Source of the DNA: Escherichia coli
GTDB taxonomy: Bacteria; Pseudomonadota; Gammaproteobacteria; Enterobacterales; Enterobacteriaceae
NCBI RefSeq assembly: GCF_013315695.1
Contig: NZ_CP054353.1
Direction: 5' to 3' (one strand)
Length of the DNA stretch: 64,000 nucleotides
Part shown: one piece after another, positions 1-64,000 of the stretch
How the letters are laid out: the number at the start of each line of letters is the position of its first letter
Position numbering within the stretch: the stretch's first letter is position 1
Program-made: the position numbers and the translations under genes
The notes under the pieces: model-generated
Databases searched by the model: none
What the model saw: the letters and a program-made list of their open reading frames with translations, nothing else
Told to the model about the DNA's origin: nothing

Positions 1-1236
1 GCCGGTATTCGTCCCAGTGAGCGCCTGGGTGTTGGAACTTAAATCCTTCATCCGCTGCTGATTCCACTCCGTACCCAGCGTCAGCGTCTGGTTAACGAGG
101 AAATCAATCGGCAGGTTAACTTCGCTGTGCAGCATCACGTCATCGAGATCGATATCGACGAAATCCTGTGTCGCTTTTTCGTTAAATTTCCCTTCGGTAC
201 CGCCCGCCAGACCTTCCGGAATACGCGAGTTACGGGTGTGTTCGTACTGCACCCAGTTGCTGGTGGTCACGCCGTTATCCCAGCCGCCGTTCCATGTCAG
301 CGAGTAGTTCTGGCGATACAGACGGTTGGTTTCATCGCCATATTTCGAGCGGGTATAGGAGTCAGAGTTGGTGTTCTGGGTGTCGCCCGCATACAGGTTA
401 CCCTGGCGGCTGTAGCCCGCTTCCAGTTCGAGTGATTGCAGAGGCGCGAAGTCCCAGCGCACTACGCCATTAATATCTTTGTTAATTACCCCTTCGCGCC
501 CGGCTGGTAACGTCGTGGCATACGTTCCGGCACGCGCGGACTGATGGCCCTGGTTGATATCCCACGCGTCAGCCTGGGTTTTGTCGAGGTTGCCATACAA
601 GCGGAAGCTGAATTCGTCGCCCAGCGGACCGGTCAGGCTGAAGTTGGTGCGTTTGGTGGCACCTTCCTCTTTATGTTCTGGCGCATTGAAATAAGCATCC
701 CAGGAGCCGTGCCACTCACCGCTGCCTTTTTTGGTAATGATGTTAACCACGCCGCCCGCCGCGCCGTTGCCATAACGCGCAGCTGCCGGACCACGCAGAA
801 CTTCAATACGTTCAATCATTTCAGGTGGCACCCAGGAGGTATCACCACGGGTATCGCGCTCGCCACGCCAGCCCTGACGCACTGAGTTACGGCTGCTTAC
901 CGGCTTGCCGTCAATCAAAATCAGTGTGTTTTCCGGACCCATGCCGCGGATATCAATCTGGCGGTTATTCCCACGCTGACCACTGGTGGAGTTACCGGTC
1001 AGGTTAACGCCTGGCATGGTACGGATGATCTCCGACACATCGCGGGCAACGGGGTTTTTGCGGATTTCATCTGCGGTGATGGTCGAAACGCCAGGCGCCT
1101 GTAAGTTCTGCTCAGCGGCGGTAACGACAATGGTATCGTCATGTGAAACAGGAGTATCGGTTGGCTCTTGTGCCTGTGCTACCCCATAAATCCCCAGATT
1201 GACCAACAAGGCCAGGGAATGAATCTTCTTGTTCAT
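1..1236 (-). CDS. fepA: Ferric enterobactin outer-membrane receptor FepA, N-terminal ~412 codons; 3' end lies beyond the window start
   Basis: Reverse-strand translation from the ATG at 1234-1236 gives MNKKIHSLALLVNLGIYGVAQA... and continues in frame to position 1 (…IDLDDVMLHSEVNLPIDFLVNQTLTLGTEWNQQRMKDLSSNTQALTGT). Not in the ORF track because it runs off the edge. Confidence 0.9.
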   Translation of the reverse strand, partial: MNKKIHSLALLVNLGIYGVAQAQEPTDTPVSHDDTIVVTAAEQNLQAPGVSTITADEIRKNPVARDVSEIIRTMPGVNLTGNSTSGQRGNNRQIDIRGMGPENTLILIDGKPVSSRNSVRQGWRGERDTRGDTSWVPPEMIERIEVLRGPAAARYGNGAAGGVVNIITKKGSGEWHGSWDAYFNAPEHKEEGATKRTNFSLTGPLGDEFSFRLYGNLDKTQADAWDINQGHQSARAGTYATTLPAGREGVINKDINGVVRWDFAPLQSLELEAGYSRQGNLYAGDTQNTNSDSYTRSKYGDETNRLYRQNYSLTWNGGWDNGVTTSNWVQYEHTRNSRIPEGLAGGTEGKFNEKATQDFVDIDLDDVMLHSEVNLPIDFLVNQTLTLGTEWNQQRMKDLSSNTQALTGTNTG

Positions 1237-1395
1237 TGTTTTATTCCTGCATTTTTGCCACGAATTGCAACTGTCGGGCATGGTCGTCATCAATACGACG
1301 CACCCCGCTACCGCGAAAACCTTTGATCCTGAAAGACACGCAGTGCAGTTGGTTAATTAATGTCCGCGCTTCCCACGGCGCGCCATTACGCTATT

Positions 1396-1452
1396 GCAAA
1401 TGCAAATAGTTATCAATAATATTATCAATATATTTCTGCAATCAATAAAAAA
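1396..1452. promoter_or_regulatory. Divergent fepA/fes promoter region with overlapping Fur-box-like repeats
   Basis: AT-rich tgcaaatgcaaatagttatcaataatattatcaatatatttctgcaatcaataaaa resembles the Fur consensus GATAATGATAATCATTATC and sits between divergent iron-regulated genes. Confidence 0.6.
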
Positions 1453-1478
1453 TTGCACAGTAAACATGGGGTTATGGT

Positions 1479-2681
1479 GTGACGGCGTTAAAAGTAGGAA
1501 GTGAGAGCTGGTGGCAGTCGAAACATGGCCCGGAATGGCAGCGTCTGAATGACGAAATGTTTGAGGTCACTTTCTGGTGGCGTGATCCCCAAGGTTCTGA
1601 AGAATACTCGACGATAAAGCGCGTATGGGTCTACATCACTGGTGTGACCGATCACCATCAGAACACCCAGCCCCGGTCGATGCAGCGAATTGCAGGAACC
1701 GATGTTTGGCAGTGGACGACACAACTCAATGCCAACTGGCGCGGCAGCTACTGCTTTATTCCTACCGAACGCGATGACATTTTTTCTGCACCATCCCCCG
1801 ATCGCCTCGAATTACGCGAAGGCTGGCGAAAACTATTACCCCAGGCGATAGCCGATCCGCTGAATCCACAAAGCTGGAAAGGCGGGCGAGGGCACGCTGT
1901 TTCTGCACTCGAAATGCCGCAAGCGCCTCTGCAACCGGGATGGGATTGTCCGCAAGCGCCAGAAACGCCTGCCAAAGAAATTATCTGGAAAAGTGAGCGG
2001 TTGAAAAATTCACGCCGTGTATGGATTTTTACCACCGGCGATGCAACAGCAGAAGAACGCCCGCTGGCAGTTTTGCTTGATGGCGAATTTTGGGCGCAGA
2101 GTATGCCCGTCTGGCCTGCGCTAACTTCGCTGACCCATCGTCGGCAACTTCCTCCCGCCGTGTATGTGTTGATCGATGCTATCGACACCACGCACCGCGC
2201 CCACGAACTGCCGTGTAATGCGGATTTCTGGCTGGCAGTACAGCAAGAGTTATTACCCCTGGTGAAAGCTATTGCCTCTTTTAGCGATCGCGCCGATCGC
2301 ACCGTGGTCGCCGGGCAGAGTTTTGGTGGGCTTTCTGCGCTGTATGCCGGACTAAACTGGCCTGAACGCTTTGGCTGTGTATTAAGCCAGTCAGGATCGT
2401 ACTGGTGGCCGCATCGGGGCGGGCAGCAAGAAGGTGTTTTACTTGAGCAACTTAAAGCTGGTGAAGTTAGCGCCGAAGGTCTGCGCATTGTGCTGGAAGC
2501 GGGTATTCGCGAGCCGATGATCATGCGGGCCAATCAGGCGCTGTATGCGCAATTACACCTCATAAAAGAATCCATTTTCTGGCGTCAGGTTGACGGCGGA
2601 CATGATGCGCTTTGTTGGCGCGGTGGCTTGATGCAGGGGCTAATCGACCTCTGGCAACCACTTTTCCATGACAGGAGTTGA
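1479..2681 (+). CDS. fes: Enterobactin esterase Fes
   Basis: 400-aa ORF with GTG start (MTALKVGSESWWQ...), matching Fes by recall. A shorter internal start is possible. Confidence 0.9.
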   Translation: MTALKVGSESWWQSKHGPEWQRLNDEMFEVTFWWRDPQGSEEYSTIKRVWVYITGVTDHHQNTQPRSMQRIAGTDVWQWTTQLNANWRGSYCFIPTERDDIFSAPSPDRLELREGWRKLLPQAIADPLNPQSWKGGRGHAVSALEMPQAPLQPGWDCPQAPETPAKEIIWKSERLKNSRRVWIFTTGDATAEERPLAVLLDGEFWAQSMPVWPALTSLTHRRQLPPAVYVLIDAIDTTHRAHELPCNADFWLAVQQELLPLVKAIASFSDRADRTVVAGQSFGGLSALYAGLNWPERFGCVLSQSGSYWWPHRGGQQEGVLLEQLKAGEVSAEGLRIVLEAGIREPMIMRANQALYAQLHLIKESIFWRQVDGGHDALCWRGGLMQGLIDLWQPLFHDRS

Positions 2682-2683
2682 AT

Positions 2684-2902
2684 ATGGCATTCAGTAATCC
2701 CTTCGATGATCCGCAGGGAGCGTTTTACATTTTGCGCAATGCGCAGGGGCAATTCAGTCTGTGGCCGCAACAATGCGCCTTACCGGCAGGCTGGGACGTT
2801 GTGTGTCAGCCGCAGTCACAGGCGTCCTGCCAGCAGTGGCTGGAAGCCCACTGGCGTACTCTGACACCGACGAATTTCACCCAGTTGCAGGAGGTGCAAT
2901 GA
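2684..2902 (+). CDS. ybdZ: MbtH-like protein YbdZ (enterobactin synthase accessory protein)
   Basis: 72-aa ORF MAFSNPFDDPQGAFYILRNAQGQFSLWPQQCALPAGW...; the ATG at 2684 lies 3 nt after the fes stop, and the stop overlaps the entF start (ATGA). Confidence 0.9.
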   Translation: MAFSNPFDDPQGAFYILRNAQGQFSLWPQQCALPAGWDVVCQPQSQASCQQWLEAHWRTLTPTNFTQLQEVQ

Positions 2903-5900
2903 GCCAGCATTTACCTTTGGTCGCCGCACAGCCCGGCATCTGGATGGCAGAAAAACTGTCAGATTTACCCTCCGCCTGGAGCGTGGCGCATTACGTTGAG
3001 TTAACCGGAGAGGTTGATGCGCCATTACTGGCCCGCGCGGTGGTTGCCGGATTAGCGCAAGCAGATACGCTGCGGATGCGTTTTACGGAAGATAACGGCG
3101 AAGTCTGGCAGTGGGTCGATGATGCGCTGACGTTCGAACTGCCAGAAATTATCGACCTGCGAACCAACATTGATCCGCACGGTACTGCGCGGGCATTAAT
3201 GCAGGCGGATTTGCAACAAGATCTGCGCGTCGATAGCGGTAAACCACTGGTCTTTCATCAGTTGATACAGGTGGCGGATAACCGCTGGTACTGGTATCAG
3301 CGTTATCACCATTTGCTGGTCGATGGCTTCAGTTTCCCGGCCATTACCCGCCAGATCGCCAATATTTACTGCGCATGGCTGCGTGGCGAACCAACGCCTG
3401 CTTCGCCGTTTACGCCTTTCGCTGATGTAGTGGAAGAGTACCAGCAATACCGCGAAAGCGAAGCCTGGCAGCGTGATGCGGCATTCTGGGCGGAACAGCG
3501 TCGTCAATTGCCGCCGCCCGCGTCACTTTCTCCGGCACCTTTACCGGGGCGCAGCGCCTCGGCAGATATTCTGCGCCTGAAACTGGAATTTACCGACGGG
3601 GAATTCCGCCAGTTGGCTACGCAACTTTCAGGTGTGCAGCGTACCGATTTAGCCCTTGCGTTGGCAGCCTTGTGGCTGGGGCGATTGTGCAACCGCATGG
3701 ACTACGCTGCCGGATTTATCTTTATGCGTCGACTGGGCTCGGCGGCGCTGACGGCTACCGGACCCGTGCTCAACGTTTTGCCGTTGGGTATTCACATTGC
3801 GGCGCAAGAAACGCTGCCGCAACTGGCAACCCGACTGGCAGCACAACTGAAAAAAATGCGCCGCCATCAACGCTACGACGCCGAACAAATTGTCCGTGAC
3901 AGTGGGCGAGCGGCAGGAGAGGAACCGCTGTTCGGTCCGGTACTCAATATCAAGGTATTTGATTACCAACTGGATATTCCTGGTGTTCAGGCGCAAACCC
4001 ATACCCTGGCAACCGGTCCGGTTAATGACCTTGAACTGGCCCTGTTCCCGGATGAACACGGTGATTTGAGTATTGAGATCCTCGCCAATAAACAGCGTTA
4101 CGATGAGCCAACGTTAATTCAACACGCTGAACGCCTGAAAATGCTGATTGCGCAGTTCGCCGCGGATCCGTCGCTGTTGTGCGGCGATGTCGATATTATG
4201 CTGCCAGGCGAGTATGCGCAGCTGGCGCAGATCAACGCCACTCAGGTTGAGATTCCAGAAACCACGCTGAGCGCGCTGGTGGCAGAAAAAGCGGCAAAAA
4301 CACCGGATGCTCCGGCGCTGGCAGATGCGCGCTACCAGTTCAGCTATCGGGAAATGCGCGAGCAGGTAGTGGCGCTGGCAAATCTCCTGCGTGAGCGTGG
4401 CGTTAAACCGGGCGACAGCGTAGCGGTGGCGCTACCGCGCTCGGTCTTTTTGACTCTGGCGCTACATGCAATTGTTGAGGCTGGTGCGGCCTGGTTACCG
4501 CTGGATACCGGCTATCCGGACGATCGCCTGAAAATGATGCTGGAAGATGCGCGTCCGTCGCTGTTAATCACCACTGACGATCAACTGCCGCGCTTTGCCG
4601 ATGTTCCAGATTTAACCCGCCTTTGCTATAACGCCCCGCTTACACCGCAGGGCAGTGCGCCGCTGCAGCTTTCACAACCGCACCACACGGCTTATATCAT
4701 CTTCACCTCCGGTTCCACCGGCAGACCAAAAGGGGTAATGGTCGGGCAGACGGCTATCGTTAATCGCCTGCTTTGGATGCAAAACCATTACCCGCTTACA
4801 GGCGAAGATGTCGTTGCCCAAAAAACGCCGTGCAGTTTTGATGTCTCGGTGTGGGAGTTTTTCTGGCCGTTTATTGCCGGGGCTAAACTGGTGATGGCTG
4901 AACCGGAAGCGCACCGCGACCCGCTCGCTATGCAGCAATTCTTTGCCGAATATGGTGTAACGACCACGCACTTTGTGCCGTCGATGCTGGCGGCATTTGT
5001 TGCATCGCTGACGCCGCAAACCGCTCGCCAGAGTTGCGCGACGTTGAAACAGGTTTTCTGTAGTGGTGAAGCCTTACCGGCTGATTTATGCCGCGAATGG
5101 CAACAGTTAACCGGCGCGCCGTTGCATAATCTATATGGCCCGACGGAAGCGGCGGTAGATGTCAGTTGGTATCCGGCTTTTGGCGAGGAACTGGCAGAGG
5201 TGCGCGGCAGCAGTGTGCCGATTGGTTATCCGGTGTGGAATACGGGCCTGCGCATTCTCGATGCGATGATGCATCCGGTGCCGCCGGGTGTGGCGGGAGA
5301 TCTCTATCTCACCGGTATTCAACTGGCGCAGGGGTATCTTGGACGACCCGATCTGACCGCCAGCTGCTTTATTGCCGATCCTTTTGCCCCAGGTGAACGG
5401 ATGTACCGTACCGGCGATGTGGCCCGCTGGCTGGATAACGGCGCAGTGGAGTACCTCGGGCGCAGTGACGATCAGCTAAAAATTCGCGGGCAGCGTATCG
5501 AACTGGGCGAAATTGATCGCGTGATGCAGGCGCTGCCGGATGTCGAACAAGCCGTTACCCACGCCTGTGTGATTAACCAGGCGGCAGCCACTGGTGGTGA
5601 TGCGCGTCAGTTGGTGGGCTATCTGGTGTCGCAATCAGGTCTGCCGTTGGATACCAGCGCATTACAGGCGCAGCTTCGTGAAACATTGCCACCACATATG
5701 GTACCGGTGGTTCTGCTGCAACTTCCACAGTTACCACTTAGCGCCAACGGCAAGCTGGATCGCAAAGCCTTACCGTTGCCTGAACTGAAGGCACAAGCGC
5801 CTGGGCGTGCGCCGAAAGCGGGCAGTGAAACGATTATCGCCGCGGCATTCTCGTCGTTGCTGGGTTGTGACGTGCAGGATGCCGATGCTGATTTCTTTGC

Positions 5901-6780
5901 GCTTGGCGGTCATTCGCTACTGGCAATGAAACTGGCTGCGCAGTTAAGTCGGCAGTTTGCCCGCCAGGTGACGCCGGGGCAAGTGATGGTCGCGTCAACT
6001 GTCGCCAAACTGGCAACGATTATTGATGGTGAAGAAGACAGCTCCCGGCGCATGGGATTCGAAACCATTCTGCCGTTGCGTGAAGGTAATGGCCCGACGC
6101 TGTTTTGTTTCCATCCGGCCTCCGGTTTTGCCTGGCAGTTCAGCGTGCTCTCGCGTTATCTCGATCCACAATGGTCGATTATCGGCATTCAGTCGCCGCG
6201 CCCCAATGGCCCCATGCAGACCGCGGCAAATCTGGATGAAGTCTGCGAAGCGCATCTGGCAACGTTACTTGAGCATCAACCGCACGGCCCTTATTACCTG
6301 CTGGGTTATTCGCTGGGCGGTACGCTGGCGCAGGGTATTGCGGCGCGGCTGCGTGCCCGTGGCGAACAGGTGGCATTTCTTGGCTTGCTGGATACCTGGC
6401 CGCCAGAAACGCAAAACTGGCAGGAAAAAGAGGCTAATGGCCTGGACCCGGAAGTGCTGGCGGAGATTAACCGCGAGCGCGAGGCCTTCCTGGCGGCACA
6501 GCAGGGAAGTACTTCAACGGAGTTGTTTACCACCATTGAAGGCAACTACGCTGATGCTGTGCGCCTGCTGACGACTGCTCATAGCGTACCGTTTGAAGGT
6601 AAAGCGACGCTGTTTGTTGCTGAACGCACGCTTCAGGAAGGTATGAATCCCGAACGCGCCTGGTCGCCGTGGATTACGGAGCTGGATATCTATCGTCAGG
6701 ATTGTGCGCATGTGGATATTATCTCTCCAGGGGCGTTTGAAAAAATTGGGCCGATTATTCGCGCTACGCTAAACAGGTAA
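2899..6780 (+). CDS. entF: Enterobactin synthase component F (NRPS: C-A-PCP-TE, serine-activating)
   Basis: ORF starting MSQHLPLVAAQPGIWMAEKL; the track ORF from 2761 is an upstream in-frame extension. Contains the adenylation motif TSGSTGRPKG and a GYSLGG thioesterase motif. Confidence 0.93.
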   Translation: MSQHLPLVAAQPGIWMAEKLSDLPSAWSVAHYVELTGEVDAPLLARAVVAGLAQADTLRMRFTEDNGEVWQWVDDALTFELPEIIDLRTNIDPHGTARALMQADLQQDLRVDSGKPLVFHQLIQVADNRWYWYQRYHHLLVDGFSFPAITRQIANIYCAWLRGEPTPASPFTPFADVVEEYQQYRESEAWQRDAAFWAEQRRQLPPPASLSPAPLPGRSASADILRLKLEFTDGEFRQLATQLSGVQRTDLALALAALWLGRLCNRMDYAAGFIFMRRLGSAALTATGPVLNVLPLGIHIAAQETLPQLATRLAAQLKKMRRHQRYDAEQIVRDSGRAAGEEPLFGPVLNIKVFDYQLDIPGVQAQTHTLATGPVNDLELALFPDEHGDLSIEILANKQRYDEPTLIQHAERLKMLIAQFAADPSLLCGDVDIMLPGEYAQLAQINATQVEIPETTLSALVAEKAAKTPDAPALADARYQFSYREMREQVVALANLLRERGVKPGDSVAVALPRSVFLTLALHAIVEAGAAWLPLDTGYPDDRLKMMLEDARPSLLITTDDQLPRFADVPDLTRLCYNAPLTPQGSAPLQLSQPHHTAYIIFTSGSTGRPKGVMVGQTAIVNRLLWMQNHYPLTGEDVVAQKTPCSFDVSVWEFFWPFIAGAKLVMAEPEAHRDPLAMQQFFAEYGVTTTHFVPSMLAAFVASLTPQTARQSCATLKQVFCSGEALPADLCREWQQLTGAPLHNLYGPTEAAVDVSWYPAFGEELAEVRGSSVPIGYPVWNTGLRILDAMMHPVPPGVAGDLYLTGIQLAQGYLGRPDLTASCFIADPFAPGERMYRTGDVARWLDNGAVEYLGRSDDQLKIRGQRIELGEIDRVMQALPDVEQAVTHACVINQAAATGGDARQLVGYLVSQSGLPLDTSALQAQLRETLPPHMVPVVLLQLPQLPLSANGKLDRKALPLPELKAQAPGRAPKAGSETIIAAAFSSLLGCDVQDADADFFALGGHSLLAMKLAAQLSRQFARQVTPGQVMVASTVAKLATIIDGEEDSSRRMGFETILPLREGNGPTLFCFHPASGFAWQFSVLSRYLDPQWSIIGIQSPRPNGPMQTAANLDEVCEAHLATLLEHQPHGPYYLLGYSLGGTLAQGIAARLRARGEQVAFLGLLDTWPPETQNWQEKEANGLDPEVLAEINREREAFLAAQQGSTSTELFTTIEGNYADAVRLLTTAHSVPFEGKATLFVAERTLQEGMNPERAWSPWITELDIYRQDCAHVDIISPGAFEKIGPIIRATLNR

Positions 6781-6795
6781 ATTAATATTATCTAT

Positions 6796-6834
6796 AAACC
6801 CATAATTACAGGAAATAATTATGGGTTTATCATT
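6796..6834 (+). terminator. Rho-independent terminator after entF
   Basis: Perfect 12-bp inverted repeat aaacccataatt / aattatgggttt with a 9-nt loop, followed by a T-rich tract. Confidence 0.7.
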
Positions 6835-6995
6835 TATTTAATTTATAAGTTTGGTGGATATTTCTCTTAAATAGAGTGAATGTTGCATTCAGTGGAAGGA
6901 ATTTACAAACTTCAGCTTCGGATAATTCTCACCAACTGGTAAAGTGAGCGCCGTGGAGATTTCCCCCTATTGGACTCATTTTCAGGTTATACCCC

Positions 6996-8129
6996 ATGTC
7001 ATCACTGAATATTAAACAGGGAAGTGACGCTCATTTTCCCGAGTATCCTCTGGCGTCGCCCAGTAATAATGAAATTGATTTACTTAATCTAATTGAAGTT
7101 TTATGGCGGGCCAAAAAAACGGTCATGGCGGTCGTTTTTGCGTTTGCCTGCGCAGGTTTACTGATCTCTTTCATCCTACCGCAAAAATGGACCTGCGCGG
7201 CGGTTGTCACGCCTCCAGAACCTGTTCAGTGGCAGGCGCTTGAGAAAACATTCACTAAGCTTCGTGTGCTGGATCTGGATATCAAAATTGATCGTACAGA
7301 AGCATTTAACCTGTTTATCAAGAAGTTTCAGTCGGTTAGCTTGCTGGAAGAGTACCTGCGTTCATCACCTTATGTGATGGACCAATTAAAAGAGGCGAAA
7401 ATCGATGAACTGGATTTGCATCGCGCAATTGTCGCATTGAGCGAAAAAATGAAAGCGGTTGATGACAATGCCAGTAAGAAAAAAGATGAACCGTCACTGT
7501 ATACCTCCTGGACGCTAAGTTTTACCGCGCCAACCAGTGAAGAGGCGCAGACCGTTTTGAGCGGGTATATCGATTATATCTCTGCGTTGGTGGTGAAAGA
7601 GTCGATAGAAAACGTCCGTAATAAACTGGAGATCAAAACCCAGTTTGAAAAAGAAAAACTGGCTCAGGATCGCATTAAAACGAAAAATCAACTTGATGCA
7701 AACATTCAGCGCCTCAATTATTCACTCGACATTGCCAACGCGGCAGGAATTAAAAAGCCCGTTTACAGTAATGGTCAGGCCGTTAAAGATGACCCCGATT
7801 TCTCTATTTCTCTCGGCGCAGACGGTATTGAACGCAAACTGGAAATTGAAAAAGCGGTTACTGACGTTGCGGAACTGAACGGTGAATTACGTAATCGTCA
7901 GTATCTTGTTGAGCAGCTAACAAAAGCAAATATCAACGATGTGAATTTTACGCCGTTTAAATATCAGTTAAGCCCGTCATTGCCAGTGAAAAAAGACGGT
8001 CCGGGTAAGGCGATTATTGTGATCCTTTCTGCGATGATCGGCGGGATGGTGGCTTGTGGTGGCGTGCTGTTGCGCTATGCGATGGCATCCAGAAAACAGG
8101 ATGCCGTGATGGAAGAGCACTTAGTTTAA
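6996..8129 (+). CDS. fepE: Polysaccharide co-polymerase family protein FepE (O-antigen chain-length regulator-like)
   Basis: 377-aa ORF MSSLNIKQGSDAHF..., recalled FepE sequence. Confidence 0.9.
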   Translation: MSSLNIKQGSDAHFPEYPLASPSNNEIDLLNLIEVLWRAKKTVMAVVFAFACAGLLISFILPQKWTCAAVVTPPEPVQWQALEKTFTKLRVLDLDIKIDRTEAFNLFIKKFQSVSLLEEYLRSSPYVMDQLKEAKIDELDLHRAIVALSEKMKAVDDNASKKKDEPSLYTSWTLSFTAPTSEEAQTVLSGYIDYISALVVKESIENVRNKLEIKTQFEKEKLAQDRIKTKNQLDANIQRLNYSLDIANAAGIKKPVYSNGQAVKDDPDFSISLGADGIERKLEIEKAVTDVAELNGELRNRQYLVEQLTKANINDVNFTPFKYQLSPSLPVKKDGPGKAIIVILSAMIGGMVACGGVLLRYAMASRKQDAVMEEHLV

Positions 8130-8941
8130 ATCTTGGCAGTTGAAGGTGCCGTTCGTCCGAGCGGCACCACGAGCGGCGTTCCGGCAACCGGATCGTCAAT
8201 AATCATGCAGCGCAGACCATAAATGCGCTCAATCAGTTCAGCAGTGACAATCTCCTTCGGCGCTCCCTGAGCAACAATTTTCCCTTCCCGCAATGCAATC
8301 AAATGGCTGGCGTAACGACAGGCCTGATTAAGATCGTGCAGCACCGCCGCCAGGGTATAGCCTTTCTCGCGGTTCAGTTCGCTTAACAGTTCCAGTAGAT
8401 CAATCTGATGACTGATATCCAGCCAGGTCGTGGGTTCGTCGAGCAGCATAATTGCCGTTTCCTGGGCCAGCACCATTGCTATCCACGCTCGCTGGCGTTG
8501 TCCGCCAGAAAGGGTATCCACGCTTTGATCTGCCAGATGAGTGATTCCCGTGGCCTGCATCGCTTTTGTGACTGCCTCTTCATCTTCTTTCCGCCAGCGG
8601 GTAAACAGCGGTTGATGCGGGTAACGTCCACGCGCCACCAGCTCCTGCACGGTGATATCGCCCGGCGTGGTAGCATTTTGCGCCAACAGACCAATCCGGC
8701 GTGCAACCTCTTTACTGGCGTAATGTTGAATGTGCTCACCATCCAGCCAGACATGCCCGTGAGCAGGCGTCATCAGGCGGCTTAAAGTACGCAGTAAAGT
8801 GGATTTACCGCAGCCATTTGGCCCGATAATTGCCGTGAAGTGACCATCAGGTATTTCTACAGTCAGATTCTCCGCAACGGTATATTTGCCATATCCGAGG
8901 GTTAACTGTTCGCCGCGCAAACGGGCTACTGATTCGGTCAT
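8126..8941 (-). CDS. fepC: Ferric enterobactin ABC transporter ATPase FepC
   Basis: Start MTESVARLRGEQLTLGYGKYTV at the ATG at 8941; Walker A GPNGCGKST; 271 aa. The track ORF is extended upstream to 9082. Confidence 0.92.
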   Translation of the reverse strand: MTESVARLRGEQLTLGYGKYTVAENLTVEIPDGHFTAIIGPNGCGKSTLLRTLSRLMTPAHGHVWLDGEHIQHYASKEVARRIGLLAQNATTPGDITVQELVARGRYPHQPLFTRWRKEDEEAVTKAMQATGITHLADQSVDTLSGGQRQRAWIAMVLAQETAIMLLDEPTTWLDISHQIDLLELLSELNREKGYTLAAVLHDLNQACRYASHLIALREGKIVAQGAPKEIVTAELIERIYGLRCMIIDDPVAGTPLVVPLGRTAPSTAKI

Positions 8942-9930
8942 TTTTTGCGAGACTCCTGAATTAACAAGACGATAAGGTAAATACCGCCGAGGCTGACGGT
9001 AACGACGCCAACCGGAAGTTGATACGGCATAAACAGTTGTTGGGCGCAGAGATCGGCCGCCAGCAGTAACAACGCCCCGCACAGCGCCGCCTGGGTCAGC
9101 CCCCAGCGAGCGGTGCCGCTAATGCGTCGGGCAATGTGCGGCGCGACTAAAGCAATAAAGGAAATCGGCCCGGCAAGCGCTGTTGCCGCAGCGGTAAGCA
9201 CCACTGCAACCAGCATCATTAACAGACGCGAACGTTCGACGCTGACGCCCAGCGCACACGCGGTATCATCGCCCATTTCCAGCAAGCGCATCCGGCGTAC
9301 CAGTAAGGCGGCGGCAATTAGCATCAATATAATGATGGGTGCGGAAGGCGAGGTTTTTGCCCACGTCAGGCCGTTGAGCGATCCGGCATTCCATAAACCC
9401 GCTGTTAGCGCCGTTTCTAAAGACGCTTTCAGCAACAGCCAGGTATTAAAGGCCACCAGCATGGCGCGAACGCCGATACCAATAATAATCAACCGAAAGG
9501 TGTCGATGCCGTTACGCCAGGCGAGCAGCCAGACCAGCAGCGAAGTGACAATGCCGCCCACCATTGCTGCCAGCGCGATAGCCGTCAGATCCTGACCAAA
9601 CAGCACCATCGCCACCAGCACGCCGCTCCACGCCCCGGTGTTAAAGCCCATTACGTCAGGGCTACCGAGCGGGTTACGCATCAGCGACTGAAAAATCGCG
9701 CCGCTGACGCCCAGAGCCGCGCCAATTAACAGCGCCATCAGCACGCGTGGTAAACGCCATTCAGTGACCACCATCGTCATACTGCGCGGCGCATCGCCCA
9801 TCAGCGCGGCGAATACCTGCGAGGTTTCCAGCGTGACGGTACCGCTGCGTAATCCCCAGATACCTGCAACCACACAGGCGGTAATTAGCAGCAAACAGGT
9901 GATGATTAATCGGCGAGAGACGTAAATCAT
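8938..9930 (-). CDS. fepG: Ferric enterobactin ABC transporter permease FepG
   Basis: 330-aa polytopic membrane ORF; its stop overlaps the fepC start (ATGA). Confidence 0.92.
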   Translation of the reverse strand: MIYVSRRLIITCLLLITACVVAGIWGLRSGTVTLETSQVFAALMGDAPRSMTMVVTEWRLPRVLMALLIGAALGVSGAIFQSLMRNPLGSPDVMGFNTGAWSGVLVAMVLFGQDLTAIALAAMVGGIVTSLLVWLLAWRNGIDTFRLIIIGIGVRAMLVAFNTWLLLKASLETALTAGLWNAGSLNGLTWAKTSPSAPIIILMLIAAALLVRRMRLLEMGDDTACALGVSVERSRLLMMLVAVVLTAAATALAGPISFIALVAPHIARRISGTARWGLTQAALCGALLLLAADLCAQQLFMPYQLPVGVVTVSLGGIYLIVLLIQESRKK

Positions 9931-10931
9931 GCGCCACCTCGCGTTTTACGTCGCACGAGGAAGATCAGCACCGGTGCGCCAATAAAGGCACTGACTACAG
10001 AAACGCGTAACTCGCCGGGCACAATCACCCGCCCGATGATATCGGCAAACAGCAGCAGGGCAGGGGTGGCAAGTAGCGTGACGGGCAGCGACCAGCGATG
10101 ATCGGCACCTACCAGCCAGCGCGCCATATGCGGCATCATCAGGCCAATAAAGGCAATCGGGCCAACTACCGCCGTCGCACTACCACAAAGCACGGTAATC
10201 GCCAGCAGACCAATCAACTGTGTGCGCGCCACGCGGCTGCCCAGCGCCGTCGCGGTGTCACTGCCGAGGCTTAAACTGTTCAGCGCGCGGCTCAGTAATA
10301 GCGCGGTTGCTCCGGCGATCAGCACCGGGATCAGCACAACTTTTAAGGTATATAGATTGCGAATATCCAGCGAACCGGCTTGCCAGAAACGCAGTTGATC
10401 GTAGACGTCAGGATTAAGCAGGGCGATGCCGCTGGTCAGCCCTTCCAGCACCGCCGCCAGCGCCACGCCCGCCAGGGTTAAACGCACCGGACTTAACTGC
10501 CCGCCGCCCTGGCTGCCGGTAAAGGCAACAATCAACGAGGCCACCAGCGCCCCGGCGAAGGCCATCGCCAGTTGTTCCTGCGCGGATGAGTATCCAAACA
10601 GCGCCGCACCCAGCACAATGGCAAAGCTGGCTCCGGCGTTTACGCCAAGCAAGCCGGGGTCGGCAAGTGGGTTTCGGGTGAGGGTTTGCATCAACGCCCC
10701 GGCAAGGCCAAGCGCACCGCCGGCCAGTAAACCGGCAAGGGTGCGCGGCAGTCGTGCGTCGAGCACGATGGTGCAGTCGGCGCTCTGGCAGGTGCCGGAG
10801 AGGGCCTCCAGCACTACGGAAGCGGGGAGTGATTTTGCTCCAATGAGCAGGCTTAATGCCGTCGCGATAATCAGTAATAACAGCAATCCGGGCACGGCAA
10901 TGGCGCGTGTCACGGCAACAGAACCAGACAT
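9927..10931 (-). CDS. fepD: Ferric enterobactin ABC transporter permease FepD
   Basis: Membrane ORF; start chosen at MSGSVAVTRAIAVPG (334 aa). An alternative ATG lies 12 nt upstream at 10943. Confidence 0.9.
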   Translation of the reverse strand: MSGSVAVTRAIAVPGLLLLLIIATALSLLIGAKSLPASVVLEALSGTCQSADCTIVLDARLPRTLAGLLAGGALGLAGALMQTLTRNPLADPGLLGVNAGASFAIVLGAALFGYSSAQEQLAMAFAGALVASLIVAFTGSQGGGQLSPVRLTLAGVALAAVLEGLTSGIALLNPDVYDQLRFWQAGSLDIRNLYTLKVVLIPVLIAGATALLLSRALNSLSLGSDTATALGSRVARTQLIGLLAITVLCGSATAVVGPIAFIGLMMPHMARWLVGADHRWSLPVTLLATPALLLFADIIGRVIVPGELRVSVVSAFIGAPVLIFLVRRKTRGGA

Positions 10932-10943
10932 ACGAACTTCCAT

Positions 10944-10968
10944 GATAATGAAATTAATTATCGTTATC
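10944..10968. promoter_or_regulatory. Fur box in the fepD/entS divergent promoter
   Basis: gataatgaaattaattatcgttatc lies directly upstream of the fepD start and matches the Fur consensus well. Confidence 0.65.
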
Positions 10969-11041
10969 GATCTTATTTGGATATGTTAGCATGTGCAGCC
11001 TAAGAATAGGTATTTAAAATATTTGATGGCAAGGCATTGTA

Positions 11042-12292
11042 ATGAATAAACAATCCTGGCTGCTTAACCTCAGCCTGTTGAAAACGCACCCGGCGTTTCG
11101 CGCAGTATTCCTCGCTCGTTTTATCTCAATTGTTTCTCTGGGTTTGCTCGGCGTCGCGGTGCCGGTGCAGATCCAGATGATGACGCATTCTACCTGGCAG
11201 GTGGGGCTTTCGGTGACGCTGACCGGCGGCGCGATGTTTGTTGGCCTGATGGTCGGCGGTATGCTGGCGGATCGCTATGAGCGTAAAAAAGTGATTTTGC
11301 TGGCGCGCGGCACCTGTGGCATTGGCTTCATTGGACTGTGCCTGAACGCGCTGCTGCCGGAGCCGTCATTGCTGGCAATCTATTTACTTGGTTTATGGGA
11401 TGGTTTTTTCGCATCACTTGGCGTTACGGCGCTACTGGCGGCGACACCTGCACTGGTAGGGCGTGAAAACCTAATGCAGGCCGGGGCGATCACCATGTTG
11501 ACTGTGCGTCTGGGATCGGTGATTTCGCCCATGATTGGCGGTTTACTGCTGGCGACCGGAGGCGTAGCTTGGAACTACGGGCTGGCGGCGGCGGGCACGT
11601 TTATTACCTTGCTACCGTTGTTAAGCCTTCCGGCGTTGCCACCACCGCCGCAGCCGCGTGAGCATCCGTTGAAATCATTACTGGCAGGATTTCGTTTTCT
11701 ACTCGCCAGCCCGCTGGTGGGAGGGATTGCGTTGCTGGGTGGTTTATTGACGATGGCGAGCGCGGTGCGGGTCCTGTATCCGGCGCTGGCTGACAACTGG
11801 CAGATGTCGGCGGCACAGATTGGTTTTCTCTATGCGGCGATTCCGCTCGGCGCGGCTATTGGCGCGTTAACCAGCGGGAAGCTGGCACATAGTGCGCGAC
11901 CAGGGTTATTGATGCTGCTCTCCACGCTGGGATCGTTCCTTGCCATTGGTCTGTTTGGCCTGATGCCGATGTGGATTTTAGGCGTGGTTTGCCTGGCGCT
12001 GTTCGGTTGGTTGAGCGCGGTTAGTTCGTTGCTGCAATATACAATGCTGCAAACGCAAACCCCGGAAGCGATGTTAGGGCGGATTAACGGTTTGTGGACG
12101 GCGCAAAACGTGACGGGCGATGCCATAGGCGCAGCGCTGCTGGGCGGTTTGGGCGCGATGATGACACCGGTTGCTTCCGCAAGCGCGAGCGGTTTTGGTT
12201 TGTTGATTATCGGCGTGTTGTTATTGCTGGTGCTGGTGGAGTTGCGACGTTTTCGCCAGACGCCGCCGCAGATGACAGCGTCCGACAGTTAA
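11042..12292 (+). CDS. entS: Enterobactin exporter EntS (MFS transporter)
   Basis: 416-aa [33 protein letters not shown]..., multi-pass membrane protein. Confidence 0.92.
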
Positions 12293-12295
12293 TGC

Positions 12296-13252
12296 TTAAA
12301 ACAGCGCCTTAAGTCGTTCCAGCACTTGCATGGCGCTGTAGTAATCCAGGCGGAACGTCTCGGTTCCCAGCGCATAAACCTGCTTGTTTTGTACTGCAGG
12401 CAGGTGCGCGAGCAGTGGATTGGCATAAATCGCATCGGCATCTTTCTGATCACCAGCGAACAGGAATAGTGAATCGCCATTTAACCCTGCAGCCAGATTT
12501 TCTCCACCAAGCTGAATGATGTCATGGCGTTTGCCTTGGCTTTGGCTGGCGTTTAACCCTGCGGGCAATTTCGCCAACGTAAAGCCGAGTTGTTCCAGCA
12601 TCTGCCCTTGTGCTGATTCCGGCGTCCAGAGATTGGCACTGTGTGCAGCGGCGGTATAGACAATGGCAGTGACCGGCTGCGGCGGTAATTTGATTTGCTC
12701 TTTCGCCGCCGCCAGTTGCTTATCAAACTGTGCAATCCGCTCTGCCGCTTGTTTCTCATGCCCGGTAATTTCGCCAAGCTGCGTTAACAGCGACTGCCAG
12801 CTTTTGTCGTCGTAATTGATGATTAATGTTGGGGCGATGGTAGAAAGCTGATCGTACAGCGCCAGCGCCGAATCCCCGCCGGTTGCGCTAATTAAAATCA
12901 GATCCGGCATTTGCGCGGCAACGGCTTCGGCGCTCGGTTCGCCGATATAGATCCGTTGCAGTTTGCGTTCTTTCGCCACCTTGCTCCACTGGCGTAAAAA
13001 GCCCTGGTCATCCGCGACGCGGTTATTTGGCGTGGTCGCGCCGCTGGCGATCACCGGAGCATCAATCGCCAGCAGTGAGCCGGTCAGGGTGACGCTGGTG
13101 GAAACTATACGCTGCGGCTGGCTTTCCAGGGTATGAGTGCCCCGGCTGTCAGTAATCTGACGCGGCCAGTCGGCGGCCTGAACTGCGACTATTCCTGAAA
13201 GCAAAAGTCCTGTTAATAGAAGGGCGTTGCGGTAGAGCGGGGCGAGTCTCAC
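12296..13252 (-). CDS. fepB: Ferric enterobactin periplasmic binding protein FepB
   Basis: 318-aa ORF with GTG start ([20 protein letters not shown]...), signal peptide. Confidence 0.9.
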
Positions 13253-13392
13253 AAATTAGCTTCCTGTTATTAATAGAGTTAATGCTTCTCATTTTCATTG
13301 TAACCACAAACAGATGCAACCCCGAGTTGCAGATTGCGTTACCTCAAGAGTTGACATAGTGCGCGTTTGCTTTTAGGTTAGCGACCGAAAAT

Positions 13393-13411
13393 ATAAATGA
13401 TAATCATTATT
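13393..13411. promoter_or_regulatory. Fur box in the fepB/entC divergent promoter
   Basis: ataaatgataatcattatt is a near-perfect match to GATAATGATAATCATTATC, about 30 nt upstream of the entC ATG. Confidence 0.75.
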
Positions 13412-13440
13412 AAAGCCTTTATCATTTTGTGGAGGATGAT

Positions 13441-14616
13441 ATGGATACGTCACTGGCTGAGGAAGTACAGCAGACCATGGCAACACTTGCGCCCAATCGC
13501 TTTTTCTTTATGTCGCCGTACCGCAGTTTTACGACGTCAGGATGTTTCGCCCGCTTCGATGAACCGGCTGTGAACGGGGATTCGCCCGACAGTCCCTTCC
13601 AGCAAAAACTCGCCGCGTTGTTTGCCGATGCCAAAGCGCAGGGCATCAAAAATCCGGTGATGGTCGGGGCGATTCCCTTCGATCCACGTCAGCCTTCGTC
13701 GCTGTATATTCCCGAATCCTGGCAGTCGTTCTCCCGTCAGGAAAAACAAGCTTCCGCACGCCGTTTCACCCGCAGCCAGTCGCTGAACGTGGTGGAACGT
13801 CAGGCAATTCCGGAACAAGCCACGTTTGAACAGATGGTTGCCCGCGCCGCCGCACTTACCGCCACGCCGCAGGTCGACAAAGTGGTGTTGTCACGGTTGA
13901 TTGATATCACCACTGACGCCGCCATTGATAGTGGCGTATTGCTGGAACGGTTGATTGCACAAAACCCGGTTAGTTACAACTTCCATGTCCCGCTGGCTGA
14001 TGGTGGCGTTCTGCTGGGGGCCAGCCCGGAGCTGCTGCTACGTAAAGACGGCGAGCGTTTTAGCTCCATTCCGTTAGCCGGTTCCGCGCGTCGTCAGCCG
14101 GATGAAGTGCTCGATCGCGAAGCGGGTAATCGTCTGTTGGCCTCAGAAAAAGATCGTCATGAACATGAGTTGGTGACTCAGGCGATGAAAGAGGTACTGC
14201 GAGAACGCAGCAGTGAGTTAAACGTTCCTTCCTCTCCACAATTGATTACCACGCCGACGCTGTGGCATCTCGCAACTCCCTTTGAAGGTAAAGCGAATTC
14301 GCAAGAAAACGCACTGACTCTGGCCTGTCTGCTGCATCCGACCCCCGCGCTGAGCGGTTTCCCGCATCAGGCCGCGACCCAGGTTATTGCTGAACTGGAG
14401 CAGTTCGACCGCGAACTGTTTGGCGGCATTGTGGGTTGGTGTGACAGCGAAGGTAACGGCGAATGGGTTGTGACCATCCGCTGCGCGAAGCTGCGGGAAA
14501 ATCAGGTGCGTCTGTTTGCCGGAGCGGGGATTGTGCCTGCGTCGTCACCGTTGGGTGAGTGGCGCGAAACGGGCGTCAAACTTTCTACCATGTTGAACGT
14601 TTTTGGATTGCATTAA
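13441..14616 (+). CDS. entC: Isochorismate synthase EntC
   Basis: MDTSLAEEVQQTMATLAPNRFFFMSPYRSF..., 391 aa. Confidence 0.93.
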   Translation: MDTSLAEEVQQTMATLAPNRFFFMSPYRSFTTSGCFARFDEPAVNGDSPDSPFQQKLAALFADAKAQGIKNPVMVGAIPFDPRQPSSLYIPESWQSFSRQEKQASARRFTRSQSLNVVERQAIPEQATFEQMVARAAALTATPQVDKVVLSRLIDITTDAAIDSGVLLERLIAQNPVSYNFHVPLADGGVLLGASPELLLRKDGERFSSIPLAGSARRQPDEVLDREAGNRLLASEKDRHEHELVTQAMKEVLRERSSELNVPSSPQLITTPTLWHLATPFEGKANSQENALTLACLLHPTPALSGFPHQAATQVIAELEQFDRELFGGIVGWCDSEGNGEWVVTIRCAKLRENQVRLFAGAGIVPASSPLGEWRETGVKLSTMLNVFGLH

Positions 14617-14625
14617 GGAGTGAGG

Positions 14626-16236
14626 ATGAGCATTCCATTCACCCGCTGGCCGGAAGAGTTTGCCTGTCGCTATCGGGAAAAAGGCTACTGGCAGGATTTG
14701 CCGCTGACCGACATTCTGACGCGACATGCTGCGAGTGACAGCATCGCGGTTATCGACGGCGAGCGGCAGTTGAGTTACCGGGAGCTGAATCAGGCGGCGG
14801 ATAACCTCGCGTGTAGTTTGCGCCGTCAGGGCATTAAACCTGGTGAAACCGCGCTGGTACAGCTGGGTAACGTCGCTGAATTGTATATTACCTTTTTCGC
14901 GCTGCTGAAACTGGGCGTTGCGCCGGTGCTGGCGCTGTTCAGCCATCAGCGTAGTGAACTGAACGCCTACGCCAGCCAGATTGAACCGGCGTTACTGATT
15001 GCCGATCGCCAACATGCGCTGTTTAGCGGGGATGATTTCCTCAACACATTTGTTGCAGAGCATTCTTCCATTCGCGTGGTGCAGCTGCTCAACGACAGCG
15101 GTGAGCATAACTTGCAGGATGCGATTAACCATCCGGCAGAGGGTTTTACTGCCACGCCATCACCTGCTGATGAAGTGGCCTATTTCCAGCTTTCCGGCGG
15201 CACCACCGGCACACCGAAACTGATCCCGCGCACTCATAACGACTACTACTACAGCGTGCGTCGTAGCGTCGAGATTTGTCAGTTCACACAACAGACACGC
15301 TACCTGTGCGCGATCCCGGCGGCTCATAACTACGCCATGAGTTCACCGGGATCGTTGGGGGTATTTCTCGCTGGCGGCACTGTCGTTCTGGCGGCCGACC
15401 CCAGCGCCACGCTTTGCTTCCCATTGATTGAAAAACATCAGGTGAACGTCACCGCGCTGGTGCCGCCAGCAGTCAGCCTGTGGTTGCAGGCACTGGCTGA
15501 AGGCGAAAGCCGGGCGCAGCTTGCCTCGCTGAAACTGTTACAGGTTGGCGGCGCCCGTCTTTCTGCCACCCTTGCGGCGCGTATTCCCGCTGAGATTGGC
15601 TGTCAGTTGCAGCAGGTGTTTGGCATGGCGGAAGGGCTGGTGAACTACACCCGTCTTGATGATAGTGCGGAGAAAATTATCCATACCCAGGGTTACCCAA
15701 TGTGCCCGGACGATGAAGTATGGGTTGCCGATGCCGAAGGAAATCCACTGCCGCAAGGGGAAGTTGGACGCCTGATGACGCGCGGGCCGTACACCTTCCG
15801 TGGCTATTACAAAAGCCCGCAGCACAATGCCAGCGCCTTTGATGCCAACGGTTTTTACTGTTCCGGCGATCTGATCTCTATTGATCCAGAGGGTTACATC
15901 ACCGTGCAGGGGCGCGAGAAAGATCAGATCAACCGTGGCGGCGAGAAGATCGCTGCCGAAGAGATCGAAAACCTGCTGCTGCGCCATCCGGCGGTGATCT
16001 ACGCCGCACTGGTGAGCATGGAAGATGAGCTGATGGGCGAAAAAAGCTGTGCTTATCTGGTGGTAAAAGAGCCGCTGCGCGCGGTGCAGGTGCGTCGTTT
16101 CCTGCGTGAACAGGGTATTGCCGAATTTAAATTACCGGATCGCGTGGAGTGTGTGGATTCACTTCCGCTGACGGCGGTCGGGAAAGTCGATAAAAAACAA
16201 TTACGTCAGTGGCTGGCGTCACGCACATCAGCCTGA
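14626..16236 (+). CDS. entE: 2,3-dihydroxybenzoate-AMP ligase EntE
   Basis: [12 protein letters not shown]... with RBS aaggag 6-11 nt upstream; adenylation motifs SGGTTGTPK and YRTGD-like. Confidence 0.93.
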
Positions 16237-16249
16237 AGGAGAGAACACG

Positions 16250-17106
16250 ATGGCTATTCCAAAATTACAGGCTTACGCACTGCCGGAGTCTCACGATATT
16301 CCGCACAATAAAGTCGACTGGGCCTTTGAACCGCAACGTGCCGCGTTGTTAATCCATGATATGCAGGACTATTTTGTCAGCTTCTGGGGTGAGAACTGCC
16401 CGATGATGGAGCAGGTGATCGCGAATATTGCGGCACTACGCGACTACTGCAAACAGCACAATATCCCGGTTTATTACACCGCCCAGCCGAAAGAGCAGAG
16501 CGATGAAGATCGGGCGCTGTTGAATGATATGTGGGGGCCTGGCCTGACCCGTTCGCCGGAACAGCAAAAGGTGGTGGATCGCCTGACGCCAGATGCCGAC
16601 GACACGGTGCTGGTGAAGTGGCGCTACAGCGCGTTTCATCGTTCCCCGCTGGAGCAAATGCTCAAAGAGAGTGGACGTAACCAGCTGATTATTACCGGGG
16701 TATATGCCCACATTGGCTGTATGACCACCGCAACGGACGCATTTATGCGCGATATTAAACCGTTTATGGTGGCGGATGCGCTGGCCGATTTCAGCCGTGA
16801 CGAGCATTTGATGTCGCTGAAATATGTGGCCGGACGTTCTGGTCGGGTGGTGATGACCGAAGAATTGCTGCCAGCACCTATCCCCGCCAGCAAAGCGGCG
16901 CTGCGTGAGGTGATCCTGCCGTTGCTGGACGAGTCCGATGAACCGTTCGATGACGACAACCTGATCGACTACGGTCTGGATTCGGTGCGCATGATGGCGC
17001 TGGCGGCGCGCTGGCGCAAAGTGCATGGCGATATCGACTTTGTCATGCTGGCGAAAAACCCGACCATCGACGCCTGGTGGAAGCTACTCTCCCGCGAGGT
17101 GAAATA

Positions 17107-17107
<1 letters not shown>
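16250..17107 (+). CDS. entB: Isochorismatase / aryl carrier protein EntB
   Basis: 285-aa ORF MAIPKLQAYALPESHDIPHNKVDWAF... Confidence 0.93.
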
Positions 17108-18269
<1,162 letters not shown>

Positions 18270-18449
18270 ACCCGACAGAATAAAATGAGATTGCAGGAAA
18301 ATTCGGTTAACGGAGTGATCGAGTTAACGTTGTTAAGTTAAATATTGGTTTTAACTCTGATTTACATGGTTGCTGTGTTGTTAAATTGTACAAAGATGTT
18401 ATAGAAACAAAATGTAACATCTCTATGGACACGCACACGGATAACAACT
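18270..18449 (+). promoter_or_regulatory. cstA promoter and leader; exact CRP and CsrA sites not resolved
   Basis: Intergenic AT-rich region upstream of cstA. Regulation by cAMP-CRP and translational repression by CsrA are established for cstA; GGA motifs occur near the start codon. Confidence 0.4.
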
Positions 18450-20555
18450 ATGAACAAATCAGGGAAATACCTCGTCTGGACAGTGCTCTCTGTAATGGGA
18501 GCATTTGCTCTGGGATATATTGCTTTAAATCGTGGGGAACAGATCAACGCGCTGTGGATTGTGGTGGCGTCGGTCTGTATCTATCTGATCGCTTACCGTT
18601 TTTATGGGCTGTATATCGCCAAAAATGTGCTGGCGGTTGACCCGACGCGTATGACGCCCGCGGTGCGCCATAACGACGGGCTGGACTATGTGCCGACGGA
18701 CAAAAAAGTGCTGTTCGGTCACCATTTTGCGGCCATTGCCGGAGCAGGTCCGTTGGTTGGGCCGGTACTGGCGGCGCAAATGGGCTACCTGCCGGGGATG
18801 ATCTGGCTGCTTGCCGGGGTGGTTCTCGCCGGTGCGGTGCAGGATTTCATGGTGCTGTTTGTTTCTACGCGCCGTGACGGTCGCTCGCTGGGTGAGCTGG
18901 TCAAAGAAGAGATGGGGCCAACCGCCGGGGTGATAGCGCTGGTGGCCTGCTTTATGATCATGGTCATTATCCTTGCCGTGCTGGCGATGATCGTGGTGAA
19001 AGCCCTGACTCATAGCCCGTGGGGAACGTATACCGTTGCGTTCACCATTCCGCTGGCTCTGTTTATGGGGATCTACCTGCGCTATTTGCGTCCGGGCCGC
19101 ATTGGGGAAGTGTCGGTGATTGGCCTGGTATTCCTGATTTTCGCCATTATCTCTGGCGGCTGGGTGGCAGAAAGCCCGACCTGGGCACCGTACTTTGACT
19201 TTACCGGCGTGCAGCTGACCTGGATGCTGGTGGGTTACGGTTTTGTGGCGGCGGTGCTGCCGGTGTGGTTGCTGCTGGCCCCGCGCGACTACCTCTCAAC
19301 TTTCCTGAAAATCGGGACTATCGTCGGTCTGGCGGTAGGCATTCTGATTATGCGCCCGACGCTGACCATGCCCGCGCTAACTAAATTTGTCGATGGCACT
19401 GGCCCGGTATGGACCGGTAACCTGTTCCCGTTCCTGTTTATCACCATCGCCTGTGGCGCGGTGTCTGGCTTCCATGCGCTGATCTCTTCCGGCACCACGC
19501 CGAAGATGCTGGCGAACGAAGGGCAGGCGTGTTTTATCGGCTACGGCGGGATGTTAATGGAATCCTTCGTGGCGATTATGGCGCTGGTTTCCGCCTGTAT
19601 CATCGATCCAGGTGTGTACTTCGCTATGAACAGCCCGATGGCAGTGCTGGCTCCGGCAGGGACGGCGGATGTAGTCGCTTCTGCGGCGCAGGTGGTGAGT
19701 AGCTGGGGCTTTGCGATTACCCCGGATACGCTAAATCAGATTGCCAGCGAAGTGGGGGAACAGTCGATCATTTCCCGTGCGGGCGGTGCGCCGACCCTGG
19801 CGGTGGGGATGGCCTACATTCTGCACGGTGCTCTGGGCGGCATGATGGATGTGGCGTTCTGGTATCACTTCGCCATTCTGTTTGAAGCACTGTTTATTCT
19901 GACGGCGGTGGATGCAGGTACGCGTGCTGCGCGCTTTATGTTGCAGGATCTGCTGGGCGTGGTGTCTCCGGGCCTGAAACGGACCGATTCACTGCCTGCT
20001 AACCTGCTGGCAACGGCGCTGTGCGTGCTGGCTTGGGGTTACTTTCTGCATCAGGGCGTGGTCGATCCGCTGGGCGGTATTAACACTCTGTGGCCACTGT
20101 TTGGTATTGCCAACCAGATGCTGGCAGGGATGGCGCTGATGCTTTGTGCTGTGGTGCTGTTCAAAATGAAACGTCAACGTTACGCCTGGGTGGCGCTGGT
20201 ACCAACGGCCTGGCTGCTGATTTGTACCCTGACCGCAGGCTGGCAGAAAGCGTTTAGCCCGGATGCGAAAGTCGGCTTCTTGGCCATTGCTAATAAGTTC
20301 CAGGCAATGATCGACAGCGGCAATATTCCGTCGCAGTATACTGAGTCACAACTGGCGCAACTGGTGTTCAACAACCGTCTTGATGCCGGGTTAACCATCT
20401 TCTTTATGGTGGTCGTGGTGGTTCTGGCGCTGTTCTCGATTAAGACGGCACTGGCGGCATTGAAAGAGCCGAAGCCAACGGCGAAAGAAACGCCGTATGA
20501 GCCAATGCCGGAAAATGTCGAGGAGATCGTGGCGCAGGCAAAAGGCGCGCACTAA
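18450..20555 (+). CDS. cstA: Carbon starvation protein CstA (peptide/pyruvate transporter family)
   Basis: 701-aa polytopic membrane ORF MNKSGKYLVWTVLSVMGAFALGYIALN... Confidence 0.93.
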   Translation: MNKSGKYLVWTVLSVMGAFALGYIALNRGEQINALWIVVASVCIYLIAYRFYGLYIAKNVLAVDPTRMTPAVRHNDGLDYVPTDKKVLFGHHFAAIAGAGPLVGPVLAAQMGYLPGMIWLLAGVVLAGAVQDFMVLFVSTRRDGRSLGELVKEEMGPTAGVIALVACFMIMVIILAVLAMIVVKALTHSPWGTYTVAFTIPLALFMGIYLRYLRPGRIGEVSVIGLVFLIFAIISGGWVAESPTWAPYFDFTGVQLTWMLVGYGFVAAVLPVWLLLAPRDYLSTFLKIGTIVGLAVGILIMRPTLTMPALTKFVDGTGPVWTGNLFPFLFITIACGAVSGFHALISSGTTPKMLANEGQACFIGYGGMLMESFVAIMALVSACIIDPGVYFAMNSPMAVLAPAGTADVVASAAQVVSSWGFAITPDTLNQIASEVGEQSIISRAGGAPTLAVGMAYILHGALGGMMDVAFWYHFAILFEALFILTAVDAGTRAARFMLQDLLGVVSPGLKRTDSLPANLLATALCVLAWGYFLHQGVVDPLGGINTLWPLFGIANQMLAGMALMLCAVVLFKMKRQRYAWVALVPTAWLLICTLTAGWQKAFSPDAKVGFLAIANKFQAMIDSGNIPSQYTESQLAQLVFNNRLDAGLTIFFMVVVVVLALFSIKTALAALKEPKPTAKETPYEPMPENVEEIVAQAKGAH

Positions 20556-20667
20556 AGTCAGAGTGAGGGGGAATGTGCTGAGCGTTCCCCTTACTCTCAG
20601 CCCGAGCATGTTGATAGCAATTAAGCCCTCTTAATTCAGGAGGGCATTTGTATTACCGGAGGTTTAG

Positions 20668-20865
20668 ATGTTTGATTCACTGGCAAAAGCCGGAAAATAT
20701 TTAGGTCAGGCGGCGAAACTGATGATTGGTATGCCTGATTACGACAACTATGTCGAACATATGCGGGTTAACCATCCCGATCAAACGCCGATGACCTACG
20801 AGGAGTTTTTCCGTGAGCGGCAGGACGCGCGCTACGGTGGAAAAGGCGGCGCGCGCTGCTGCTAA
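20668..20865 (+). CDS. ybdD: Small DUF466-family protein YbdD, the conserved partner of cstA
   Basis: 65-aa [61 protein letters not shown]... Confidence 0.85.
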
Positions 20866-20874
20866 ATTTGTACG

Positions 20875-21963
20875 TCAGGCTTTAAACGATTCCACTTTTT
20901 CGAACGCTGCACGCAACGTATCCGGTGTCAGCGTGACCGGCAGGTAATGAATGGATTCCACCGGACGTAAGGTGTGGGCAATCACTTTGTCGATCTCCGC
21001 CTGATTATTGATATCCACTTCCAGCTCCGCCAGCGTAGTCGGCAGATGAAAACGCTGATACGCCCCGGTTAATTGCGCCAGCACATCATCCTGACCCAGC
21101 AAGGCGCTTTGCACCAGAATTCCGTAGGCGACTTTGGTGCCGTGGAGAAACTTCTCGGTTTGCGGCAGCACGGTCAGACCGTTATGCACGGCATGGGCCG
21201 CCGCCACACGCGTAAAACGATCGCCCAGACCACCGACCATTCCACCTCCGGCGATAATCGCATCCACCACATCGCAAAATGATTGCGTTAACTGGTGATT
21301 TTGCTGATCGCTCAGCGCCTGTTCGCTACTGTTTAACAAGACGTCGCGAATAGCCTGCGCATTATTGATCCCTAGCCGCACGGTTAGCGGCAACGTTTCT
21401 GGTTGCGGGGCCAGCACCACCGCTTCATACCATTTCGCCAGCGTGTCACCGATCCCCGCCAGCAGATATTGTTGCGGCGCGTTGAGGATAATCTCCGGTT
21501 CCACCAGCACCATAAAATTGGCGTCGTCGAAAATCTCATAATGCAGCGCTTGTCCGGCATCGTTGTACCAGACAGAGAGCGGTGTCCAGGCTGCGCAGGT
21601 AGCGGCGATCGTCGGAACGGCAACAAACGGCAGACCGAGACGGCGGGCGAGGGCTTTCGCGGTGTCGAGCAGTGCGCCGCCGCCGACGCCAATCACCACG
21701 CTGCGATCGTCACCGGACTCAGCCGCCAGTTGTTGTACATCGCTTTCGCTGCAATGACCACGAAACAAAATATGCTTTACCCCTGGCAGTTCAAACGCAG
21801 GCGGCAGTTTGGTTTGTGCCGCAGCAATGGCGCGTTCGCCGTAGATCCACACTGCGCGAGAAAGTTGTTCATCAGTGAAAAAATCGTGCAGGTGATTGAA
21901 ACTTCCGGGATGTGAAAAGTAGTTAGCCGGGCCGACGACCACGCGGATAGGATTGTGAGGCAT
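20875..21963 (-). CDS. ybdH: Iron-containing group III alcohol dehydrogenase family protein YbdH (hydroxycarboxylate dehydrogenase)
   Basis: 362-aa ORF MPHNPIRVVVGPANYFSHPGSFNHLHDFF... Confidence 0.88.
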   Translation of the reverse strand: MPHNPIRVVVGPANYFSHPGSFNHLHDFFTDEQLSRAVWIYGERAIAAAQTKLPPAFELPGVKHILFRGHCSESDVQQLAAESGDDRSVVIGVGGGALLDTAKALARRLGLPFVAVPTIAATCAAWTPLSVWYNDAGQALHYEIFDDANFMVLVEPEIILNAPQQYLLAGIGDTLAKWYEAVVLAPQPETLPLTVRLGINNAQAIRDVLLNSSEQALSDQQNHQLTQSFCDVVDAIIAGGGMVGGLGDRFTRVAAAHAVHNGLTVLPQTEKFLHGTKVAYGILVQSALLGQDDVLAQLTGAYQRFHLPTTLAELEVDINNQAEIDKVIAHTLRPVESIHYLPVTLTPDTLRAAFEKVESFKA

Positions 21964-22071
21964 GTTGTGTTGTCCTTATTGTTTTATTTAGACATCTAAA
22001 CGTCTTGATTGCCAAATACTAGCATCGTGTTATAGTGCCTTCAACACGCAACTTCGTCAGGTACAATAAAA

Positions 22072-23232
22072 ATGACAAATAACCCTCTGATTCCACAAAG
22101 CAAACTTCCACAACTTGGCACCACTATTTTCACCCAGATGAGCGCGCTGGCGCAGCAACACCAGGCGATTAACCTTTCGCAAGGCTTTCCTGATTTTGAT
22201 GGTCCGCGCTATTTACAAGAGCGGCTGGCGTACCACGTTGCCCAGGGGGCAAACCAATACGCGCCTATGACTGGCGTGCAGGCCTTGCGCGAGGCGATTG
22301 CTCAGAAAACGGAACGTCTGTATGGCTATCAACCGGATGCCGATAGTGATATCACCGTAACGGCAGGGGCGACGGAAGCGTTATATGCAGCGATTACCGC
22401 ATTGGTGCGCAATGGTGATGAAGTGATCTGCTTTGATCCCAGCTATGACAGTTACGCCCCCGCCATCGCGCTTTCTGGGGGAATAGTGAAGCGTATGGCA
22501 CTGCAACCACCGCATTTTCGCGTGGACTGGCAGGAATTTGCCGCATTGTTAAGCGAGCGCACCCGACTGGTGATCCTCAACACCCCGCATAACCCCAGTG
22601 CAACTGTCTGGCAGCAGGCTGATTTCTCCGCTCTGTGGCAGGCGATTGCCGGGCACGAGATTTTTGTCATTAGCGATGAAGTCTACGAGCACATCAATTT
22701 TTCACAACAGGGCCATGCCAGCGTGCTGGCGCATCCGCAATTGTGTGAGCGAGCGGTGGCGGTGTCATCGTTTGGCAAGACCTATCATATGACCGGCTGG
22801 AAAGTGGGGTATTGCGTTGCACCTGCGCCCATCAGCGCCGAGATCCGCAAAGTGCATCAGTATCTGACCTTTTCGGTGAATACCCCGGCACAGTTGGCGC
22901 TTGCCGATATGCTACGTGCAGAACCTGAGCATTATCTTGCGTTACCGGACTTTTATCGCCAGAAGCGCGATATTCTGGTGAATGCCTTAAATGAAAGTCG
23001 GCTGGAGATTTTACCGTGCGAAGGTACATACTTTTTGCTGGTGGATTACAGCGCCGTATCTACGATGGATGATGTTGAGTTTTGCCAGTGGCTGACGCGG
23101 GAGCACGGCGTAGCGGCGATTCCGCTGTCGGTGTTTTGCGCCGATCCCTTCCCACATAAACTGATTCGTCTCTGTTTTGCCAAAAAGGAATCGACGTTGC
23201 TGGCAGCAGCAGAACGCCTGCGCCAGCTGTAG
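22072..23232 (+). CDS. ybdL: PLP-dependent aminotransferase YbdL (methionine aminotransferase)
   Basis: 386-aa ORF MTNNPLIPQSKLPQLGTTIFTQMSALAQQHQAINLSQGFPDFDGP... (class I aminotransferase). Confidence 0.9.
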   Translation: MTNNPLIPQSKLPQLGTTIFTQMSALAQQHQAINLSQGFPDFDGPRYLQERLAYHVAQGANQYAPMTGVQALREAIAQKTERLYGYQPDADSDITVTAGATEALYAAITALVRNGDEVICFDPSYDSYAPAIALSGGIVKRMALQPPHFRVDWQEFAALLSERTRLVILNTPHNPSATVWQQADFSALWQAIAGHEIFVISDEVYEHINFSQQGHASVLAHPQLCERAVAVSSFGKTYHMTGWKVGYCVAPAPISAEIRKVHQYLTFSVNTPAQLALADMLRAEPEHYLALPDFYRQKRDILVNALNESRLEILPCEGTYFLLVDYSAVSTMDDVEFCQWLTREHGVAAIPLSVFCADPFPHKLIRLCFAKKESTLLAAAERLRQL

Positions 23233-23862
23233 TTATTTAACCGTCCAGGCGCGGGAAAATTGACGGTCGGCAAACAACTCTTGCAGGCCGTTAATTTGCT
23301 TCAGGCGCAACACTTCGTCGCTGTCCATTCCCAGCTCTTTGCCAATTTTATTATCGTCCCATCCCAACTGGCTGAGTTCACGGACGATTTCTGACATGGC
23401 AGTGATTTGGTGACGTCCACGAGCGCGATTATGACGAATAGTCGCGGCGATGCGTTGATTACGCGTACCTTCCAGACAGGTCACCGGCAAATAACCTTTT
23501 AAGCGTAATTTTAACGATGATGAGCCTTTACCAATTTCATGGCGGTGAAAACCATCCACGATTTCCAGGGCATTTTTATCCGTATGCGTGACCACAATGG
23601 GTTGGGTAAAACCATCTATTTCAATGGATTTTTTCAGCAGTTTTTTTTCGGGTGGTGCCACGTTGTTTGGGTTGTAATCATTAGGCATAAGTTGGCTGTT
23701 TTTAACCCACAGAACGCAATCCACTGGCTCTTCACGAAAGGGGCTAACCTGATGGATCGCCATGCGGATTTCATTAATCGCTTTGATGCGATCATCTTCC
23801 GGCAAGCTGGCGAGAAATTGGGTTAAATCCTGCGTTAATCGTTGTTGCATAGTATCCCCCAT
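23233..23862 (-). CDS. ybdM: ParB/sulfiredoxin-like domain protein YbdM (IbrB-like)
   Basis: 209-aa ORF; ParB-like core …IVDGFHRHE…; its start overlaps the 3' end of ybdN by 28 nt. Confidence 0.85.
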   Translation of the reverse strand: MGDTMQQRLTQDLTQFLASLPEDDRIKAINEIRMAIHQVSPFREEPVDCVLWVKNSQLMPNDYNPNNVAPPEKKLLKKSIEIDGFTQPIVVTHTDKNALEIVDGFHRHEIGKGSSSLKLRLKGYLPVTCLEGTRNQRIAATIRHNRARGRHQITAMSEIVRELSQLGWDDNKIGKELGMDSDEVLRLKQINGLQELFADRQFSRAWTVK

Positions 23863-25055
23863 TCCTGACGTTTTCCTTTTATCCGTTCGTTATAACGCTG
23901 ATAGTTCTTCGCTTTCGTAGGACTAAATGATAATGCCCGGCACCAGTAATCGTTATTGAGTAAAACTTTGCATATTCGCCGCCAGGAGGGGATATCTTTC
24001 GCGCCAATGTCCCCTTGCTGGGTTTGTGGAACTTCGATGCCTTTTTTCTGATACCAGTGCAAATAAATGGCGATTTTATTGCGGTAATGCTCAGCTGTTT
24101 TTTCCGGCATGCTATTGAGCAGCAATAATGCATATTCTTGCCAGTCTAAATGTTCTGGCTTGAGGATTTTCCGATGACCATAAAAATGATTATCATGTCC
24201 GGCGTAAATGCCGCCACTTTTTACCCCGCTGACTCGTGCGCACATAGCAGCCCAGCGATCCGGTTCGATAACGTGATAGAGCCATAATCCTTGCCGTTGC
24301 TCCGGGCCAAAAGGTTCGCAAATTCGCATATGACGCAGAGGAACGCCTGCCTGATACATTATATTATACAGTGGGTTACAGAGCTGTTGATGGTTAGCAT
24401 ACCAGGTCCAGATATCAGCCACTTTCCAGTCGTAGATGGGGTAAATGTACCAACTATGACCGCCTGGTGCGGCGGTGGTCCAGGGCTTATCATCGGCAAA
24501 ACGTTGTTTATTTAAACTGGCGATGGCGACAAAACGGTTGTAGGACTCATCTGCACGGATGCCGATCATCATCGCCGCCGGACGTTTTTGTGAAAACCAT
24601 TCAGCAAACTCACGCACAAATTGTTCGAAGGTCATGCCAGGCTGGTAAAAGGAGAAAAAGTCAGGATCGGTTATCGCATCTTGCGGAGGCTGACGCACCC
24701 ATTCGACATCAGGTTCCCAGCACTGCCATTCGGGTTGGTATTGAGAAAGGGAATTTTGCGTCGTAAGCGGGAGCGCAACCCAGTAAAACTCTTCGATGAC
24801 ATCGGCGTAAAACTCACGTAATGACTGAACATAGTTAATAGTGCATGAGAACTGCGCTTCCCAGTCGATAAACAAAACGCAGATTTTTTTGCCCATTTGT
24901 CGGACAATTTCGGCGGTCAGATGCAGCATTAATCCGGAATCTTTACCACCCGAAAAAGAAACGCAGACACGGGGTAGGGTATTAAGTGTCCAGGTAATAC
25001 GTTCTTTTGCAGCTTCCAGAATATTCAGTGGAAGCGGGATTTTATAAATAGACAT
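23835..25055 (-). CDS. ybdN: PAPS-reductase-like (PP-loop ATP pyrophosphatase family) protein YbdN (IbrA-like)
   Basis: 406-aa ORF with the PP-loop motif SFSGGKDS near the N-terminus. Confidence 0.85.
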   Translation of the reverse strand: MSIYKIPLPLNILEAAKERITWTLNTLPRVCVSFSGGKDSGLMLHLTAEIVRQMGKKICVLFIDWEAQFSCTINYVQSLREFYADVIEEFYWVALPLTTQNSLSQYQPEWQCWEPDVEWVRQPPQDAITDPDFFSFYQPGMTFEQFVREFAEWFSQKRPAAMMIGIRADESYNRFVAIASLNKQRFADDKPWTTAAPGGHSWYIYPIYDWKVADIWTWYANHQQLCNPLYNIMYQAGVPLRHMRICEPFGPEQRQGLWLYHVIEPDRWAAMCARVSGVKSGGIYAGHDNHFYGHRKILKPEHLDWQEYALLLLNSMPEKTAEHYRNKIAIYLHWYQKKGIEVPQTQQGDIGAKDIPSWRRICKVLLNNDYWCRALSFSPTKAKNYQRYNERIKGKRQEWGILCNND

Positions 25056-25201
25056 CTAAAAACGCTCTCTGAACGTTACGGGGTGACTCGTGAGATGAAT
25101 CCGCTAATTATAGGATAAACGAAGCAAGATAGAGCACATTATTTTATATTCACATAATGAATTAATTGATGCGTAATATATTATTTGTCAGTGGTAATGA
25201 A

Positions 25202-26104
25202 TCAGAAGCTATCATTTAAACGATCTATGAATCGGGAGAAGACAAGGTTGTTCAACGAAGCCTTGTTATAGGAAATATAAAGTTTAACCGCAGGAAGAGG
25301 TTGTTCCAGTTTTATTTCTTTTAACTTCAAAAAGTCACGATGTAAATTGTACAGTTCGGTGGGCACAATGCCTAATAAGTCAGTAACAGAAATACTATTA
25401 ATTATAGTCATCAAAGAAGAACTGCGAAATGAAACTTTACGGTTCATAAAGCGTTCATCTATGTCCATTTGAATTTCGTCAATCCCTGCTGATTTAGATA
25501 TCAACAGGGTGAATTCTTCGGCGATAATTTGTTCATAGTTACTGGTATCAGTAATACGAGGATGTTTGTTGCTACATATAAGGGAATTGCGAATAGTGTG
25601 TAACGGCATGCAGATGACAGAGCGACTAATTACTGGTTGTAGTGTAATTGCCAGGTCAGTTTTGCGTTGAACCAACAGTTCTTCGGCATTTTCAGCTGAA
25701 AGCAGTATGTCATGGCATTCTATATCGATTGAAGTATCTTGTCTAAGACAGCGGATTAGCATGTTGTTATTAGTACAAGAAATAAGCTGAGGACCGTAGA
25801 TAATAAAATTTTTCTTTAGTTCAGACTTATTAACGATATTGATCGTTTGTTCAAGGCCTCTGAGATTTTTCTCAAGATGGTGATGCAGGTTTAACCCTGT
25901 TGTAGTCGGCGCGATACCTTTCCCTGAGCGAATGAATAACGGGTCATTAAATTGCGCACGTAAACGTTGTAACGACTGACTAACAGCAGAGGGCGTTATA
26001 TATAATGATTCTGCCGCTTTACTAATGCTGAGATGTTGATAAATACATTCAAATATAACCAGTAAATTGAGGTCAAATTTTTTTAGATCATAAAGATTAG
26101 CCAT
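25202..26104 (-). CDS. ybdO: LysR-family transcriptional regulator YbdO
   Basis: Start MANLYDLKKFDLNLLVIFECIYQHLSISKAAESLYITPSAVSQSLQRLR (HTH), about 300 aa; AT-rich coding sequence. Confidence 0.85.
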   Translation of the reverse strand: MANLYDLKKFDLNLLVIFECIYQHLSISKAAESLYITPSAVSQSLQRLRAQFNDPLFIRSGKGIAPTTTGLNLHHHLEKNLRGLEQTINIVNKSELKKNFIIYGPQLISCTNNNMLIRCLRQDTSIDIECHDILLSAENAEELLVQRKTDLAITLQPVISRSVICMPLHTIRNSLICSNKHPRITDTSNYEQIIAEEFTLLISKSAGIDEIQMDIDERFMNRKVSFRSSSLMTIINSISVTDLLGIVPTELYNLHRDFLKLKEIKLEQPLPAVKLYISYNKASLNNLVFSRFIDRLNDSF

Positions 26105-26308
26105 AACATACTCCGTTGTATTGTCTCTTCCATAAATCATTCACTTGATCAATAATGTTGTTGTATTTATATGTGTTATGTTTTTCTGCTTAACTTTGGA
26201 TTAAGATTTTCTAAAATAGCATAGCTGTCAGGTGGGTTACGAGCAATTCATGCTTTTTTAGGATGGTTGAAAAGCAGGGATATATTTCAACCATCCATGA
26301 ATTATCTT

Positions 26309-27055
26309 TTATTTATTCCCCATAATGATATTAAGCGTTTTCTGATCGGGCAACCCCACGGCCTGTTGCAGTGTATTTTCCTTACTCATGTAATAGATAG
26401 CTGGCGTGACATTTGCCCCCAGATCGTCCATCAGTTTCTCGTTATCGCTTAACACTTTCATTTGCTCTGTACTTACGTTTGCAGGCACGTTTAGCTTAAG
26501 CTTGCCACCAGAGGCTTCATATTCTTGCCAGGTTTTTGCGGGATCTTTGGAGGCAAGAATTGCCGCTGCTGTCGCCGGGCTTTCTGGCTTGATAACGCCA
26601 ACCAACAATGTTCTTAATTGCACTTTGCCAGAATCTACCCACGGGCGAGCCTGCTGCCAGAACTGTTTACAATATGGGCAGAACGGATCGGCGAAGACGT
26701 AGACAATGACCGGCGCGTCTTTTTTACCGTCGAGGAGCCAGTGGGATTGTTCCATCCGTTGCCACATTTCACGTCCGGCGGGTGCGTAAATTTCTTTTTC
26801 GATAAGCGTGTTACTCAGGTTTTCACCTTTTTCGTTGTACATGTAACCAGAGATAGCGTGCTTACCATCTGGAGTCAGGTAGATGGTGACGCCCATATCC
26901 TGATACTTACCGAGATAACCTTTCATTCCTCCAGGGGCATCGAACGTTTTGATGATTGTAATACCCTGTTTTTCAATCGCTTTTACTGGGGCAGGAAGTT
27001 CCTCTGCGAAGGCGGTTGCAGGAAGCAGGGCCAGTAAAAGTATCTTTTTTAACAT
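26309..27055 (-). CDS. dsbG: Periplasmic thiol:disulfide interchange protein DsbG
   Basis: Start [21 protein letters not shown] (signal peptide); CPYC active-site motif present; 248 aa. Confidence 0.9.
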
Positions 27056-27426
27056 TAATTTGTCCTTTTCAGTCAGTGCAAAAGTCGAGTAAAAGGCATA
27101 ACCTATCACTGTCATAGGTAAGAGCTTAGATCAGGTGATTGCCCTTTGTTTATGAGGGTGTTGTAATCCATGTCGTTGTTGCATTTGTAAAGGCAACACC
27201 TCAGCCTGCAGGCAGGCGCTGAAGATACCAAAGGGTAGTTCAGATTACACGGTCACCTGGAAAGGGGGCCATTTTACTTTTTATCGCCGCTGGCGGTGCA
27301 AAGTTCACAAAGTTGTCTTACGAAGGTTGTAAGGTAAAACTTATCGATTTGATAATGGAAACGCATTAGCCGAATCGGCAAAAATTGGTTACCTTACATC
27401 TCATCGAAAACACGGAGGAAGTATAG
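27056..27426. promoter_or_regulatory. dsbG/ahpC divergent promoter region (OxyR-regulated by established knowledge; sites not precisely mapped here)
   Basis: Intergenic; ATAG/CTAT-like elements around 27320-27365. The boundaries given are the whole intergenic span, not a mapped site. Confidence 0.45.
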
Positions 27427-27990
27427 ATGTCCTTGATTAACACCAAAATTAAACCTTTTAAAAACCAGGCATTCAAAAACGGCGAATTCATCGAAATCAC
27501 CGAAAAAGATACCGAAGGCCGCTGGAGCGTCTTCTTCTTCTACCCGGCTGACTTTACTTTCGTATGCCCGACCGAACTGGGTGACGTTGCTGACCACTAC
27601 GAAGAACTGCAGAAACTGGGCGTAGACGTATATGCAGTATCTACCGATACTCATTTCACCCACAAAGCATGGCACAGCAGCTCTGAAACCATCGCTAAAA
27701 TCAAATATGCGATGATCGGCGACCCGACTGGCGCCCTGACCCGTAACTTCGACAACATGCGTGAAGATGAAGGTCTGGCTGACCGTGCGACCTTCGTTGT
27801 TGACCCGCAGGGTATCATCCAGGCAATCGAAGTTACCGCTGAAGGCATTGGCCGTGACGCGTCTGACCTGCTGCGTAAAATCAAAGCAGCACAGTACGTA
27901 GCTTCTCACCCAGGTGAAGTTTGCCCGGCTAAATGGAAAGAAGGTGAAGCAACTCTGGCTCCGTCTCTGGACCTGGTTGGTAAAATCTAA
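27427..27990 (+). CDS. ahpC: Alkyl hydroperoxide reductase peroxiredoxin subunit AhpC
   Basis: 187-aa [54 protein letters not shown]... Confidence 0.95.
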
Positions 27991-28010
27991 GTTCCGCAAT
28001 CGCGTAATTA

Positions 28011-28038
28011 ATCGGGTGCTGCGGCACCCGATTTTCTT
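28011..28038 (+). terminator. Intercistronic hairpin plus T-tract between ahpC and ahpF (likely partial terminator/attenuator)
   Basis: atcgggtgc-tgcg-gcacccgat (9-bp stem) followed by tttctt. Confidence 0.55.
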
Positions 28039-28118
28039 CCCCGCACCATGATGCAAGCTGCATCCAGGTAGCCGCAGAGGCCGCTTGCATGATGATGTTT
28101 AAAGCCCAGGAGATAAAC

Positions 28119-29684
28119 ATGCTCGACACAAATATGAAAACTCAACTCAAGGCTTACCTTGAGAAATTGACCAAGCCTGTTGAGTTAATTGCCACGCTGG
28201 ATGACAGCGCTAAATCGGCAGAAATCAAGGAACTGTTGGCTGAAATCGCAGAACTGTCAGACAAAGTCACCTTTAAAGAAGATAACAGCTTGCCGGTGCG
28301 TAAGCCGTCTTTCCTGATCACTAACCCAGGTTCCAACCAGGGGCCACGTTTTGCAGGATCCCCGCTGGGCCACGAGTTCACCTCGCTGGTACTGGCGTTG
28401 CTGTGGACCGGTGGTCATCCGTCGAAAGAAGCGCAGTCACTGCTGGAGCAGATTCGCCATATTGACGGTGATTTTGAATTCGAAACCTATTACTCGCTCT
28501 CTTGCCACAACTGCCCGGACGTGGTGCAGGCGCTGAACCTGATGAGCGTACTGAACCCGCGCATCAAGCACACTGCAATTGACGGCGGCACCTTCCAGAA
28601 CGAAATCACCGATCGCAACGTGATGGGCGTTCCGGCAGTGTTCGTAAACGGGAAAGAGTTTGGTCAGGGCCGCATGACGTTGACTGAAATCGTTGCCAAA
28701 ATTGATACTGGTGCGGAAAAACGTGCGGCAGAAGAGCTGAACAAGCGTGATGCTTATGACGTATTAATCGTTGGTTCCGGCCCGGCGGGTGCAGCGGCAG
28801 CAATTTACTCCGCACGTAAAGGCATCCGTACCGGTCTGATGGGCGAACGTTTTGGTGGTCAGATCCTCGATACCGTTGATATCGAAAACTACATTTCTGT
28901 ACCGAAGACCGAAGGCCAGAAACTGGCAGGTGCGCTGAAAGTTCATGTTGATGAATACGACGTTGATGTGATCGACAGTCAGAGCGCGAGCAAACTGATC
29001 CCGGCAGCGGTTGAAGGCGGCCTGCATCAGATTGAAACAGCTTCTGGCGCGGTACTGAAAGCACGCAGCATTATCGTGGCGACCGGTGCAAAATGGCGCA
29101 ACATGAACGTTCCTGGCGAAGATCAGTATCGCACCAAAGGCGTGACCTACTGCCCGCACTGCGACGGCCCGCTGTTTAAAGGCAAACGCGTAGCGGTTAT
29201 CGGCGGCGGTAACTCCGGCGTGGAAGCGGCAATTGACCTGGCGGGTATCGTTGAGCACGTAACGCTGCTGGAATTTGCGCCAGAAATGAAAGCCGACCAG
29301 GTTCTGCAGGACAAACTGCGCAGCCTGAAAAACGTCGACATTATTCTGAATGCGCAAACCACGGAAGTGAAAGGCGACGGTAGCAAAGTCGTAGGTCTGG
29401 AATATCGCGATCGTGTCAGCGGCGATATTCACAACATCGAACTGGCCGGTATTTTCGTCCAGATTGGTCTGCTGCCGAACACCAACTGGCTGGAAGGCGC
29501 AGTCGAACGTAACCGCATGGGTGAGATTATCATTGATGCGAAATGTGAAACCAACGTCAAAGGCGTGTTCGCAGCGGGTGACTGTACGACGGTTCCTTAC
29601 AAGCAGATCATCATCGCCACTGGCGAAGGTGCCAAAGCCTCTCTGAGTGCTTTTGACTACCTGATTCGCACCAAAACTGCATAA
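28119..29684 (+). CDS. ahpF: Alkyl hydroperoxide reductase flavoprotein subunit AhpF
   Basis: [33 protein letters not shown]..., 521 aa, RBS aggag upstream. The track ORF is extended 10 codons upstream. Confidence 0.93.
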
Positions 29685-29713
29685 GAAGAAGTAAGATTCA
29701 CCTGCAATTGCTT

Positions 29714-29746
29714 AGCCGCCGGGGTCAAACCTGGCGGCTTTTTTAT
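29714..29746 (+). terminator. Rho-independent terminator of ahpCF
   Basis: agccgccgg…ccTggcggct stem followed by tttttt. Confidence 0.7.
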
Positions 29747-29752
29747 TGCATT

Positions 29753-29790
29753 AAAAAGCCCTGCAGGGATGGCTCCGGGCAGGGCGGGAT
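29753..29790 (-). terminator. Rho-independent terminator of uspG (reverse strand)
   Basis: gccctgc…gcagggc stem; on the reverse strand it is followed by ttttt (A-run 29753-29757 on the + strand). Confidence 0.6.
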
Positions 29791-29804
29791 ACTTATTCTG
29801 GCAA

Positions 29805-30233
29805 TTAACGCACAACCAGCACCGGCAAATTGGCGTGGCGGATCACGCTCGAGGCGTTAGAACCCAACAGATGAGTTGAAATCGATGGGTTACGCGAACC
29901 AATCACTACTACATCTGCATCAAGTTCTTTCGCTAACTCGTTAACTTCATCCCGCACACTACCAAAACGGACATGTTGCTTAATGCGGGAAGGATCGATG
30001 GTGAAGTGGCTGACCATCGTTTGCAGACGTTCTTCTGCTTCATGTTGCAGATGCTCTTCAAAACGACGTACATCAGCGGCAAAACGGTGCAGGCTCAGGC
30101 TGGCTGACCCCGGTAGTACGTGAAGTAGATGAATAACTCCGTCATCCTGGGCGAGGAATTCAGCGTGGCGAACCGCTTTGTCGCTCAATTCCATTTCGAA
30201 AACATCCACTGGCATGATGATTGTTTTGTACAT
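29805..30233 (-). CDS. uspG: Universal stress protein UspG
   Basis: Start [29 protein letters not shown]…, 142 aa, RBS ggagag upstream. The track ORF is extended 11 codons upstream. Confidence 0.9.
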
Positions 30234-30356
30234 AAGCATTCTCTCCTTGTTTTTGCATGTATACATAACAGCACATTATTGGTTATGAATCTATGATTTG
30301 CGAGGCTGATTTGATCTGAATTTGCTATTGAGCTGGAAAATAAATAAAACCAGGCG

Positions 30357-30446
30357 CTACCAGCGTTGTTCAAGGTATAGCACTGCAGCAACAATAATTG
30401 CGGCTATGAATATATAAAATGCAGTGATACCGAGAGCTTCGCTCAT
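30357..30446 (-). CDS. Candidate 29-aa hydrophobic small ORF (MSEALGITAFYIFIAAIIVAAVLYLEQRW); hypothetical
   Basis: ATG…TAG ORF found by manual reading in the uspG–rnk spacer. It has one predicted transmembrane helix and a weak RBS, and is below the ORF-track size cutoff. Confidence 0.2.
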   Translation of the reverse strand: MSEALGITAFYIFIAAIIVAAVLYLEQRW

Positions 30447-30588
30447 ATGAGGTTCCGCAGATGAATAACCAGTTCAGATTAGAATGCTGCGCTTAAGAGC
30501 AAAATGATAAATCTGGTTGATATTTGAGCGGAAAGAGGATGCGAGTGCATCCTCTGGGCAAAGCGAGTTATCGCTTGTGCAGATGGGA

Positions 30589-30999
30589 TTAAAGCAGGTA
30601 ATCGCCAGCAGCTTCTGGCTGGTATTCGAGTTCCAGCACTTCAAGGTGGGTTGCAACGCCGCCTGGAAGTTCCCAGTGAATGGAATCGCCAACGCGCAGC
30701 CCCAGCAGTGCGGCACCTACCGGAGCCATAACGGAAAGCTGAGTATTGCTGTCGGTCATTTTTGCCGGATACACCAGCGTGCGCACACGCACTTCGCCAT
30801 CGCTAAGATTGCGGAATTTAACCCGGCTGTTCATTGTCACCACGTCGTGTGGCATCTCTTCTGGCGAACACATTTGGGCGCGATCCAACTCTGCGTTTAA
30901 CGCGTCGGCGATTGGCAAACCAGCATAGGCGGGTTGCTCCAGCAGAATATCGATGCGTTCGGCATCCAGGTCGTTAATGATGATAGTTGGTCTGGACAT
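30589..30999 (-). CDS. rnk: Regulator of nucleoside diphosphate kinase Rnk (GreA/GreB C-terminal-domain-like)
   Basis: 136-aa [46 protein letters not shown]... Confidence 0.9.
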
Positions 31000-31040
31000 T
31001 TTTACTCCATGTCGTCGGTACTGCGAGTGTCGCAGATAAA

Positions 31041-31082
31041 CATACCCAAAAGAAAACCCTCACCGTCAGGCGGCGAGGGTTT
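31041..31082 (-). terminator. Rho-independent terminator downstream of rna (reverse strand)
   Basis: aaaccctc…gagggttt stem; the reverse strand is followed by ttcttttggg. Confidence 0.55.
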
Positions 31083-31228
31083 AACGCACATGATGATACT
31101 GACTGTTGCTCACTCTTTGAAGTGATTTGCGTCACATTCAGGGAATTCCTCAATGTAGCGCATTATGTATAAATCTTAATCGTCATGGTTTATGGAAGAC
31201 GAATTAGCGTGTTTTGTAAATCAGAGGA

Positions 31229-32035
31229 TTAATAACCTGCTTTATCAATCACAAAGGTTTTGCCACAGTTGCCTGGGTGTGGTTGTGGCAAGAATGAGTT
31301 GGCAGAAAGCGGAGCGTTGATGGCGTCAGCTTTGATCGAGATCTGAATTTCAGTCAAATACGCAGGGTTACCCTGGCACGTTAGCTTAACTGCTTTCACG
31401 TTCTCTTTTCCCCAGCTTTTGGCAAAGGCGGCATCAAAGTCACGGCGGCTCACTGTTTTACCGTAGTTATCCGCAAGGAATTTTCCGGCTTCGCTCTCTT
31501 TAATTTCTTGATTCAGGCGTACCATCGTGCCGAAGTATGCGTCTGGATCAAAACCAAAGCAGGCACCGTGTTTGGCATATTCGTAGCGTTCCAGGCAGGA
31601 ACGTCCGCCAGCTCCTGGCATGACTTCACTTAGTTTAGCTGCCGTTTCCAGCGATAACCCGGTTTCCGGAGATGAACACATTCGGCTGGCGCGCGCTTCT
31701 GATAGATTCGGGATTGGGCGAGTAGCGCAACCGAAGCGCATCCAGCGGCGTTCATCAACACCACGGGCAGCAACCGATTTAGGCAATCCTGGCCACAGAC
31801 CATGTACGGTCAGAAAATCAGCTTTGTTGGTCGTTTCGGTTTGCAGGCGACATTCATCTCGTTCGTTACGATTTCGATCGTGTTGACTCTGGCAAAATCC
31901 GGTTTGCCAGGAGAGGGCCAGGACATAGCGATCAAAATCGCCATACTGTTTTGCCTGCAACGCCACGGCGTTGGCAGAAGAGAAGGGAAGCAGAGAAACC
32001 GCGAGCAACGCGGCGTTACGCCAGAATGCTTTCAT
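31229..32035 (-). CDS. rna: Periplasmic ribonuclease I (RNase T2 family)
   Basis: Start MKAFWRNAALLAVSLLPFSSANA (signal peptide), 268 aa. An in-frame ATG lies 6 codons upstream. Confidence 0.9.
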   Translation of the reverse strand: MKAFWRNAALLAVSLLPFSSANAVALQAKQYGDFDRYVLALSWQTGFCQSQHDRNRNERDECRLQTETTNKADFLTVHGLWPGLPKSVAARGVDERRWMRFGCATRPIPNLSEARASRMCSSPETGLSLETAAKLSEVMPGAGGRSCLERYEYAKHGACFGFDPDAYFGTMVRLNQEIKESEAGKFLADNYGKTVSRRDFDAAFAKSWGKENVKAVKLTCQGNPAYLTEIQISIKADAINAPLSANSFLPQPHPGNCGKTFVIDKAGY

Positions 32036-32083
32036 AATGGGTGTGGAACTCATACATACACTGAATATTATCTATTAAATCAT

Positions 32084-32117
32084 AAAAAAGCCCGCCTGGT
32101 GGGCTTACCTGGCGGGC
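32084..32117 (-). terminator. Rho-independent terminator downstream of citT (reverse strand)
   Basis: gcccgcc…ggcgggc stem; A-run 32084-32089 on the + strand gives a T-run on the reverse strand. Confidence 0.55.
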
Positions 32118-32148
32118 GTGATGATTTATTCAGCGTTTGGCGAACGTA

Positions 32149-44150: not shown

Positions 44151-44324
44151 GACAAATGAAGTTTTAGTAAATTCTTTAAAATCAACCACTAAAATAATTA
44201 ACATCAAAAATAACGCGACTTTTATCACTTTTTAGTAAAGTTGCACTGGACAAAGCGTACCACAATTGGTGTACTGGTAACCGACACAGCATTTGTGTCT
44301 ATTTTTCATGTAAAGGTAATTTTG

Positions 44325-44534
44325 ATGTCTAAGATTAAAGGTAACGTTAAGTGGTTTAATGAGTCCAAAGGATTCGGTTTCATTACTCCGGAAGACGGCA
44401 GCAAAGACGTGTTCGTACACTTCTCTGCAATCCAGACTAATGGTTTTAAAACTCTTGCTGAAGGTCAGCGCGTAGAGTTCGAAATCACTAACGGTGCCAA
44501 AGGCCCTTCTGCTGCAAACGTAATCGCTCTGTAA
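44325..44534 (+). CDS. cspE: Cold-shock-family protein CspE
   Basis: [69 protein letters not shown], 69 aa. Confidence 0.95.
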
Positions 44535-44553
44535 GATACGTCAGCAAGAATTC

Positions 44554-44582
44554 AAAACCCGCTTAATCAGCGGGTTTTTTTT
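44554..44582. terminator. Rho-independent terminator between convergent cspE and crcB, likely bidirectional
   Basis: aaaacccgc-ttaatca-gcgggtttt followed by a T-run of 8 or more; A-run on the 5' side. Confidence 0.8.
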
Positions 44583-44587
44583 GGTCT

Positions 44588-44971
44588 TTAGTGTGCGGTT
44601 GAGGCGGAAAACAGCCAGAAAGCCAGTGCGGTCATGGCAAAAGACCCCAAAAGGTTGACGAAAACGTTCAGTAACGCCCAGCCAAAGCGGCCCTCTTGTA
44701 ACAAAAACACCACTTCTGCCGAAAATGTTGAGAAGGTTGTTAGACCGCCACAAAATCCGGTGGTGATTAATACTTTCCACACTGGATCAATGTTCGTCAT
44801 CCTGCTAAACCAGGCGAATCCCATTCCTATGATGAATGCCCCAATCAGGTTTGCAGCCAGCGTCCCCAACGGAATCGCTTGATGTAGCGGGTTAAATCGC
44901 ATACTTAACAGCCATCTCGCCACGCTTCCCGTACCACCGCCAATAAAAACTGCTAAAAGAAGTTGTAACAC
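44588..44971 (-). CDS. crcB: Fluoride ion channel CrcB/FluC
   Basis: 127-aa membrane [52 protein letters not shown]…. Confidence 0.92.
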
Positions 44972-45063
44972 TGCAAAATCCTGCTATTTGATTTGTATGA
45001 GTGATAAGTGTAACGCCGAATAATCGCCGTTGGCGAATTTTACGACTCTGACAGGAGGTGGCA

Positions 45064-45852
45064 ATGCTGGTTGCTGCAGGACAGTTTGCTGTGACATCTG
45101 TGTGGGAAAAGAACGCTGAGATTTGTGCCTCGTTGATGGCGCAGGCGGCGGAAAACGACGTTTCGCTGTTTGTCCTGCCGGAAGCATTGTTGGCGCGAGA
45201 TGATCATGATGCAGATCTATCGGTTAAATCAGCACAGCTGCTGGAAGGCGAATTCCTCGGACGTTTACGGCGAGAAAGTAAACGTAACATGATGACGACA
45301 ATTCTGACGATTCATGTTCCTTCAACGCCGGGGCGCGCATGGAATATGCTGGTGGCGCTACAGGCAGGAAACATCGTCGCCCGTTATGCCAAACTGCATC
45401 TCTATGATGCATTTGCCATTCAGGAATCACGCCATGTTGATGCTGGTAATGAAATAGCTCCATTACTGGAGGTGGAAGGGATGAAGGTCGGTCTGATGAC
45501 CTGTTATGACTTACGCTTTCCAGAGCTGGCGCTGGCACAGGCATTACAGGGAGCTGAAATCCTGGTACTTCCTGCCGCCTGGGTTCGCGGGCCGCTCAAA
45601 GAGCATCACTGGTCAACGTTGCTTGCCGCTCGTGCGCTGGATACCACCTGTTATATGGTGGCGGCGGGGGAGTGCGGGAACAAAAATATCGGGCAAAGCC
45701 GGATTATAGATCCCTTTGGCGTCACCATTGCGGCAGCGTCAGAAATGCCTTCACTCATTATGGCGGAAGTGACGCCCGAACGTGTGCGTCAGGTGCGCGC
45801 GCAACTGCCCGTCTTAAACAACCGTCGCTTTGCGCCGCCGCAATTATTATGA
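45064..45852 (+). CDS. ybeM: CN-hydrolase (nitrilase superfamily) amidase YbeM, intact reading frame
   Basis: Uninterrupted ORF ([10 protein letters not shown]…; an in-frame GTG lies 2 codons upstream at 45058) with RBS aggagg at 45053-45058. Confidence 0.85.
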
Positions 45853-45980
45853 TGTTTTTTTACTCGGCGCTTGATTCACCTTGTTACAGATTGCTATTGT
45901 GTGCGCGCGTCGAATGACCGTTAATATTCTCTGGTTTTTAAGGCGCGTTCTGTTGCCGGTTATATGTCAAGAAGGTATCT

Positions 45981-46184
45981 ATGGGTGAGATTAGTATTAC
46001 CAAACTGCTGGTAGTTGCGGCGCTGGTCGTTCTGCTGTTTGGGACTAAGAAGTTACGTACGCTGGGCGGAGACCTTGGAGCGGCCATTAAAGGGTTCAAG
46101 AAGGCGATGAATGATGACGATGCTGCGGCGAAAAAAGGCGCAGACGTTGATCTTCAGGCTGAAAAGCTCTCTCATAAAGAGTGA
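45981..46184 (+). CDS. tatE: Twin-arginine translocase subunit TatE
   Basis: [67 protein letters not shown], 67 aa. Confidence 0.95.
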
Positions 46185-46224
46185 CGTGGCGAGCAGGACG
46201 CTCCCTCAATATCTTGTTCGATAC

Positions 46225-46256
46225 AAAAAACCCGCTTCAAAAAGCGGGTTTTTTAT
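46225..46256. terminator. Rho-independent terminator between convergent tatE and lipA
   Basis: aaaacccgctt…aagcgggtttt followed by a T-run, with an A-run on the 5' side (bidirectional). Confidence 0.8.
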
Positions 46257-46284
46257 CAGACAGATGTAAGTAATTATTACAGGA

Positions 46285-47250
46285 TTACTTAACTTCCATC
46301 CCTTTCGCCTGCAAATCGGCGTGGTAAGACGAGCGGACAAACGGACCGCATGCAGCATGGGTAAAGCCCATCGCCAGCGCTTCGGCTTTCATTTCGTCGA
46401 ACTCATCCGGGCTAACGTAACGTTGAACCGGCAGGTGATGGCGGCTTGGCTGCAAATATTGCCCCAGCGTTAACATCGTCACACCATGACGGCGCAGGTC
46501 GCGCATTACCTCAATAATTTCTTCATTGGTTTCACCCAGACCCACCATCAGACCAGACTTGGTCGGGATTTCCGGATGCGCTTCTTTAAAGCGTTCCAGC
46601 AGCTTCAGCGACCAGTTGTAATCTGCACCAGGCCGTACCTGACGGTAAATACGCGGTACGTTTTCCAGGTTATGGTTGAACACATCTGGTGGTGTGGCGG
46701 TCAGAATATCCAGAGCACGATCCATACGACCGCGGAAATCCGGCACCAGAGTTTCAATTTTGATTTGCGGGCTTTTTTCCCGAATGGCAGTAATGCAATC
46801 CGCAAAGTGTTGGGCACCGCCATCGCGCAGGTCATCACGGTCAACGGAGGTGATAACCACATAACGCAGCGCCATATCGGCAATGGTCTGCGCCAGTTTC
46901 ACTGGTTCATTGGCATCCGGAGCTACCGGGCGACCGTGGGCAACGTCACAGAACGGACAACGGCGGGTACAAATAGCGCCGAGGATCATAAACGTTGCTG
47001 TGCCGTGGTTGAAGCATTCCGCCAGGTTAGGGCAGGAGGCTTCCTCGCAGACAGAATGCAGGCCATTTTTGCGCATTGCGGCTTTGATGCCCTGGATACG
47101 TGTAGAGTCCGCTGGAAGCTTGATTTTCATCCATTCCGGCTTGCGCAGCAGGGCTTCGCGCTCTGTTGCCACGTTTTTAACCGGGATAAGGGCCATCTTA
47201 TCGGCATCGCGGTATTTAACACCGCGTTCCATCACAATGGGTTTACTCAT
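46285..47250 (-). CDS. lipA: Lipoyl synthase LipA (radical SAM)
   Basis: 321-aa [29 protein letters not shown]…; CxxxCxxC radical-SAM cysteines present. Confidence 0.95.
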
Positions 47251-47458
47251 AGCGTGCGTGTTCCAGTTGCGAATTACGAAGGAAAGCGTTTCAATTCAAT
47301 AGATTGTTGTAATTATCAACTATTTTTGAATTAACGACTGGCAGTATATCATTGAAACGGACCTGAAAGCAGCCAAAGCGGTCGCGAAAATGTAAAATTG
47401 TTGTTGGATTGTGCCATTTTTTCGTTCTTCGCTGTGATCTGGCTGTAACAATACTTTT

Positions 47459-48412
47459 TCAAAATGCATTCCGGATAACATCTATTACCCCGTGCAGGAT
47501 GGGATCACGCAGGCTGAATTTGTTGTAGTGGATAGAGAAATCTATTTGCTCCTCATTTAAGGACGGAAAAGGCAGTTTTTCCAGCGGCCAGCAACGGCTA
47601 AACAGGTTATAAAAACGGCTGGGAATAATCGCTAACATGTCACTGTTGGCAACCAGTGCAGCGATTGTCAAAATGTTGTAGCTGGTGAAACTGATTTGCC
47701 GGTCCGGAAACATCTCTTGAACTCTCTGCCGCAGACCGCTGAAATTTTGCCCTTCCGGTAACAGGAGTATATGCGCAGCGTTGTCGATAGTCTCTCTGTC
47801 ATCTTCTAAAGAGAGTAGCGGATTTCCCTCGCGGCAAATTAACACCATATTGTCGGTGAACAGAACATGATGTTGCACCGTACGATTGGTGCAAAACATG
47901 TTATCGATGATGAGATCGGTTTGAAACTGACTGAGTTGGTTTTCCGCGTCGCTGATGGGTGGGTTGCGCAGTAAAAGCTGCGGATAGTGAGATTTAATCG
48001 CCCGATAGATGACAGGAAGGACTAGGGCTCCGACCGAGGGGGTGGTCGCAATAGTTATCGTTCGTTGCTTATCATAGCTTCCTTCGATATCCAGCGCGCC
48101 AAGAATGGACTCAAGGCCCTGACTGATATACTCATGTAGATGCATCGCAAATGCGGTAGGAGTGACACCCTGGCCTTTGCGAATAAACAATGGGTCAGGG
48201 AATATAACGCGCAGTTTCTGAATAGACTGACTGATTGCCGAGGGTGTCAGATTAAGCACTTTCGCTGCATTAACGATCCCTTTATGTACATATACAGCTT
48301 CAAAAATAGTCAGAAGGTTAAGATCAATATTTCGTAAGGTTGTAAATATTTGTGGTTTACCTTCTGACGACTTTCTGCTTAAACAGGTTTCAATTTGATT
48401 ATTACTATCCAC
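47459..48412 (-). CDS. ybeF: LysR-family transcriptional regulator YbeF
   Basis: 317-aa ORF with N-terminal HTH (…LNLLTIFEAVYVHKGIVNAAKVLNLTPSAISQSIQKLR…). Confidence 0.88.
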   Translation of the reverse strand: MDSNNQIETCLSRKSSEGKPQIFTTLRNIDLNLLTIFEAVYVHKGIVNAAKVLNLTPSAISQSIQKLRVIFPDPLFIRKGQGVTPTAFAMHLHEYISQGLESILGALDIEGSYDKQRTITIATTPSVGALVLPVIYRAIKSHYPQLLLRNPPISDAENQLSQFQTDLIIDNMFCTNRTVQHHVLFTDNMVLICREGNPLLSLEDDRETIDNAAHILLLPEGQNFSGLRQRVQEMFPDRQISFTSYNILTIAALVANSDMLAIIPSRFYNLFSRCWPLEKLPFPSLNEEQIDFSIHYNKFSLRDPILHGVIDVIRNAF

Positions 48413-48569
48413 GCACTTACTCCAATTTTATTCATGGAAAAATAATATTAAAAAAAATTACAATAATCTTATGTCTAATTGGAACGGAACGCTTTTGCTC
48501 ACCATAATCAACTATTTCAATAAGTTAATCAATGGGGTGAGTTACGGAGCAAGGCGTAGCATCGCATTT

Positions 48570-48578
48570 CTGCAAGTG
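48570..48578. repeat. Left copy of the 9-bp target-site duplication (ctgcaagtg) flanking IS1
   Basis: Identical 9-mer immediately outside each IS1 end. Confidence 0.85.
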
Positions 48579-48633
48579 GGTGATGCTGCCAACTTACTGA
48601 TTTAGTGTATGATGGTGTTTTTGAGGTGCTCCA

Positions 48634-48909
48634 GTGGCTTCTGTTTCTATCAGCTGTCCCTCCTGTTCAGCTACTGACGGGGTGGTGCGTAACGGCAAAA
48701 GCACCGCCGGACATCAGCGCTATCTCTGCTCTCACTGCCGTAAAACATGGCAACTGCAGTTCACTTACACCGCTTCTCAACCCGGTACGCACCAGAAAAT
48801 CATTGATATGGCCATGAATGGCGTTGGATGCCGGGCAACAGCCCGCATTATGGGCGTTGGCCTCAACACGATTTTACGTCACTTAAAAAACTCAGGCCGC
48901 AGTCGGTAA
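48634..48909 (+). CDS. insA: IS1 InsA (transposition repressor / N-terminal part of the InsAB' transposase)
   Basis: [94 protein letters not shown] start. Confidence 0.95.
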
Positions 48910-49331
48910 CCTCGCGCATACAGCCGGGCAGTGACGTCATCGTCTGCGCGGAAATGGACGAACAGTGGGGCTATGTCGGGGCTAAATCGCGCCAGCGCTG
49001 GCTGTTTTACGCGTATGACAGGCTCCGGAAGACGGTTGTTGCGCACGTATTCGGTGAACGCACTATGGCGACGCTGGGGCGTCTTATGAGCCTGCTGTCA
49101 CCCTTTGACGTGGTGATATGGATGACGGATGGCTGGCCGCTGTATGAATCCCGCCTGAAGGGAAAGCTGCACGTAATCAGCAAGCGATATACGCAGCGAA
49201 TTGAGCGGCATAACCTGAATCTGAGGCAGCACCTGGCACGGCTGGGACGGAAGTCGCTGTCGTTCTCAAAATCGGTGGAGCTGCATGACAAAGTCATCGG
49301 GCATTATCTGAACATAAAACACTATCAATAA
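48828..49331 (+). CDS. insB: IS1 InsB frame; the functional transposase InsAB' is made by a -1 ribosomal frameshift from insA
   Basis: 167-aa [67 protein letters not shown]…. Confidence 0.9.
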
Positions 49332-49346
49332 GTTGGAGTCATTACC

Positions 49347-49355
49347 CTGCAAGTG
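49347..49355. repeat. Right copy of the 9-bp target-site duplication (ctgcaagtg) flanking IS1
   Basis: Identical to 48570-48578. Confidence 0.85.
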
Positions 49356-49448
49356 ATAAAGAAAATAAACAAACGCGAAGGAGATGTAAAGCATTAGCAG
49401 GTATTATGAGTAATGACCCAGTGTAAATTGGGCCATTGATGTATGCAA

Positions 49449-50090
49449 TTAAGCGGTAATATATTCGAAGTCAGGATTGTTTAGTAGCGCTAAAATATTT
49501 TCCAGTAAACGCGGTGCAATATTATTAGTCGTCGCTTCGGGTTTCCATTGTGATATTTTAGCCATTTCCATTCCGGCATACCCACAAGGATTAATACGTA
49601 AAAATGGTGAAAGATCCATATTGACGTTTAATGCCAGACCGTGGAATGAACAACCGCGTCGAATACGTAAACCCAGTGAGCAAATTTTCTTTTCCCCGAC
49701 ATAGACACCAGGCGCGTCAGCCCGAGGATGCGCTTCTATACCCAGTTCAGCCAGGGTATTCACCACTGTTTGCTCAAGCAAGGTCACCAGTTCACGCACA
49801 CCGAGTTTACGGCGTTTCAGGTTAAGCAACACATACATCACCTGTTGCCCCGGCCCGTGATAAGTCACCTGCCCACCGCGATCGCTCTGAATTACCGGAA
49901 TATCACCCGGCATTAAAATGTGCTCCGCTTTTCCTGCCTGCCCTTGGGTAAATACCGGATAGTGCTCGACCAGCCAGATTTCATCAAGGGTACTTTCATC
50001 GCGGGTATCGGTGAATTCATGCATAGCCTGGGAGATTGGCTCGTAAGGCTGAAGACCGAGCTGGCGGACAAGAATTTTATCCTGATACAA
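49449..50090 (-). CDS. lipB: Octanoyltransferase LipB
   Basis: 213-aa [57 protein letters not shown]…. Confidence 0.93.
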
Positions 50091-50190
50091 AACGGCATCT
50101 CCGTGGAGAATGAGTAAAAGTGGGGGAAAAGTATATCACAGCGAGGAGAGGGGAGTTACCCGACCAGGAGCCGGGTAACGGAGAAGCGAG

Positions 50191-50454
50191 TTACAGAACC
50201 ATGCGGACAATATCGATTTTGCCCAGTTCTTCATACAGTGTTTCAACCTGCTCGATATGAGTAGCGTTGATAGTGATAGATACCGAGTGGTAGTTGCCTT
50301 TGCTGCTTGGTTTTACCGTTGGGGTGTAGTCACCTGGCGCATGGCGCTGTACCACTTCAACCACCTGATCAACCAGCTCAGGTAACGCCTGCCCCATAAC
50401 TTTGTAAGTAAAAGGAGTAGGGAATTCAAGCAGTTCGTTAAGTTTGGTTTTCAT
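50191..50454 (-). CDS. ybeD: UPF0250 protein YbeD
   Basis: 87-aa [90 protein letters not shown]. Confidence 0.92.
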
Positions 50455-50484
50455 GTCAGCTCCGGCGTAACGTAATTAAATAGC

Positions 50485-50512
50485 AACTCCCGCCAGAAGG
50501 CGGGAGTTTTTT
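50485..50512. terminator. Strong hairpin between dacA and ybeD; terminator-like on both strands, with the T-run perfect on the + strand
   Basis: aactcccgcc-agaa-ggcgggagtt followed by tttttt on the + strand; on the reverse strand it is followed by gctatttaatt. Confidence 0.6.
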
Positions 50513-50563
50513 ACTGATGCTTAGTATATGGGGACGGAAATTACACTTTCAAGTGTTCGATTT

Positions 50564-51775
50564 TTAACCAAACCAGTGATGGAACATTAATTTAATGTAA
50601 TCAATGATTTTGCCGAAGAAGTTGCCTTCCGGGATTTCTTGCAGCACAACCAGCGGGCGTTGTTCGATCGTTTTGCCATCAAGCTGGAAGTTGATAGTAC
50701 CGACGACCTGATTCTTTTGCAGCGGCGCATGCAATTCACTACTGTTCAGCACATAGCTGGCTTTCAGATCTTTCATGCGGCCACGCGGAATGGTCAGATA
50801 CACGTCTTTATCAACACCTAACGAAGCGCGATCAGAATCACCAAACCAAACCGGTTCAGAGGCGAACTCTTTACCTACTTTCAGTGGGTTAACGGTTTCG
50901 AAGAAACGGAAGCCCCAGGTTAGCAGTTTTTTACTTTCGGCTTCACGGCCTTTAAAAGTACGTCCGCCCATCACCGCAGAGATCAAGCGCATCTGGCCTT
51001 CAGTCGCAGAAGCAACAAGGTTGTAACCTGCTTTGTCAGTGTGTCCGGTTTTGATGCCGTCGACATTCAGGCTGTTATCCCATAACAGGCCGTTACGGTT
51101 CAGCTGGCGAATACCGTTAAACGTAAATTCTTTTTCTTTATAGATCGAGTATTCATTCGGTACGTCACGGATCAACGCCTGGCCGATCAGCGCCATATCT
51201 CGCGCGGAGCTGTACTGACCATCAGCATCCAGACCATGTACCGTCTGGAAGTGGGTATTTTTCAGGCCCAGTGCGTTAACGTAGCTGTTCATCAAGCCAA
51301 CAAAAGCGTCCTGGCTACCAGCGGCAAAATCGGCCATGGCGACACAAGCATCGTTACCCGATTGCAGGTTAATACCGCGGATTAGCTGAGAAACCGGAAC
51401 CTGCATGCCCGGTTTGAGGAACATTAGTGAAGAACCTTTAAACACCGGGTTACCGGTGGCCCATGCGTCGTTGCCGATAGTGACTAAATCAGTTTCTTTA
51501 AATTTACCGGCTTTCATTGCCTGGCCGATAACGTAACTGGTCATCATTTTGGTCAGGCTGGCAGGATCGCGGCGGACATCTGCGTTCTGTTCGGCGAGCA
51601 CTTTGCCGGAGTTATAGTCAATCAGGATGTAGGACTCCGCATCGATCTGCGGTACACCCGGGATCATAGTTTTGATATTCAGGTCATCGGCATGTGCAGC
51701 AGAGATAAAGGCTGTGCAAAGAGCCGTGGTGAGCGCCAGGCGCTTCATGATACGAGCGGAAAAAATGGTATTCAT
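50564..51775 (-). CDS. dacA: D-alanyl-D-alanine carboxypeptidase DacA (PBP5)
   Basis: 403-aa ORF with signal peptide; SxxK (SLTK), SGN and KTG motifs present. Confidence 0.95.
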
Positions 51776-51914
51776 GGTCTGAACTACGACATCCGTGATG
51801 GAATTAAAAAAAGTGCCCTACTATAGCAAATGCACTACCGGCAGGCATCTGACTTTCCGCGTGACTTTGTTAACGTCATTTACAGAAATTGACACATCAG
51901 ATGCCTGCTTTACG

Positions 51915-53003
51915 CTACTGCGCGGTGGTAATAAATGACTGTAATTGGGCTTCGGTTTGCAAACGTTGCTGCAAGGTACTGGCTTCGGCTTTGCTGGCGA
52001 ATGGGCCAAGCTGGATCCGCCAGACTGCGCCATTTTGAGTTACGCGACCGGGGACGCCGAACTTCTGTCCCAGTTGCTGTTGGTACTGTTGCGCACGAGC
52101 CTGATCGCTAACGGCCCCGACTTGCACCATAAAGTTGCCGCTGGCGCTTTGCGAGGCGGCTTGCGGTGTCACCATTGCAGGCGAGGTTGCAAGCGTTGTC
52201 GACGGAGCTGTAACAACGGGCTGTGGTGCAGGCGTTGGTTCGCTGCCTTCCAGAACACCAGGCGCTAAGGTCGTTGGTGCGCCGAGGAAACCGCTGCTGG
52301 TTACCGGCGCGCCAGTCGGATCTTCGCTTTTTAGCGTCGAATTACTGACCGGAAGAATGTCACCCTGCGGGCCAGACACTGAACTTGTTCCCGCGCCACC
52401 GCTTAAATCGGGAGGTGCAGGCAGGGCGTAAGTCTGTTTGGCAACTGTGGTACAAGCCATACCAGGACCAGAAAGCGAACCATCCTGGGCGACAATAATC
52501 GGATCGATACGAACTTTGGTGTTGTTTGACGTGTTAAGACGGTCAGCTGCCGCGCGAGAAAGCGAAATAACGCGGTCGTTGCCGTAAGGACCGCGATCAT
52601 TAATGCGCACCACGATCATTCGCCCGTTAGCCAGGTTAGTGATTCTGGCGTAGCTGGGGATCGGAAGCGTTGGATGGGCCGCCGTCAACTGTGTCGGATC
52701 GAAAGCTTCGCCAGAGGCCGTCAGGTTACTGCCGGGTTCGGCATCATAGATTGCCGCCAGTCCCGCCTGGCTAAATCGAGACGGATCCTGCACGATTTTG
52801 TAGCTTTTACCGTCGCGCTGGTAATCCTGATTTGCCGTCGCGTTCAGTGGTTCGAAACGCGGGTCCGCCCCGCTAATTTCAACTATGGGGCCGTTACATA
52901 CCGCAGGCTGCGGTACACTTACCGTCTGTTGCTGACCATCATCGCTTGTACATGCCGCGAGCATTCCTGCCGCGATGCAGATCCCGAGCCACTGCTTACG
53001 CAT
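51915..53003 (-). CDS. rlpA: Rare lipoprotein A RlpA (lytic transglycosylase with SPOR domain)
   Basis: 362-aa ORF MRKQWLGICIAAGMLAACTSDD… (lipobox), Pro/Thr/Ser-rich linker. Confidence 0.93.
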   Translation of the reverse strand: MRKQWLGICIAAGMLAACTSDDGQQQTVSVPQPAVCNGPIVEISGADPRFEPLNATANQDYQRDGKSYKIVQDPSRFSQAGLAAIYDAEPGSNLTASGEAFDPTQLTAAHPTLPIPSYARITNLANGRMIVVRINDRGPYGNDRVISLSRAAADRLNTSNNTKVRIDPIIVAQDGSLSGPGMACTTVAKQTYALPAPPDLSGGAGTSSVSGPQGDILPVSNSTLKSEDPTGAPVTSSGFLGAPTTLAPGVLEGSEPTPAPQPVVTAPSTTLATSPAMVTPQAASQSASGNFMVQVGAVSDQARAQQYQQQLGQKFGVPGRVTQNGAVWRIQLGPFASKAEASTLQQRLQTEAQLQSFITTAQ

Positions 53004-53013
53004 TGCGCACCTC

Positions 53014-54126
53014 TTACACGCTTTTCGACAACATTTTCCTGTGGGTGTGGATTGACATTACAATCCCGAACCCAGCCATCAGCACAATTAGCGCCGATCC
53101 TCCATAACTGACCAGTGGGAGCGGAACCCCTACAACCGGCAGAATACCGCTTACCATACCAATATTTACGAAGACATAAACGAATAATATCAGCATTAAG
53201 CCGCCAGCCATGACGCGACCAAAGGTGGTTTGCGCTCTGGCGGCTATCCACAGCCCGCGCATGATCAGCAGAATGTAAAGAGCGAGCAGAATCAAAATGC
53301 CCACTAATCCCAGCTCTTCCGCCAGTACCGCGAAGATAAAGTCGGTATGGCGTTCGGGGAGAAATTCAAGCTGTGACTGAGTACCGTGCAGCCAGCCTTT
53401 GCCGCGTAATCCGCCGGAGCCAATAGCAATTTTAGATTGAATAATATGATAGCCCGCGCCGAGTGGGTCTGATTCCGGGTCCAGGAGCATCATTACGCGC
53501 TGGCGCTGGTAATCATGCATCAGGAAGAACCACAGAATCGGAATGAACGCCGCTACCAGCACTACTGCGACGCCAATCAGACGCCAGCTAAGGCCAGAGA
53601 GGAACAGTACAAACAGGCCGGAAAGCGCAACGAGGATTGATGTTCCCAGGTCAGGCTGTGCAGCCACCAGCAGCGTGGGCATAAATATCAGCACCAGCGC
53701 GATAGCTGTATTCTTCAATGAAGGTGGGCAAACGTCGCGGTTGATAAAGCGTGCAACCATCAACGGTACGGCTATCTTGGCAATTTCCGACGGTTGAAAA
53801 CGAACAATACCGAGGTCCAGCCAGCGTTGAGCGCCTTTAGAGATGGCACCGAAAGCATCTACCGCCACCAGCAAAATAATACAGATGATATAGAGATAGG
53901 GGGCCCAGCCTTCATAAACGCGTGGAGGAATTTGCGCCATCACCACCATGATGACCAGACCCATCGCAATCTGGCCGATTTTACGCTCCATCATGCCAAT
54001 ATCCTGACCGCTGGCGCTCCAGATAACCAGGGCGCTGTAAACCAGCAATGCCAGTAAGATCAGCAGCATTGTGGGATCGAGATGGACTTTATCCCAGAAT
54101 GTTTTTTTATTCGGATTATCCGTCAT
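53014..54126 (-). CDS. mrdB: Peptidoglycan glycosyltransferase RodA (SEDS family)
   Basis: 370-aa polytopic membrane [44 protein letters not shown]…. Confidence 0.95.
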
Positions 54127-54128
54127 GA

Positions 54129-64000: not shown

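What the first reader, a model, noticed from the sequence alone, without database searches (positions are those of the whole stretch)
2679..2902. Many start/stop overlaps indicate translational coupling throughout the window
Overlapping or abutting codons occur at fes/ybdZ (3-nt gap), ybdZ/entF (ATGA), fepG/fepC (ATGA), entB/entA (TAATG), citE/citD (ATGA), citX/citG (26 nt), dpiB/dpiA (32 nt), ybdN/ybdM (28 nt) and lptE/holA (1 nt). This is typical operon organisation and supports the chosen start codons over the longer track ORFs.
Basis: seen in the sequence. Interest (0 to 1): 0.1.

Follow-up and report, generated by a model that had tools for sequence, protein, structure and literature searches.

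The report
Ordinary overlapping gene junctions in operons
The start/stop overlaps are real, but they are the normal, already published layout of E. coli operons (enterobactin, citrate lyase, lptE-holA), so the finding is ordinary and needs only small corrections.

Summary
The window is E. coli chromosome, fepA to rihA, colinear with NZ_LR898874.1. All RefSeq genes map cleanly onto it.

**Observation.** Eight of the nine listed junctions are exactly as described. The fes/ybdZ gap is 2 nt (TGAatATG), not 3. Six more tight junctions were missed.

**Is it unusual?** No. Twelve of 41 co-directional pairs (29%) lie at -8..+6 nt, against 24% published for the E. coli genome (p=0.46). Every one of these distances is already listed for K-12 in Huber et al. 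2023, Table S2.

**Are the junctions real initiation sites?**
- Six exact -4/-1 phases are far more than a uniform spacing null gives (p=4e-7).
- Shine-Dalgarno (SD) motifs before these starts are much stronger than before internal ATGs (p=5e-8).

**Is it translational coupling?**
- Likely but unproven for the -4..+3 junctions.
- Poorly supported for the three long overlaps (-26, -28, -32).
  - The dpiB/dpiA overlap looks like a stop-loss tail of dpiB.
  - The ybdM and citG starts are ambiguous: 28 or 16 nt, and 26 or 20 nt.

**Start codons.** The "supports chosen starts" argument applies to only five genes. Independent evidence agrees for those five.

**Verdict:** already known, low interest.

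The parts
2679..2686 (+). fes stop (TGA 2679-2681), 2-nt spacer, ybdZ start (ATG 2684-2686). The SD AGGAG lies inside the last fes codons. An in-frame TTG at 2678 forms TTGA with the fes stop.
   Evidence: The gap is +2 in K-12. It is 2 nt only in the five Escherichia loci and 10-30 nt in 34 other Enterobacteriaceae.
2684..2902 (+). ybdZ, a 72-aa MbtH-like protein that partners EntF.
   Evidence: PF03621, E=6.8e-22, residues 4-54. PDB 5JA1 holds YbdZ as chain B and EntF as chain A.
2899..2902 (+). ATGA overlap: entF start and ybdZ stop. The SD CAGGAGGTG lies inside ybdZ.
   Evidence: Spacing is -4 in 23 of 39 Enterobacteriaceae loci, -8 in 7, +1 in 1 and +9/+10 in 8.
8938..8941 (-). ATGA overlap: fepG stop and fepC start.
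   Evidence: COG pair FepG@FepC has median -3.4, n=375.
9927..9930 (-).
   Evidence: K-12 distance is -4, marked 'CMPLX yes'.
17105..17109 (+). TAATG: entB stop and entA start share one base.
   Evidence: K-12 distance is -1.
   Evidence: K-12 distance is +2.
23835..23862 (-). ybdN/ybdM overlap: 28 nt if ybdM starts at the annotated ATG, 16 nt if at the second ATG (codon 5).
   Evidence: Escherichia orthologues are annotated at 209 aa and Citrobacter/Intestinirhabdus at 205 aa, although both ATGs are present in all.
34516..34541 (-). citX/citG overlap: 26 nt, or 20 nt if citG starts at its codon-3 ATG.
   Evidence: in-frame stop 6 nt upstream of the annotated ATG, and the next ATG after codon 3 is at +84. 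Overlap is -29 in Salmonella and Buttiauxella and -14 in Providencia.
   Evidence: K-12 distance is +3.
37519..37522 (-). ATGA overlap: citD stop and citE start. The SD GGGAGGA lies 6 nt upstream.
   Evidence: COG pair CitD@CitE has median -4, n=160.
40894..40925 (+). dpiB/dpiA 32-nt overlap. The dpiA ATG has no SD. The dpiB TGA sits in the GTT-GAG codons of DpiA's 'IVEDE' motif.
   Evidence: The overlap is conserved in Salmonella, Buttiauxella and Erwinia; the spacing is +1 in Providencia.
   Evidence: K-12 distance is +1.
59416..59420 (-). TGATG: lptE stop and holA start share base 59418, with a weak SD.
   Evidence: K-12 distance is -1.

Best explanation
These are ordinary junctions between neighbouring genes of E. 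coli operons: fes-ybdZ-entF, fepDGC, entCEBAH, citCDEFXG, dpiBA, ybdNM, leuS-lptE-holA-nadD and rsfS-rlmH-mrdAB.

**Tight junctions (-4, -1, +1..+3).** At the twelve tight junctions the downstream gene's ribosome-binding site lies inside the last codons of the upstream gene.
- A ribosome finishing the upstream gene therefore terminates on or next to the next start codon.
- It most likely promotes initiation there, either by re-initiating or by keeping the site unfolded.
- Partners such as FepD/G/C, CitD/E and YbdZ/EntF would then be made in linked amounts.
- The sequence arrangement and the SD motifs are shown. The dependence of downstream translation on upstream translation is inferred from other E. 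coli pairs, not shown here.

**Long overlaps (26-32 nt).** These are a different case.
- They exist because the upstream gene lacks an earlier stop and runs on into the next gene.
- The DpiB tail is simply DpiA's N-terminal coding read in another frame.
- They probably confer little or no re-initiation coupling.
For: - **Coordinates and motifs:**
- **Same distances in K-12**, with -4 then -1 the commonest E. coli classes.
- **Phases are non-random:** six exact -4/-1 phases, P=3.8e-7 against a uniform null.
- **SDs are embedded and strong:** 8 of 12 tight starts reach -6 kcal/mol or stronger, against 3.4% of 881 internal ATGs (p=5e-8).
- **Sites are more structured:** predicted opening energy of the initiation region has a median of 12.0 kcal/mol for tight junctions, against about 8.5 for other genes (p=0.038). 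This fits sites that benefit from upstream ribosomes.
- **Experimental precedent:** four of five native E. coli -4 pairs are coupled, and coupling is lost with distance. Coupling is most efficient from -4 to +3.
- **Partners interact physically:** PDB 5JA1 is an EntF-YbdZ complex. The fepDGC and citDE pairs are scored as complex subunits.
- **The ybdZ-entF spacing stays short:** in 39 Enterobacteriaceae it always falls in -8, -4, +1 or +9/+10.
- **Long overlaps are unavoidable.** In-frame stops lie at -6, -9 and -30, and the DpiA receiver domain starts at about residue 5.
- **The DpiB tail is not conserved as protein,** although the overlap itself is conserved.
- **A recent stop-loss example.** The Escherichia fes end is a lineage-specific extension over what is an intergenic SD region in other genera.
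Against: - No measurement of coupling exists here for any of these pairs.
- No gene-specific start-site or N-terminal data could be retrieved.
- Strong SDs would also allow independent initiation.
- bioBF shows that a -4 overlap can be uncoupled.
- The review attributes the abundance of -4 partly to how easily it evolves.
- Convergent pairs, which cannot be coupled, are packed just as tightly in this window.
- The opening-energy difference rests on 12 genes and is confounded by coding-region composition.
- The 32-nt dpiBA overlap is conserved across at least four genera, so some function for it cannot be excluded.
Confidence: 0.8

Rival explanations
1. Independent initiation. Each downstream gene is translated mainly by ribosomes recruited afresh to its own Shine-Dalgarno site. 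The overlaps are neutral by-products of compaction and of how easily NTGA arises, with little real coupling.
For: - SDs at tight junctions are as strong as or stronger than at free-standing genes: median -7.05 against -5.7 kcal/mol.
- The ybdZ-entF junction switches freely between -4, -8, +1 and +9/+10 among genera, always with an SD.
- The ybdZ SD is conserved whether fes ends 2 or 30 nt away.
- bioBF is uncoupled.
- Three of ten convergent pairs are also within 3 nt.
- The review notes that -4 evolves easily.
Against: - Four of five tested native E. coli -4 pairs are coupled, and removing the SD usually lowers re-initiation rather than proving independence.
- holA, nadD and dpiA have very weak SDs (-3.7, -2.8 and -1.8 kcal/mol).
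- Initiation regions at -4/-1 junctions are predicted to be more structured.
- Short overlaps are enriched 4.5-fold for complex subunits in E. coli.
Confidence: 0.25
2. Annotation artefact. The overlaps, especially the long ones, come from wrongly chosen start codons, and the true genes do not overlap.
For: - ybdM is annotated at 209 aa in Escherichia but 205 aa in Citrobacter and Intestinirhabdus, although both ATGs are present in all.
- The second ybdM ATG has the better SD: -8.4 kcal/mol at 4 nt against -5.6 at 10 nt.
- citG has a second ATG at codon 3.
Against: - The alternative starts still overlap, by 16 and 20 nt.
- The next candidates lie at +57/+99 (ybdM), +84 (citG) and +54 (dpiA). 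Using them would delete conserved sequence or the receiver-domain beta-1 strand.
- DpiA orthologues are 226 aa with 100% coverage across genera.
- The -4/-1 starts have well-placed SDs, and the proteins align from profile position 1-4.
Confidence: 0.03
3. The long overlaps are a functional long-range coupling device, like the phage fr/MS2 coat-lysis pairs. Ribosomes terminating 20-30 nt downstream move back to, or unfold, the upstream-lying start. This sets, for example, the DpiB:DpiA ratio.
For: - The 32-nt dpiBA overlap is conserved in Escherichia, Salmonella, Buttiauxella and Erwinia.
- The dpiA start has no SD.
- The citX/citG overlap persists at -14 to -29 across genera.
- Phage coat-lysis pairs couple at -38 and -50.
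Against: - Synthetic constructs show no coupling at -25.
- The DpiB tail is not conserved as protein.
- The dpiB stop is held in place by DpiA's invariant V-E codons, so its conservation needs no selection on the overlap itself.
- Providencia manages with +1, the paralogue dcuSR uses -4, and the CitA@CitB family median is -3.4.
- The dpiA initiation region is predicted to be open (6.3 kcal/mol), which suits SD-independent de novo initiation.
Confidence: 0.1

Closest known systems
Native E. coli -4 overlapping pairs shown to be coupled by termination-reinitiation (hyfHI, astDB, ydbH/ynbE, menDH; Huber et al. 2019, 2023; PMC6728339, PMC10666635)
   Same: Co-directional genes with an ATGA or TRATG stop/start overlap and an SD inside the upstream gene. 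Several pairs encode interacting proteins. The pairs of this window appear in that paper's K-12 table with identical distances.
   Different: None of the window's pairs was among those tested experimentally. Coupling here is inferred by analogy.
bioB/bioF, a -4 overlap without coupling (Huber et al. 2019)
   Same: The same ATGA arrangement in a biosynthetic operon.
   Different: bioF initiated de novo despite a weak SD. It shows that the motif alone does not prove coupling. Whether any pair here behaves like it is unknown.
Classical closely spaced coupled pairs (trpE/trpD, galT/galK +3, rplK/rplA +3), as reviewed in PMC12548453
   Same: Spacings of +1..+3 nt, as at fes/ybdZ, entA/entH, citF/citX, mrdA/mrdB, rsfS/rlmH and holA/nadD. 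Coupling is reported to be efficient from -4 to +3.
   Different: Those pairs were tested by moving stop codons. Here only the spacing is known. The fes/ybdZ spacing is Escherichia-specific.
Phage fr/MS2 coat-lysis long overlaps (-38/-50 nt) coupled by scanning or RNA unfolding (PMC12548453)
   Same: The downstream start lies tens of nucleotides upstream of the upstream gene's stop, as at citX/citG, ybdN/ybdM and dpiB/dpiA.
   Different: There is no evidence of coupling here. Synthetic -25 constructs show none. The DpiB tail looks like a stop-loss read-through rather than a designed element.

Membership tests
Translationally coupled gene pair (termination-reinitiation type) | Two co-directional neighbouring genes | tested here: met
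   RefSeq coordinates mapped onto the window. All listed pairs are on the same strand.
Translationally coupled gene pair (termination-reinitiation type) | Stop/start overlap or very short spacing (-8..+6 nt; NTGA or TRATG) | tested here: met
   Met for 12 pairs: four at -4, two at -1 and six at +1..+3. Not met for citX/citG (-26), ybdN/ybdM (-28) and dpiB/dpiA (-32).
Translationally coupled gene pair (termination-reinitiation type) | Both genes on one mRNA | not testable with these tools
   Overlapping coding regions leave no room for a terminator plus promoter. Co-transcription is inferred from spacing and from established operon knowledge; no transcript data were examined.
Translationally coupled gene pair (termination-reinitiation type) | Downstream translation depends on translation of the upstream gene reaching the junction | not testable with these tools
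   This needs reporter or premature-stop experiments. No data for these pairs were found in the literature held.
Translationally coupled gene pair (termination-reinitiation type) | Shine-Dalgarno motif inside the upstream gene (frequent in this family, not obligatory) | tested here: met
   Eight of 12 tight starts reach -6 kcal/mol or stronger at 3-11 nt spacing, against 3.4% of internal ATGs. The motif is weak at holA, nadD and dpiA.
MbtH-like protein family (ybdZ, the gene inside the given coordinates) | Match to Pfam PF03621 above the gathering score, small size, adjacency to an NRPS gene | tested here: met
   77.1 bits against a cut-off of 27, residues 4-54 of 72. entF follows with an ATGA overlap. 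The complex is solved as PDB 5JA1.
Long-overlap coupling of the phage coat-lysis type | Downstream start 20-50 nt upstream of the upstream stop, and initiation dependent on upstream termination | tested here: inconclusive
   The geometry is met for three pairs. Dependence was not testable. Comparative data favour a neutral stop-loss origin for dpiB/dpiA.

The most novel reading that the evidence does not exclude
The 32-nt dpiB/dpiA overlap may be a selected long-overlap coupling device that fixes the kinase-to-regulator ratio, rather than a neutral read-through tail. Three features allow this reading:
- The overlap is conserved across at least four enterobacterial genera.
- The dpiA start has no SD.
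- The dpiB stop is locked inside the codons of DpiA's invariant IVEDE motif.

If true, it would be a cellular counterpart of the phage coat-lysis arrangement.
Probability: 0.08. Interest if true: 0.3.

Novelty: already known. Interest (0 to 1): 0.06.

Why it matters
It matters little beyond annotation hygiene.

- The junctions are the textbook layout of E. coli operons, and each distance is already tabulated for K-12.
- Practical value is limited to three points:
  - The fes/ybdZ spacing needs correcting.
  - The ybdM and citG start codons are unresolved between two nearby ATGs.
  - Overlaps longer than about 8 nt should not be read as evidence of coupling.
- The ybdZ-entF junction is a tidy natural example. 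One orthologous junction moves only among the preferred spacing classes (-8, -4, +1, +9/+10) across genera.

Tried and rejected
- **Start-site profiling and N-terminomics.** I looked for gene-level data for these genes.
  - The retapamulin preprint has no supplements held.
  - The TRAINSPOTTER supplements gave no hit by gene name or by UniProt accessions recalled from memory and not verified.
  - The TetRP supplements gave no hit.
  - The TetRP paper itself notes that start signals are ambiguous where an initiation site lies inside a well-expressed upstream gene.
- **Literature on coupling or N-termini** of the fep, ent, ybdZ-entF and holA pairs found nothing relevant.
- **Misannotation as the cause of the long overlaps** was rejected. 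In-frame stops, domain boundaries and conserved lengths leave at least 16-32 nt of overlap.
- **TTG at 2678 as the ybdZ start** (it would form a TTGA overlap with fes) was rejected.
  - The SD abuts it with 0 nt spacing.
  - The codon is not a start in most genera.
  - The MbtH profile fits the ATG start.
- **Extended entF ORF from 2761** was rejected.
  - 16 of 39 orthologous loci have no in-frame start upstream of the aligned ATG.
  - The upstream open frame is as short as 3 nt.
  - The NCBIfam EntF model aligns from profile position 1.
- **Enrichment of tight junctions** in this window over the genome was rejected (p=0.46).
- **Rfam and tRNA scans** found nothing at the junctions.

Full report
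**What the window is.** A megablast of 1300-7000 matched 5,415 complete E. coli genomes. The best match was NZ_LR898874.1, strain MSB1_4I. The window is the reverse complement of that record, 3678759-3742758, with two mismatches in the first 32.7 kb. I took the RefSeq feature tables and converted them with window = 3742759 - record. Every complete CDS then gave a clean ORF with proper start and stop. The only exceptions are the flagged pagP pseudogene and the frameshifted IS1 transposase. The gene order is fepA, fes-ybdZ-entF-fepE, fepCGD, entS, fepB, entCEBAH, cstA ... ybdNM, citR ... citTGXFEDC, dpiBA ... lipB ... rlpA-mrdBA-rlmH-rsfS, cobC-nadD-holA-lptE-leuS.

**Checking the observation.** All 41 co-directional neighbour pairs were measured.
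  - ybdZ/entF ATGA (2899-2902)
  - fepG/fepC ATGA (8938-8941)
  - entB/entA TAATG (17105-17109)
  - citD->citE ATGA (37519-37522)
  - citX/citG, 26 nt
  - dpiB/dpiA, 32 nt
  - ybdN/ybdM, 28 nt
  - lptE/holA TGATG (shared base 59418)
- The fes/ybdZ gap is 2 nt (TGA-at-ATG, 2679-2686), not 3.
- The finding's coordinates, 2679-2902, run from the fes stop to the ybdZ stop. They therefore contain the ybdZ gene with both of its junctions.

**Is it more than chance?** It is against a naive null, but not against E. coli.
- Six exact -4/-1 phases among 41 pairs have P=3.8e-7 if spacing were uniform over the observed range.
- The starts at the 12 tight junctions carry much stronger, correctly spaced SD motifs than 881 internal ATGs of the same genes. 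The medians are -7.05 and -2.20 kcal/mol (p=5e-8).
- However, 12/41 (29%) within -8..+6 nt does not differ from the published genome-wide 707/2,987 (24%) (p=0.46).
- Convergent pairs, which cannot be coupled, are packed just as tightly. Examples are the fepE/fepC TTAA overlap, ybdL/ybdM abutting and entS/fepB at 3 nt. That is 3/10 against 15/41 within 3 nt (Fisher p=1.0).

**Already in print.** Supplementary Table S2 of Huber et al. 2023 lists the same pairs for K-12 with identical distances:

| Pair | Distance (nt) |
|---|---|
| fes-ybdZ | +2 |
| ybdZ-entF | -4 |
| fepG-fepC | -4 |
| fepD-fepG | -4 |
| entB-entA | -1 |
| entA-entH | +2 |
| ybdN-ybdM | -28 |
| citX-citG | -26 |
| citF-citX | +3 |
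| citD-citE | -4 |
| dpiB-dpiA | -32 |
| holA-nadD | +1 |
| lptE-holA | -1 |

Their COG-pair table shows that several of these junctions are short across many species:

| COG pair | Median (nt) | n |
|---|---|---|
| CitD@CitE | -4 | 160 |
| FepG@FepC | -3.4 | 375 |
| FepD@FepG | -3.4 | 440 |
| HolA@NadD | -4 | 117 |
| LptE@HolA | +2 | 363 |
| CitA@CitB | -3.4 | 423 |

**The ybdZ junctions across genera.** One genome scan with YbdZ returned 41 enterobacterial loci.
- In the 39 usable loci the ybdZ-entF spacing is -4 in 23, -8 in 7, +1 in 1 and +9/+10 in 8. An SD is always present. This one junction wanders only among the spacing classes that are preferred genome-wide.
- The fes-ybdZ gap is 2 nt only in the five Escherichia loci and 10-30 nt elsewhere.
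- In other genera Fes ends at ...LWQPLxx*. The ybdZ SD region is intergenic there, while in Escherichia the fes frame has been extended over it. Initiation at ybdZ therefore predates the near-abutment and does not need it.
- YbdZ is an MbtH-like protein (PF03621). It is solved in complex with EntF in PDB 5JA1. The ATGA pair thus encodes physical partners, although the published table marks it 'CMPLX not'.

**Start codons.** Only five of the downstream genes have a longer ORF: ybdZ, entF, fepC, entA and citE. In each, the annotated start has the best-placed SD. Further evidence:
- The annotated proteins align from profile positions 1-4 of their families.
- 16 of 39 loci have no in-frame start upstream of the entF ATG. 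The upstream open frame is not conserved and ranges from 3 to 276 nt.
- The TTG at 2678 would form TTGA with the fes stop, but the SD touches it (0 nt spacing).

**The long overlaps.** They are real but are a different kind of thing.
- In-frame stops lie 6, 9 and 30 nt upstream of the citG, dpiA and ybdM starts. The next downstream candidates would delete conserved sequence.
- The exact length is uncertain for two of them.
  - citG could start at its codon-3 ATG, giving a 20-nt overlap.
  - ybdM could start at its codon-5 ATG, giving a 16-nt overlap. That ATG has the better SD. It is also the start annotated in Citrobacter and Intestinirhabdus (205 aa), although both ATGs are present in all.
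- For dpiB/dpiA the 32-nt overlap is conserved in Salmonella, Buttiauxella and Erwinia, while Providencia has +1.
  - The alignment shows that conserved DpiB ends at ...PKVK.
  - The following 11-12 residues differ between genera. They are simply DpiA's N-terminal coding read in another frame.
  - The dpiB TGA lies in the GTT-GAR codons of DpiA's invariant IVEDE.
  - That is the signature of a lost stop codon followed by read-through to the next available stop.
  - The paralogous dcuS-dcuR pair has -4.
- The review of coupling reports that efficiency falls faster with added overlap than with added spacing, with none detected at -25 nt in synthetic constructs. Phage coat-lysis pairs nevertheless couple at -38/-50.

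**Mechanism.** For the tight junctions the best-supported reading is the standard one. The downstream initiation region is embedded in the upstream coding sequence, and terminating ribosomes promote initiation by re-initiation, by unfolding, or both.
- Four of five native E. coli -4 pairs are coupled.
- Coupling is optimal from -4 to +3.
- Complex subunits are enriched among short overlaps.
- In this window, initiation regions at tight junctions are predicted to be harder to open. The median is 12.0 against about 8.5 kcal/mol (p=0.038, small sample).
- holA and nadD have weak SDs and are the best candidates for real dependence on coupling.

None of this is measured for these genes. The uncoupled bioBF pair shows that the motif alone is not proof.

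**Verdict.** The feature is ordinary and already known, so interest is low.

Noticed in passing
window 48570-49355: An IS1A copy lies between ybeF and lipB. Its inverted ends are at 48578-48601 and 49324-49347, and a 9-bp target-site duplication (CTGCAAGTG) flanks it. Only 9 of 5,426 complete E. coli genomes carry an IS1 at this site.
   Followed up: yes
window 43589-44150 (+): pagP is a frameshifted pseudogene in this strain. RefSeq flags it, its length is not a multiple of 3, and it has 7 in-frame stops.
   Followed up: no
window 23835-23862 (-); L051 and L052 around 2501: The ybdM start is annotated inconsistently between genera. It is 209 aa (MGDTMQQR...) in Escherichia and 205 aa (MQQR...) in Citrobacter, although both ATGs are present in all. 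In Intestinirhabdus the record uses an ATT start codon to keep 205 aa.
   Followed up: partly
window 40894-40925 (+); L044-L050: The dpiB stop codon is embedded in the GTT-GAR codons of DpiA's invariant IVEDE motif. The 32-nt overlap is conserved in four genera, but Providencia has +1.
   Followed up: partly
window 8126-8129, 23232-23233, 12292-12296: Convergent gene pairs are packed very tightly. fepE/fepC share TTAA as a double stop, ybdL/ybdM abut with 0 nt, and entS/fepB are 3 nt apart.
   Followed up: partly
L048-L050 (cit operons of Salmonella, Buttiauxella, Providencia); window 37816-37829: citC->citD is a -4 overlap in the three other genera but +14 nt in E. coli. The citD->citE distance is called as -4, -10 and -1 in those three.
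   Followed up: no
L008; L030 and L031: These look like database contamination or mislabelling. A 223-bp 'Lactobacillus johnsonii ATCC 33200' scaffold is 94% identical at protein level to E. coli YbdZ. A 'Chryseobacterium sp. 18061' contig carries an enterobacterial fes-ybdZ-entF locus very like that of 'Citrobacter sp. 18056'.
   Followed up: no
window 44134-44582 (+), 31045-31153 (-), 27189-27282 (+): Rfam hits at gathering score: a cspA-type thermoregulator over cspE, the rnk leader, and sRNA STnc70 between dsbG and ahpC.
   Followed up: no
window 2684-2902 (ybdZ) compared with PDB 4gr4, 4gr5 and 6n8e: MbtH-like domains occur fused to NRPS chains in solved structures. The ATGA-overlapped ybdZ-entF pair is one frameshift away from such a fusion. 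The published K-12 table marks this pair as 'CMPLX not' (no information on complex formation), despite the 5JA1 complex.
   Followed up: partly

What the first reader, a model, noticed from the sequence alone, without database searches (positions are those of the whole stretch)
8126..8129. Convergent fepE and fepC overlap by 4 bp with no room for a terminator
The fepE stop (TAA 8127-8129) and the fepC stop (reverse complement of 8126-8128) share bases. Transcripts from either side must end inside the partner gene, which implies antisense transcription over the 3' ends or Rho-dependent termination.
Basis: seen in the sequence. Interest (0 to 1): 0.25.

Follow-up and report, generated by a model that had tools for sequence, protein, structure and literature searches.

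The report
fepE–fepC four-base stop-codon overlap
Two E. coli genes on opposite strands, fepE and fepC, do end in a shared TTAA, but this is an annotated and ordinary kind of junction; the terminator-bearing spacer that related bacteria keep there appears to be replaced by two conserved RNA hairpins inside the gene ends.

Summary
fepE (6996-8129, +) and fepC (8126-8941, -) share the tetramer TTAA at 8126-8129. RefSeq annotates the same 4-bp overlap, and this junction type is present in about 5407 of 5426 complete E. coli genomes. Four-base convergent overlaps (TTAA, CTAA, TTAG, CTAG) are a published class, and 4 of the 10 convergent junctions in this window have spacers of 9 nt or less.

Each transcript must end inside the partner gene, and there is no canonical intrinsic terminator. 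"No room for a terminator" overstates it. Two stable stem-loops without U tracts flank the overlap:
- H2 (8145-8168), 15 nt after the fepE stop, -19.6 kcal/mol, top 0.1% of the window.
- H1 (8082-8107), 20 nt after the fepC stop.

Each is followed by unstructured RNA with more C than G. Both are invariant in four Escherichia species and nearly monomorphic in E. coli, while adjacent coding DNA varies. This matches the published layout of Rho-dependent 3' ends (Dar & Sorek 2018).

The overlap is derived. Citrobacter, Salmonella, Pseudocitrobacter, Intestinirhabdus and a rare E. coli fepE allele keep a 30-190 nt spacer, all but one checked carrying one strong hairpin. No 3'-end data for this locus could be found, so the mechanism is inferred. 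Interest is low.

The parts
6996..8129 (+). fepE, also called wzz(fepE): LPS O-antigen chain-length regulator, 377 aa, stop TAA at 8127-8129
   Evidence: ORF list, translation, RefSeq annotation, NCBIfam NF007699 at 620 bits covering residues 1-368
8126..8941 (-). fepC: ferric-enterobactin ABC transporter ATPase, 271 aa, stop TAA as the reverse complement of 8126-8128
   Evidence: NCBIfam NF007606 at 613 bits covering residues 1-265
8126..8129 (.). TTAA tetramer that holds both stop codons, the 4-bp convergent overlap
   Evidence: Sequence. Same junction in 9 of 9 aligned Escherichia sequences. One of the four tetramers that permit this overlap (PMC2174442)
8129..8152 (-). Escherichia-specific 8-codon tail of FepC (TAPSTAKI) after the conserved ...VVPLGR. 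Other genera stop 1-9 codons after PLGR, mostly 1-3
   Evidence: C-terminal comparison of 16 loci. The NCBIfam model ends at residue 265
8145..8168 (.). Hairpin H2: GGUGCCGUUC-GUCC-GAGCGGCACC on the fepE transcript, 10 bp, -19.6 kcal/mol, no U tract, starting 16 nt after the fepE stop. The same DNA forms a -15.0 kcal/mol hairpin on the fepC transcript. One arm is the conserved VVPL codons and the other is the genus-specific tail
   Evidence: Folds with z = -3.97. Top 0.1% of all 36-nt windows and one of 11 plus-strand loci at -19 kcal/mol or below. Invariant in 9 Escherichia sequences. Its 30-mer matches (28-nt or longer exact word) in 5312 of 5426 E. coli genomes, against 1872 for the adjacent 30-mer
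8082..8107 (.). Hairpin H1: AUGGCAUCC-AGAAAACA-GGAUGCCGU, -15.1 kcal/mol on the plus strand. On the fepC transcript it is a 7-bp stem at 8105->8084, -13.7 kcal/mol, starting 21 nt after the fepC stop, with no U tract
   Evidence: Folds. Only a loop change and one U-A to U-G change in 9 Escherichia sequences. Its 30-mer matches (28-nt or longer exact word) in 5092 of 5426 genomes, against 2484 for the adjacent 30-mer. By energy alone it is not exceptional: 12-21% of random 103-nt segments hold a hairpin as good
7996..8125 (-). RNA downstream of the fepC stop, antisense to the fepE 3' end. Apart from H1 it is C-rich, G-poor and unstructured. Candidate Rho loading (rut) region
   Evidence: C 29-31 against G 14 per 78 nt, 99th-99.7th percentile. 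36-nt minimum free energies of 0 to -3 kcal/mol from 8080 to 8010
8208..8311 (+). RNA downstream of the fepE stop and H2, antisense to fepC. More C than G and weakly structured. Candidate rut region
   Evidence: C 26 against G 14-15 per 78 nt, 95th-97th percentile. 36-nt minimum free energies of -1 to -4 kcal/mol from 8215 to 8290

Best explanation
The 4-bp TTAA overlap is a real, fixed and annotated feature of the Escherichia enterobactin cluster. It is an ordinary member of the known class of 4-nt convergent stop-stop overlaps.

It is a derived state. The common ancestor with Citrobacter and Salmonella had a short spacer carrying one strong hairpin, a terminator serving both genes. In Escherichia the spacer was lost and the fepC frame runs 8 codons further, until the reverse complement of the fepE stop region supplies a stop.

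3'-end formation has moved into the coding ends. Each transcript passes its own stop and, 15-20 nt later, meets a stable stem-loop without a U tract that is encoded in the partner's last codons. This is H2 for fepE mRNA and H1 for fepC mRNA. It then enters untranslated, unstructured RNA with more C than G, on which Rho can load and terminate. 3' exonucleases trim back to the stem-loop, which defines and protects the mature 3' end.

Shown: the overlap, its distribution, the hairpins, their conservation, and the composition. Inferred: Rho dependence, the protective role of the hairpins, and the direction of evolutionary change.
For: Overlap and annotation.

Known class: PMC2174442 names TTAA among the four permissive tetramers and counts 58 convergent overlaps in E. 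coli.

Derived state: 16 fepE-fepC junctions were compared.
- E. coli, Escherichia sp. MOD1-EC7003, E. albertii and E. whittamii overlap by 4 bp, with FepC ending PLGRTAPSTA(KI/NS/MI).
- Citrobacter, Salmonella, Pseudocitrobacter and Intestinirhabdus have 30-190 nt spacers, with FepC ending mostly 1-3 residues after PLGR.
- Each spacer except Intestinirhabdus holds one hairpin of -17 to -25 kcal/mol. In Intestinirhabdus the best hairpins lie beyond the 36-nt spacer.
- In Salmonella the hairpin is flanked by an A tract and a U tract (z = -4.8 and -5.7).
- A rare E. coli allele (strains H6, NCTC9967, SCPM-O-B-8794) keeps a 35-36 nt spacer with a textbook intrinsic terminator, GGGGAGCG-GTAATG-CGCTCCCT followed by T7.

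Hairpins in the window: H2 -19.6 kcal/mol, z = -3.97; top 0.1%; H1.

No intrinsic-terminator-like site near the junction.

Nucleotide-level constraint:
- 2 of 53 hairpin columns vary against 37 of 113 flank columns in 9 Escherichia sequences (Fisher p = 1e-5).
- 40% of fepC third codon positions vary among the same species.
- The hairpin 30-mers are found in 98% and 94% of 5426 E. coli genomes, against 35% and 46% for adjacent coding 30-mers.

rut-like composition.

Published layout: Dar & Sorek 2018 (PMC6061677) report that Rho-dependent 3' ends, including those inside downstream coding regions, lie just after stable stem-loops lacking U tracts, with C-over-G enrichment downstream.

Generality: 13 of 18 stops at convergent junctions in this window have a hairpin of -15 kcal/mol or below within 100 nt, against 12% for random segments. 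Among the four tight junctions it is 5 of 8 (binomial p = 0.0012).
Against: - No transcript 3'-end, bicyclomycin or Rho ChIP data for fepE or fepC could be retrieved. The Adams 2021 and SMRT-Cappable-seq supplements do not list either gene.
- The hairpins are invariant, so there is no covariation. Conservation alone cannot separate RNA structure from another nucleotide-level constraint.
- H1 is not exceptional in energy (12-21% of random segments).
- The C-rich tract after fepC is simply the antisense of G-rich codons for the FepE C-terminal hydrophobic segment, so it may be incidental.
- The 26-nt invariant run at H2 is only the fourth longest in fepC. A permutation test of the longest invariant codon run is not significant (p = 0.19).
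- The hairpin and conservation tests were chosen after seeing the data.
- The direction of evolution rests on outgroup parsimony, and the spacers are not alignable between genera.
Confidence: 0.55

Rival explanations
1. Collision-driven bidirectional termination. Both convergent units are derepressed together when Fur releases them. RNA polymerases pause at H1 and H2 and meet head-on between or around them. Collisions, helped by trailing polymerases, end both transcripts without Rho or a U tract.
For: - The pair is convergent, and published operon tables list both units as Fur-controlled: fes-ybdZ-entF-fepE and fepDGC (PMC4145685).
- The Liu laboratory preprint describes bidirectional terminators between convergent E. 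coli genes that do not resemble intrinsic terminators and do not depend on Rho. It reports that the encoded hairpin is needed to fix the collision site.
- H1 and H2 are strong hairpins without U tracts, 37 nt apart, around the shared stops.
Against: - The described elements are single hairpins between gene boundaries. Here there are two, inside coding ends.
- fepE may be transcribed mainly from its own weaker promoter. An AT-rich hairpin with a T run follows entF at 6794-6830, and an RcsB-box-like site lies at 6918-6931 (PMC7913699).
- fepE also responded differently from fes/entF in serum. Symmetric, dense traffic is therefore not assured.
- There are no SEnd-seq data for this pair.
- This rival is not exclusive of the Rho model.
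Confidence: 0.2
2. Nothing dedicated. The overlap is a neutral by-product of a spacer deletion or stop loss. Transcripts read diffusely into the partner gene at low levels and are degraded. H1 and H2 are incidental, or are conserved for reasons unrelated to RNA 3' ends, such as codon or amino-acid constraint, a DNA-binding palindrome, or low local mutation.
For: - 4-nt convergent overlaps are explained statistically by stop-codon loss followed by the next available stop (PMC2174442).
- The tails encoded around the overlap are variable and lie outside the family models.
- H1 energy is unremarkable.
- There is no covariation.
- The invariant run at H2 is not the longest in fepC.
Against: - H2 is in the top 0.1% of local stabilities and sits 15 nt after a stop.
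- One arm of each hairpin lies in codons outside the conserved protein core, yet is invariant across four species and 94-98% of E. coli genomes, while adjacent coding 30-mers are polymorphic.
- All lineages with a spacer except Intestinirhabdus also keep a strong hairpin in it, although its sequence turns over. This argues that a hairpin at this junction is selected.
Confidence: 0.15
3. Regulatory antisense coupling. Read-through from one unit makes RNA complementary to the 3' end of the other. The duplex is cut by RNase III, or polymerases interfere, so that iron-uptake expression and O-antigen chain-length control are reciprocally tuned.
For: - Geometry guarantees complementary 3' regions if both units are transcribed.
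- Escherichia lost the insulating spacer that its relatives keep.
- fepE behaved differently from the rest of its nominal operon in serum.
Against: - There is no expression evidence.
- The conserved hairpins and rut-like tracts look like devices that limit read-through rather than exploit it.
- Three other unrelated gene pairs in the same window have 0-9 nt convergent spacers, so tight junctions need no special regulatory logic.
Confidence: 0.08

Closest known systems
4-nucleotide convergent stop-stop overlaps of prokaryotic genes (TTAA, CTAA, TTAG, CTAG), as in Lillo & Krakauer 2007, PMC2174442
   Same: Two genes on opposite strands with both stops inside one tetramer, here TTAA. The origin is consistent with stop loss and extension to the next stop. 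The paper counts 58 convergent overlaps in E. coli and notes that any terminator must then lie in the partner's coding sequence.
   Different: Nothing essential. This locus adds a dated polarity (derived within Escherichia) and a within-species alternative allele that retains the spacer.
Rho-dependent mRNA 3' ends defined by protective stem-loops (Dar & Sorek 2018, PMC6061677)
   Same: A stable stem-loop shortly after the stop, no U tract and no upstream A tract, C-over-G RNA immediately downstream, and placement inside a neighbouring coding region.
   Different: Here the layout occurs twice, mirror-wise, around one shared TTAA. Rho dependence and the exact 3' ends are not measured for these genes.
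Bidirectional terminators between convergent E. coli genes resolved by RNA polymerase collisions (Ju et al. 2019 as summarised in Wang et al. 2022, bioRxiv 10.1101/2022.10.23.513370)
   Same: A convergent pair, hairpin-encoding elements that are not canonical intrinsic terminators, and probably co-induced units.
   Different: The described elements are single hairpins in the intergenic gap. Here there is no gap and there are two hairpins in the coding ends. No SEnd-seq evidence is available for this pair.
Canonical intrinsic or bidirectional terminator at the same junction in relatives (Salmonella, and the E. coli H6/NCTC9967/SCPM-O-B-8794 allele)
   Same: Same gene pair, same position between the two stops, and a GC-rich hairpin of similar strength.
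   Different: Those have a 35-54 nt spacer and T or A runs flanking the stem. The window has no spacer and no U tract.

Membership tests
4-nt convergent stop-stop overlap | Two protein-coding genes on opposite strands, each identified by homology | tested here: met
   NCBIfam equivalogs Wzz(fepE) at 620 bits against a cutoff of 300, and FepC at 613 against 497. RefSeq annotation
4-nt convergent stop-stop overlap | Both in-frame stop codons lie within one tetramer drawn from TTAA, CTAA, TTAG, CTAG | tested here: met
   TTAA at 8126-8129, with TAA on both strands. Tetramer list from PMC2174442
Intrinsic (Rho-independent) terminator | GC-rich stem-loop shortly after the stop | tested here: met
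   H2 at -19.6 kcal/mol, 16 nt after the fepE stop. H1 at -13.7 kcal/mol, 21 nt after the fepC stop
Intrinsic (Rho-independent) terminator | U-rich tract of about 7-8 nt immediately 3' of the stem | tested here: not met
   After H2 on the plus strand the RNA is ACGAGCGGCG. After H1 on the minus strand it is AUCGCAUAGC. The consensus scan finds no terminator-like site between 7000 and 8900
Rho-dependent 3' end with protective stem-loop (Dar & Sorek layout) | Stable stem-loop without a U tract at the transcript end | tested here: met
   The structural element is present on both strands. That transcripts end there is not shown
Rho-dependent 3' end with protective stem-loop (Dar & Sorek layout) | C-over-G, weakly structured RNA immediately downstream (rut) | tested here: met
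   99th-99.7th percentile on the minus strand and 95th-97th percentile on the plus strand. 36-nt minimum free energies near zero
Rho-dependent 3' end with protective stem-loop (Dar & Sorek layout) | Read-through on Rho inhibition (bicyclomycin), and a steady-state 3' end mapped just after the stem | not testable with these tools
   No data for fepE or fepC in the supplements held. Peters 2012 and Ju 2019 are not held
Collision-type bidirectional terminator | A hairpin element located between the boundaries of a convergent pair | tested here: inconclusive
   The pair is convergent, but there is no gap, and two hairpins lie inside the coding ends instead of one between them
Collision-type bidirectional terminator | Both units transcribed at the same time, with 3' ends dependent on the opposing transcription | not testable with these tools
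   Co-regulation by Fur is taken from an operon table (PMC4145685). No transcript data

The most novel reading that the evidence does not exclude
Escherichia lost the insulating terminator spacer between fepE and fepDGC. The 3' ends of the two units are now physically coupled, through convergent polymerase traffic or complementary 3' RNA. [quoted passage not shown] The rare E. coli allele that retains an intrinsic terminator would be the uncoupled natural control.
Probability: 0.07. Interest if true: 0.5.

Novelty: already known. Interest (0 to 1): 0.15.

Why it matters
As it stands, it matters little. The overlap is in every RefSeq annotation of E. coli and belongs to a described class.

Its modest value is as a clean, datable example of what happens when a convergent pair loses its terminator spacer. 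The hairpin function seems to be rebuilt from coding sequence, with one arm in conserved codons and one arm in a new C-terminal tail.

E. coli also offers a natural comparison, because a few strains (H6, NCTC9967, SCPM-O-B-8794) keep a spacer with a canonical terminator.

There is a practical corollary, which is an inference. Deletions of fepE remove H1 and deletions of fepC remove H2, so single-gene knock-outs here could alter the partner's mRNA 3' end and should be checked for such effects.

Tried and rejected
1. Experimental 3'-end and Rho data.
- The Adams 2021 eLife and SMRT-Cappable-seq supplements contain no fepE or fepC entries.
- No supplements are held as text for Dar & Sorek 2018 or Conway 2014.
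- Ju 2019 and Peters 2012 are not held.
- Full-text searches for fepE with terminator or Rho-dependent found nothing relevant.

2. An apparent 20-bp overlap in a Citrobacter MAG (L022) and a 12-nt gap in C. amalonaticus (L017) were artefacts. My stop extension started from tblastn alignments that ran through the real stop. The true gaps are 37 and 33 nt.

3. Rfam at gathering thresholds has no family at the junction.

4. Covariation could not be tested. Both stems are invariant, apart from one U-A to U-G change.

5. Invariant-run statistics within fepC alone are not significant: fourth-longest run, permutation p = 0.19. The flank-versus-hairpin and population comparisons carry the argument instead.

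6. The mutational path from spacer to overlap could not be reconstructed, because the spacers are not alignable between genera. A 1-nt frameshift after the GR codons is possible, but I only noticed it by eye.

7. The donor of the rare E. coli fepE allele was not found. It is 73-79% identical to every other allele sampled, Escherichia, Citrobacter and Salmonella alike.

8. No promoter-like sites that would drive dedicated antisense transcripts were found between 7000 and 9200, apart from one on the plus strand at 9242.

Full report
**Observation.** The window is E. coli: 6700-9200 is 100% identical to strain MSB1_4I (NZ_LR898874.1), and 5417 of 5426 complete genomes hold the region. The sequence at 8120-8129 is CTTAGTTTAA. 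The fepE ORF (6996-8129, +, 377 aa) ends at TAA 8127-8129. The fepC ORF ends at TAA, the reverse complement of 8126-8128. The genes therefore share TTAA at 8126-8129.

RefSeq annotates the same 4-bp overlap in MSB1_4I, in a 4.65-Mb laboratory strain, and in five further E. coli genomes chosen across the identity range. A 201-nt query across the junction is matched at 80% coverage or more in 5407 of 5426 genomes.

NCBIfam equivalog models confirm both identities. They end at FepE residue 368 of 377 and FepC residue 265 of 271, so the overlap lies in tails outside the conserved cores. Both stops are the first in-frame stops, and they are the same in every Escherichia sequence examined.

**How unusual it is.** It is not unusual. 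[quoted passage not shown] They count 58 convergent overlaps in E. coli and point out that any terminator must then sit in the partner's coding sequence. Within this window the ten convergent junctions have spacers of -4, 0, 3, 9, 40, 44, 53, 100, 117 and 120 nt. One of the tight ones, entS against fepB with 3 nt, is in the same enterobactin cluster.

**Evolution of the junction.** A scan of one genome per species with FepE returned 77 loci. fepC lies convergent to fepE only in Escherichia, Citrobacter, Salmonella, Pseudocitrobacter and Intestinirhabdus. In Enterobacter, Lelliottia, Buttiauxella and others fepE lies elsewhere.
- All four Escherichia lineages (E. coli, Escherichia sp. MOD1-EC7003, E. 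albertii, E. whittamii) have the TTAA overlap, and FepC ends ...VVPLGRTAPSTA(KI/NS/MI).
- All other genera have a 30-190 nt spacer, and FepC ends mostly 1-3 residues after PLGR, at most 9. Two apparent exceptions were artefacts of my stop extension.
- FepE ends ...LV* in Escherichia and in several Citrobacter and Salmonella sequences, but not in all lineages.
- By outgroup comparison, the overlap and the 8-codon FepC tail are derived in Escherichia.
- Each spacer except the one in Intestinirhabdus holds one strong hairpin of -17 to -25 kcal/mol, whose sequence differs between lineages. In Intestinirhabdus the best hairpins lie beyond the 36-nt spacer.
- In Salmonella the hairpin is AAAAAGCCGGAUA-GCGAU-UAUCCGGCUUUUU, a symmetric terminator-like element (z = -4.8 and -5.7).

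E. coli itself is polymorphic. Strains H6 and NCTC9967, and SCPM-O-B-8794 from the species scan, carry a fepE allele only 76-79% identical to the common one. They have a 35-36 nt spacer with a textbook intrinsic terminator (GGGGAGCG-GTAATG-CGCTCCCT followed by T7) and a 266-aa FepC.

**What replaces the spacer.** The consensus scan finds no intrinsic-terminator-like site near the junction. Two stem-loops flank the shared stops.
- H2 (8145-8168; GGUGCCGUUC-GUCC-GAGCGGCACC) begins 16 nt after the fepE stop. It has -19.6 kcal/mol and z = -3.97, and is in the top 0.1% of all 36-nt windows of the 64 kb. Only 1.5% of random 103-nt segments contain one as good.
- H1 (8082-8107) begins 21 nt after the fepC stop on the minus strand. 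It has -13.7 kcal/mol there and -15.1 on the plus strand. By energy alone it is not exceptional, since 12-21% of random segments match it.
- Neither hairpin is followed by a U tract.
- In both, one arm lies in relatively conserved codons (VVPL of FepC, MAS of FepE). The other arm lies in the variable C-terminal tail.

Beyond each hairpin the RNA is predicted to be almost unstructured and richer in C than G. In 78-nt windows, the tract after fepC has C 29-31 against G 14 (99th-99.7th percentile of the window). The tract 80-180 nt after fepE has C 26 against G 14-15 (95th-97th percentile).

**Conservation.** In nine Escherichia sequences from four species, both hairpins are essentially invariant. 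There is one loop change, and one U-A to U-G change that keeps the pair. The flanks vary: 2 of 53 hairpin columns against 37 of 113 flank columns (Fisher p = 1e-5). Among the same species, 40% of fepC third codon positions vary.

Across 5426 E. coli genomes, megablast (which needs an exact word of 28 nt or more) finds the H2 30-mer in 5312 and the H1 30-mer in 5092. About 220 more genomes carry the window's G variant. The directly adjacent coding 30-mers are found in only 1872 and 2484 genomes.

There are three caveats. There is no covariation. The tests were chosen after seeing the hairpins. Within fepC alone, the invariant run at H2 is only the fourth longest.

**Mechanism.** The layout on each strand is stop codon, then about 15-20 nt, then a stable stem-loop without a U tract, then unstructured RNA with more C than G. 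This is what Dar & Sorek (PMC6061677) report for Rho-dependent 3' ends in E. coli, including ends that lie inside downstream coding regions. They argue that the stem-loop protects the RNA from PNPase and RNase II, and that the rut site lies just downstream.

I therefore favour Rho-dependent termination in the partner's antisense, followed by trimming back to H2 for fepE mRNA and to H1 for fepC mRNA. The pattern is general in this window. Thirteen of 18 stops at convergent junctions have a hairpin of -15 kcal/mol or below within 100 nt, against a null of 12%. At the four tight junctions the count is 5 of 8 (p = 0.0012).

A non-exclusive alternative is collision-driven termination with the hairpins as pause sites. 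Operon tables list both units as Fur-controlled. However, fepE may have its own promoter. An AT-rich hairpin with a T run follows entF at 6794-6830. A sequence identical in pattern to the Salmonella RcsB box of the fepE promoter lies at 6918-6931.

None of this is backed by transcript data. I could find no 3'-end or bicyclomycin data for these genes.

**Verdict.**
Transcripts must end in the partner gene and a Rho-type layout is present, but "no room for a terminator" ignores conserved hairpins embedded in the coding ends.
- The overlap itself is already known and ordinary.
- The embedded-hairpin layout is at most a new example of a described layout.
- The loss of the spacer in Escherichia, together with a rare allele that keeps it, is a small but tidy evolutionary story.
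- Interest is low.

Noticed in passing
window 12292-12296 (entS + ends 12292; fepB - begins 12296); hairpin about 12254-12287 on the minus strand: A second tight convergent junction in the same enterobactin cluster, with only 3 nt between the entS and fepB stops. A -23.4 kcal/mol hairpin (top 0.01% of the window) lies just after the fepB stop, inside the entS 3' coding end. This is the same layout as at fepE/fepC.
   Followed up: partly
window 23232/23233 (ybdL/ybdM) and 20865-20875 (ybdD/hcxA): Two more convergent junctions with 0-nt and 9-nt spacers. Each has hairpins of -12.5 to -18.9 kcal/mol within 40 nt after the stops, inside the partner gene.
   Followed up: partly
window 6794-6830 and 6918-6931 (entF-fepE intergenic region): A perfect 15-bp AT-rich palindrome followed by a T-rich run lies 14 nt after the entF stop (-15.8 kcal/mol). 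TCGGATAATTCTCA lies 65 nt upstream of the fepE start and matches the pattern of the RcsB box reported in the Salmonella fepE promoter. Together they suggest that fepE is at least partly transcribed on its own rather than only as fes-ybdZ-entF-fepE.
   Followed up: partly
L080 (E. coli H6) 1511-3486; L081 (NCTC9967); L007 (SCPM-O-B-8794): A rare, deeply divergent fepE allele in E. coli: 379 aa, 76-79% identical to the common allele and about equally distant from Citrobacter and Salmonella. The replaced segment ends exactly at the last codons of fepC and carries a spacer with an intrinsic terminator. The donor is unknown.
   Followed up: partly
window 8108-8144: The 37 nt between the two hairpins, which encode both protein tails and the shared stops, are the most variable part of the junction. 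FepE ends VMEEHLV here against MMADHLV in the K-12-like strain, and FepC ends STAKI against STANS. The window strain's junction haplotype is a minority: 220 of 5414 genomes are 99% identical or more over 201 nt.
   Followed up: yes
window 8938-8941 and 9927-9930: Co-directional 4-nt ATGA overlaps (stop of the upstream gene with the start of the downstream gene) at fepG/fepC and fepD/fepG. This is the usual signature of translational coupling in fepDGC.
   Followed up: no
window 43589-44150 and 48634-49331: In this strain pagP is annotated as a frameshifted pseudogene, and an IS1A element sits between lipB and ybeF.
   Followed up: no
window 44134-44582 (+), 31045-31153 (-), 27189-27282 (+): Rfam gathering-level hits: cspA-type thermoregulator at cspE, the rnk leader, and sRNA STnc70.
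   Followed up: no

What the first reader, a model, noticed from the sequence alone, without database searches (positions are those of the whole stretch)
10944..13411. Fur-box architecture at three divergent promoters of the enterobactin cluster
Near-consensus Fur boxes are readable at fepD/entS (gataatgaaattaattatcgttatc) and fepB/entC (ataaatgataatcattatt), with a more degenerate overlapping array at fepA/fes (1396-1452). All lie in short divergent intergenic regions and every ent/fep reading frame is intact, so the siderophore system looks fully functional and classically iron-regulated. This is confirmatory rather than novel.
Basis: partly seen in the sequence, partly recalled or inferred. 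Interest (0 to 1): 0.15.

Follow-up and report, generated by a model that had tools for sequence, protein, structure and literature searches.

The report
Fur operators of the enterobactin cluster
These are the textbook iron-repressor (Fur) binding sites that switch off the E. coli enterobactin siderophore genes when iron is plentiful; they are real and conserved, but already known, and there are four of them rather than three.

Summary
The window is an E. coli chromosome carrying the classical fepA-fes-ybdZ-entF-fepE-fepCGD-entS-fepB-entCEBAH cluster. Both quoted strings sit exactly where stated. A Fur matrix built only from 16 non-ent K-12 sites puts the three best hits of the whole 64 kb at entC (centre 13405, 24.6 bits), fepD-entS (10956, 19.1) and fepA-fes (1408, 17.9). 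These are the same centres as the strongest published sites, and each lies inside a published DNase I footprint. The sites keep their positions in 80 species of Enterobacteriaceae.

Corrections:
- The fepB-entC spacer holds two separate operators.
- Only about 1387-1434 of the fepA-fes range is supported, not 1396-1452.
- fepA is cut by the window edge and entD lies outside it, so "every frame intact" holds for 14 genes only.

One extra point: this strain lacks the 186-bp inverted BoxC/TMECO pair that K-12 has in its fepB leader. The short form is ancestral and occurs in about half of E. coli. It changes the downstream edge of the fepB operator.

The parts
1..1236 (-). fepA, N-terminal 412 codons only (cut by the window start)
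   Evidence: Annotation of a near-identical record. 410/412 residues are identical to K-12 FepA, with no internal stop.
1387..1434 (.). fepA-fes Fur operator (published K-12 footprint mapped onto the window). Matrix sites at 1399-1417 (17.9 bits), 1411-1429 (10.3) and 1405-1423 (5.2).
   Evidence: Chen 2007 Table 3 coordinates, mapped. The sequence across the footprint is identical to K-12. Matrix scores. The block 1388-1431 is conserved in 28 distinct sequences from other genera.
1394..1422 (+). fes promoter-like hexamers: TTGCAA (1394-1399), 17-bp spacer, TAATAT (1417-1422). Inferred.
   Evidence: Read directly from the sequence. It matches 8/12, below the scan tool's cut-off. It lies within the cross-genus conserved block. 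No transcription start data were available here.
1416..1445 (-). fepA promoter-like hexamers: TTGATT, 18-bp spacer, TATTAT. The -10 overlaps the fes -10 on the other strand. Inferred.
   Evidence: Consensus scan. The -35 part is poorly conserved across genera, so this is tentative.
1479..2681 (+). fes (enterochelin esterase), intact, 400 aa
9927..10931 (-). fepD, first gene of fepDGC, intact, 334 aa
10913..10981 (.). fepD-entS Fur operator (published 69-bp K-12 footprint mapped onto the window). Matrix sites at 10947-10965 (19.1 bits), 10953-10971 (15.1) and 10941-10959 (6.8).
   Evidence: Chen 2007 Tables 3 and 4 give the strongest site at 25 bp from fepD and 86 bp from entS, which is window 10956. 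The sequence is 100% identical to K-12. Matrix scores. The block 10943-10976 is conserved in 51 distinct sequences.
10964..10992 (+). Tentative entS promoter hexamers: TTATCG, 17-bp spacer, TAGCAT. The -35 lies inside the Fur operator.
   Evidence: Read from the sequence. It matches only 7/12. The -10 region 10981-10994 is conserved across genera. The fepD promoter could not be placed.
11042..12292 (+). entS (enterobactin exporter), intact, 416 aa
12296..13252 (-). fepB (periplasmic ferric-enterobactin binding protein), intact, 318 aa, GTG start
13253..13284 (-). Short (~32 nt) unstructured fepB leader with its Shine-Dalgarno sequence AGGAAG. It lacks the 186-bp BoxC/TMECO pair of K-12.
   Evidence: Alignments with K-12 and other strains. 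RNA folding gives -1.6 kcal/mol here against -97.2 kcal/mol (z -4.8) for the K-12 leader. The TMECO pattern is absent. The start site is inferred from the promoter hexamers.
13272..13302 (.). fepB Fur operator (position equivalent to the 31-bp K-12 footprint). Matrix sites at 13281-13299 (13.7 bits) and 13275-13293 (12.8). Classical 15/19 at 13278-13296.
   Evidence: Positions 13280-13302 are identical to K-12. Positions 13272-13279 differ because the K-12 sequence there belongs to the BoxC-bearing insert. The block 13279-13297 is conserved across genera.
13291..13319 (-). fepB promoter hexamers: TTGCAT (13319 to 13314), 17-bp spacer, GAAAAT (13296 to 13291). Inferred start about 13284.
   Evidence: Read from the sequence. 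Both hexamers fall in cross-genus conserved blocks. The K-12 footprint covers the -10 and the start site.
13351..13379 (+). entC promoter hexamers: TTGACA (13351-13356), 17-bp spacer, TAGGTT (13374-13379). Inferred start about 13386.
   Evidence: Read from the sequence. Both hexamers are conserved in 51 distinct sequences.
13387..13435 (.). entC Fur operator (published 49-bp K-12 footprint mapped onto the window). Matrix sites at 13396-13414 (24.6 bits), 13390-13408 (16.1), 13408-13426 (9.8) and 13393-13411 (7.5).
   Evidence: Chen 2007 Tables 3 and 4 give the strongest site at -36 from entC, which is window 13405. The sequence is identical to K-12. Matrix scores. Conservation.
13441..18269 (+). 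entC-entE-entB-entA-entH operon, all intact

Best explanation
The window carries the classical E. coli enterobactin cluster. Its three divergent control regions hold four Fur operators that serve six promoters.

- fepA-fes: one operator (1387-1434) lies over the two overlapping, oppositely directed -10 regions.
- fepDGC-entS: one operator (core 10941-10971, inside the 10913-10981 footprint) sits 25 bp from the fepD start codon and over the putative entS -35.
- fepB-entC: this spacer has two back-to-back promoters about 102 bp apart, each with its own operator. fepB's (13272-13302) covers its -10 and start site. entC's (13387-13435) runs from the start site to the ribosome-binding site.

Each operator is a cluster of overlapping 19-bp sites spaced 6 or 12 bp apart, so several Fe2+-Fur dimers can bind side by side around the helix. 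When iron is replete, Fur occupies these sites and blocks RNA polymerase binding or promoter escape. When iron is scarce, apo-Fur leaves and all the operons are derepressed together.

What is shown here: sequence matches well above chance, coincidence with published footprints on identical sequence, and positional conservation across 80 species. What is inferred: the exact promoter hexamers and start sites, and Fur occupancy at the fepB operator of this strain, whose downstream edge differs from K-12 because the strain has the ancestral, BoxC-free short fepB leader.
For: Identity of the locus.

Matrix test: a leave-ent-out matrix ranks the entC, fepD-entS and fepA-fes sites 1-3 in 64 kb.

Agreement with published work: the hit centres 13405, 10956 and 1408 equal the strongest sites of Chen 2007 (624072, 621437 and 611889 in NC_000913.2). 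All fall within footprints from that paper's Table 3. The sequences are identical to K-12 across the fepD-entS, entC and fepA-fes footprints.

Cross-genus conservation, in every locus where each spacer could be delimited:
- fepD-entS spacer: best site >=18.8 bits in 68/68 loci.
- fepB-entC spacer: best site >=16.2 bits in 78/78 loci; at about -35 from entC in nearly all.
- fepA-fes spacer: best site >=17.9 bits in 47/47 loci.
The conserved columns coincide with the operators and the promoter hexamers.

In vivo: fepABCD and entBCEFS are in the core Fur regulon of nine E. coli strains by ChIP-exo plus delta-fur expression (Gao 2023, PMC10164565). One of these strains is O157:H7 Sakai, which has the same 188-bp short fepB-entC spacer.
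Against: No binding or expression data exist for this particular strain.

The fepB-side site is modest (13.7 and 12.8 bits). About 0.3-0.5 such hits are expected per 64 kb of window-composition sequence. Its best K-12 register (18.9 bits) loses 6 bits here. Across genera the fepB-side site falls below 9 bits in 14 of 78 species.

Promoter hexamers and start sites are inferred. The primary papers (Brickman 1990; Hunt 1994; Christoffersen 2001) were not available, and the fepD promoter could not be placed.
Confidence: 0.95

Rival explanations
1. The matches are chance products of AT-rich promoter DNA and are not functional Fur sites.
For: The spacers are AT-rich (31-42% G+C) and the Fur consensus is AT-rich. 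Coding-region matches of 14.8 bits (ybdN, 24179-24197) and 15/19 classical (rihA, 63453-63471) show that look-alikes do occur.
Against: Composition-preserving shuffles of each spacer reach the observed score in at most 3/2000 trials. The sites are identical to footprinted K-12 sequence. They hold their positions across 80 species while the flanking spacer columns vary.
Confidence: 0.01
2. A single shared Fur box (13393-13411) controls both fepB and entC, as the first reader's 'fepB/entC' label implies.
For: The other two spacers do use one shared operator. The entC cluster is by far the strongest site in the spacer, and 14 of 78 species have no fepB-side site of 9 bits or more.
Against: K-12 shows two distinctly protected regions (Chen 2007 citing Brickman 1990). 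The inferred start sites are about 102 bp apart and point away from each other, so the entC operator lies upstream of the fepB -35 by more than 65 bp. A separate conserved block (13279-13297) overlaps the fepB -10. That block matches 15/19 to the classical consensus.
Confidence: 0.05
3. In BoxC-free strains such as this one, the fepB operator is materially weaker than in K-12, so fepB is repressed less tightly or at a different iron threshold.
For: The strongest K-12 fepB register, ATCAATAATGCTTCTCATT (18.9 bits), takes ATCAA from the inserted segment. The same register scores 12.8 here and 9.7 in UTI89 and O157:H7.
Against: The second register (13.7 bits) and the 15/19 classical match are unchanged. 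The short arrangement is the ancestral one and is kept in most genera. fepB is in the core Fur regulon of Sakai, which has the short form.
Confidence: 0.2

Closest known systems
E. coli K-12 Fur operators at fepA-fes, fepDGC-entS (ybdA), fepB and entC (footprints of Hunt 1994, Lavrrar 2002 and Brickman 1990, as tabulated by Chen et al. 2007, PMC2189734)
   Same: The sequence is identical across the fepA-fes, fepD-entS and entC footprints. The strongest-site centres, the distances to the genes and the 6-bp-phased clustering are the same.
   Different: The fepB operator differs over the 8 positions at its downstream edge (13272-13279). The fepB leader is about 32 nt instead of about 219 nt, because the BoxC pair is absent. 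There are three SNPs in the fepA-fes spacer, all outside the footprint.
BoxC / PIT / TMECO intergenic repeats (Holder et al. 2015, PMC4666352; MG1655 elements #7 and #8 at 624,579-624,676)
   Same: This is the same chromosomal locus, and the behaviour matches what that paper describes: TMECO loci are present, absent or partly deleted between E. coli strains. Rare +111 and +180 intermediates were seen here too.
   Different: The window has no TMECO at this locus. It represents the empty site, which is also the state in E. albertii, Salmonella, Citrobacter, Enterobacter and most other genera sampled.
Other bidirectional Fur-controlled regions and Fur site clusters (for example fhuF, fecI and the iucA aerobactin promoter; Chen 2007)
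   Same: Overlapping 19-bp inverted-repeat sites spaced 3, 6 or 12 bp apart, covering promoter elements.
   Different: Nothing of note. The ent sites score in the same range as those sites under a matrix trained on them.

Membership tests
Fur operator (E. coli Fur box cluster) | Match to a Fur position weight matrix within the score range of experimentally validated sites | tested here: met
   The leave-ent-out matrix gives entC 24.6, fepD-entS 19.1, fepA-fes 17.9 and fepB 13.7/12.8 bits. Validated training sites score 7.2-28.0 in leave-one-out, and 14 of 16 score >=18.0.
Fur operator (E. coli Fur box cluster) | Several overlapping sites phased by 3 or 6 bp (multi-dimer cluster) | tested here: met
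   Hit centres are 13399/13402/13405/13417, 10950/10956/10962, 1408/1414/1420 and 13284/13290.
Fur operator (E. coli Fur box cluster) | Overlaps or abuts the promoter or start site of the regulated gene | tested here: inconclusive
   The positions fit inferred and conserved -35/-10 hexamers at fepB, entC, fes and fepA. However, start sites were not available and the fepD promoter could not be placed.
Fur operator (E. coli Fur box cluster) | Physical protection or binding by Fe2+-Fur | not testable with these tools
   Published footprints exist for identical sequence at three operators and for 23 of 31 bp of the fepB operator. ChIP-exo data exist for nine strains. Nothing is available for this strain.
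Fur operator (E. coli Fur box cluster) | Evolutionary conservation of the site relative to the flanking spacer | tested here: met
   80 species were sampled. The strong sites are retained at fixed offsets, and the conserved columns coincide with the operators. The fepB-side site is more variable: >=12 bits in 38 of 78 loci, 9-12 bits in 26 and <9 bits in 14.
Enterobactin (ent/fep/fes) gene cluster | Complete, intact gene set: entD, fepA, fes, ybdZ, entF, fepE, fepCGD, entS, fepB, entCEBAH | tested here: inconclusive
   Fourteen genes from fes to entH are intact with K-12 lengths. fepA is cut by the window start (412 of 746 codons) and entD is outside the window.
BoxC / PIT / TMECO repeat in the fepB leader | Motif CCCTCNCCC-N3-6-GGGNGAGGG-N3-GGGNGAGGG between fepB and its promoter | tested here: not met
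   The pattern is absent from the window spacer and from all 80 related loci. It is present as an inverted pair in K-12.

The most novel reading that the evidence does not exclude
The K-12 description of fepB control (a roughly 219-nt highly structured leader and a 31-bp Fur footprint) is a derived state created by insertion of an inverted BoxC/TMECO pair. That insertion also supplied 5 bp of K-12's best fepB Fur site. Strains like this one keep the ancestral compact arrangement. So about half of E. coli would differ measurably from the other half in Fur affinity at fepB, and in fepB mRNA stability or translation.
Probability: 0.25. Interest if true: 0.35.

Novelty: already known. Interest (0 to 1): 0.13.

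Why it matters
As a finding it only confirms textbook biology: the enterobactin system of this strain is intact, as far as the window shows, and carries the canonical Fur operators.

The useful by-products are practical. First, annotation pipelines and readers should expect four operators, not three. Second, the K-12 reference for the fepB-entC region is not representative. About half of E. coli genomes, and nearly all other Enterobacteriaceae sampled, have the 188-bp BoxC-free spacer. K-12-derived coordinates, the leader structure and the strongest fepB Fur register therefore do not transfer directly.

Tried and rejected
- Primary papers. I tried to read Christoffersen 2001 (PMC95103), Lavrrar and McIntosh 2003 (PMC151488) and Escolar 1998 (PMC107206). 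None is held. Start sites are therefore inferred, and the '103 bp between the fepB and entC starts' figure is only my recollection of Brickman 1990.
- Supplements. The Chen 2007 supplement with site sequences is not held. I rebuilt a matrix from genome coordinates instead.
- Rfam. A gathering-threshold scan of 1-20000 found no RNA family in the leaders.
- Junction query. A 44-bp junction query to count short-leader genomes found only 162. This is an undercount caused by SNPs breaking the megablast word. It was replaced by a systematic sample of 60 genomes.
- Promoter scan. The sigma-70 scan mostly picked up the Fur palindromes themselves. The hit TCGATA-17-TATCAT (10970 to 10942) was rejected as the fepD promoter, because its start site would fall downstream of the fepD ribosome-binding site. 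TTGCCA-18-TATTCT (11032 to 11003) was not adopted, because its -35 is not conserved.
- Coding-region matches. I considered and rejected the Fur-like matches in ybdN and rihA as part of the system.
Full report
**What the window is.** The stretch 10000-14000 is 100% identical to E. coli MSB1_4I and 95-99% identical to more than 5,400 complete E. coli genomes. The annotation of that record gives the classical order fepA(-), fes, ybdZ, entF, fepE(+), fepC, fepG, fepD(-), entS(+), fepB(-), entC, entE, entB, entA, entH(+). K-12 has the same order.

**The observation.** Both quoted strings occur once, exactly at 10944-10968 and 13393-13411.

Matches to the classical 19-bp consensus:

| Region | Window position | Match |
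|---|---|---|
| fepD-entS | 10944-10962 | 16/19 |
| fepD-entS (overlapping) | 10950-10968 | 15/19 |
| entC | 13393-13411 | 15/19 |
| fepA-fes | 1396-1414 | 13/19 |

The published information-theory model (Chen et al. 2007, PMC2189734) was trained on the ent sites themselves. I therefore built an independent matrix. Sixteen footprinted, gel-shifted or otherwise Fur-linked non-ent K-12 sites were taken from that paper's Tables 3 and 4: fhuA, gpmA, fiu, sufA, yoeA, cir, mntH, exbB, bfd, ryhB, sodA, fecA, fecI, fhuF, fur and tonB. I fetched them by coordinate and checked each against the paper's distance-to-gene values.

This matrix has the consensus AATGATAATCATTATCATT. Its top hits in the 64-kb window:

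| Rank | Region | Window position | Bits |
|---|---|---|---|
| 1 | entC | 13396-13414 | 24.6 |
| 2 | fepD-entS | 10947-10965 | 19.1 |
| 3 | fepA-fes | 1399-1417 | 17.9 |

Each has secondary hits 6 or 12 bp away: 13399 and 13417; 10950 and 10962; 1414 and 1420. Fourteen of the 16 training sites score 18.0-28.0 in leave-one-out.

Whole-window dinucleotide shuffles give 0.085 hits >=17 bits on average, against 3 observed. Shuffling each AT-rich spacer separately reaches the observed maximum in 3/2000, 3/2000 and 0/2000 trials.

**Comparison with published footprints.** The three hit centres (13405, 10956, 1408) are the same positions that Chen et al. list as the strongest sites (624072, 621437 and 611889 in NC_000913.2).

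Footprints from their Table 3, mapped onto the window:

| Operator | Window position |
|---|---|
| fepA-fes | 1387-1434 |
| fepD-entS | 10913-10981 |
| fepB | 13272-13302 |
| entC | 13387-13435 |

The window is identical to K-12 over the fepD-entS spacer. It is also identical over the fepA-fes footprint, where three SNPs lie outside, and over everything from 13280 to entC. The footprints therefore transfer directly.

**A fourth operator.** Chen et al. state that the fepB-entC region 'has two distinctly protected regions'. The fepB operator lies about 110 bp away, at 13272-13302:
- It matches 15/19 to the classical consensus (13278-13296, GTTAATGCTTCTCATTTTC). That is as good as the entC box.
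- It gives two matrix hits 6 bp apart, of 13.7 and 12.8 bits.

So the architecture is four operators for six promoters in three spacers.

**Promoters (inferred).** In the fepB-entC spacer two hexamer pairs can be read:
- entC: TTGACA (13351-13356), 17-bp spacer, TAGGTT (13374-13379).
- fepB, on the other strand: TTGCAT (13319 to 13314), 17-bp spacer, GAAAAT (13296 to 13291).

All four hexamers lie in columns conserved across 51 distinct sequences from other genera. They predict start sites near 13386 and 13284, about 102 bp apart. This fits my recollection of Brickman et al. 1990, a paper that is not held here. On this reading each operator covers its own start-site region: fepB's covers the -10 to about +13, and entC's covers +1 to the ribosome-binding site.

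At fepA-fes, TTGCAA-17-TAATAT (1394-1422, + strand) and TTGATT-18-TATTAT (1445 to 1416, - strand) place the two -10 hexamers on top of each other inside the single operator. The fepA -35 is not conserved, so that assignment is tentative.

At fepD-entS a weak TTATCG-17-TAGCAT (10964-10992) would put the entS -35 inside the operator. I could not place the fepD promoter.

**Related sequences.** One scan of the species-representative genome collection with EntS returned 80 loci from Escherichia, Salmonella, Citrobacter, Enterobacter, Klebsiella, Raoultella, Kluyvera, Kosakonia and other genera. Gene starts were located by tblastn and the spacers were scanned with the matrix:

| Spacer | Lowest best-site score | Loci | Usual position |
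|---|---|---|---|
| fepD-entS | 18.8 bits | 68/68 | mostly about 73-91 bp from entS |
| fepB-entC | 16.2 bits | 78/78 | about -35 from entC in nearly all |
| fepA-fes | 17.9 bits | 47/47 | about -70 from fes |

The fepB-side site is more variable: >=12 bits in 38 loci, 9-12 bits in 26 and <9 bits in 14. Column conservation reproduces the footprints almost base for base: 1388-1431, 10943-10976, 13279-13297 and 13390-13413.

In vivo, Gao et al. 2023 (PMC10164565) place fepABCD and entBCEFS in the core Fur regulon of nine E. coli strains, using ChIP-exo and delta-fur expression.

**What differs from the K-12 textbook.** The K-12 fepB-entC spacer is 374 bp and the window's is 188 bp. The extra 186 bp lie in the fepB leader. 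They contain TMECO/BoxC elements #7 and #8 of Holder et al. 2015 (PMC4666352, Table 1: 624,579-624,614 + and 624,676-624,641 -), which form an inverted pair.
- The K-12 leader RNA folds at -97.2 kcal/mol (z -4.8). The leader here is about 32 nt and unstructured.
- The long form occurs in 2,721 of 5,426 E. coli genomes. In a systematic sample of 60 genomes, 29 had the short form (including UTI89 and O157:H7) and 27 the long form, with rare +111 and +180 variants.
- The modal spacer in the other 78 species is 187-188 bp, and none has a TMECO there. The short form is therefore ancestral.

The insert boundary falls inside the K-12 fepB footprint. K-12's best fepB register, ATCAATAATGCTTCTCATT (18.9 bits), takes ATCAA from the insert. 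The same register scores 12.8 here and 9.7 in UTI89 and O157:H7, while the second register (13.7) is unchanged. O157:H7 Sakai has the 188-bp form and is one of the nine strains with fepB in the core Fur regulon, so regulation is retained. Whether its strength differs has not been tested.

**Gene integrity.** The 14 genes from fes to entH have K-12 lengths, proper starts and stops, and no internal stop. fepA is represented by 412 of 746 codons, and entD is outside the window. 'Every reading frame intact' therefore goes beyond what the window shows.

**Verdict.** The BoxC-free fepB leader is a known kind of strain polymorphism at a known TMECO locus. Its overlap with the fepB Fur operator is a small detail worth recording, not a discovery.

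Noticed in passing
window 13253-13284, compared with L002 15535-15720: This strain lacks the 186-bp inverted BoxC/TMECO pair that K-12 carries in its fepB leader. The short form is ancestral and occurs in about half of E. coli. The insert supplies 5 bp of K-12's strongest fepB Fur site.
   Followed up: yes
window 24179-24197 (inside ybdN, minus-strand CDS 23835-25055): A Fur-matrix hit of 14.8 bits (CATAAAAATGATTATCATG) lies inside a coding sequence. It is the best hit outside the ent control regions, and about 0.2 such hits are expected by chance in 64 kb. Intragenic Fur sites are known to bind in vitro (Chen 2007), but no function is implied.
   Followed up: partly
window 63453-63471 (inside rihA): A 15/19 match to the classical Fur consensus (GATAATAATAATCAACAAC) scores only 7.9 bits with the matrix. 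This shows that mismatch counting against the 19-bp consensus alone gives false positives.
   Followed up: yes
L024 (Escherichia whittamii), L020 (NCTC8623), L021 (93_0495): Intermediate fepB-entC spacers (288 bp, +111 and +180) keep the K-12-type ATCAA junction but have partly deleted BoxC elements. This matches the 'palindrome effect' deletions described by Holder 2015.
   Followed up: partly
L031, L039, L044, L065, L087, L092 (Lelliottia, Phytobacter, an Enterobacter sp. MAG, Siccibacter, Kosakonia): The apparent fepD-entS distance is about 1.1 kb instead of 110 bp, with the Fur site still about 82-90 bp from entS. This may be an extra gene or a misplaced fepD start in my tblastn mapping.
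   Followed up: no
window 12290-12298: entS and fepB converge with only 3 bp between their stop codons and no terminator-like structure between them, as in K-12. The convergent transcripts must overlap.
   Followed up: no
window 10941-10943: An in-frame ATG lies 12 nt upstream of the annotated fepD start, inside the Fur operator. The ORF listing therefore reports a 338-aa ORF against the annotated 334 aa. The annotated start has the better ribosome-binding site (GGAAG).
   Followed up: no

Follow-up and report, generated by a model that had tools for sequence, protein, structure and literature searches.

Two stem-loops in the variable cstA–ybdD spacer of Escherichia coli: a candidate cstA mRNA 3′ end

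Introduction

How is expression of the small gene ybdD tied to that of cstA, the pyruvate symporter gene directly upstream of it in E. coli, and do the hairpins between the two genes have a part in this? Constitutive pyruvate uptake needs both CstA and YbdD, the double mutant being no worse than the single ones (Hwang, 2018), and a CstA-YbdD complex has been predicted in an AlphaFold-Multimer study. Because the two proteins work together, with a predicted complex, ybdD would be expected to be expressed by read-through from cstA. An earlier note on this DNA pointed to two stem-loops in the spacer, neither of them followed by a strong T-run, and proposed that they modulate the coupling of the genes by processing or partial termination; the conservation of such gene pairs was taken as a hint of a regulatory RNA structure. 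Judged from the sequences compared here, the hairpins appear to be ordinary ones, such as mark the ends of mRNAs or protect them, in a spacer that varies between strains and species, rather than a dedicated conserved regulatory RNA.

The cstA–ybdD locus

Positions are those of the window, that is, the whole stretch of 64,000 nt that was analysed. The ORF listing places the cstA stop codon (TAA) at 20553–20555 and the ybdD ATG at 20668, which gives the spacer the 112 nt (20556–20667) ascribed to it in the earlier note. The region 20400–20900 is 100% identical to E. coli strain MS 21-1 and, as a 501-nt query, is matched in 5419 of 5426 complete E. coli genomes, with matches that fall into length classes. 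The features of the locus are:

18450–20555, plus strand: cstA, pyruvate/proton symporter CstA (ORF list and RefSeq annotation of MS 21-1)
20560–20597, plus strand: hp1, imperfect stem-loop AGAGUGAGGGGGAAUG-UGCUG-AGCGUUCCCCUUACUCU (folding, −22.6 kcal/mol)
20602–20606, plus strand: CCGAG, homologous by alignment to the K-12 transcript 3′ end 632098; putative 3′ end in this allele
20625–20645, plus strand: hp2, stem-loop GCCCUCUU-AAUUC-AGGAGGGC (scan hit, folding, alignments, covariance model, pair counts)
20646–20655, plus strand: U-rich tail AUUUGUAUUA after hp2, with a conserved RTTTGYA motif (scan; identity 0.69 in 13 taxa)
20658–20662, plus strand: ybdD Shine-Dalgarno sequence GGAGG, 5 nt before the ATG (read in the sequence)
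20668–20865, plus strand: ybdD, YbdD/YjiX family (DUF466), 65 aa (ORF list and MS 21-1 annotation)
20875–21963, minus strand: hcxA (ybdH), convergent with ybdD (ORF list, scan, annotation)

The stop codons of hcxA and ybdD are 9 bp apart (20866–20874), and a consensus scan of 20000–21200 found no terminator-like site between them on the minus strand; the only terminator-like site in that region is hp2. The same scan found no sigma-70-like promoter in 20000–21200, a weak negative, and a promoter belonging to ybdD itself was set aside on this ground.

Folding of the spacer

Both stem-loops are supported by folding, as is the unusual stability of the spacer as a whole. Taken alone, it has a minimum free energy (MFE) of −40.1, where dinucleotide shuffles give −30.1 (z −3.1) and none of 100 was as stable; with flanks the values are −44.2 and z −2.3 (3 of 200 shuffles). 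The antisense strand folds more weakly, at −29.6 for the spacer alone and −34.2 (z −1.1) with flanks. As DNA, the inverted repeats are imperfect, and the hairpins rely on G·U pairs that are present in the sense RNA only.

The first hairpin, hp1, begins 4 nt after the cstA stop codon in all ten Escherichia alleles compared, so that terminating ribosomes would partly melt it. Its arms are gagtgagggggaa (20561–20573) and ttccccttactc (20585–20596), joined in part by G·U pairs and with one bulged G; the free energy is −22.6 kcal/mol in the sense orientation vs. −13.2 in the antisense. It is a stable stem-loop without U-rich sequence 3′ of the stem: the tail, CAGCCCGAGC, contains no T. The second hairpin, hp2, reads GCCCTC-TTAATTCAG-GAGGGC as DNA (20625–20645) and as RNA forms 8 pairs, 5 of them G-C, around a 5-nt loop (−11.8 kcal/mol; antisense, −9.1). 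It is followed by ATTTGTATTA, with 6 T in 10 nt, so that the description "no strong T-run" fits hp1 fully and hp2 only in part; the tail passes a lenient scan (at least 5 T in 8), but its U-tract is interrupted and begins after an A.

Several more elaborate arrangements were considered and dropped. A long-range pairing that joins the stop region of cstA to the start of ybdD, seen in the first MFE structure and suggestive of translational coupling, falls below one expected base pair with longer context, and is missing or inconsistent in the nine other Escherichia alleles. An alternative pairing of GCTGAG (20577–20582) with CTCAGC (20596–20601), which would be pseudoknot-like and possible in this allele only, depends on a motif that the other alleles do not keep. 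Paired CsrA sites, formed by a GGA at the edge of the hp2 loop and another in the Shine-Dalgarno sequence, would not serve for REP-type spacers, some of which (e.g., L027) have no GGA at all; in the literature we found no link of CsrA to ybdD beyond the cstA leader. A search with the Rfam covariance models returned no matches at E ≤ 10 in 18000–21500.

Alleles of the spacer in E. coli and other Escherichia

With spacers as queries against the 5426 complete E. coli genomes, three common alleles were distinguished. The window-type allele (112 nt, hp1 plus hp2) is found in 1188 genomes, in all of them at ≥95% identity and in single copy. Its carriers include NU14, clone D i2 and Nissle 1917, all phylogroup B2 strains, and the allele is apparently typical of B2/ExPEC strains. 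A K-12-type allele of 181–182 nt occurs in 3699 genomes (≥80% coverage), and a TUM20902-type allele of ~153 nt in 375. In TUM20902, hp1 has a larger loop and is followed by a boxC-like module, CCCTCACCCTAACCCTCTCCCC-N3-GGGGCGAGGGG, with neither hp2 nor a REP; the K-12/O157 allele has the same layout plus a classical REP (GCCGGATAAGGCGTTCACGCCGCATCCGGC) where hp2 would sit, and again no hp2. The REP part of the K-12 spacer is found at a median of at least 39 places per genome and the hp1-plus-boxC-like module of TUM20902 at a median of 15, while the window spacer is found at one, in both near and distant (sensitive) searches. The boxC core has no match anywhere in the window.

A REP occupies the hp2 position in most E. 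coli, in E. albertii and E. whittamii, and in two further Escherichia lineages; the hp2 of Citrobacter and Salmonella type is kept in B2-type E. coli. This distribution does not follow the species tree in a simple way, and may have come from polymorphism in the ancestor, from REPs inserted more than once, or from recombination. The possibility that non-B2 alleles retain a decayed hp2 (in a GCACTCT…CAGCAAC segment) was rejected, the similarity being no greater than that of shuffles in three of four alleles.

The hp1 hairpin is confined to Escherichia, and is the sole helix that RNAalifold finds common to the ten alleles (93.6% of cells paired). No covariation beyond shuffles accompanies it, the single double change being matched by 201 of 500 shuffles, divergence within Escherichia being too low for such a test. 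One hp1 arm, GAGTGAGGG at 20561–20569, resembles the boxC outer arm GGGTGAGGG with one mismatch, and such one-mismatch matches are no commoner in the window than in shuffles. The loop (20574–20584 in the window) is hypervariable, ranging from 11 to ~40 nt between Escherichia alleles; a ATGTTGGCGA-like decamer is found there in tandem, with no copies in the window, two in K-12 and O157, and three in CUVET19-1704 and P19_598.

Conservation of hp2

The comparisons suggest that hp2, which is common to Citrobacter and Salmonella arizonae, is the older, ancestral element of the spacer. In alignments it is orthologous to their GCCCTCTCC…GGGGAGGGC hairpin, and the elements in common extend beyond the stem: ATTAAGCCCTCT, GAGGGC and the RTTTGYA of the tail. 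Similarity to the C. werkmanii hairpin has a score of 27, vs. 5.7 ± 2.8 for shuffles, and none of 500 shuffles reached it. A covariance model of this group matches only in the window, in Citrobacter and in S. arizonae, at boxC cores and, less strongly, in a few other genera; it finds no hairpin of hp2 type in K-12, TUM20902, E. albertii or E. whittamii.

Across 13 taxa, pairwise identity is 0.88 for the hp2 stem, 0.69 for the tail (8 nt) and 0.43 for the loop, compared with 0.61 for ybdD third codon positions. With identity above that of the third codon positions in the stem and below it in the loop, the stem appears to be constrained and the loop free to vary. In the helix, 98.9% of cells are paired and three pairs (7 cells) have changed on both sides, in an alignment that was fitted to the covariance model and is therefore biased towards pairing; RNAalifold on a plain MAFFT alignment recovers the same helix with two compensatory pairs. 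Covariation is thus slight, with two or three pairs doubly changed in a mostly invariant stem and in a subset of genera, and the constraint could be on sequence instead of structure. A site for a dimeric transcription factor on the hp2 palindrome was considered and dropped: the arms of the orthologous hairpins are 4 to 9 nt apart, a variation easier to reconcile with an RNA hairpin than with the binding of a protein dimer.

Spacers of other Enterobacteriaceae and of the paralogous locus

A YbdD-based scan yielded 80 loci, in 77 of which both the cstA stop and the ybdD start could be placed; in all but one of these the CstA C-terminus is ≥87% identical. Together with the E. coli alleles they give 79 distinct spacers, not phylogenetically independent of one another, with lengths from 14 to 195 nt (mode 55–63). 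A single GC-rich hairpin of −16 kcal/mol or stronger is present in 76 of the 79, that is, in every spacer of at least 47 nt, a figure that is partly circular since length may itself come from palindromic insertion. Three spacers of 14–20 nt, each from a different species, have no hairpin, which suggests that it is dispensable. Where present, the hairpins mostly start 0–15 nt after the stop codon, end ~18–25 nt before the ATG, and have no U-tract. In the 77 spacers that reach 40 nt, z vs. shuffles has a median of −3.5, and 62 of them fold more stably in the sense orientation (mean difference −3.1 kcal/mol; Wilcoxon p 4e-8, for spacers that are not phylogenetically independent).

Between genera, the hairpin classes are unrelated in sequence. 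They include GCCCTCTCC…GGAGAGGGC in Citrobacter and S. arizonae, with similar ones in Kosakonia and others; a REP type, GCCGGGTGGCGC…GCGCTTACCCGGC, in Enterobacter, Lelliottia and Leclercia; full double boxC-like palindromes in E. hormaechei and others; and ACCCGGCC…GCCGGGTT in Kluyvera. Further classes exist beyond these. The earlier note would have its proposal refuted by a lack of conservation of the spacer in orthologous loci, and this lack is half borne out: conservation of hp1 stops at Escherichia, and that of hp2 takes in no more than B2-type E. coli, Citrobacter and S. arizonae.

The double boxC-like element is found in several spacers of Enterobacter, Lelliottia, Leclercia, Phytobacter and Pluralibacter, between two co-directional genes; its layout is CCCTCACCC-N3-CCCTCTCCCC-N3-GGGGAGAGGG … CCCTCTCCCC-N3-GGGGAGAGGG-N3-GGGTGAGGGG, with −60 to −75 kcal/mol. 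The searches also returned a 465-bp contig labelled Streptomyces sp. DH24, whose encoded YbdD is 98% identical, and Enterobacter-like cstA–ybdD loci in metagenome-assembled genomes labelled "Bacillota bacterium" and "Proteobacteria bacterium"; contaminating or mis-binned contigs are the probable explanation.

A similar arrangement is found at the paralogous btsT–yjiX locus of K-12. Its spacer (49 nt, minus strand; L084, 9081–9129) contains a perfect GCCCCGC-UUCG-GCGGGGC hairpin followed by UUUGUUCUU, and hairpin and tail end 22 nt before the yjiX ATG, the same layout as that of hp2. In the operon list used by Dar and Sorek, yjiX is grouped with yjiA and not with btsT, a hint that the hairpin there may be a full terminator and that the small gene may have a separate promoter.

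Transcript ends and antisense transcription

Published Term-seq data for MG1655 (Adams et al., 2021, supplementary file 1) list a weak 3′ end in the K-12 spacer at 632098(+), with ~1,700 reads, 84 nt before ybdD. It appears only in the LB OD 2.0 sheet, i.e., in stationary phase, when cstA is induced (Adams et al., 2021). In the region as printed there, the position reads …GGGGCGAGGGGACUGACCGA[G]; the boxC-like hairpin ends 10 nt before it, and there is no U-tract. No other 3′ end is reported on either strand in 631900–632399 (Adams et al., 2021). The homologous CCGAG of the window lies 5–9 nt 3′ of hp1, the boxC module that precedes 632098 in K-12 being absent; from the alignment we infer a K-12-like 3′ end in this allele. 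Processing or partial termination, as proposed in the earlier note, is the most plausible mode of action, given the K-12 3′ end after a hairpin module and the terminator-like hp2.

On the minus strand, the Rho table of the same study places a region of termination at 631994, just past the spacer and antisense to the 3′ end of cstA (Adams et al., 2021). It has no plus-strand region at the K-12 locus, in an experiment done at LB OD 0.5, where cstA is poorly expressed. Together with the 9-bp gap that has no terminator, the region at 631994 makes it probable that ybdD is overlapped fully by an antisense hcxA 3′ UTR; hcxA would then be a source of antisense transcription across both ybdD and the spacer. 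In a Salmonella transcriptome, ybdD tracks ybdH, ybdL and ybdM instead of cstA.

Possible roles of the hairpins

The best-supported reading, which we consider somewhat probable, gives hp1 and hp2 the task of forming the 3′ end of the cstA mRNA or of protecting it, with ybdD supplied by transcripts that read through. Its parts would be these. The GC-rich stem of hp2, with AUUUGUAUU behind it and ~20 nt ahead of the ybdD start codon, would act as a weak, leaky intrinsic terminator; hp1, an Escherichia-specific palindrome that may be related to the boxC-type repeats, would block 3′→5′ exonucleases (PNPase, RNase II), leaving a stable monocistronic cstA mRNA that ends a few nt beyond the hairpin. 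ybdD would be carried by those transcripts that read through and are not trimmed. The net effect would be to set the cstA:ybdD mRNA ratio, with no signal sensed, and the exact sequence would be unimportant: among other genera and strains the same slot holds a REP, a boxC-like hairpin or a plain one.

A wider form of this reading, which we regard as unlikely, makes the gap between stop and start a "structural slot" selected for any stable sense hairpin, in which plain hairpin, REP and boxC-like element would replace one another in the gaps between CstA/BtsT-type transporter genes and their DUF466 partners, and the E. coli alleles would be heritable CstA:YbdD valves.

As the main alternative, the spacer might be merely a permissive landing site for selfish or slippage-prone palindromes such as REP and boxC-like elements, with hp1 and hp2 as leftovers or variants without a selected role. 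This is possible, if on balance doubtful. It would account for a spacer that is highly polymorphic within one species, for the multi-copy REP and boxC/HPG1-like module of K-12-type alleles, for the three species without a hairpin, for an hp1 that lacks covariation and holds a variable-number decamer in its loop, and for long spacers, which may owe their length only to an inserted element. It accords less well with a window spacer that is single-copy even in a sensitive search, with an hp2 stem that Escherichia, Citrobacter and Salmonella all retain intact and that is more conserved than third codon positions, or with the bias towards sense-strand stability, the same architecture at the paralogous locus and the K-12 3′ end within the spacer. 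Quite improbable is that the palindromes mainly serve the opposite strand, by protecting the 3′ end of an hcxA mRNA that crosses ybdD in antisense and stops within the spacer or beside it, or by terminating bidirectionally. The close stop codons, the missing minus-strand terminator-like site and the Rho-dependent region at 631994 would all fit such a transcript, and ybdD in Salmonella tracks ybdH and ybdL as expected were antisense reads counted; but both hairpins are weaker in antisense, 62 of 77 spacers favour sense, and no minus-strand Term-seq 3′ end is reported in 631900–632399.

A role in translation is less probable again. REPs within ~15 nt of stop codons are reported to lower output (Liang, Rudd and Deutscher, 2015), and hp1, at 4 nt from the stop codon in every Escherichia allele, might similarly impede terminating ribosomes and lower CstA; many orthologous hairpins also begin within 15 nt of the stop. 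Alternatively, folded hairpins might shorten the distance from stop to start for reinitiation at ybdD, and the 14–20 nt spacers of the hairpin-less species are compatible with direct coupling. Against this, only weak pairing is predicted between the region of the cstA stop and the start of ybdD, other alleles do not conserve it, and ybdD has a strong GGAGG Shine-Dalgarno sequence of its own. Least credible is the regulatory RNA suggested by the earlier note, a dedicated and conserved cis-acting element (like an attenuator or riboswitch) that couples ybdD to a signal. The gene pair is functionally linked and most orthologous spacers have hairpins, yet the comparative data largely exclude such an element: lengths run from 14 to 195 nt, the hairpin classes of different genera are unrelated, three alleles replace one another within E. 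coli itself, no sequence beyond a simple stem is conserved, no alternative conserved structure appears, and Rfam has no match.

Comparison with known elements

In the reading preferred here, of a leaky cstA 3′ end with read-through into ybdD, hp1 is most like the protective 3′ stem-loops described for Rho-dependent or processed transcripts by Dar and Sorek (2018; PMC6061677), which are also stable, lie downstream of a stop codon and have no U-tract. The likeness extends to K-12, where a steady-state 3′ end lies 10 nt beyond the homologous module. Unlike them, hp1 lies inside an apparent two-gene unit and not at the unit's end. By comparison, hp2 resembles the leaky intercistronic members of the intrinsic terminators, with an 8-bp stem, 5 of its pairs G-C, and AUUUGUAUUA following it; btsT–yjiX is the better example. 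It differs in its interrupted U-tract and in a stem of only −11.8 kcal/mol, and is best called a putative terminator. The orthologous Citrobacter tails have 3–4 U in 8 nt, unlike the U-tract of an intrinsic terminator.

The paradigm of REP as an intercistronic mRNA stabilizer is malE–malF. The window hairpins have the same position as such REP/BIME stabilizers, and presumably the same action (for REP-dependent transcript stability, see PMC10100675); a true REP fills the same slot in K-12-type E. coli, E. albertii, Enterobacter, Lelliottia and Leclercia. Unlike REP/BIME elements, hp1 and hp2 lack the REP consensus palindrome (of GCCGGATG…CATCCGGC type) and are single-copy.

HPG1 is presumably the family earlier called boxC (work of Bergler, 1992, and of Bachellier). 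HPG1 and HPG2 were described as "G-quadruplex-hairpin" motifs (Kaplan et al., 2016; PMC5100583), with a cstA>ybdD copy listed at 632058, and the C-rich module of the K-12 and TUM20902 alleles is the reverse complement of the HPG1 motif GGGAGAGGGTTAGGGTGAGGG given there; boxC itself is a 56-bp family with 32 copies (PMC2267715). The hp1 arms (GAGTGAGGGGG / CCCCTTACTC) resemble the boxC outer arms, and the hp2 stem resembles the boxC core. In contrast to boxC/HPG1, the window has no core (CCCTCTCCC-N3-GGGAGAGGG), no four G-tracts and no further genomic copies. A G-quadruplex switch (Kaplan et al., 2016) was rejected for the window allele on the first two of these grounds.

Significance

If the main reading is right, this locus would be one more case of an intercistronic hairpin that tunes the mRNA ratio of cooperating genes, useful in annotation and unsurprising. 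Its comparative value lies in a single intergenic slot that is occupied in turn by a plain terminator-like hairpin, a REP or a boxC-like element; this turnover of hairpin classes is mildly new. Since the spacers differ, K-12 transcript maps should be read onto B2 strains with caution here. The three common E. coli alleles also form a natural series for testing the effects of palindromic repeats on expression, and were the slot indeed selected for any stable sense hairpin, the allele classes (hp1 plus hp2 in B2, hp1 plus boxC plus REP in K-12, and the REP-less one) would give different pyruvate-uptake capacities.

Follow-up and report, generated by a model that had tools for sequence, protein, structure and literature searches.

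In Escherichia coli MG1655, convergent neighbours with 3′-overlapping mRNAs have been catalogued as convergent excludons. The 165 convergent excludons listed for this strain with ExcludonFinder (NAR 2025, Table 1; PMC12288877) include the pair ybdL-ybdM, which was detected in at least 50% of 58 MG1655 RNA-seq datasets; overlapping ybdL/ybdM transcription is already catalogued in print. Like other pairs on that list, such as ybdD-hcxA, entS-fepB and the studied case of mscL-arfA, ybdL and ybdM would share a 3′ mRNA overlap with termination signals lying inside the neighbouring unit. Several known RNA elements are relevant to how such messages end. Intrinsic terminators consist of a G+C-rich stem-loop soon after the stop codon followed by a U-rich stretch, and bidirectional terminators also have an A-rich stretch before the stem. 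The protective stem-loops at the 3′ ends of Rho-terminated transcripts (Dar and Sorek 2018, NAR, PMC6061677) are stable, lie past the stop codon and have no canonical U-tract. For the genes on the other strand, the closest relatives are the IbrA/IbrB-type pairs of phages and genomic islands, which have the same two-gene architecture as YbdN (PAPS_reduct and DUF3440) and YbdM (ParB_N-like); Escherichia phage PhiR5_2 carries an annotated IbrA/IbrB pair with 56% identity to YbdN.

Here we analyse the ybdL-ybdM junction in a 64,000-nt stretch of E. coli DNA (RefSeq assembly GCF_013315695.1, contig NZ_CP054353.1; hereafter the window). What is new at this locus is a conserved predicted RNA hairpin that would close the ybdL message while being encoded inside the ybdM coding sequence. 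The explanation that we consider likely is an ancient and otherwise ordinary convergent junction, in which ybdL has its 3′ hairpin within ybdM and the two mRNAs overlap inside each other's genes.

The ybdL-ybdM junction

The stop codon of ybdL (TAG, 23230-23232, + strand) adjoins that of ybdM (TAA, 23233-23235, - strand) with a spacer of 0 nt. The letters read ...cag ctg TAG TTA ttt aac..., where TTA is the complement of the ybdM stop (Table 1). The genes lie tail to tail on opposite strands, the arrangement of a convergent excludon, and they are not overlapping genes, since the stops are adjacent and share no nucleotide (fepE and fepC, by comparison, share 4 nt). Stop codons, genes, strands and zero spacing agree with the original prediction in the sequence, the open reading frame list and RefSeq. 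RefSeq places the ends of ybdL and ybdM on neighbouring bases in the identical strain and in K-12, BL21, O157 and PEC41, and an older K-12 gene table is concordant (ybdL 632809-633969, ybdM 633970-634599); in K-12 the junction reads TAG/CTA. This is an ordinary, very tight convergent junction that already stands in the standard annotation.

Table 1. Features at and around the ybdL-ybdM junction, in window coordinates.
Feature	Position	Strand	Basis or remark
Sigma-70 promoter match, TTGCCA-16-TATAGT, extended TG	22009..22036	+	Consensus scan; upstream of ybdL
ybdL CDS, methionine aminotransferase, 386 aa	22072..23232	+	ORF, RefSeq
Long imperfect hairpin, 37-94 nt past the ybdM stop	23139..23196	-	Antisense to ybdL 3′ coding region
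Small hairpin GCUGGCGCAGG...CUGCCAGC	23199..23227	-	Just past the ybdM stop
Junction hexamer TAG/TTA	23230..23235	both	0-nt spacer
ybdM CDS, ParB_N/IbrB-like, 209 aa, second gene of the ybdNM operon	23233..23862	-	ORF, RefSeq
RNA hairpin, 25-65 nt past the ybdL stop	23257..23297	+	Antisense to ybdM codons ~189-202
Imperfect U-rich tail AUUUGCUUC	23294..23302	+	After the core stem
GC change-point	23489		0.536 (ybdL-like) vs 0.458 (ybdMN-like); step ~8 points
ybdN CDS, PAPS-reductase-like and DUF3440 (IbrA-like), 406 aa	23835..25055	-	ORF, RefSeq, domain search
citR (ybdO), LysR-type repressor of ybdNM	25202..26104	-	RefSeq; GC 0.369

YbdL is a methionine aminotransferase: it scores 707 bits against the NCBIfam methionine aminotransferase model NF006569 (cutoff 420) and matches PDB 1U08 (YbdL) over residues 1-386 with an E value of 4.7e-261. 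YbdM is a borderline case for Pfam ParB_N (PF02195), whose gathering score of 26.3 it narrowly misses with 24.6 bits, and RefSeq names it an IbrB-like domain-containing protein. Its start is overlapped by ybdN over 28 nt, and the operon formed by the two genes is repressed by CitR (PMC9068703). For YbdN and YbdM, PADLOC returned nothing stronger than weak matches to DndC, BrxP and methyltransferases, and no defence system was assigned. The promoter match upstream of ybdL is a match to the consensus only, in a region where the number of such matches is at chance level.

Tight convergent junctions are common in this part of the chromosome. Taking the first 50 kb of the window as the background, the nine convergent pairs there are spaced by -4, 0, 3, 9, 40, 53, 100, 117 and 120 nt, and four of the nine are at or below 9 nt (fepE/fepC at -4, ybdL/ybdM at 0, entS/fepB at 3 and ybdD/hcxA at 9). 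The zero gap is no excess over chance in its local context.

The arrangement is also widely conserved. At least 5400 of 5426 complete E. coli genomes match the junction region contiguously at a coverage of 80% or more, and 5419 match at all. Among 49 Enterobacteriaceae species that have ybdM beside ybdL, the gap is exactly 0 in 47, covering at least 12 genera, and the other two, both Citrobacter, have a 13-nt insertion at the junction. The stop codons themselves vary across the 49 species (TAG, TAA or TGA for ybdL; TAA or TAG for ybdM), and the C-terminal ...AWTVK residues of YbdM are conserved. The arrangement is older than the split of Escherichia, Salmonella, Citrobacter, Enterobacter, Klebsiella, Raoultella, Kluyvera and others. 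The zero gap may have been kept passively, by purifying selection on both protein C-termini, which would leave a single bond open to an insertion that changes the spacing. Selection on the zero gap itself was considered and dropped as unnecessary, because only that one bond is open to neutral insertion and because two Citrobacter species tolerate the 13-nt insertion.

A + strand hairpin downstream of ybdL

The + strand RNA past the ybdL stop codon is predicted to form a stem-loop whose core pairs 23261-23272 with 23282-23293 (UGACGGUC-G-GCA / UGC-A-GGCCGUUA), with a dG of about -15 kcal/mol. As in an intrinsic terminator, the stem-loop is stable, G+C-rich and placed shortly past the stop. The tail AUUUGCUUC has 5 U in 8-9 positions and is interrupted; it was accepted by a relaxed scan and rejected by a strict consensus terminator scan. 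The hairpin is present in both the MFE and the centroid fold, and its mean pair probability is 0.6-0.75 across the 49 species. Scored against dinucleotide shuffles, it has a z of -2.4 to -3.0 in the window and of -3.3 to -5.6 in Enterobacter, Salmonella and Raoultella. The original prediction that no terminator lies between the genes therefore needs to be divided: there is no spacer to hold one, but a conserved terminator-like hairpin of ybdL lies inside ybdM.

One possible explanation is that conserved YbdM residues (ADR...LNGIQK) produce the hairpin incidentally, with the zero gap a by-product and ybdL transcription stopped diffusely by Rho. The stem arms do encode conserved residues, and the sequence of the U-rich tail is also dictated by the codons for the conserved YbdM residues K-Q-I. 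However, synonymous recodings that preserve both the protein and the GC content fold much worse in 49 of 49 species. In GC-matched synonymous resampling of the + strand the mean z is -2.59, with all 49 species below 0 and 84% below -1.64, counts that are not independent because the 49 species are phylogenetically related. The ybdM-sense strand has a mean z of -0.77 in the same resampling, and the signal comes only from the final 78 nt of ybdM (-2.91, versus -0.28 +/- 0.95 in other windows), so that it is limited to one window of the gene and to the + strand, which speaks against a by-product of the coding sequence.

The pattern of substitutions is informative as well. Core pairs are retained in 40-49 of the 49 species. 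The 3′ arm is fixed and its 5′ partner differs between genera, and one core pair alternates between C-G in 20 species and U-A in 19. Pairing cells hold about 100 G.U against about 30 A.C, and the hairpin is specific to its strand because it relies on G.U pairs. A further argument against a side effect of coding comes from species in which the coding constraint is gone. In Raoultella terrigena, Enterobacter sp. 10-1 and K. indica, ybdMN has been lost and the terminal YbdM codons have decayed, and the hairpin still holds its register, with its stems lengthened and changes in one arm compensated in the other (CGGUC/GACCG to CGAUC/GAUCG). The K. indica hairpin folds with a z of -6.8, and the ybdM-less Enterobacter sp. 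10-1 has a more U-rich tail, UUUUCUCC. The hairpin thus survives, and improves, once ybdM no longer constrains it.

Several searches came back empty, and some of them can be cited in favour of a side effect of coding. At the junction the strict consensus scan detected neither a terminator nor a promoter, and its matches in the region are at chance (for terminators, 5 found and 5.4 expected). RNAalifold on the 49-species alignment left the stem out of its consensus and gave a weak, different 5-pair stem at -1.67 kcal/mol, a miss that is explained by an inner hairpin register that changes from genus to genus and that we take as evidence neither way. The Term-seq supplements of two studies (eLife 2021 and TERMITe 2025) hold no 3′-end entry for ybdL or ybdM. 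A search of Rfam at a permissive E-value over 22800-23700 gave no match. Weighing both sides, we regard a mere side effect of the YbdM residues as unlikely.

The hairpin is probably either the terminator of ybdL or a protective hairpin at the 3′ end of its mRNA. A stronger claim, which we put forward tentatively and think rather less probable than its failure, is that the ybdL 3′ hairpin is dual-coded in the C-terminal codons of ybdM, having been under selection for RNA structure since before the enteric genera split. Such selection would have shaped synonymous and possibly amino-acid choices at residues 189-202, and would have outlived ybdM where that gene was lost.

Overlap of the ybdL and ybdNM transcripts

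With no spacer there can be no terminator between the genes, and each mRNA therefore has to end inside the other gene. The antisense read-through into ybdM that had been suggested as a possibility is supported by the published RNA-seq overlap (PMC12288877). In a published strand-resolved K-12 table, whose counts are low and whose strand column is garbled in some rows, antisense reads over ybdM amount, per kb, to some 45-67% of the sense density of ybdL, and they are about 4x the local antisense background. Taken over the whole 630-nt ybdM, this density is higher than a 70-nt extension of the ybdL message would produce, so termination at the hairpin would be only partial. The reads suggest substantial read-through past the hairpin, and reads beyond the 70-nt extension also suit a diffuse stop by Rho.

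The mechanism that we favour takes these observations together. The core methionine aminotransferase gene ybdL ends on a stop adjacent to that of ybdM, which closes the ybdNM operon that CitR represses. About 25 nt past its stop the ybdL RNA would fold into the + strand stem-loop, followed by the imperfect U-rich tail, and this hairpin would act as an intrinsic, probably partial, terminator or as a protective 3′-end hairpin. The ybdNM transcripts would end further inside ybdL, probably through Rho, and then be trimmed back to the - strand hairpin 23196-23139. The ybdL and ybdNM mRNAs would overlap by at least ~100-160 nt, because both end inside the opposing gene, which fits the published excludon class.

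The - strand structure past the ybdM stop is secondary evidence. The long hairpin there is G.U-rich, and specific to the - strand for that reason, and no U-tract follows it. GC-matched synonymous resampling gives it a mean z of -1.83 in the 49 species with ybdM and of -0.91 in 33 species without it, and the ybdL-sense strand has a z of about 0. In 78-nt windows past the ybdM stop the signal is weak (z -0.7 to -0.9), becoming clearer only if the window frames the hairpin. The small hairpin just past the ybdM stop, with a U-run CCUUUUUGG (23180-23188) about 12 nt downstream, is strong in most Escherichia only; it is weak in E. albertii and not conserved outside the genus.

The overlap could also be regulatory, with a putative mutual exclusion of ybdL and ybdNM through collision of RNA polymerases or cleavage of the duplex by RNase III. 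The pair is on the published excludon list, the zero gap is conserved, and deletion of citR raises ybdN by a log2 of 5.5 and ybdM of the same operon by only 2.5 (PMC9068703). One Salmonella transcriptome reportedly shows ybdM following ybdL, ybdH and ybdD, in data whose strandedness is not given. However, the excludon classification is nearly automatic at this junction, because with a gap of 0 nt any 3′ UTR counts as overlap. ybdNM is also nearly silent under CitR, with base means of 20-36 (PMC9068703) and 3-9 RPM in the K-12 table. In the same table ybdL and ybdM yield little p19-captured dsRNA (0.9-9.6 RPM), and neither sense nor antisense levels of the two genes rise in rnc mutants. Mutual exclusion is accordingly a reading to which we give little credence.

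Base composition and the age of the ybdMN-citR cluster

The junction had also been read as a compositional shift into the ybdMNO island, and it might be the left edge of an AT-rich genomic island of recent origin. GC content does fall near it, from 0.539 in ybdL to 0.467 in ybdM and 0.464 in ybdN, with citR at 0.369. The best maximum-likelihood change-point is placed ~256 nt inside ybdM, with a support interval of 23144-23512, and the log-likelihood ratio is 9.08 at 23489 versus 7.55 at 23233. The border claim is therefore only partly borne out: the step is about 8 points and the junction falls within the support interval, but it is not the best position. The largest GC step of the region lies at ~24980-25040, the border of ybdN and citR. 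The description of ybdMN as AT-rich does not survive, as the GC of ybdM and ybdN is about that of the core neighbours dsbG and ahpC. The step is modest, from a GC-rich ybdL to ybdMN of average to low GC, and the true AT-rich element is citR, which alone among the genes of the cluster is strongly AT-rich.

Other observations might favour a recent island. Kosakonia, Pluralibacter, Cedecea, Buttiauxella and the Erwiniaceae lack ybdMN and have dsbG or other genes after ybdL. Relatives of YbdN turn up in 224 phage records, and one of these carries the annotation IbrA/IbrB. Against this, virtually all E. coli carry the cluster, and the identical zero-gap junction extends to at least 12 genera with YbdM identity down to ~60%. 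GC3 of the ybdMN-citR cluster tracks the host genome, and the annotation between cstA and ahpF contains no mobility genes, with no flanking integrase, tRNA gene or transposase. There is no repeat at the junction either; a search for short inverted repeats gave one 7-nt pair, elsewhere in the segment. A recent island is an improbable reading on these grounds, and the near-universal presence in E. coli, the spread over genera, the host-like GC3 and the lack of mobility genes suggest that ybdMN-citR is at most an ancient acquisition.

Proteins of the ParB family bind palindromes, often near parB. With a ParB N-terminal-like domain in YbdM and an inverted repeat in the 3′ end of its own gene, the repeat could be imagined as a parS-like DNA site for YbdM, but we reject this as very improbable on the asymmetry of the G.U pairs (as DNA, the arms lack Watson-Crick symmetry, 2 of 7 core positions being G.U and hence DNA mismatches, and the G.U bias described above is systematic) and on the retention, and even lengthening, of the repeat in species without ybdM.

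Significance and comparison with known systems

The junction itself matters little, being in the standard annotation, with its overlap catalogued and similarly tight convergent junctions common in the region. The case of ybdL is of modest value as an example in which the 3′ RNA hairpin of one gene would lie inside an opposing coding sequence, with support from tests at synonymous sites and from a natural experiment in gene loss. Its lesson is that an absent intergenic terminator does not imply an absent terminator. On the practical side, expression values for ybdM, and even more so for hcxA, that are not strand-specific are contaminated by read-through from the convergent neighbour. If the cell also made use of the overlap, a methionine-salvage enzyme would be tied to the silencing of an IbrAB-like module derived from phages.

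Compared with the other convergent excludons of MG1655, ybdL-ybdM has a spacer of exactly 0 nt, so that overlap is unavoidable and is not a property of a long 3′ UTR, and its p19-captured dsRNA is low. Compared with intrinsic terminators, the ybdL hairpin is contained entirely in a coding sequence on the opposite strand and has an interrupted U-tract, and the strand-resolved counts suggest substantial read-through. It shares with bidirectional terminators the A-rich stretch before the stem in Escherichia and Raoultella; in contrast to them it is G.U-biased and would therefore work on one strand only, and on the other strand it is placed 7-20 codons before the ybdM stop. Among the protective stem-loops of Rho-terminated transcripts, the - strand hairpin 23196-23139 would fit and the + strand hairpin could. 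Finally, whereas IbrA/IbrB pairs belong to phages and genomic islands, ybdNM is a fixed chromosomal operon that is under the control of CitR and is found in many genera.

Zero spacing between ybdL and ybdM is ancient and ordinary

The convergent genes ybdL and ybdM meet without a single intergenic nucleotide: the window reads ...CAG CTG TAG TTA TTT AAC..., with the complement of the ybdM stop occupying the three bases directly after the ybdL TAG. The sequence, the RefSeq annotations of K-12, BL21, O157 and a pig isolate, and an older K-12 gene table (ybdL 632809-633969, ybdM 633970-634599) all bear out the original prediction of zero spacing, which is already part of standard annotation. Over the junction this E. 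coli window matches isolate AF3 (NZ_OZ547117) at 100% identity and K-12 at 96.2%, and a contiguous match over this region occurs in at least 5400 of 5426 complete E. coli genomes. The zero gap is nothing unusual locally, as the nine convergent pairs in the first 50 kb of the window have gaps of -4, 0, 3, 9, 40, 53, 100, 117 and 120 nt. The ent-fep region is rich in tight convergent junctions. At the other end of ybdM, the annotated overlap with ybdN is 28 nt (23835-23862); a second in-frame ATG at ybdM codon 5 (23850) would cut it to 16 nt, and in some genera the YbdM alignment begins only at residue 5. Elsewhere (43589-44150, 48634-49331 and 30233-30589), this strain has a pagP annotated with a frameshift, an IS1 separating ybeF from lipB, and yldA as the sole gene annotated between uspG and rnk, so that ybdR, the partner of yldA in the K-12 excludon list, seems to be missing.

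Genes, convergent junctions and predicted RNA structures around ybdL/ybdM (window coordinates; G+C of the whole window, 0.518)
Feature	Position	Strand	G+C	Remark
fepE(wzz)/fepC junction	8126-8129			coding overlap of 4 nt (gap -4)
entS/fepB junction	12292-12296			gap 3 nt
cstA	18450-20555	+		
ybdD	20668-20865	+		
ybdD/hcxA junction	20865-20875			gap 9 nt between stops
hcxA/ybdH	20875-21963	-		
ybdL	22072-23232	+	0.539	stop TAG 23230-23232
ybdM	23233-23862	-	0.467	stop TAA
ybdN	23835-25055	-	0.464	
citR/ybdO	25202-26104	-	0.369	then dsbG and ahpC
dsbG			0.471	
ahpC			0.496	
ybdL 3' hairpin	23257-23297	+		core 23261-23272 paired with 23282-23293; followed by AUUUGCUUC
Stem around the stops	23217-23255	+		CCUGCGCC / GGCGCGGG
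Hairpin past ybdM stop	23196-23139	-		long, G.U-rich, no U-tract
Small hairpin and distant U-run	23227-23180	-		strong in most Escherichia, not other genera

A YbdL search in which each species was represented by one genome gave 80 loci, and ybdM lies downstream in 49 of the 80 species, from genera that include Escherichia, Salmonella, Citrobacter, Enterobacter, Lelliottia, Klebsiella, Raoultella, Kluyvera, Pseudocitrobacter, Superficieibacter and Huaxiibacter. The gap is exactly 0 nt in 47 of the 49, even though YbdM identity falls to about 60% and the stops themselves vary (TAG, TAA or TGA for ybdL; TAA or TAG for ybdM). The other two, Citrobacter sp. Cu233 and C. youngae CCUG 30791 (ybdL loci L016 and L041, 8159-8180), carry a 13-nt insertion (tgacgygatttcg) between the stops, and insertions are thus tolerated here. 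With both stop codons, this insertion forms a 7-bp hairpin, GUAGUGA...UCGCUAC. Both C-termini are conserved (YbdL ...AAERLxxL, YbdM ...AWTVK). Conservation of the zero gap is probably passive, as the spacing could change without harm to either protein only through an insertion at one particular bond. The junction is an ordinary, ancient and tightly packed one.

In the remaining 31 species ybdMN is missing beside ybdL, and the next gene is dsbG, citR or unrelated. In Kosakonia, about 33 nt holding a G+C-rich hairpin separate ybdL from dsbG; in Pluralibacter the gap to dsbG is about 5 nt. At two ybdL loci (L035 and L036, 8159-8225) the gene converging on ybdL is citR, about 15-16 nt away by tblastn coordinates, and a 7-bp hairpin (CGCCAGC...GCUGGCG), which no U-tract follows, lies right past the ybdL stop, within the 3′ part of the citR coding sequence.

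A conserved ybdL 3′ hairpin is encoded within ybdM

With a spacer of 0 nt, each mRNA must end within the opposing gene. A strict consensus scan detected no terminator at the junction, but a relaxed scan with folding predicts a plus-strand RNA stem-loop (dG about -15 kcal/mol) antisense to ybdM codons 189-202. When synonymous codons were resampled with the YbdM protein sequence fixed and GC matched within 1 nt, the real plus-strand RNA was more stable than the resampled ones in 49 of 49 species (mean z -2.59; 84% below -1.64), against a z of only -0.77 for the ybdM-sense strand. As a positional control, 78-nt windows were tiled over ybdM in 12 species, and only the 3′-terminal window stands out (mean z -2.91 versus -0.28 +/- 0.95 elsewhere). 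The core pairs are retained in 40-49 of the 49 species; these species are phylogenetically related, and the counts are not independent. One pair alternates between C-G (20 species) and U-A (19 species), and G.U combinations far exceed A.C (about 100 versus about 30 cells), a bias that marks the structure as one read on the plus strand. The 3′ arm and tail are constant, while the 5′ partner varies by genus.

Natural loss of ybdMN provides a further comparison. ybdMN has been lost, and citR kept, in R. terrigena, Enterobacter sp. 10-1 and K. indica, where the bases for the last YbdM residues and stop have diverged past recognition, whereas the hairpin segment aligns without gaps at an unchanged distance from the ybdL stop. 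The stems there are longer (13-17 bp) and carry compensatory double changes (CGGUC/GACCG to CGAUC/GAUCG); for K. indica the fold reaches a z of -6.8. What separates ybdL from citR in these species (loci L073, L029 and L056, 8162-8245) is a ybdM 3′ remnant of about 70-170 nt that is essentially the hairpin. RNAalifold did not recover the stem from the 49-species alignment, no Rfam family matched the region, and the imperfect U-tract also follows from the codons for the YbdM residues K-Q-I. Taken together, the resampling, position, pairing, arms and natural ybdMN loss indicate, at the level of sequence, that selection acts on the predicted hairpin as an RNA structure of the ybdL strand. The junction therefore appears not to be devoid of a termination signal, and this hairpin is its only new element. 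In Escherichia, a second plus-strand stem encloses the stop-stop hexamer, so that the junction sits in its loop; owing to variation in the ybdL C-terminus, other genera do not keep this stem.

On the minus strand, the long hairpin past the ybdM stop gives a synonymous-site z of -1.83 with ybdM, -0.91 without it and about 0 on the ybdL-sense strand, a weaker signal than that of the plus-strand hairpin. Transcripts of ybdNM may end by Rho and then be trimmed back to this structure.

Base composition around the junction

The boundary had also been proposed to mark a compositional shift into an AT-rich island. A modest step is real (0.536 to 0.458), but a likelihood change-point analysis places it best at 23489, 256 nt inside ybdM, though the junction does lie within the support interval (23144-23512). 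It is the ybdN/citR border, at about 24980-25040, that shows the region's strongest step, from 0.47 to 0.36. GC is higher in ybdL than in ybdM in every one of the 49 species (mean difference 6 points), and citR is lowest throughout (mean 14 points under ybdL); its deficit against ybdL is 10-20 points in each of the 44 species with the gene, even where the GC3 of ybdM and ybdN rose with the host. The description of ybdMN as AT-rich was overstated: both genes resemble dsbG and ahpC, their GC3 tracks the host genome, and the AT-rich element is citR. With a modest step, an ancient junction and no mobility genes annotated in the window beside the ybdMN-citR cluster, the sharp edge of a recent island finds no support. 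Phage records with YbdN relatives number 224, among them an Escherichia phage in which IbrA|IbrB is annotated, so a horizontal origin is plausible; if so, it must be ancient. Phages of Flavobacterium, Mycobacterium and Streptococcus are also among the sources, and YbdN shows weak DndC/BrxP-type similarity.

Overlapping transcription and comparison with known convergent pairs

Read-through between ybdL and ybdM is real and already published. The 165 convergent excludons that ExcludonFinder (NAR 2025, PMC12288877) reports from at least 50% of 58 RNA-seq sets of MG1655 include ybdL-ybdM, ybdD-hcxA and entS-fepB; for ybdL-ybdM, with its gap of 0 nt, membership is nearly automatic once both genes are detected. 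In wild-type K-12, sense/antisense RPM are 11.2/1.9 for ybdL, 9.4/4.0 for ybdM and 3.1/1.8 for ybdN (Huang et al. 2020, Table S1c). From this table, whose counts are low and whose strand column is garbled for some rows, antisense over ybdM per kb amounts to 45-67% of ybdL sense in three strains and is about four times that over ybdN or ybdL. This exceeds what a 70-nt extension would give, and the hairpin would therefore be only a partial terminator. In K-12, p19 captures little dsRNA over ybdL and ybdM and much over hcxA, ybdN and citR/ybdO (Huang et al. 2020). CitR represses ybdNM, and citR deletion raises ybdN by log2 5.5 and ybdM by only 2.5 (PMC9068703); in a Salmonella study of unstated strandedness, ybdM behaves like ybdL, ybdH and ybdD. 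None of these published expression data shows a regulatory effect of the overlap.

Read-through at ybdD/hcxA is much stronger: downstream of the highly expressed cstA-ybdD, hcxA antisense exceeds sense in K-12 (65.9 versus 18.1 RPM), and p19 dsRNA over ybdH reaches 270-602 RPM (Huang et al. 2020). A genomic SELEX study places a sigma-28 RNA polymerase peak inside the ybdL 3′ end, at K-12 633930 (window ~23190), about 40 nt short of the stop codon, where no sigma-28 consensus is apparent by eye.

The observation behind the original prediction is confirmed; of its interpretation, read-through and overlap stand, while the lack of a termination signal and the sharp, recent AT-rich island edge do not. 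The junction itself is of little consequence. The ybdL hairpin resembles a known pattern, a terminator inside the neighbouring convergent gene, and adds one more instance of it: 146 of the 165 ExcludonFinder pairs have predicted terminators inside the neighbouring transcription unit (PMC12288877), the same architecture as that proposed here for ybdL/ybdM.

Follow-up and report, generated by a model that had tools for sequence, protein, structure and literature searches.

The closest described counterpart of the gene pair treated here is IbrAB, in which a gene encoding PAPS_reduct and DUF3440 domains is followed by an overlapping gene encoding a ParB_N domain and an HTH. Activation of prophage eib genes by IbrAB is reportedly the only phenotype that has been published for this family. 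The ParB-like member of the pair also resembles VirB (Shigella pINV), KorB (RK2) and Noc, in which a ParB N-domain with boxes II and III precedes an HTH (a putative one in the member treated here), and this likeness extends to a tie to H-NS-silenced, horizontally acquired virulence loci.

DndC/DndB, SspD/SspB and BrxP likewise bring together a PAPS-reductase-fold PP-loop ATPase and a protein of the ParB-like superfamily, with DNA as the presumed target; DndB, SspE and Srx are all members of this superfamily (PMC11662687). In DpdA/DpdB, which carry out 7-deazaguanine DNA modification, a ParB-like NTPase domain delivers or powers the DNA-modifying enzyme (PMC12839542). The ParB–methyltransferase fusions of phages and plasmids also join a ParB-like domain to an enzyme. 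The partners in these two cases are a TGT and a methyltransferase, whereas the partner of YbdM is a PP-loop ATP pyrophosphatase.

We have analysed the citR(ybdO)–ybdN–ybdM locus of Escherichia coli in a window of 64,000 nucleotides, that is, the whole stretch of DNA considered. The genes are already annotated, and YbdO is CitR, a published repressor of ybdNM (PMC9068703), which means that the LysR regulator is no longer the anonymous member of a block of unknown function that the sequence-only reading had seen. For the pair itself that reading still applies, as no biochemical function was found assigned in the literature searched, and YbdM has been called 'completely uncharacterized' (PMC8764527).

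Results and Discussion

The features of the locus are collected in Table 1. All three ORFs are co-directional, and the overlap between ybdN and ybdM is present as previously described, supporting an operon-like arrangement. It would imply translational coupling, and in 19 of 19 enterobacterial loci the YbdM match starts before the YbdN match ends. An alternative ybdM start, the in-frame ATG at 23850, has a better-spaced Shine-Dalgarno sequence and would reduce the overlap to 16 nt, while an upstream extension of the citR ORF to an ATG at 26140 is possible. A leader of ca 45 nt just before the ybdN start is conserved in Escherichia; between genera, the citR–ybdN intergenic region shows no conservation or alignment. 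A search for a parS-like site or a conserved operator gave no conserved palindrome or upstream motif, the only inverted repeat being a hairpin with 12-nt arms at 26261–26296, just past the dsbG stop codon.

Table 1. Coordinates of the features of the citR–ybdN–ybdM locus in the window.
Feature	Position	Strand	Description	GC
ybdM	23233..23862	minus	ORF, 209 aa; 99% identical to K-12 YbdM	0.467
ybdN	23835..25055	minus	ORF, 406 aa	0.464
citR (ybdO)	25202..26104	minus	LysR-type; 300 aa as annotated in RefSeq	0.369
ybdN/ybdM overlap	23835..23862	minus	28 nt	
citR–ybdN intergenic region	25056..25201	minus	TATAAT box	0.336
dsbG–citR intergenic region	26105..26308	minus	citR promoter/operator region	0.319

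The block had been described as horizontally acquired and more AT-rich than ybdL and dsbG. With a GC of 0.518 for the whole window and an sd of 0.05 (900-bp windows), citR and its two intergenic flanks (0.32–0.34) indeed form a trough of roughly 3 sd. The description fails for ybdN and ybdM, which are low by ca 1 sd only and on a par with dsbG (0.471; ybdL has 0.539). Recent acquisition is not supported by the distribution, the block being found in 5318–5422 of 5426 complete E. coli genomes. The order dsbG–citR–ybdN–ybdM–ybdL is kept in Citrobacter, Enterobacter and related genera, and since the block is thus syntenic across Enterobacteriaceae, any acquisition must be ancient. The picture of a recently acquired AT-rich island fits citR and its flanks, but not ybdNM.

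CitR matches the family model NCBIfam NF047710 with 455 bits (cut-off 400). The gene is fast-evolving, with 80% nucleotide and 89% amino acid identity to the K-12 allele, and two allele classes occur across E. coli genomes, making citR deeply dimorphic within the species. A CitR ChIP-exo peak has been reported upstream of citR-ybdNM, ybdN is derepressed 45-fold in a citR deletion mutant, and citR is stated to be under H-NS regulation (PMC9068703). The deletion affects the expression of 86 genes with citR-ybdNM as the sole confirmed direct target, while cit, the CysB and flagellar regulons and lrhA change without CitR binding; the whole CysB regulon is up by 1.7–3.2 log2 and ahpC by 1.2 log2 (PMC9068703). 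With ybdNM derepressed, the ΔcitR transcriptome is suggestive of gene activation by ybdNM, but it is confounded, and strain artefacts may account for the changes in flagellar genes of the Keio citR mutant. The induction of the CysB regulon stands as a leftover hint without explanation.

YbdN consists of an N-terminal PP-loop ATP-pyrophosphatase domain (residues ca 28–235; Pfam PAPS_reduct, 4.4e-14) and a helical DUF3440 domain of its own (ca 237–400; 5.1e-23). The former belongs to the PAPS-reductase/FMN-adenylyltransferase/CysD branch, and its fold neighbours include TilS, TtuA, QueC and the GMP and NAD synthetases. The PP-loop SGGKDS, part of the previously cited SFSGGKDS motif (residues 33–40), is intact, canonical and invariant, and a GIRxDES motif is also present. 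YbdN matches phrog_2302, the full-length YbdN family, at 6.6e-76, and phrog_424 at 2e-18. The latter is the phage 'PAPS reductase' family of lambda NinC, which shares the PAPS-reductase fold with YbdN but is a different PHROG; the annotation given for lambda ninC is that of a PAPS reductase family protein (PMC10695390).

In 59 diverse YbdN homologues, the three commonest Cys columns reach only 51–58%, the single column with 85% Cys is Ala in E. coli, and the C246/C362/C372 triad occurs together in 6 of the 59. A conserved Cys corresponding to the ECGLH-type C-terminal catalytic Cys of CysH was not found in these homologues either. YbdN thus lacks both conserved cysteines and a set of Fe–S ligands, which leaves Dnd/Ssp/CysH-type sulfur chemistry unsupported.

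YbdM matches ParB_N at 2.8e-4, as do 29 of 48 family members at E<=1e-3, and the HMM searches thus recovered both the PP-loop and the ParB-like domain proposed from the sequence. The best match of the family profile (48 sequences) is Noc 7ol9 (E=2.7e-7), the alignment spanning the N-domain into the HTH region. In this alignment, ParB box II (GERR) corresponds to VDGFHR, part of the IVDGFHRHE motif cited earlier (residues 101–109), and box III (ENLQR) to HNRAR. The invariant residues of the family include N61, N64, P65, N66, E72, D103, G104, R107 and P126, and the TIRHNRARGxH segment (141–151) is at least 95% conserved. At the sequence level, the nucleotide boxes of CTP-dependent ParB clamps accordingly have counterparts in G104/R107 and in N145/R148, the latter two at least 97% conserved. 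A conserved GM..DE..RLKQ helix pattern fits an HTH; a single-sequence structure model was unusable (pLDDT 46.7). YbdM differs from Noc-type ParB in having DGFHR/HNRAR instead of GERR/ENLQR and in the C-terminal dimerisation domain, which is absent, the protein ending ca 25 residues past the putative HTH. A further difference is the obligate PP-loop enzyme partner, which VirB, KorB and Noc do not have.

The earlier link to IbrA/IbrB is strengthened by the RefSeq name of YbdM, 'IbrB-like domain-containing protein', and by phage records in which the homologues are entered as 'co-activator of prophage gene expression IbrA/IbrB'. Like IbrAB, ybdNM comprises a PP-loop + DUF3440 protein and a co-directional, overlapping ParB_N partner. 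It differs in being a core, syntenic, CitR-repressed chromosomal copy and not an island gene.

The suggested co-occurrence of the two proteins is borne out across genomes, which were scanned with a 12-sequence alignment. In 79 diverse loci from many phyla, a YbdM homologue lies on the same strand in 78 and downstream of the YbdN homologue in 77; three of three metagenomic homologues are followed by a ParB_N gene, and the phage matches are near-identical for the two proteins (224 vs 226 records, same genus counts). The pair is therefore near-obligate. A proposed association with defence or modification genes was not upheld, as no restriction or defence partner recurs in 60 non-enterobacterial neighbourhoods. 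Clustering of the neighbours in all 79 loci yielded only GNAT-like, SNF2 and lineage-specific housekeeping genes, with DndA/D/E, SspA/B/C, BREX or restriction genes not recurrent. Of the 60 loci, 28 have a GNAT-like protein adjoining the pair and 14 have an SNF2 helicase directly upstream of it, and these partners point to enzymatic action on DNA over simple activation. The PADLOC-DB v2 defence models gave marginal partial matches only (DndC, BrxP, MTase_II; E 1e-5 to 6.5e-4), and a known defence system was rejected on these grounds. Clostridial pairs have an HU gene upstream. Operons of the type 'NAP + PAPS reductase' figure among the candidate defence systems of a 2026 preprint; the NAP in question is YejK/NdpA-like with at least 300 aa, unlike HU, and we have discarded this candidate as a match.

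An accessory ibrAB-type pair, 57–58% identical to YbdN, is present in 2137 of 5426 E. coli genomes (39%) and in 854 plasmid records. In a sample of seven plasmid or island loci, it abuts iroBCDN, iutA-iucABCD, F4 fimbriae, autotransporters (Cah, HyxB, SPATE) or a TonB receptor; the carriers include a K. pneumoniae plasmid with iroBCDN and a Salmonella plasmid with aerobactin genes. A PerC-family regulator follows the pair in two of the seven contexts, and in one the pair is embedded in the gene order GrlA–hyp–N–M–GrlR. PerC and GrlA are activators of the H-NS-silenced LEE. As virulence islands are gene-dense mosaics and the loci are seven, this adjacency is weak evidence.

The pair is also found in about 0.4% of sequenced phages. 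Its usual place there is the boundary between early and late genes, immediately ahead of the terminase–portal block or within it. This position is typical for late activators, and equally typical for phage DNA-modification genes.

Taken with the architecture and the neighbourhoods, our preferred interpretation is that ybdNM is an IbrAB-type, DNA-targeted co-activator module, to which we assign a probability of roughly 0.4. The locus would then be a core-genome, normally silenced copy of this two-gene module. YbdM would load on DNA in a ParB-like, nucleotide-dependent manner, as do the CTP-dependent VirB and KorB, and YbdN would supply an ATP-to-AMP+PPi adenylylation with DNA, YbdM itself or some other chromatin protein as its target. 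The output would be the switching on of silent, horizontally acquired genes, the candidate targets being prophage eib (for IbrAB), adhesin, autotransporter and siderophore loci on islands and plasmids, and phage late/packaging operons. In K-12-like cells CitR keeps the module off, and derepression of ybdNM may underlie the indirect expression changes in the citR mutant. Against the co-activator reading, a conserved PP-loop enzyme is more than a pure transcription factor should require, and YbdM lacks the dimerisation domain that closes the ParB clamp. The phage position shared with DNA-modification genes, the methyltransferases next to the pair in two phages and the SNF2 and GNAT-like partners count against it as well.

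The main rival is a non-sulfur covalent DNA modification, which we consider possible but on the unlikely side. Here, YbdM would target DNA and YbdN would adenylate either the carbonyl group of a base or a phosphate in the backbone or at a terminus by TilS/GuaA/NadE-type or CysD/FMNAT-type chemistry, a nucleophile then replacing AMP, with help from the GNAT-like partner in some lineages. The mark would protect mobile elements from restriction or label DNA prior to packaging, the effect on expression being secondary. The canonical PP-loop, the fold neighbours of YbdN, the SNF2 and GNAT-like partners and the packaging genes next to the phage pairs are all in line with this, as are the YbdM matches to ParB–methyltransferase fusion families (phrog_498, 1e-10; PADLOC MTase_II, 6.5e-4) and the methyltransferase genes that neighbour the pair in phages Salgado (Arthrobacter) and PBC5 (Bacillus). 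However, no cognate restriction or reader gene recurs in the 60 neighbourhoods, ybdNM is kept silent in E. coli, which is not what one would expect of a system that marks its own DNA, and the published family phenotype is gene activation. We know of no modified base in any carrier phage. Another option, which we judge doubtful, merges marking and activation into a new class of ATP-driven, ParB-guided DNA or chromatin switch. The cysteine-free PP-loop enzyme would place a covalent mark, adenylylation or other, on DNA or a nucleoid protein at sites picked by the ParB-like loader, thereby relieving the silencing of horizontally acquired genes. Phages would reuse this core at the early-to-late transition, virulence islands and plasmids would combine it with PerC/GrlA-type regulators, and Clostridia and Bacteroidetes chromosomes with GNAT-like and SNF2 partners.

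The phage contexts could also suggest a function in packaging, with YbdM as a small-terminase-like site factor, YbdN adenylylating DNA ends and the chromosomal copies being domesticated remnants. In mycobacteriophage Akoma, where no small terminase is annotated, the YbdM homologue gp5 occupies the usual small-terminase slot and overlaps the beginning of the large terminase gene. Among the phages sampled, those of Flavobacterium, Arthrobacter, Microbacterium and Pseudoalteromonas have the pair at or near terminase/portal genes, and PBC5 has it at the right end of the record. We find this function quite improbable. In Salgado a separate small terminase is annotated beside the pair, in Streptococcus phages the pair follows the lysis cassette, and on other prophage-like contigs it lies with early genes, RecT, Ant and DnaB among them. 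The stable chromosomal copies of Enterobacteriaceae, Clostridia and Bacteroides are likewise not accompanied by packaging genes. Sulfur or PAPS metabolism, with YbdN as a true PAPS/APS enzyme or as part of a Dnd/Ssp-like phosphorothioation with YbdM as a DndB-like partner, is highly improbable. It has in its favour the shared superfamily of DndB, SspE and Srx, the CysB-regulon induction in ΔcitR and weak YbdN matches to CysH, CysD, DndC and BrxP models, but the scores are far under the curated cut-offs (35.6 bits vs 254 for the PAPS reductase model TIGR02057, 22.8 vs 290.4 for TIGR03183 DndC). The PADLOC DndC match (E=9.5e-6) covers residues 155–254 (about 70–100 residues), and that to BrxP has E=3.4e-5. 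The previously noted DndC/SspD likeness thus holds at the superfamily level only. Unlike the phosphorothioation systems, ybdNM has no Fe–S cysteines, cysteine desulfurase, DndD/E or SspC partners or restriction module. In addition, the PP-loop of YbdN is intact, whereas CysH, in contrast to enzymes with an intact ATP-type PP-loop, works without ATP hydrolysis. Both Dnd/Ssp/BREX-type phosphorothioation and a genuine CysH/CysD function were rejected on the scores, cysteines and partner genes, and ybdNM is neither a Dnd/Ssp-type sulfur-modification system nor a recognisable defence system. Finally, a sulfiredoxin-like repair, in which YbdM and YbdN mend over-oxidised AhpC or DsbG substrates, would agree with the adjacent dsbG and ahpCF, the ahpC increase in ΔcitR and weak YbdM profile matches to Srx-fold serine kinases. 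We dismiss it as barely credible: the catalytic Cys position of sulfiredoxin GGCHR is F105 in YbdM (Phe in 84% of the family), YbdM has a predicted HTH and aligns best to Noc/ParB, the abundant copies of the pair on phages and plasmids lack any peroxiredoxin context, and the dsbG/ahpCF adjacency is confined to Enterobacteriaceae.

Conclusion

The genes of the locus and their repression by CitR were already known. New are the near-obligate YbdN–YbdM pairing, the absence of conserved cysteines or Fe–S ligands in YbdN, the genomic neighbourhoods, the distribution of the accessory pair and its location beside adhesin, autotransporter and siderophore genes, and the dimorphism of citR. The pair belongs to the core genome of E. 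coli, and about 39% of the complete genomes of this species have a second copy. It is also carried by plasmids and phages, and viromics routinely misreads it as a sulfur 'auxiliary metabolic gene', although insertion of sulfur can be discounted as its chemistry. If the pair marks DNA, it would represent a new modification chemistry, and if it controls adhesin, autotransporter and siderophore loci, it would constitute an unrecognised layer of virulence regulation.

The citR–ybdN–ybdM locus

The sequence-only reading had reported a three-gene block with SFSGGKDS and IVDGFHRHE motifs and a 28-nt gene overlap, and all of these are found in the window. An alternative in-frame ATG of ybdM at 23850 has a better-placed Shine-Dalgarno sequence, and its use would reduce the overlap to 16 nt. 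The region 22900–26400 is 100% identical in E. coli MSB1_4I and 99.7% identical in IAI39 and CE10. The Pfam search backs both the PP-loop and the ParB-like domain calls, with PAPS_reduct (4.4e-14) and DUF3440 (5.1e-23) in YbdN and ParB_N (2.8e-4) in YbdM. The earlier observation is real and its domain interpretation is right.

It is worth stressing that the locus is an already catalogued "known unknown" with a characterised regulator. RefSeq lists its products as "DNA-binding transcriptional repressor CitR", "phosphoadenosine phosphosulfate reductase" (ybdN) and "IbrB-like domain-containing protein" (ybdM), and the citR product scores 455 bits against NCBIfam NF047710 (CitR; cut-off 400). Our literature search found no paper assigning a biochemical activity to YbdN, YbdM, or their counterparts IbrA and IbrB.

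Between citR and dsbG lies a perfect inverted repeat with 12-nt arms (GGATGGTTGAAA ... TTTCAACCATCC) and a 12-nt loop, which is kept in K-12 with one mismatch. It probably acts as the terminator hairpin of dsbG, although the strand of that gene shows no T-run behind it.

Positions of the features discussed (window positions, or loci and genes of the sampled records, numbered L)
Feature	Position	Strand	Remarks
citR (formerly ybdO)	25202–26104	minus	first in transcription order
citR–ybdN spacer	between citR and ybdN	minus	146 nt
ybdN	23835–25055	minus	
ybdM	23233–23862	minus	28-nt overlap with ybdN
Inverted repeat	26261–26296		directly after dsbG stop codon
Segment divergent from K-12	~24,750–26,350		5' third of ybdN, spacer, citR, citR–dsbG spacer
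Two further low-GC troughs	~38600–39700; ~42600–44200		GC 0.38, minimum 0.342 at ~42900
Two pairs in Edwardsiella ictaluri	L031:9995–11837; L031:17283–19141		~6 kb apart, one contig
Akoma (mycobacteriophage, L001)	gp1, gp4, gp5		then large terminase gp6; ParB-like: gp1, gp5
Salgado (Arthrobacter phage, L088)	gp2, gp5–8		then small and large terminase; ParB-like: gp2, gp5, gp7
Hendrix (L089)	gp1–3		then large terminase gp5; ParB-like: gp1–3
PBC5 (Bacillus phage, L090)	081–087		right end of record; ParB-like: 081, 087
FCL-2	between large terminase and portal		
GNAT-like genes, examples	L057:11288–11674; L083:8604–9011		
SNF2-type helicase genes, examples	L040:8557–9993; L039:3367–4833; L007:552–1781		
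Accessory pairs	L092:8989–11173; L097:7962–10165; L096:5729–9174		
Accessory pairs, other loci	L093, L094, L095, L098		

Composition and origin

Against a window mean of 0.518, GC drops to 0.369 in citR and to 0.32–0.34 in the intergenic regions on either side of it, a strong AT-rich trough, while ybdN (0.464) and ybdM (0.467) are only mildly low and level with the neighbouring dsbG (0.471). The description of the block as AT-rich holds thus for citR and its flanks and not for the two downstream genes. Two more troughs in the window match that of citR in depth.

The block is matched in 5422 of 5426 complete E. coli genomes, with at least 80% query coverage in 5318, and the gene order dsbG–citR–ybdN–ybdM–ybdL is shared with Citrobacter, Enterobacter and related genera, where identity to the E. 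coli versions is 72–85% for YbdN and 62–81% for YbdM. This near-universal presence and conserved synteny do not support a recent date for the horizontal acquisition that had been proposed; any such event must be older than the Enterobacteriaceae. The "island" picture fits the regulator citR, not the enzyme pair ybdNM.

The two proteins

The AlphaFold2 model of YbdN, built from an alignment of 59 diverse homologues, is confident (pLDDT 91.6). It aligns to known structures over just ~170 residues, which leaves the helical DUF3440 half without a solved relative. Invariant among the 59 homologues are G37, K38 and S40 of the SGGKDS PP-loop, D64, E66, W119, D214 and Y230, and conservation is 90% or higher at R121, G165, R167, E170, S171 and R174. 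No cysteine is conserved in the family: C246, C362 and C372 are each present in 51–58% of the members and all three in 6 of 59, and the one column with Cys in 85% is Ala in the enterobacterial proteins. To our knowledge, all known PP-loop sulfur-transfer enzymes require a Cys or a Cys-ligated cluster. Taken together, this counts against a Dnd/Ssp/CysH-type chemistry and argues that YbdN would rather perform a plain adenylyl transfer, converting ATP to AMP and PPi. Conserved-cysteine sulfur chemistry was accordingly excluded for this family.

For YbdM, the ParB_N domain is found at E ≤ 1e-3 in 29 of 48 family members. Strikingly conserved are the motifs N-D-Y-N-P-N-x-V-A, S-I-x-x-D-G, V-D-G-F-H-R, T-I-R-H-N-R-A-R-G-x-H and G-M-x-x-D-E-x-x-R-L-K-Q. 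The nearest profile match is Noc, a CTP-dependent ParB homologue (7ol9, 2.7e-7), and the alignment spans the N-domain into the HTH region of Noc. ParB box II (GERR) corresponds to DGFHR in YbdM and box III (ENLQR) to HNRAR; a ParB-type C-terminal dimerisation domain is absent.

Pairing, phages and genomic partners

In a genome scan yielding 79 loci (Proteobacteria, Firmicutes, Bacteroidetes, Lentisphaerae and others), a same-strand YbdM homologue is present in 78 and lies directly downstream in 77. In the phage collection, YbdN matches 224 records and YbdM 226, with the same per-genus counts (among them Flavobacterium 90, Mycobacterium 60, Streptococcus 21 and Arthrobacter 12). Both proteins have full-length PHROGs families (phrog_2302, 6.6e-76, and phrog_2159, 1.1e-68), and three metagenomic homologues each have a ParB_N gene after them on phage-like contigs. 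The expected co-occurrence is thus borne out, and the pair is obligate and mobile. Two pairs stand on one contig of Edwardsiella ictaluri. Two very short phage records, OR851112.1 (2.8 kb) and OR845499.1 (2.3 kb), have matches of 81% to YbdN and 78% to YbdM, and seem to be pieces of chromosomes or islands that were submitted as phage sequences.

The usual place of the pair in phages is the early/late boundary, adjoining or within the terminase–portal block; in S. thermophilus phages it is instead placed after the lysis cassette. It is often accompanied by one or two additional ParB-like genes and sometimes by a methyltransferase. In actinobacterial and Bacillus phages, two or three different ParB-like genes surround the PAPS-reductase-like gene, again sometimes with a methyltransferase; they lie directly upstream of the terminase in actinophages and at the right end of the record in PBC5. 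Clostridial and Bacteroides copies are chromosomal; the former are flanked by SpoVB/MurJ–HU on one side and AspRS on the other, and the latter neighbour AddAB-like genes.

We now consider the neighbours, for which every ORF of the 79 loci was clustered. Only two recur at the 60 loci outside Enterobacteriaceae. One is a GNAT-like protein of 118–168 aa, present at 28 of the 60. Clostridia have its gene between the two genes of the pair, and in Bacteroidetes it immediately precedes the YbdN homologue. The protein belongs to no family in PHROGs or Pfam; in the PDB, its profile matches GNAT acetyltransferases (2eui, 1e-4; PseH, 2e-3). At these loci this uncharacterised protein forms a third conserved partner of the pair. 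The other is an SNF2-type helicase (phrog_62, 3e-101), whose gene directly adjoins the YbdN homologue on its 5' side at 14 of the 60 loci and often comes after the gene of a ~380-aa phage protein (phrog_16123). Restriction, Dnd, Ssp and BREX genes are not among the recurrent neighbours in the clustering of the 79 loci, and a PADLOC defence-model search gave marginal matches only. The Dnd-like and defence character previously suggested finds no support.

Accessory copies

Among plasmids, 854 records carry a YbdN homologue (Klebsiella 323, Escherichia 204, Shigella 123 and Salmonella 34 being the main genera), which is 57–58% identical to YbdN in the sampled enterobacterial records; the Shigella plasmid homologues among the matches listed are remnants. 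The accessory pair is found in 2137 of 5426 E. coli genomes, mainly on chromosomal islands and in up to 4 copies.

Seven contexts were sampled. The pair is immediately followed by iroBCDN on a K. pneumoniae plasmid and adjoins iutA–iucABCD on a Salmonella plasmid. On an E. coli IncF plasmid it lies downstream of F4 fimbriae and an autotransporter, with a PerC-family regulator coming directly after it, and on a second one it adjoins the genes for a SPATE protease and the autotransporter HyxB. A Salmonella plasmid carries the co-directional series GrlA-family – hypothetical – DUF3440 – ParB_N – GrlR-family. In O157:H7 EDL933, the pair and then a PerC-family gene lie in an IS-rich island that also encodes the autotransporter Cah, and in a UPEC strain the island holds a TonB-dependent receptor. 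A PerC-family gene thus comes next in two loci, and GrlA/GrlR-family genes flank the pair in one. The PerC-plus-hypothetical segment, counted by itself wherever it stands relative to the pair, occurs in 1067 E. coli genomes. Both PerC and GrlA activate the LEE, which is silenced by H-NS. The sole published phenotype of the family is reportedly the switching on of prophage eib genes by IbrAB; the eib products are Ig-binding autotransporter-type adhesins.

Regulation and citR dimorphism

A CitR ChIP-exo peak lies upstream of citR-ybdNM (Rodionova et al., Sci Rep 2022, PMC9068703), and the same study states that citR is H-NS-regulated. In its ΔcitR mutant, ybdN rises by 5.5 and ybdM by 2.5 log2, and 86 genes are differentially expressed, with citR-ybdNM as the single confirmed direct target. 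Without CitR binding, citCDEF changes by +3.3 to +4.4 log2, lrhA by −4.3 log2 and the whole CysB sulfur-starvation regulon by +1.7 to +3.2 log2, and the flagellar regulon is up (PMC9068703, Table 1). These changes may be downstream of YbdNM derepression, and a strain artefact may account for the flagellar part. In a proteomics study, YbdM, called "completely uncharacterized", was 29-fold up in cells with the blaCTX-M-15 plasmid pUUH239.2 (PMC8764527).

At the nucleotide level, ybdM and the larger part of ybdN share 96–99.5% identity with K-12. Identity falls to 70–80% over the divergent segment and returns to 96–100% in dsbG. CitR is 89% identical as a protein, with residues 1–110 (the HTH region) unchanged, while the third codon positions of citR are just 53% identical. 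Identity over the segment is distributed bimodally among 5353 E. coli genomes: 1774 have at least 90% identity to the window, 3555 lie at 60–80%, and 24 fall between. Across genera, too, it is CitR that evolves fast (57% identity between E. coli and Citrobacter, compared to 84–85% for YbdN). E. coli thus carries two ancient alleles of this regulator, implying either long-term balancing selection or introgression.

Possible function

Our preferred, still tentative reading, with a probability of roughly 0.4, is that ybdNM is a DNA-targeted co-activator or counter-silencing module. YbdM would load on DNA in a nucleotide-dependent, ParB-like manner, YbdN would add an adenylylation step directed at the DNA, YbdM or a nucleoid protein, and the output would be the de-silencing of horizontally acquired genes. 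The established base consists of the folds, the conserved nucleotide-pocket motifs, the obligate pairing, the repression by CitR (PMC9068703) and the genomic associations. The wide ΔcitR response around one direct target is a supporting hint.

The main rival is a non-sulfur covalent DNA modification, for which the invariant PP-loop of YbdN, the SNF2 and GNAT-like partners, the nearby methyltransferase genes and a ParB–methyltransferase precedent speak; we consider it somewhat less likely, and a DNA mark could be the very means of activation, making the two compatible. A packaging or DNA-end role is improbable. To sulfur or phosphorothioate chemistry, with no conserved cysteine in the YbdN family, we give very little weight. 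Sulfiredoxin-like repair is hardly credible, the position of the sulfiredoxin catalytic Cys being Phe in YbdM.

The analysis adds the exclusion of conserved-cysteine sulfur chemistry, a quantified obligate pairing and the identification of GNAT-like and SNF2 partners. It also links the accessory copies with plasmids and virulence islands, where PerC/GrlA-type genes are among their neighbours, and brings out the dimorphism of citR.

Follow-up and report, generated by a model that had tools for sequence, protein, structure and literature searches.

The ahpC-ahpF locus

The window (the whole stretch of 64,000 nucleotides of Escherichia coli DNA analysed here, from contig NZ_CP054353.1) carries ahpC and ahpF in tandem, separated by a spacer with two hairpins upstream of the ahpF Shine-Dalgarno sequence (Table 1). 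The region 27900-28250, whose genes are annotated as ahpC and ahpF, shows 100% identity with O157:H7 and further E. coli strains and occurs in 5422 of 5426 complete genomes of the species. From 28012 through the start of ahpF, the window is identical to K-12. For comparison, we scanned genomes with the N-terminal domain of AhpF, which gave loci from 80 Enterobacteriaceae species. In all 80, ahpC is followed by ahpF, with a spacer of 119-377 nt, and in 79 the final ~120 nt could be aligned with the window.

Table 1. Features of the ahpC-ahpF region, in window coordinates
Feature	Position	Strand	Details and source
ahpC CDS	27427..27990	+	187 aa; stop TAA 27988-27990; ORF list and RefSeq annotation, identical E. 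coli DNA
ahpC-ahpF spacer	27991-28118	+	from the ahpC stop to the ahpF ATG; agrees with the initial annotation
Hairpin 1, probable ahpC terminator stem-loop	28010..28033	+	AAUCGGGUGC-UGCG-GCACCCGAUU; 8-bp core 28012-28019 with 28024-28031
Interrupted U tract UUUUCUU	28032..28038	+	first two U able to pair with A28010 and A28011
Hairpin 2, RNase III substrate	28047..28094	+	lower stem CAU.AUGCAAGC (28047-28058) with GCUUGCAU.AUG (28083-28094)
Imperfect apical part of hairpin 2	28059-28082	+	fold
Shine-Dalgarno AGGAG of ahpF	28108..28112	+	6 nt 5' of ATG; read from sequence
ahpF CDS	28119..29684	+	start MLDTNMKT; RefSeq annotation of K-12 and others; start kept in 80 loci
Terminator after ahpF, operon end	29714..29739	+	scan: 10 pairs, 8 G-C, tail TTTTTATT; canonical, strong

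A purine-rich block at the position of the ahpF Shine-Dalgarno sequence is conserved in the species alignment. The initial annotation had noted that the second hairpin overlaps the start of an extended ORF. That start, at 28089, does fall in the 3' arm of hairpin 2, but it is spurious: in many genera the upstream ATGATGATG that would open this longer ahpF is not in the ahpF frame, and the RefSeq start is MLDTNMK. We also rejected a mini-ORF at 28049-28072 (MMQAASR, then a stop), which is without a ribosome-binding site and whose length and sequence are unconserved outside the stem bases, and a third hairpin over the ahpF Shine-Dalgarno sequence (28095-28101 with 28114-28120), which folds at -3.9 kcal/mol (z -0.45) and has a mean z of -0.06 in the 80 species, as expected by chance. 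A promoter scan of the spacer gave no sigma-70 promoter-like match, and an ahpF promoter within hairpin 2 was discarded on the strength of this empty scan. No family reached threshold in an Rfam search of the spacer; an rncO match at 28003-28031 scored 19.4 bits, below the gathering score of 43, and was taken as chance.

The terminator after ahpF sits between this gene and a convergent usp-family gene at 29805-30266 on the minus strand. The assembly of E. coli DH5alpha (NZ_CP045741.1, about 460-560 of our extracted locus) has a gap that takes in the 3' arm of hairpin 1, the rest of the spacer and the very beginning of ahpF, and ahpF is annotated under a different protein accession; this gap may reflect either a genuine deletion or a fault in the assembly.

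Hairpin 1 is conserved by covariation

An inverted-repeat search found perfect 10-nt arms at 28010-28019 and 28024-28033, enclosing the loop UGCG and followed by UUCUUCC. The hairpin folds at -18.3 kcal/mol, against -6.15 +/- 2.23 kcal/mol for shuffled sequences (z -5.45; none of 200 shuffles equalled it). The terminator after ahpF, used for comparison, folds at -21.9 kcal/mol with a z of -4.2. A 9-bp stem at 28011-28032, followed by tttctt (28033-28038), had already been pointed out in the initial annotation, and it is the same element.

Across the 80 species, the core of hairpin 1 comprises 8 pairs, with 98% of cells paired and compensatory changes in seven of the eight. One pair is C-G 51 times and U-A 26 times, for example, and another is C-G 33 times, U-A 27 times and U-G 16 times. 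This level of covariation was reached by none of 500 shuffles, and slid controls paired in just 24-46%. In every one of the 80 species the 8-bp core has a folding energy of -10 to -16 kcal/mol, and hairpin 1 is part of the minimum-energy fold of the whole segment in 80/80 Enterobacteriaceae sequences.

The tail is conserved as well, in composition rather than as an unbroken run. In each of the 80 species, 4-7 of the 9 nt that follow the G+C core are T; the tail is usually interrupted, with a maximum of 3-4 consecutive T in 67 species. The tail in the window, AUUUUCUUC, has 6 T in 9. A simple terminator scan, whose rule asks for 5 T in the 8 bases following the maximal stem, does not list hairpin 1, because just four of the eight bases after the maximal 10-bp stem are T, an outcome that fits a sub-optimal terminator. 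The length of this stem is itself variable within E. coli. At 28010-28011 the window has AA and K-12 has CT, which in the window adds two basal A-U pairs that engage the first two U of the tract. K-12 is without these pairs, so that K-12 data describe the 8-bp version of the stem, and the termination efficiency of the 10-bp allele of the window may differ from that of K-12.

RNA 3' ends after ahpC

Published Term-seq data (Adams et al. 2021, eLife 10:e62438, supplementary file 1) place 3' ends on the plus strand of K-12 at 639668, with 17,950 reads in LB at OD 0.4 and 8,697 reads in M63, and at 639670, with 7,690 reads in LB at OD 2.0. The flanking sequence printed for them is ...CGGGTGCTGCGGCACCCGATTT/TC..., and they are classed as 'orphan' and undiscussed in the text (Adams et al. 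2021). By exact-string coordinate mapping these ends, which come from K-12 and not from the present strain, correspond to window positions 28034 and 28036, inside the U tract of hairpin 1. The initial annotation had named a lack of 3' ends after this hairpin among the observations that would refute its proposal, and in K-12 such ends are present.

The element after ahpC therefore has the features of an intrinsic terminator: a G+C-rich stem-loop just 3' of the gene, a U-rich tract 3' of the stem that is weaker than canonical, and in vivo 3' ends in that tract, taken from the published K-12 data. Hairpin 1 and its U tract are probably an intrinsic (Rho-independent) terminator of ahpC that is conserved and leaky. 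The weak terminator proposed in the initial annotation is thus upheld by the covariation in 7/8 pairs, the tail kept in 80/80 species and the position of the K-12 ends. Term-seq alone cannot separate termination from exonucleolytic trimming back to a hairpin; we infer that the ends arise by termination and not solely by trimming. The TERMITe and SMRT-Cappable-seq supplements contain no ahpC entry, the main text of Stead 2011 mentions neither ahpC nor ahpF, and our literature search returned no paper with an in vitro termination assay or with a northern blot of E. coli ahpC versus ahpCF.

A separate 3' end was reported at K-12 638796, 149 nt 5' of ahpC (Adams et al. 2021). This position is window 27278 and lies at the end of a match to the Rfam family STnc70, an enterobacterial sRNA, between dsbG and ahpC (27189-27282, plus strand; 42.2 bits, gathering score 40). 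The STnc70 match is much stronger at the Salmonella, Klebsiella and Citrobacter loci.

The lower stem of hairpin 2 is nearly invariant, and the hairpin is cleaved by RNase III

The second hairpin has arms ATGCAAGC (28051-28058) and GCTTGCAT (28083-28090) with exactly 24 nt between them, in agreement with the palindrome at about 28050-28090 with a loop of about 24 nt that had been described in the initial annotation. Its full stem (28047-28094) has arms of 22 nt (28047-28068) and 23 nt (28072-28094), which form 17 pairs, interrupted by three 1x1 mismatches and an internal loop; a G.G mismatch at 28050/28091 is conserved. The fold of -21.0 kcal/mol has a z of -2.35 and was equalled by 3 of 200 shuffles. 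The lower stem appears in the minimum-energy fold of the whole segment in 78/80 Enterobacteriaceae sequences, so both hairpins are recovered by RNA folding, as had been expected.

Conservation of the two stems takes different forms. Where hairpin 1 covaries, the lower stem of hairpin 2 hardly changes at all: among the 80 species, 11 of 15 columns of the 3' arm and 6 of 12 columns of the 5' arm are invariant, far above the four-fold degenerate sites of ahpF, where only 1 of 63 is. The arms of hairpin 2 are constrained far more strongly than synonymous sites. Overall, 86% of cells pair, but the covariation observed is matched by shuffles, and the lower stem never varies on both sides. Because this stem is nearly invariant, covariation is uninformative for hairpin 2 and speaks neither for nor against pairing. 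Where departures occur, only the 5' arm has changed, without compensation: 11 species have C in place of U, and 10 have U or C in place of G. In 3 species a 5'-arm change turns the G.G mismatch into a C-G pair. The extension of the stem varies weakly, and the folded segment is 42-57 nt long across species. Of 5426 E. coli genomes, 5421 have hairpin 2 exactly once (the median is 1 place per genome, and the window has 1), which rules out a dispersed repeat of the REP/ERIC type.

The function documented for this hairpin comes from K-12. Gordon, Cameron and Pfleger (2017, mBio 8:e00128-17) listed an RNase III site, 'Intergenic (ahpC-ahpF)', at K-12 639695, which exact string matching places at window 28061, among the G-C pairs that lie directly above the lower stem. 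The ratio of reads at this position in the rnc- mutant and the wild type was 900 (3,598 vs 4 reads), RNase III cleaved the site in vitro (scored 'Y'), and 5' RACE was used to map it (Gordon et al. 2017). The presence of 3,598 site-spanning reads in the rnc mutant means that read-through transcripts exist. Hairpin 2 also has the double-stranded length of an RNase III substrate, about two helical turns (~20 bp or more), and its cleavage in vivo and in vitro is known from the literature for the identical K-12 sequence. The documented role of hairpin 2 is thus RNase III processing of read-through transcripts and not a read-through switch.

The half-life of ahpC was ~14 min in the wild type and ~6 min in the rnc- mutant, with that of ahpF unchanged, and the authors proposed that ahpC is left with a stabilising 3' hairpin after the cut (Gordon et al. 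2017). In an earlier study, qPCR of an rnc14 strain found ahpF mRNA 7.7-fold and ahpC mRNA 3.3-fold higher, and ahpF was already listed as an RNase III target. For ahpC the two results conflict in sign, with a shorter half-life in rnc- (Gordon et al. 2017) and a higher steady-state level in rnc14, and the mechanism by which RNase III regulates ahpC positively was stated in 2022 as not elucidated (Microorganisms 10:699).

Distribution outside the Enterobacteriaceae

We also recovered 8 loci from outside the Enterobacteriaceae, with AhpF identities of 73-82%. Six of them can be traced to a genus: Pantoea (L085, L092), Proteus (L086, L087), Morganella (L088) and Providencia (L090). All 8 keep the hairpin, almost unchanged in sequence, as AUCGGGUG...CACCCGAU with a U run, which ranges from UUUU to UUUUUUU, and in all of them hairpin 2 is absent and the terminator directly precedes the ribosome-binding site of ahpF. 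Since hairpin 1 is kept where hairpin 2 is missing, it is no mere by-product of RNase III processing. Since these loci retain the terminator and are without hairpin 2, the latter looks like an Enterobacteriaceae-specific insertion 3' of an older terminator, as far as can be judged from this comparison of sequences.

Within the family, Lelliottia nimipressuralis CCUG 25894 (L075, 1071-1200) is the sole one of the 80 species without hairpin 2. It has a long imperfect ERIC-like hairpin at that position, 3' of the kept terminator (GGCGGGTGC...GCACCCGC TTTTTT). The layout is the usual one, with hairpin 1 and hairpin 2, in a second strain of L. nimipressuralis (L047).

A proposed mechanism for unequal expression

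We consider it likely that the spacer is a two-part device, transcriptional and then post-transcriptional, that uncouples ahpC from ahpF within one operon. Most transcripts from the ahpC promoters would end at hairpin 1 and its U tract, giving a monocistronic ahpC mRNA with a stable 3' hairpin. Polymerases that read through would transcribe hairpin 2 about 13 nt further on, and the resulting double-stranded stem of about two turns would be cut by RNase III, splitting the ahpC part from the ahpF part. The upstream fragment would presumably be trimmed back to hairpin 1, which would account for the stabilisation of ahpC mRNA by cleavage, and the downstream fragment would be an ahpF mRNA with a short leader. 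The expected outcome is a large excess of AhpC, a decamer, over AhpF, a dimer. The initial annotation had offered such an excess as the rationale for a weak terminator, and it agrees with the stoichiometry given by Gordon et al. (2017), a decamer against a dimer. The arrangement of terminator and RNase III site presumably sets the AhpC:AhpF ratio.

The near-invariance of the hairpin 2 arms raises a different reading, namely that this hairpin is conserved mainly for a role other than RNase III cleavage, either as a protein-bound inverted repeat in the DNA or as an RNA site at which a protein or sRNA controls the translation or stability of ahpF, with cleavage incidental. RNase III has only weak sequence preferences, and the arms show no compensatory change in 80 species; the 5'-arm changes go uncompensated, and the 3' arm and the bases next to it (GCUUGCAUGAUGA.GU.U) are more constrained than the 5' arm. 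However, both the in vivo depletion that depends on RNase III and the in vitro cleavage map to this hairpin, the variable spacing of the arms (segment of 42-57 nt) is ill-suited to a DNA operator of fixed geometry, no sigma-70 promoter-like match lies in the spacer, and the change of the G.G mismatch to a C-G pair in 3 species suggests that pairing matters. We regard this reading as unlikely.

A related idea, which we hold to be quite unlikely, is that the near-invariant lower stem, added in the Enterobacteriaceae between the older terminator and the ahpF ribosome-binding site, is perhaps something beyond a generic RNase III substrate. If this were true, the cut arms might remain paired as an intermolecular duplex, protecting both the 3' end of ahpC and the monophosphorylated 5' end of ahpF. 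In another version, the stem would be the site of a sequence-specific factor, and stress-modulated RNase III (YmdB, osmotic or cold stress) would tune the AhpC:AhpF ratio.

Hairpin 1 could also be viewed as a barrier to 3' exonucleases and nothing else, in which case all transcripts would be ahpCF, RNase III would cut hairpin 2 and trimming would halt at hairpin 1. The stabilising 3' hairpin proposed by Gordon et al. (2017) is in line with such a barrier, as are the Term-seq ends, which lie just 3-5 nt past the K-12 stem and are compatible with trimming, and the failure of a generic scan to call hairpin 1. A pure barrier needs no T-rich tail, though, and one is kept in 80/80 species; moreover, hairpin and U run persist outside the Enterobacteriaceae with no RNase III hairpin 3' of them, and ahpC remains fairly stable in the rnc mutant, at a half-life of ~6 min. 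On this evidence a barrier without termination is improbable, and we retain the reading of hairpin 1 as a leaky terminator followed by an RNase III site.

The segment upstream of the terminator

The initial annotation had called the arrangement attenuator-like and suggested regulated read-through. The sequence in which the parts of an attenuator would be expected is not conserved. The distance from the ahpC stop to hairpin 1 ranges from ~20 to ~270 nt across species, and the sequence is hypervariable; it is 19 nt in the window (27991-28009) and 135 nt in K-12. With such variability, neither an antiterminator nor a leader peptide is conserved, and the distance from stop to hairpin is not fixed. 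Accordingly, we found no conserved alternative structure 5' of hairpin 1 in the 80 species and no leader ORF with a ribosome-binding site in the spacer of the window, and the hallmarks of an attenuator or riboswitch (conserved upstream structure, leader peptide or ligand domain) are lacking here.

Much of this variation involves small repeats of the ERIC or REP type, which are unrelated from one species to another. E. coli itself is polymorphic in length, the K-12 type having an additional 116 nt (L001 392-507, BW25113) and others an additional 42 nt, with neither in the window. The K-12 insert is a dispersed repeat found at a median of 8 places per E. coli genome. Its core, CGCTCACCCCGGTCACTTACTTGTGTAAGCTCCCGGGGATTCAC, matches the ERIC1R and ERIC2 primers, and we take it to be an ERIC/IRU element. 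REP-like sequences (...GCATCCGGCA..., ...GTAGGCCGGGTAA...) occur just 5' of hairpin 1 in many genera, among them the loci L017, L025, L030, L047 and L048. This short stretch, bounded by the ahpC stop and the terminator, seems to be an insertion hot spot for small repeats.

We give very little credence to a regulated attenuator, in which a signal would switch read-through of hairpin 1 by alternative folding with hairpin 2 or with upstream sequence: the 5' arm of hairpin 1 (28010-28025) could pair in part with the apical 3' side of hairpin 2 (28071-28086; 75% complementarity over 16 nt) and Term-seq counts vary with growth condition, though overall expression varies too, but the complementary segment lies 3' of the terminator and is untranscribed when termination is decided, the pairing is absent from the minimum-energy fold, in which 78/80 species keep both hairpins, the upstream sequence holds ERIC/REP insertions or nothing, the varying distance from the ahpC stop excludes ribosome-coupled control, neither a leader ORF nor an Rfam family was found in the spacer, and species without hairpin 2 retain the terminator. 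The suggestion of regulated read-through is not borne out; termination after ahpC is, we infer, partial and constitutive.

Significance and comparison with known systems

In E. coli, AhpCF is the main scavenger of endogenous hydrogen peroxide, and the amounts required of its two subunits differ widely. The ahpC-ahpF spacer shows how one operon may reach such an unequal ratio, by a leaky terminator followed by an RNase III split of the read-through message. The spacer between rplL and rpoB, in the rplKAJL-rpoBC operon, likewise has a partial terminator ('attenuator') and an RNase III site, which lower expression of the distal genes. The order of leaky terminator and RNase III hairpin is the same at both loci; the genes and sequences are unrelated.

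Ratio-setting terminators inside operons, such as that of sdhCDAB-sucABCD (cited by Conway et al. 2014), likewise place a G+C-rich hairpin and U tract between co-transcribed genes of which the upstream product is required in excess. In contrast to terminators of this type, the ahpC U tract is interrupted (UUUUCUU), and it has no known condition-dependence.

Both elements of the ahpC-ahpF spacer are already in the literature, the RNase III site since 2017 and the 3' end, as an unremarked 'orphan' of Term-seq, since 2021. The K-12 RNase III site of Gordon et al. (2017) is the same locus, identical from 28012 on, with 639695 at 28061. Compared with K-12, the window (O157:H7 type) is without the 116-nt ERIC-containing segment between the ahpC stop and hairpin 1, and its hairpin 1 has two extra basal A-U pairs. 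Gordon et al. (2017) does not describe the terminator or how it covaries, nor in which lineages the hairpin occurs. What is added here is that the probable terminator is old and covaries across the Enterobacterales, and that the RNase III hairpin appears younger and family-specific and is under unusually strong sequence constraint.

The early-mRNA sites of phage T7 and the pflB-pflA site (Gordon et al. 2017) are likewise intercistronic RNase III cuts after which the upstream message keeps a protective 3' hairpin. The T7 hairpin that gives protection is the very one that RNase III has cut, whereas at ahpC-ahpF the protective structure is likely a separate terminator hairpin, 13 nt upstream.
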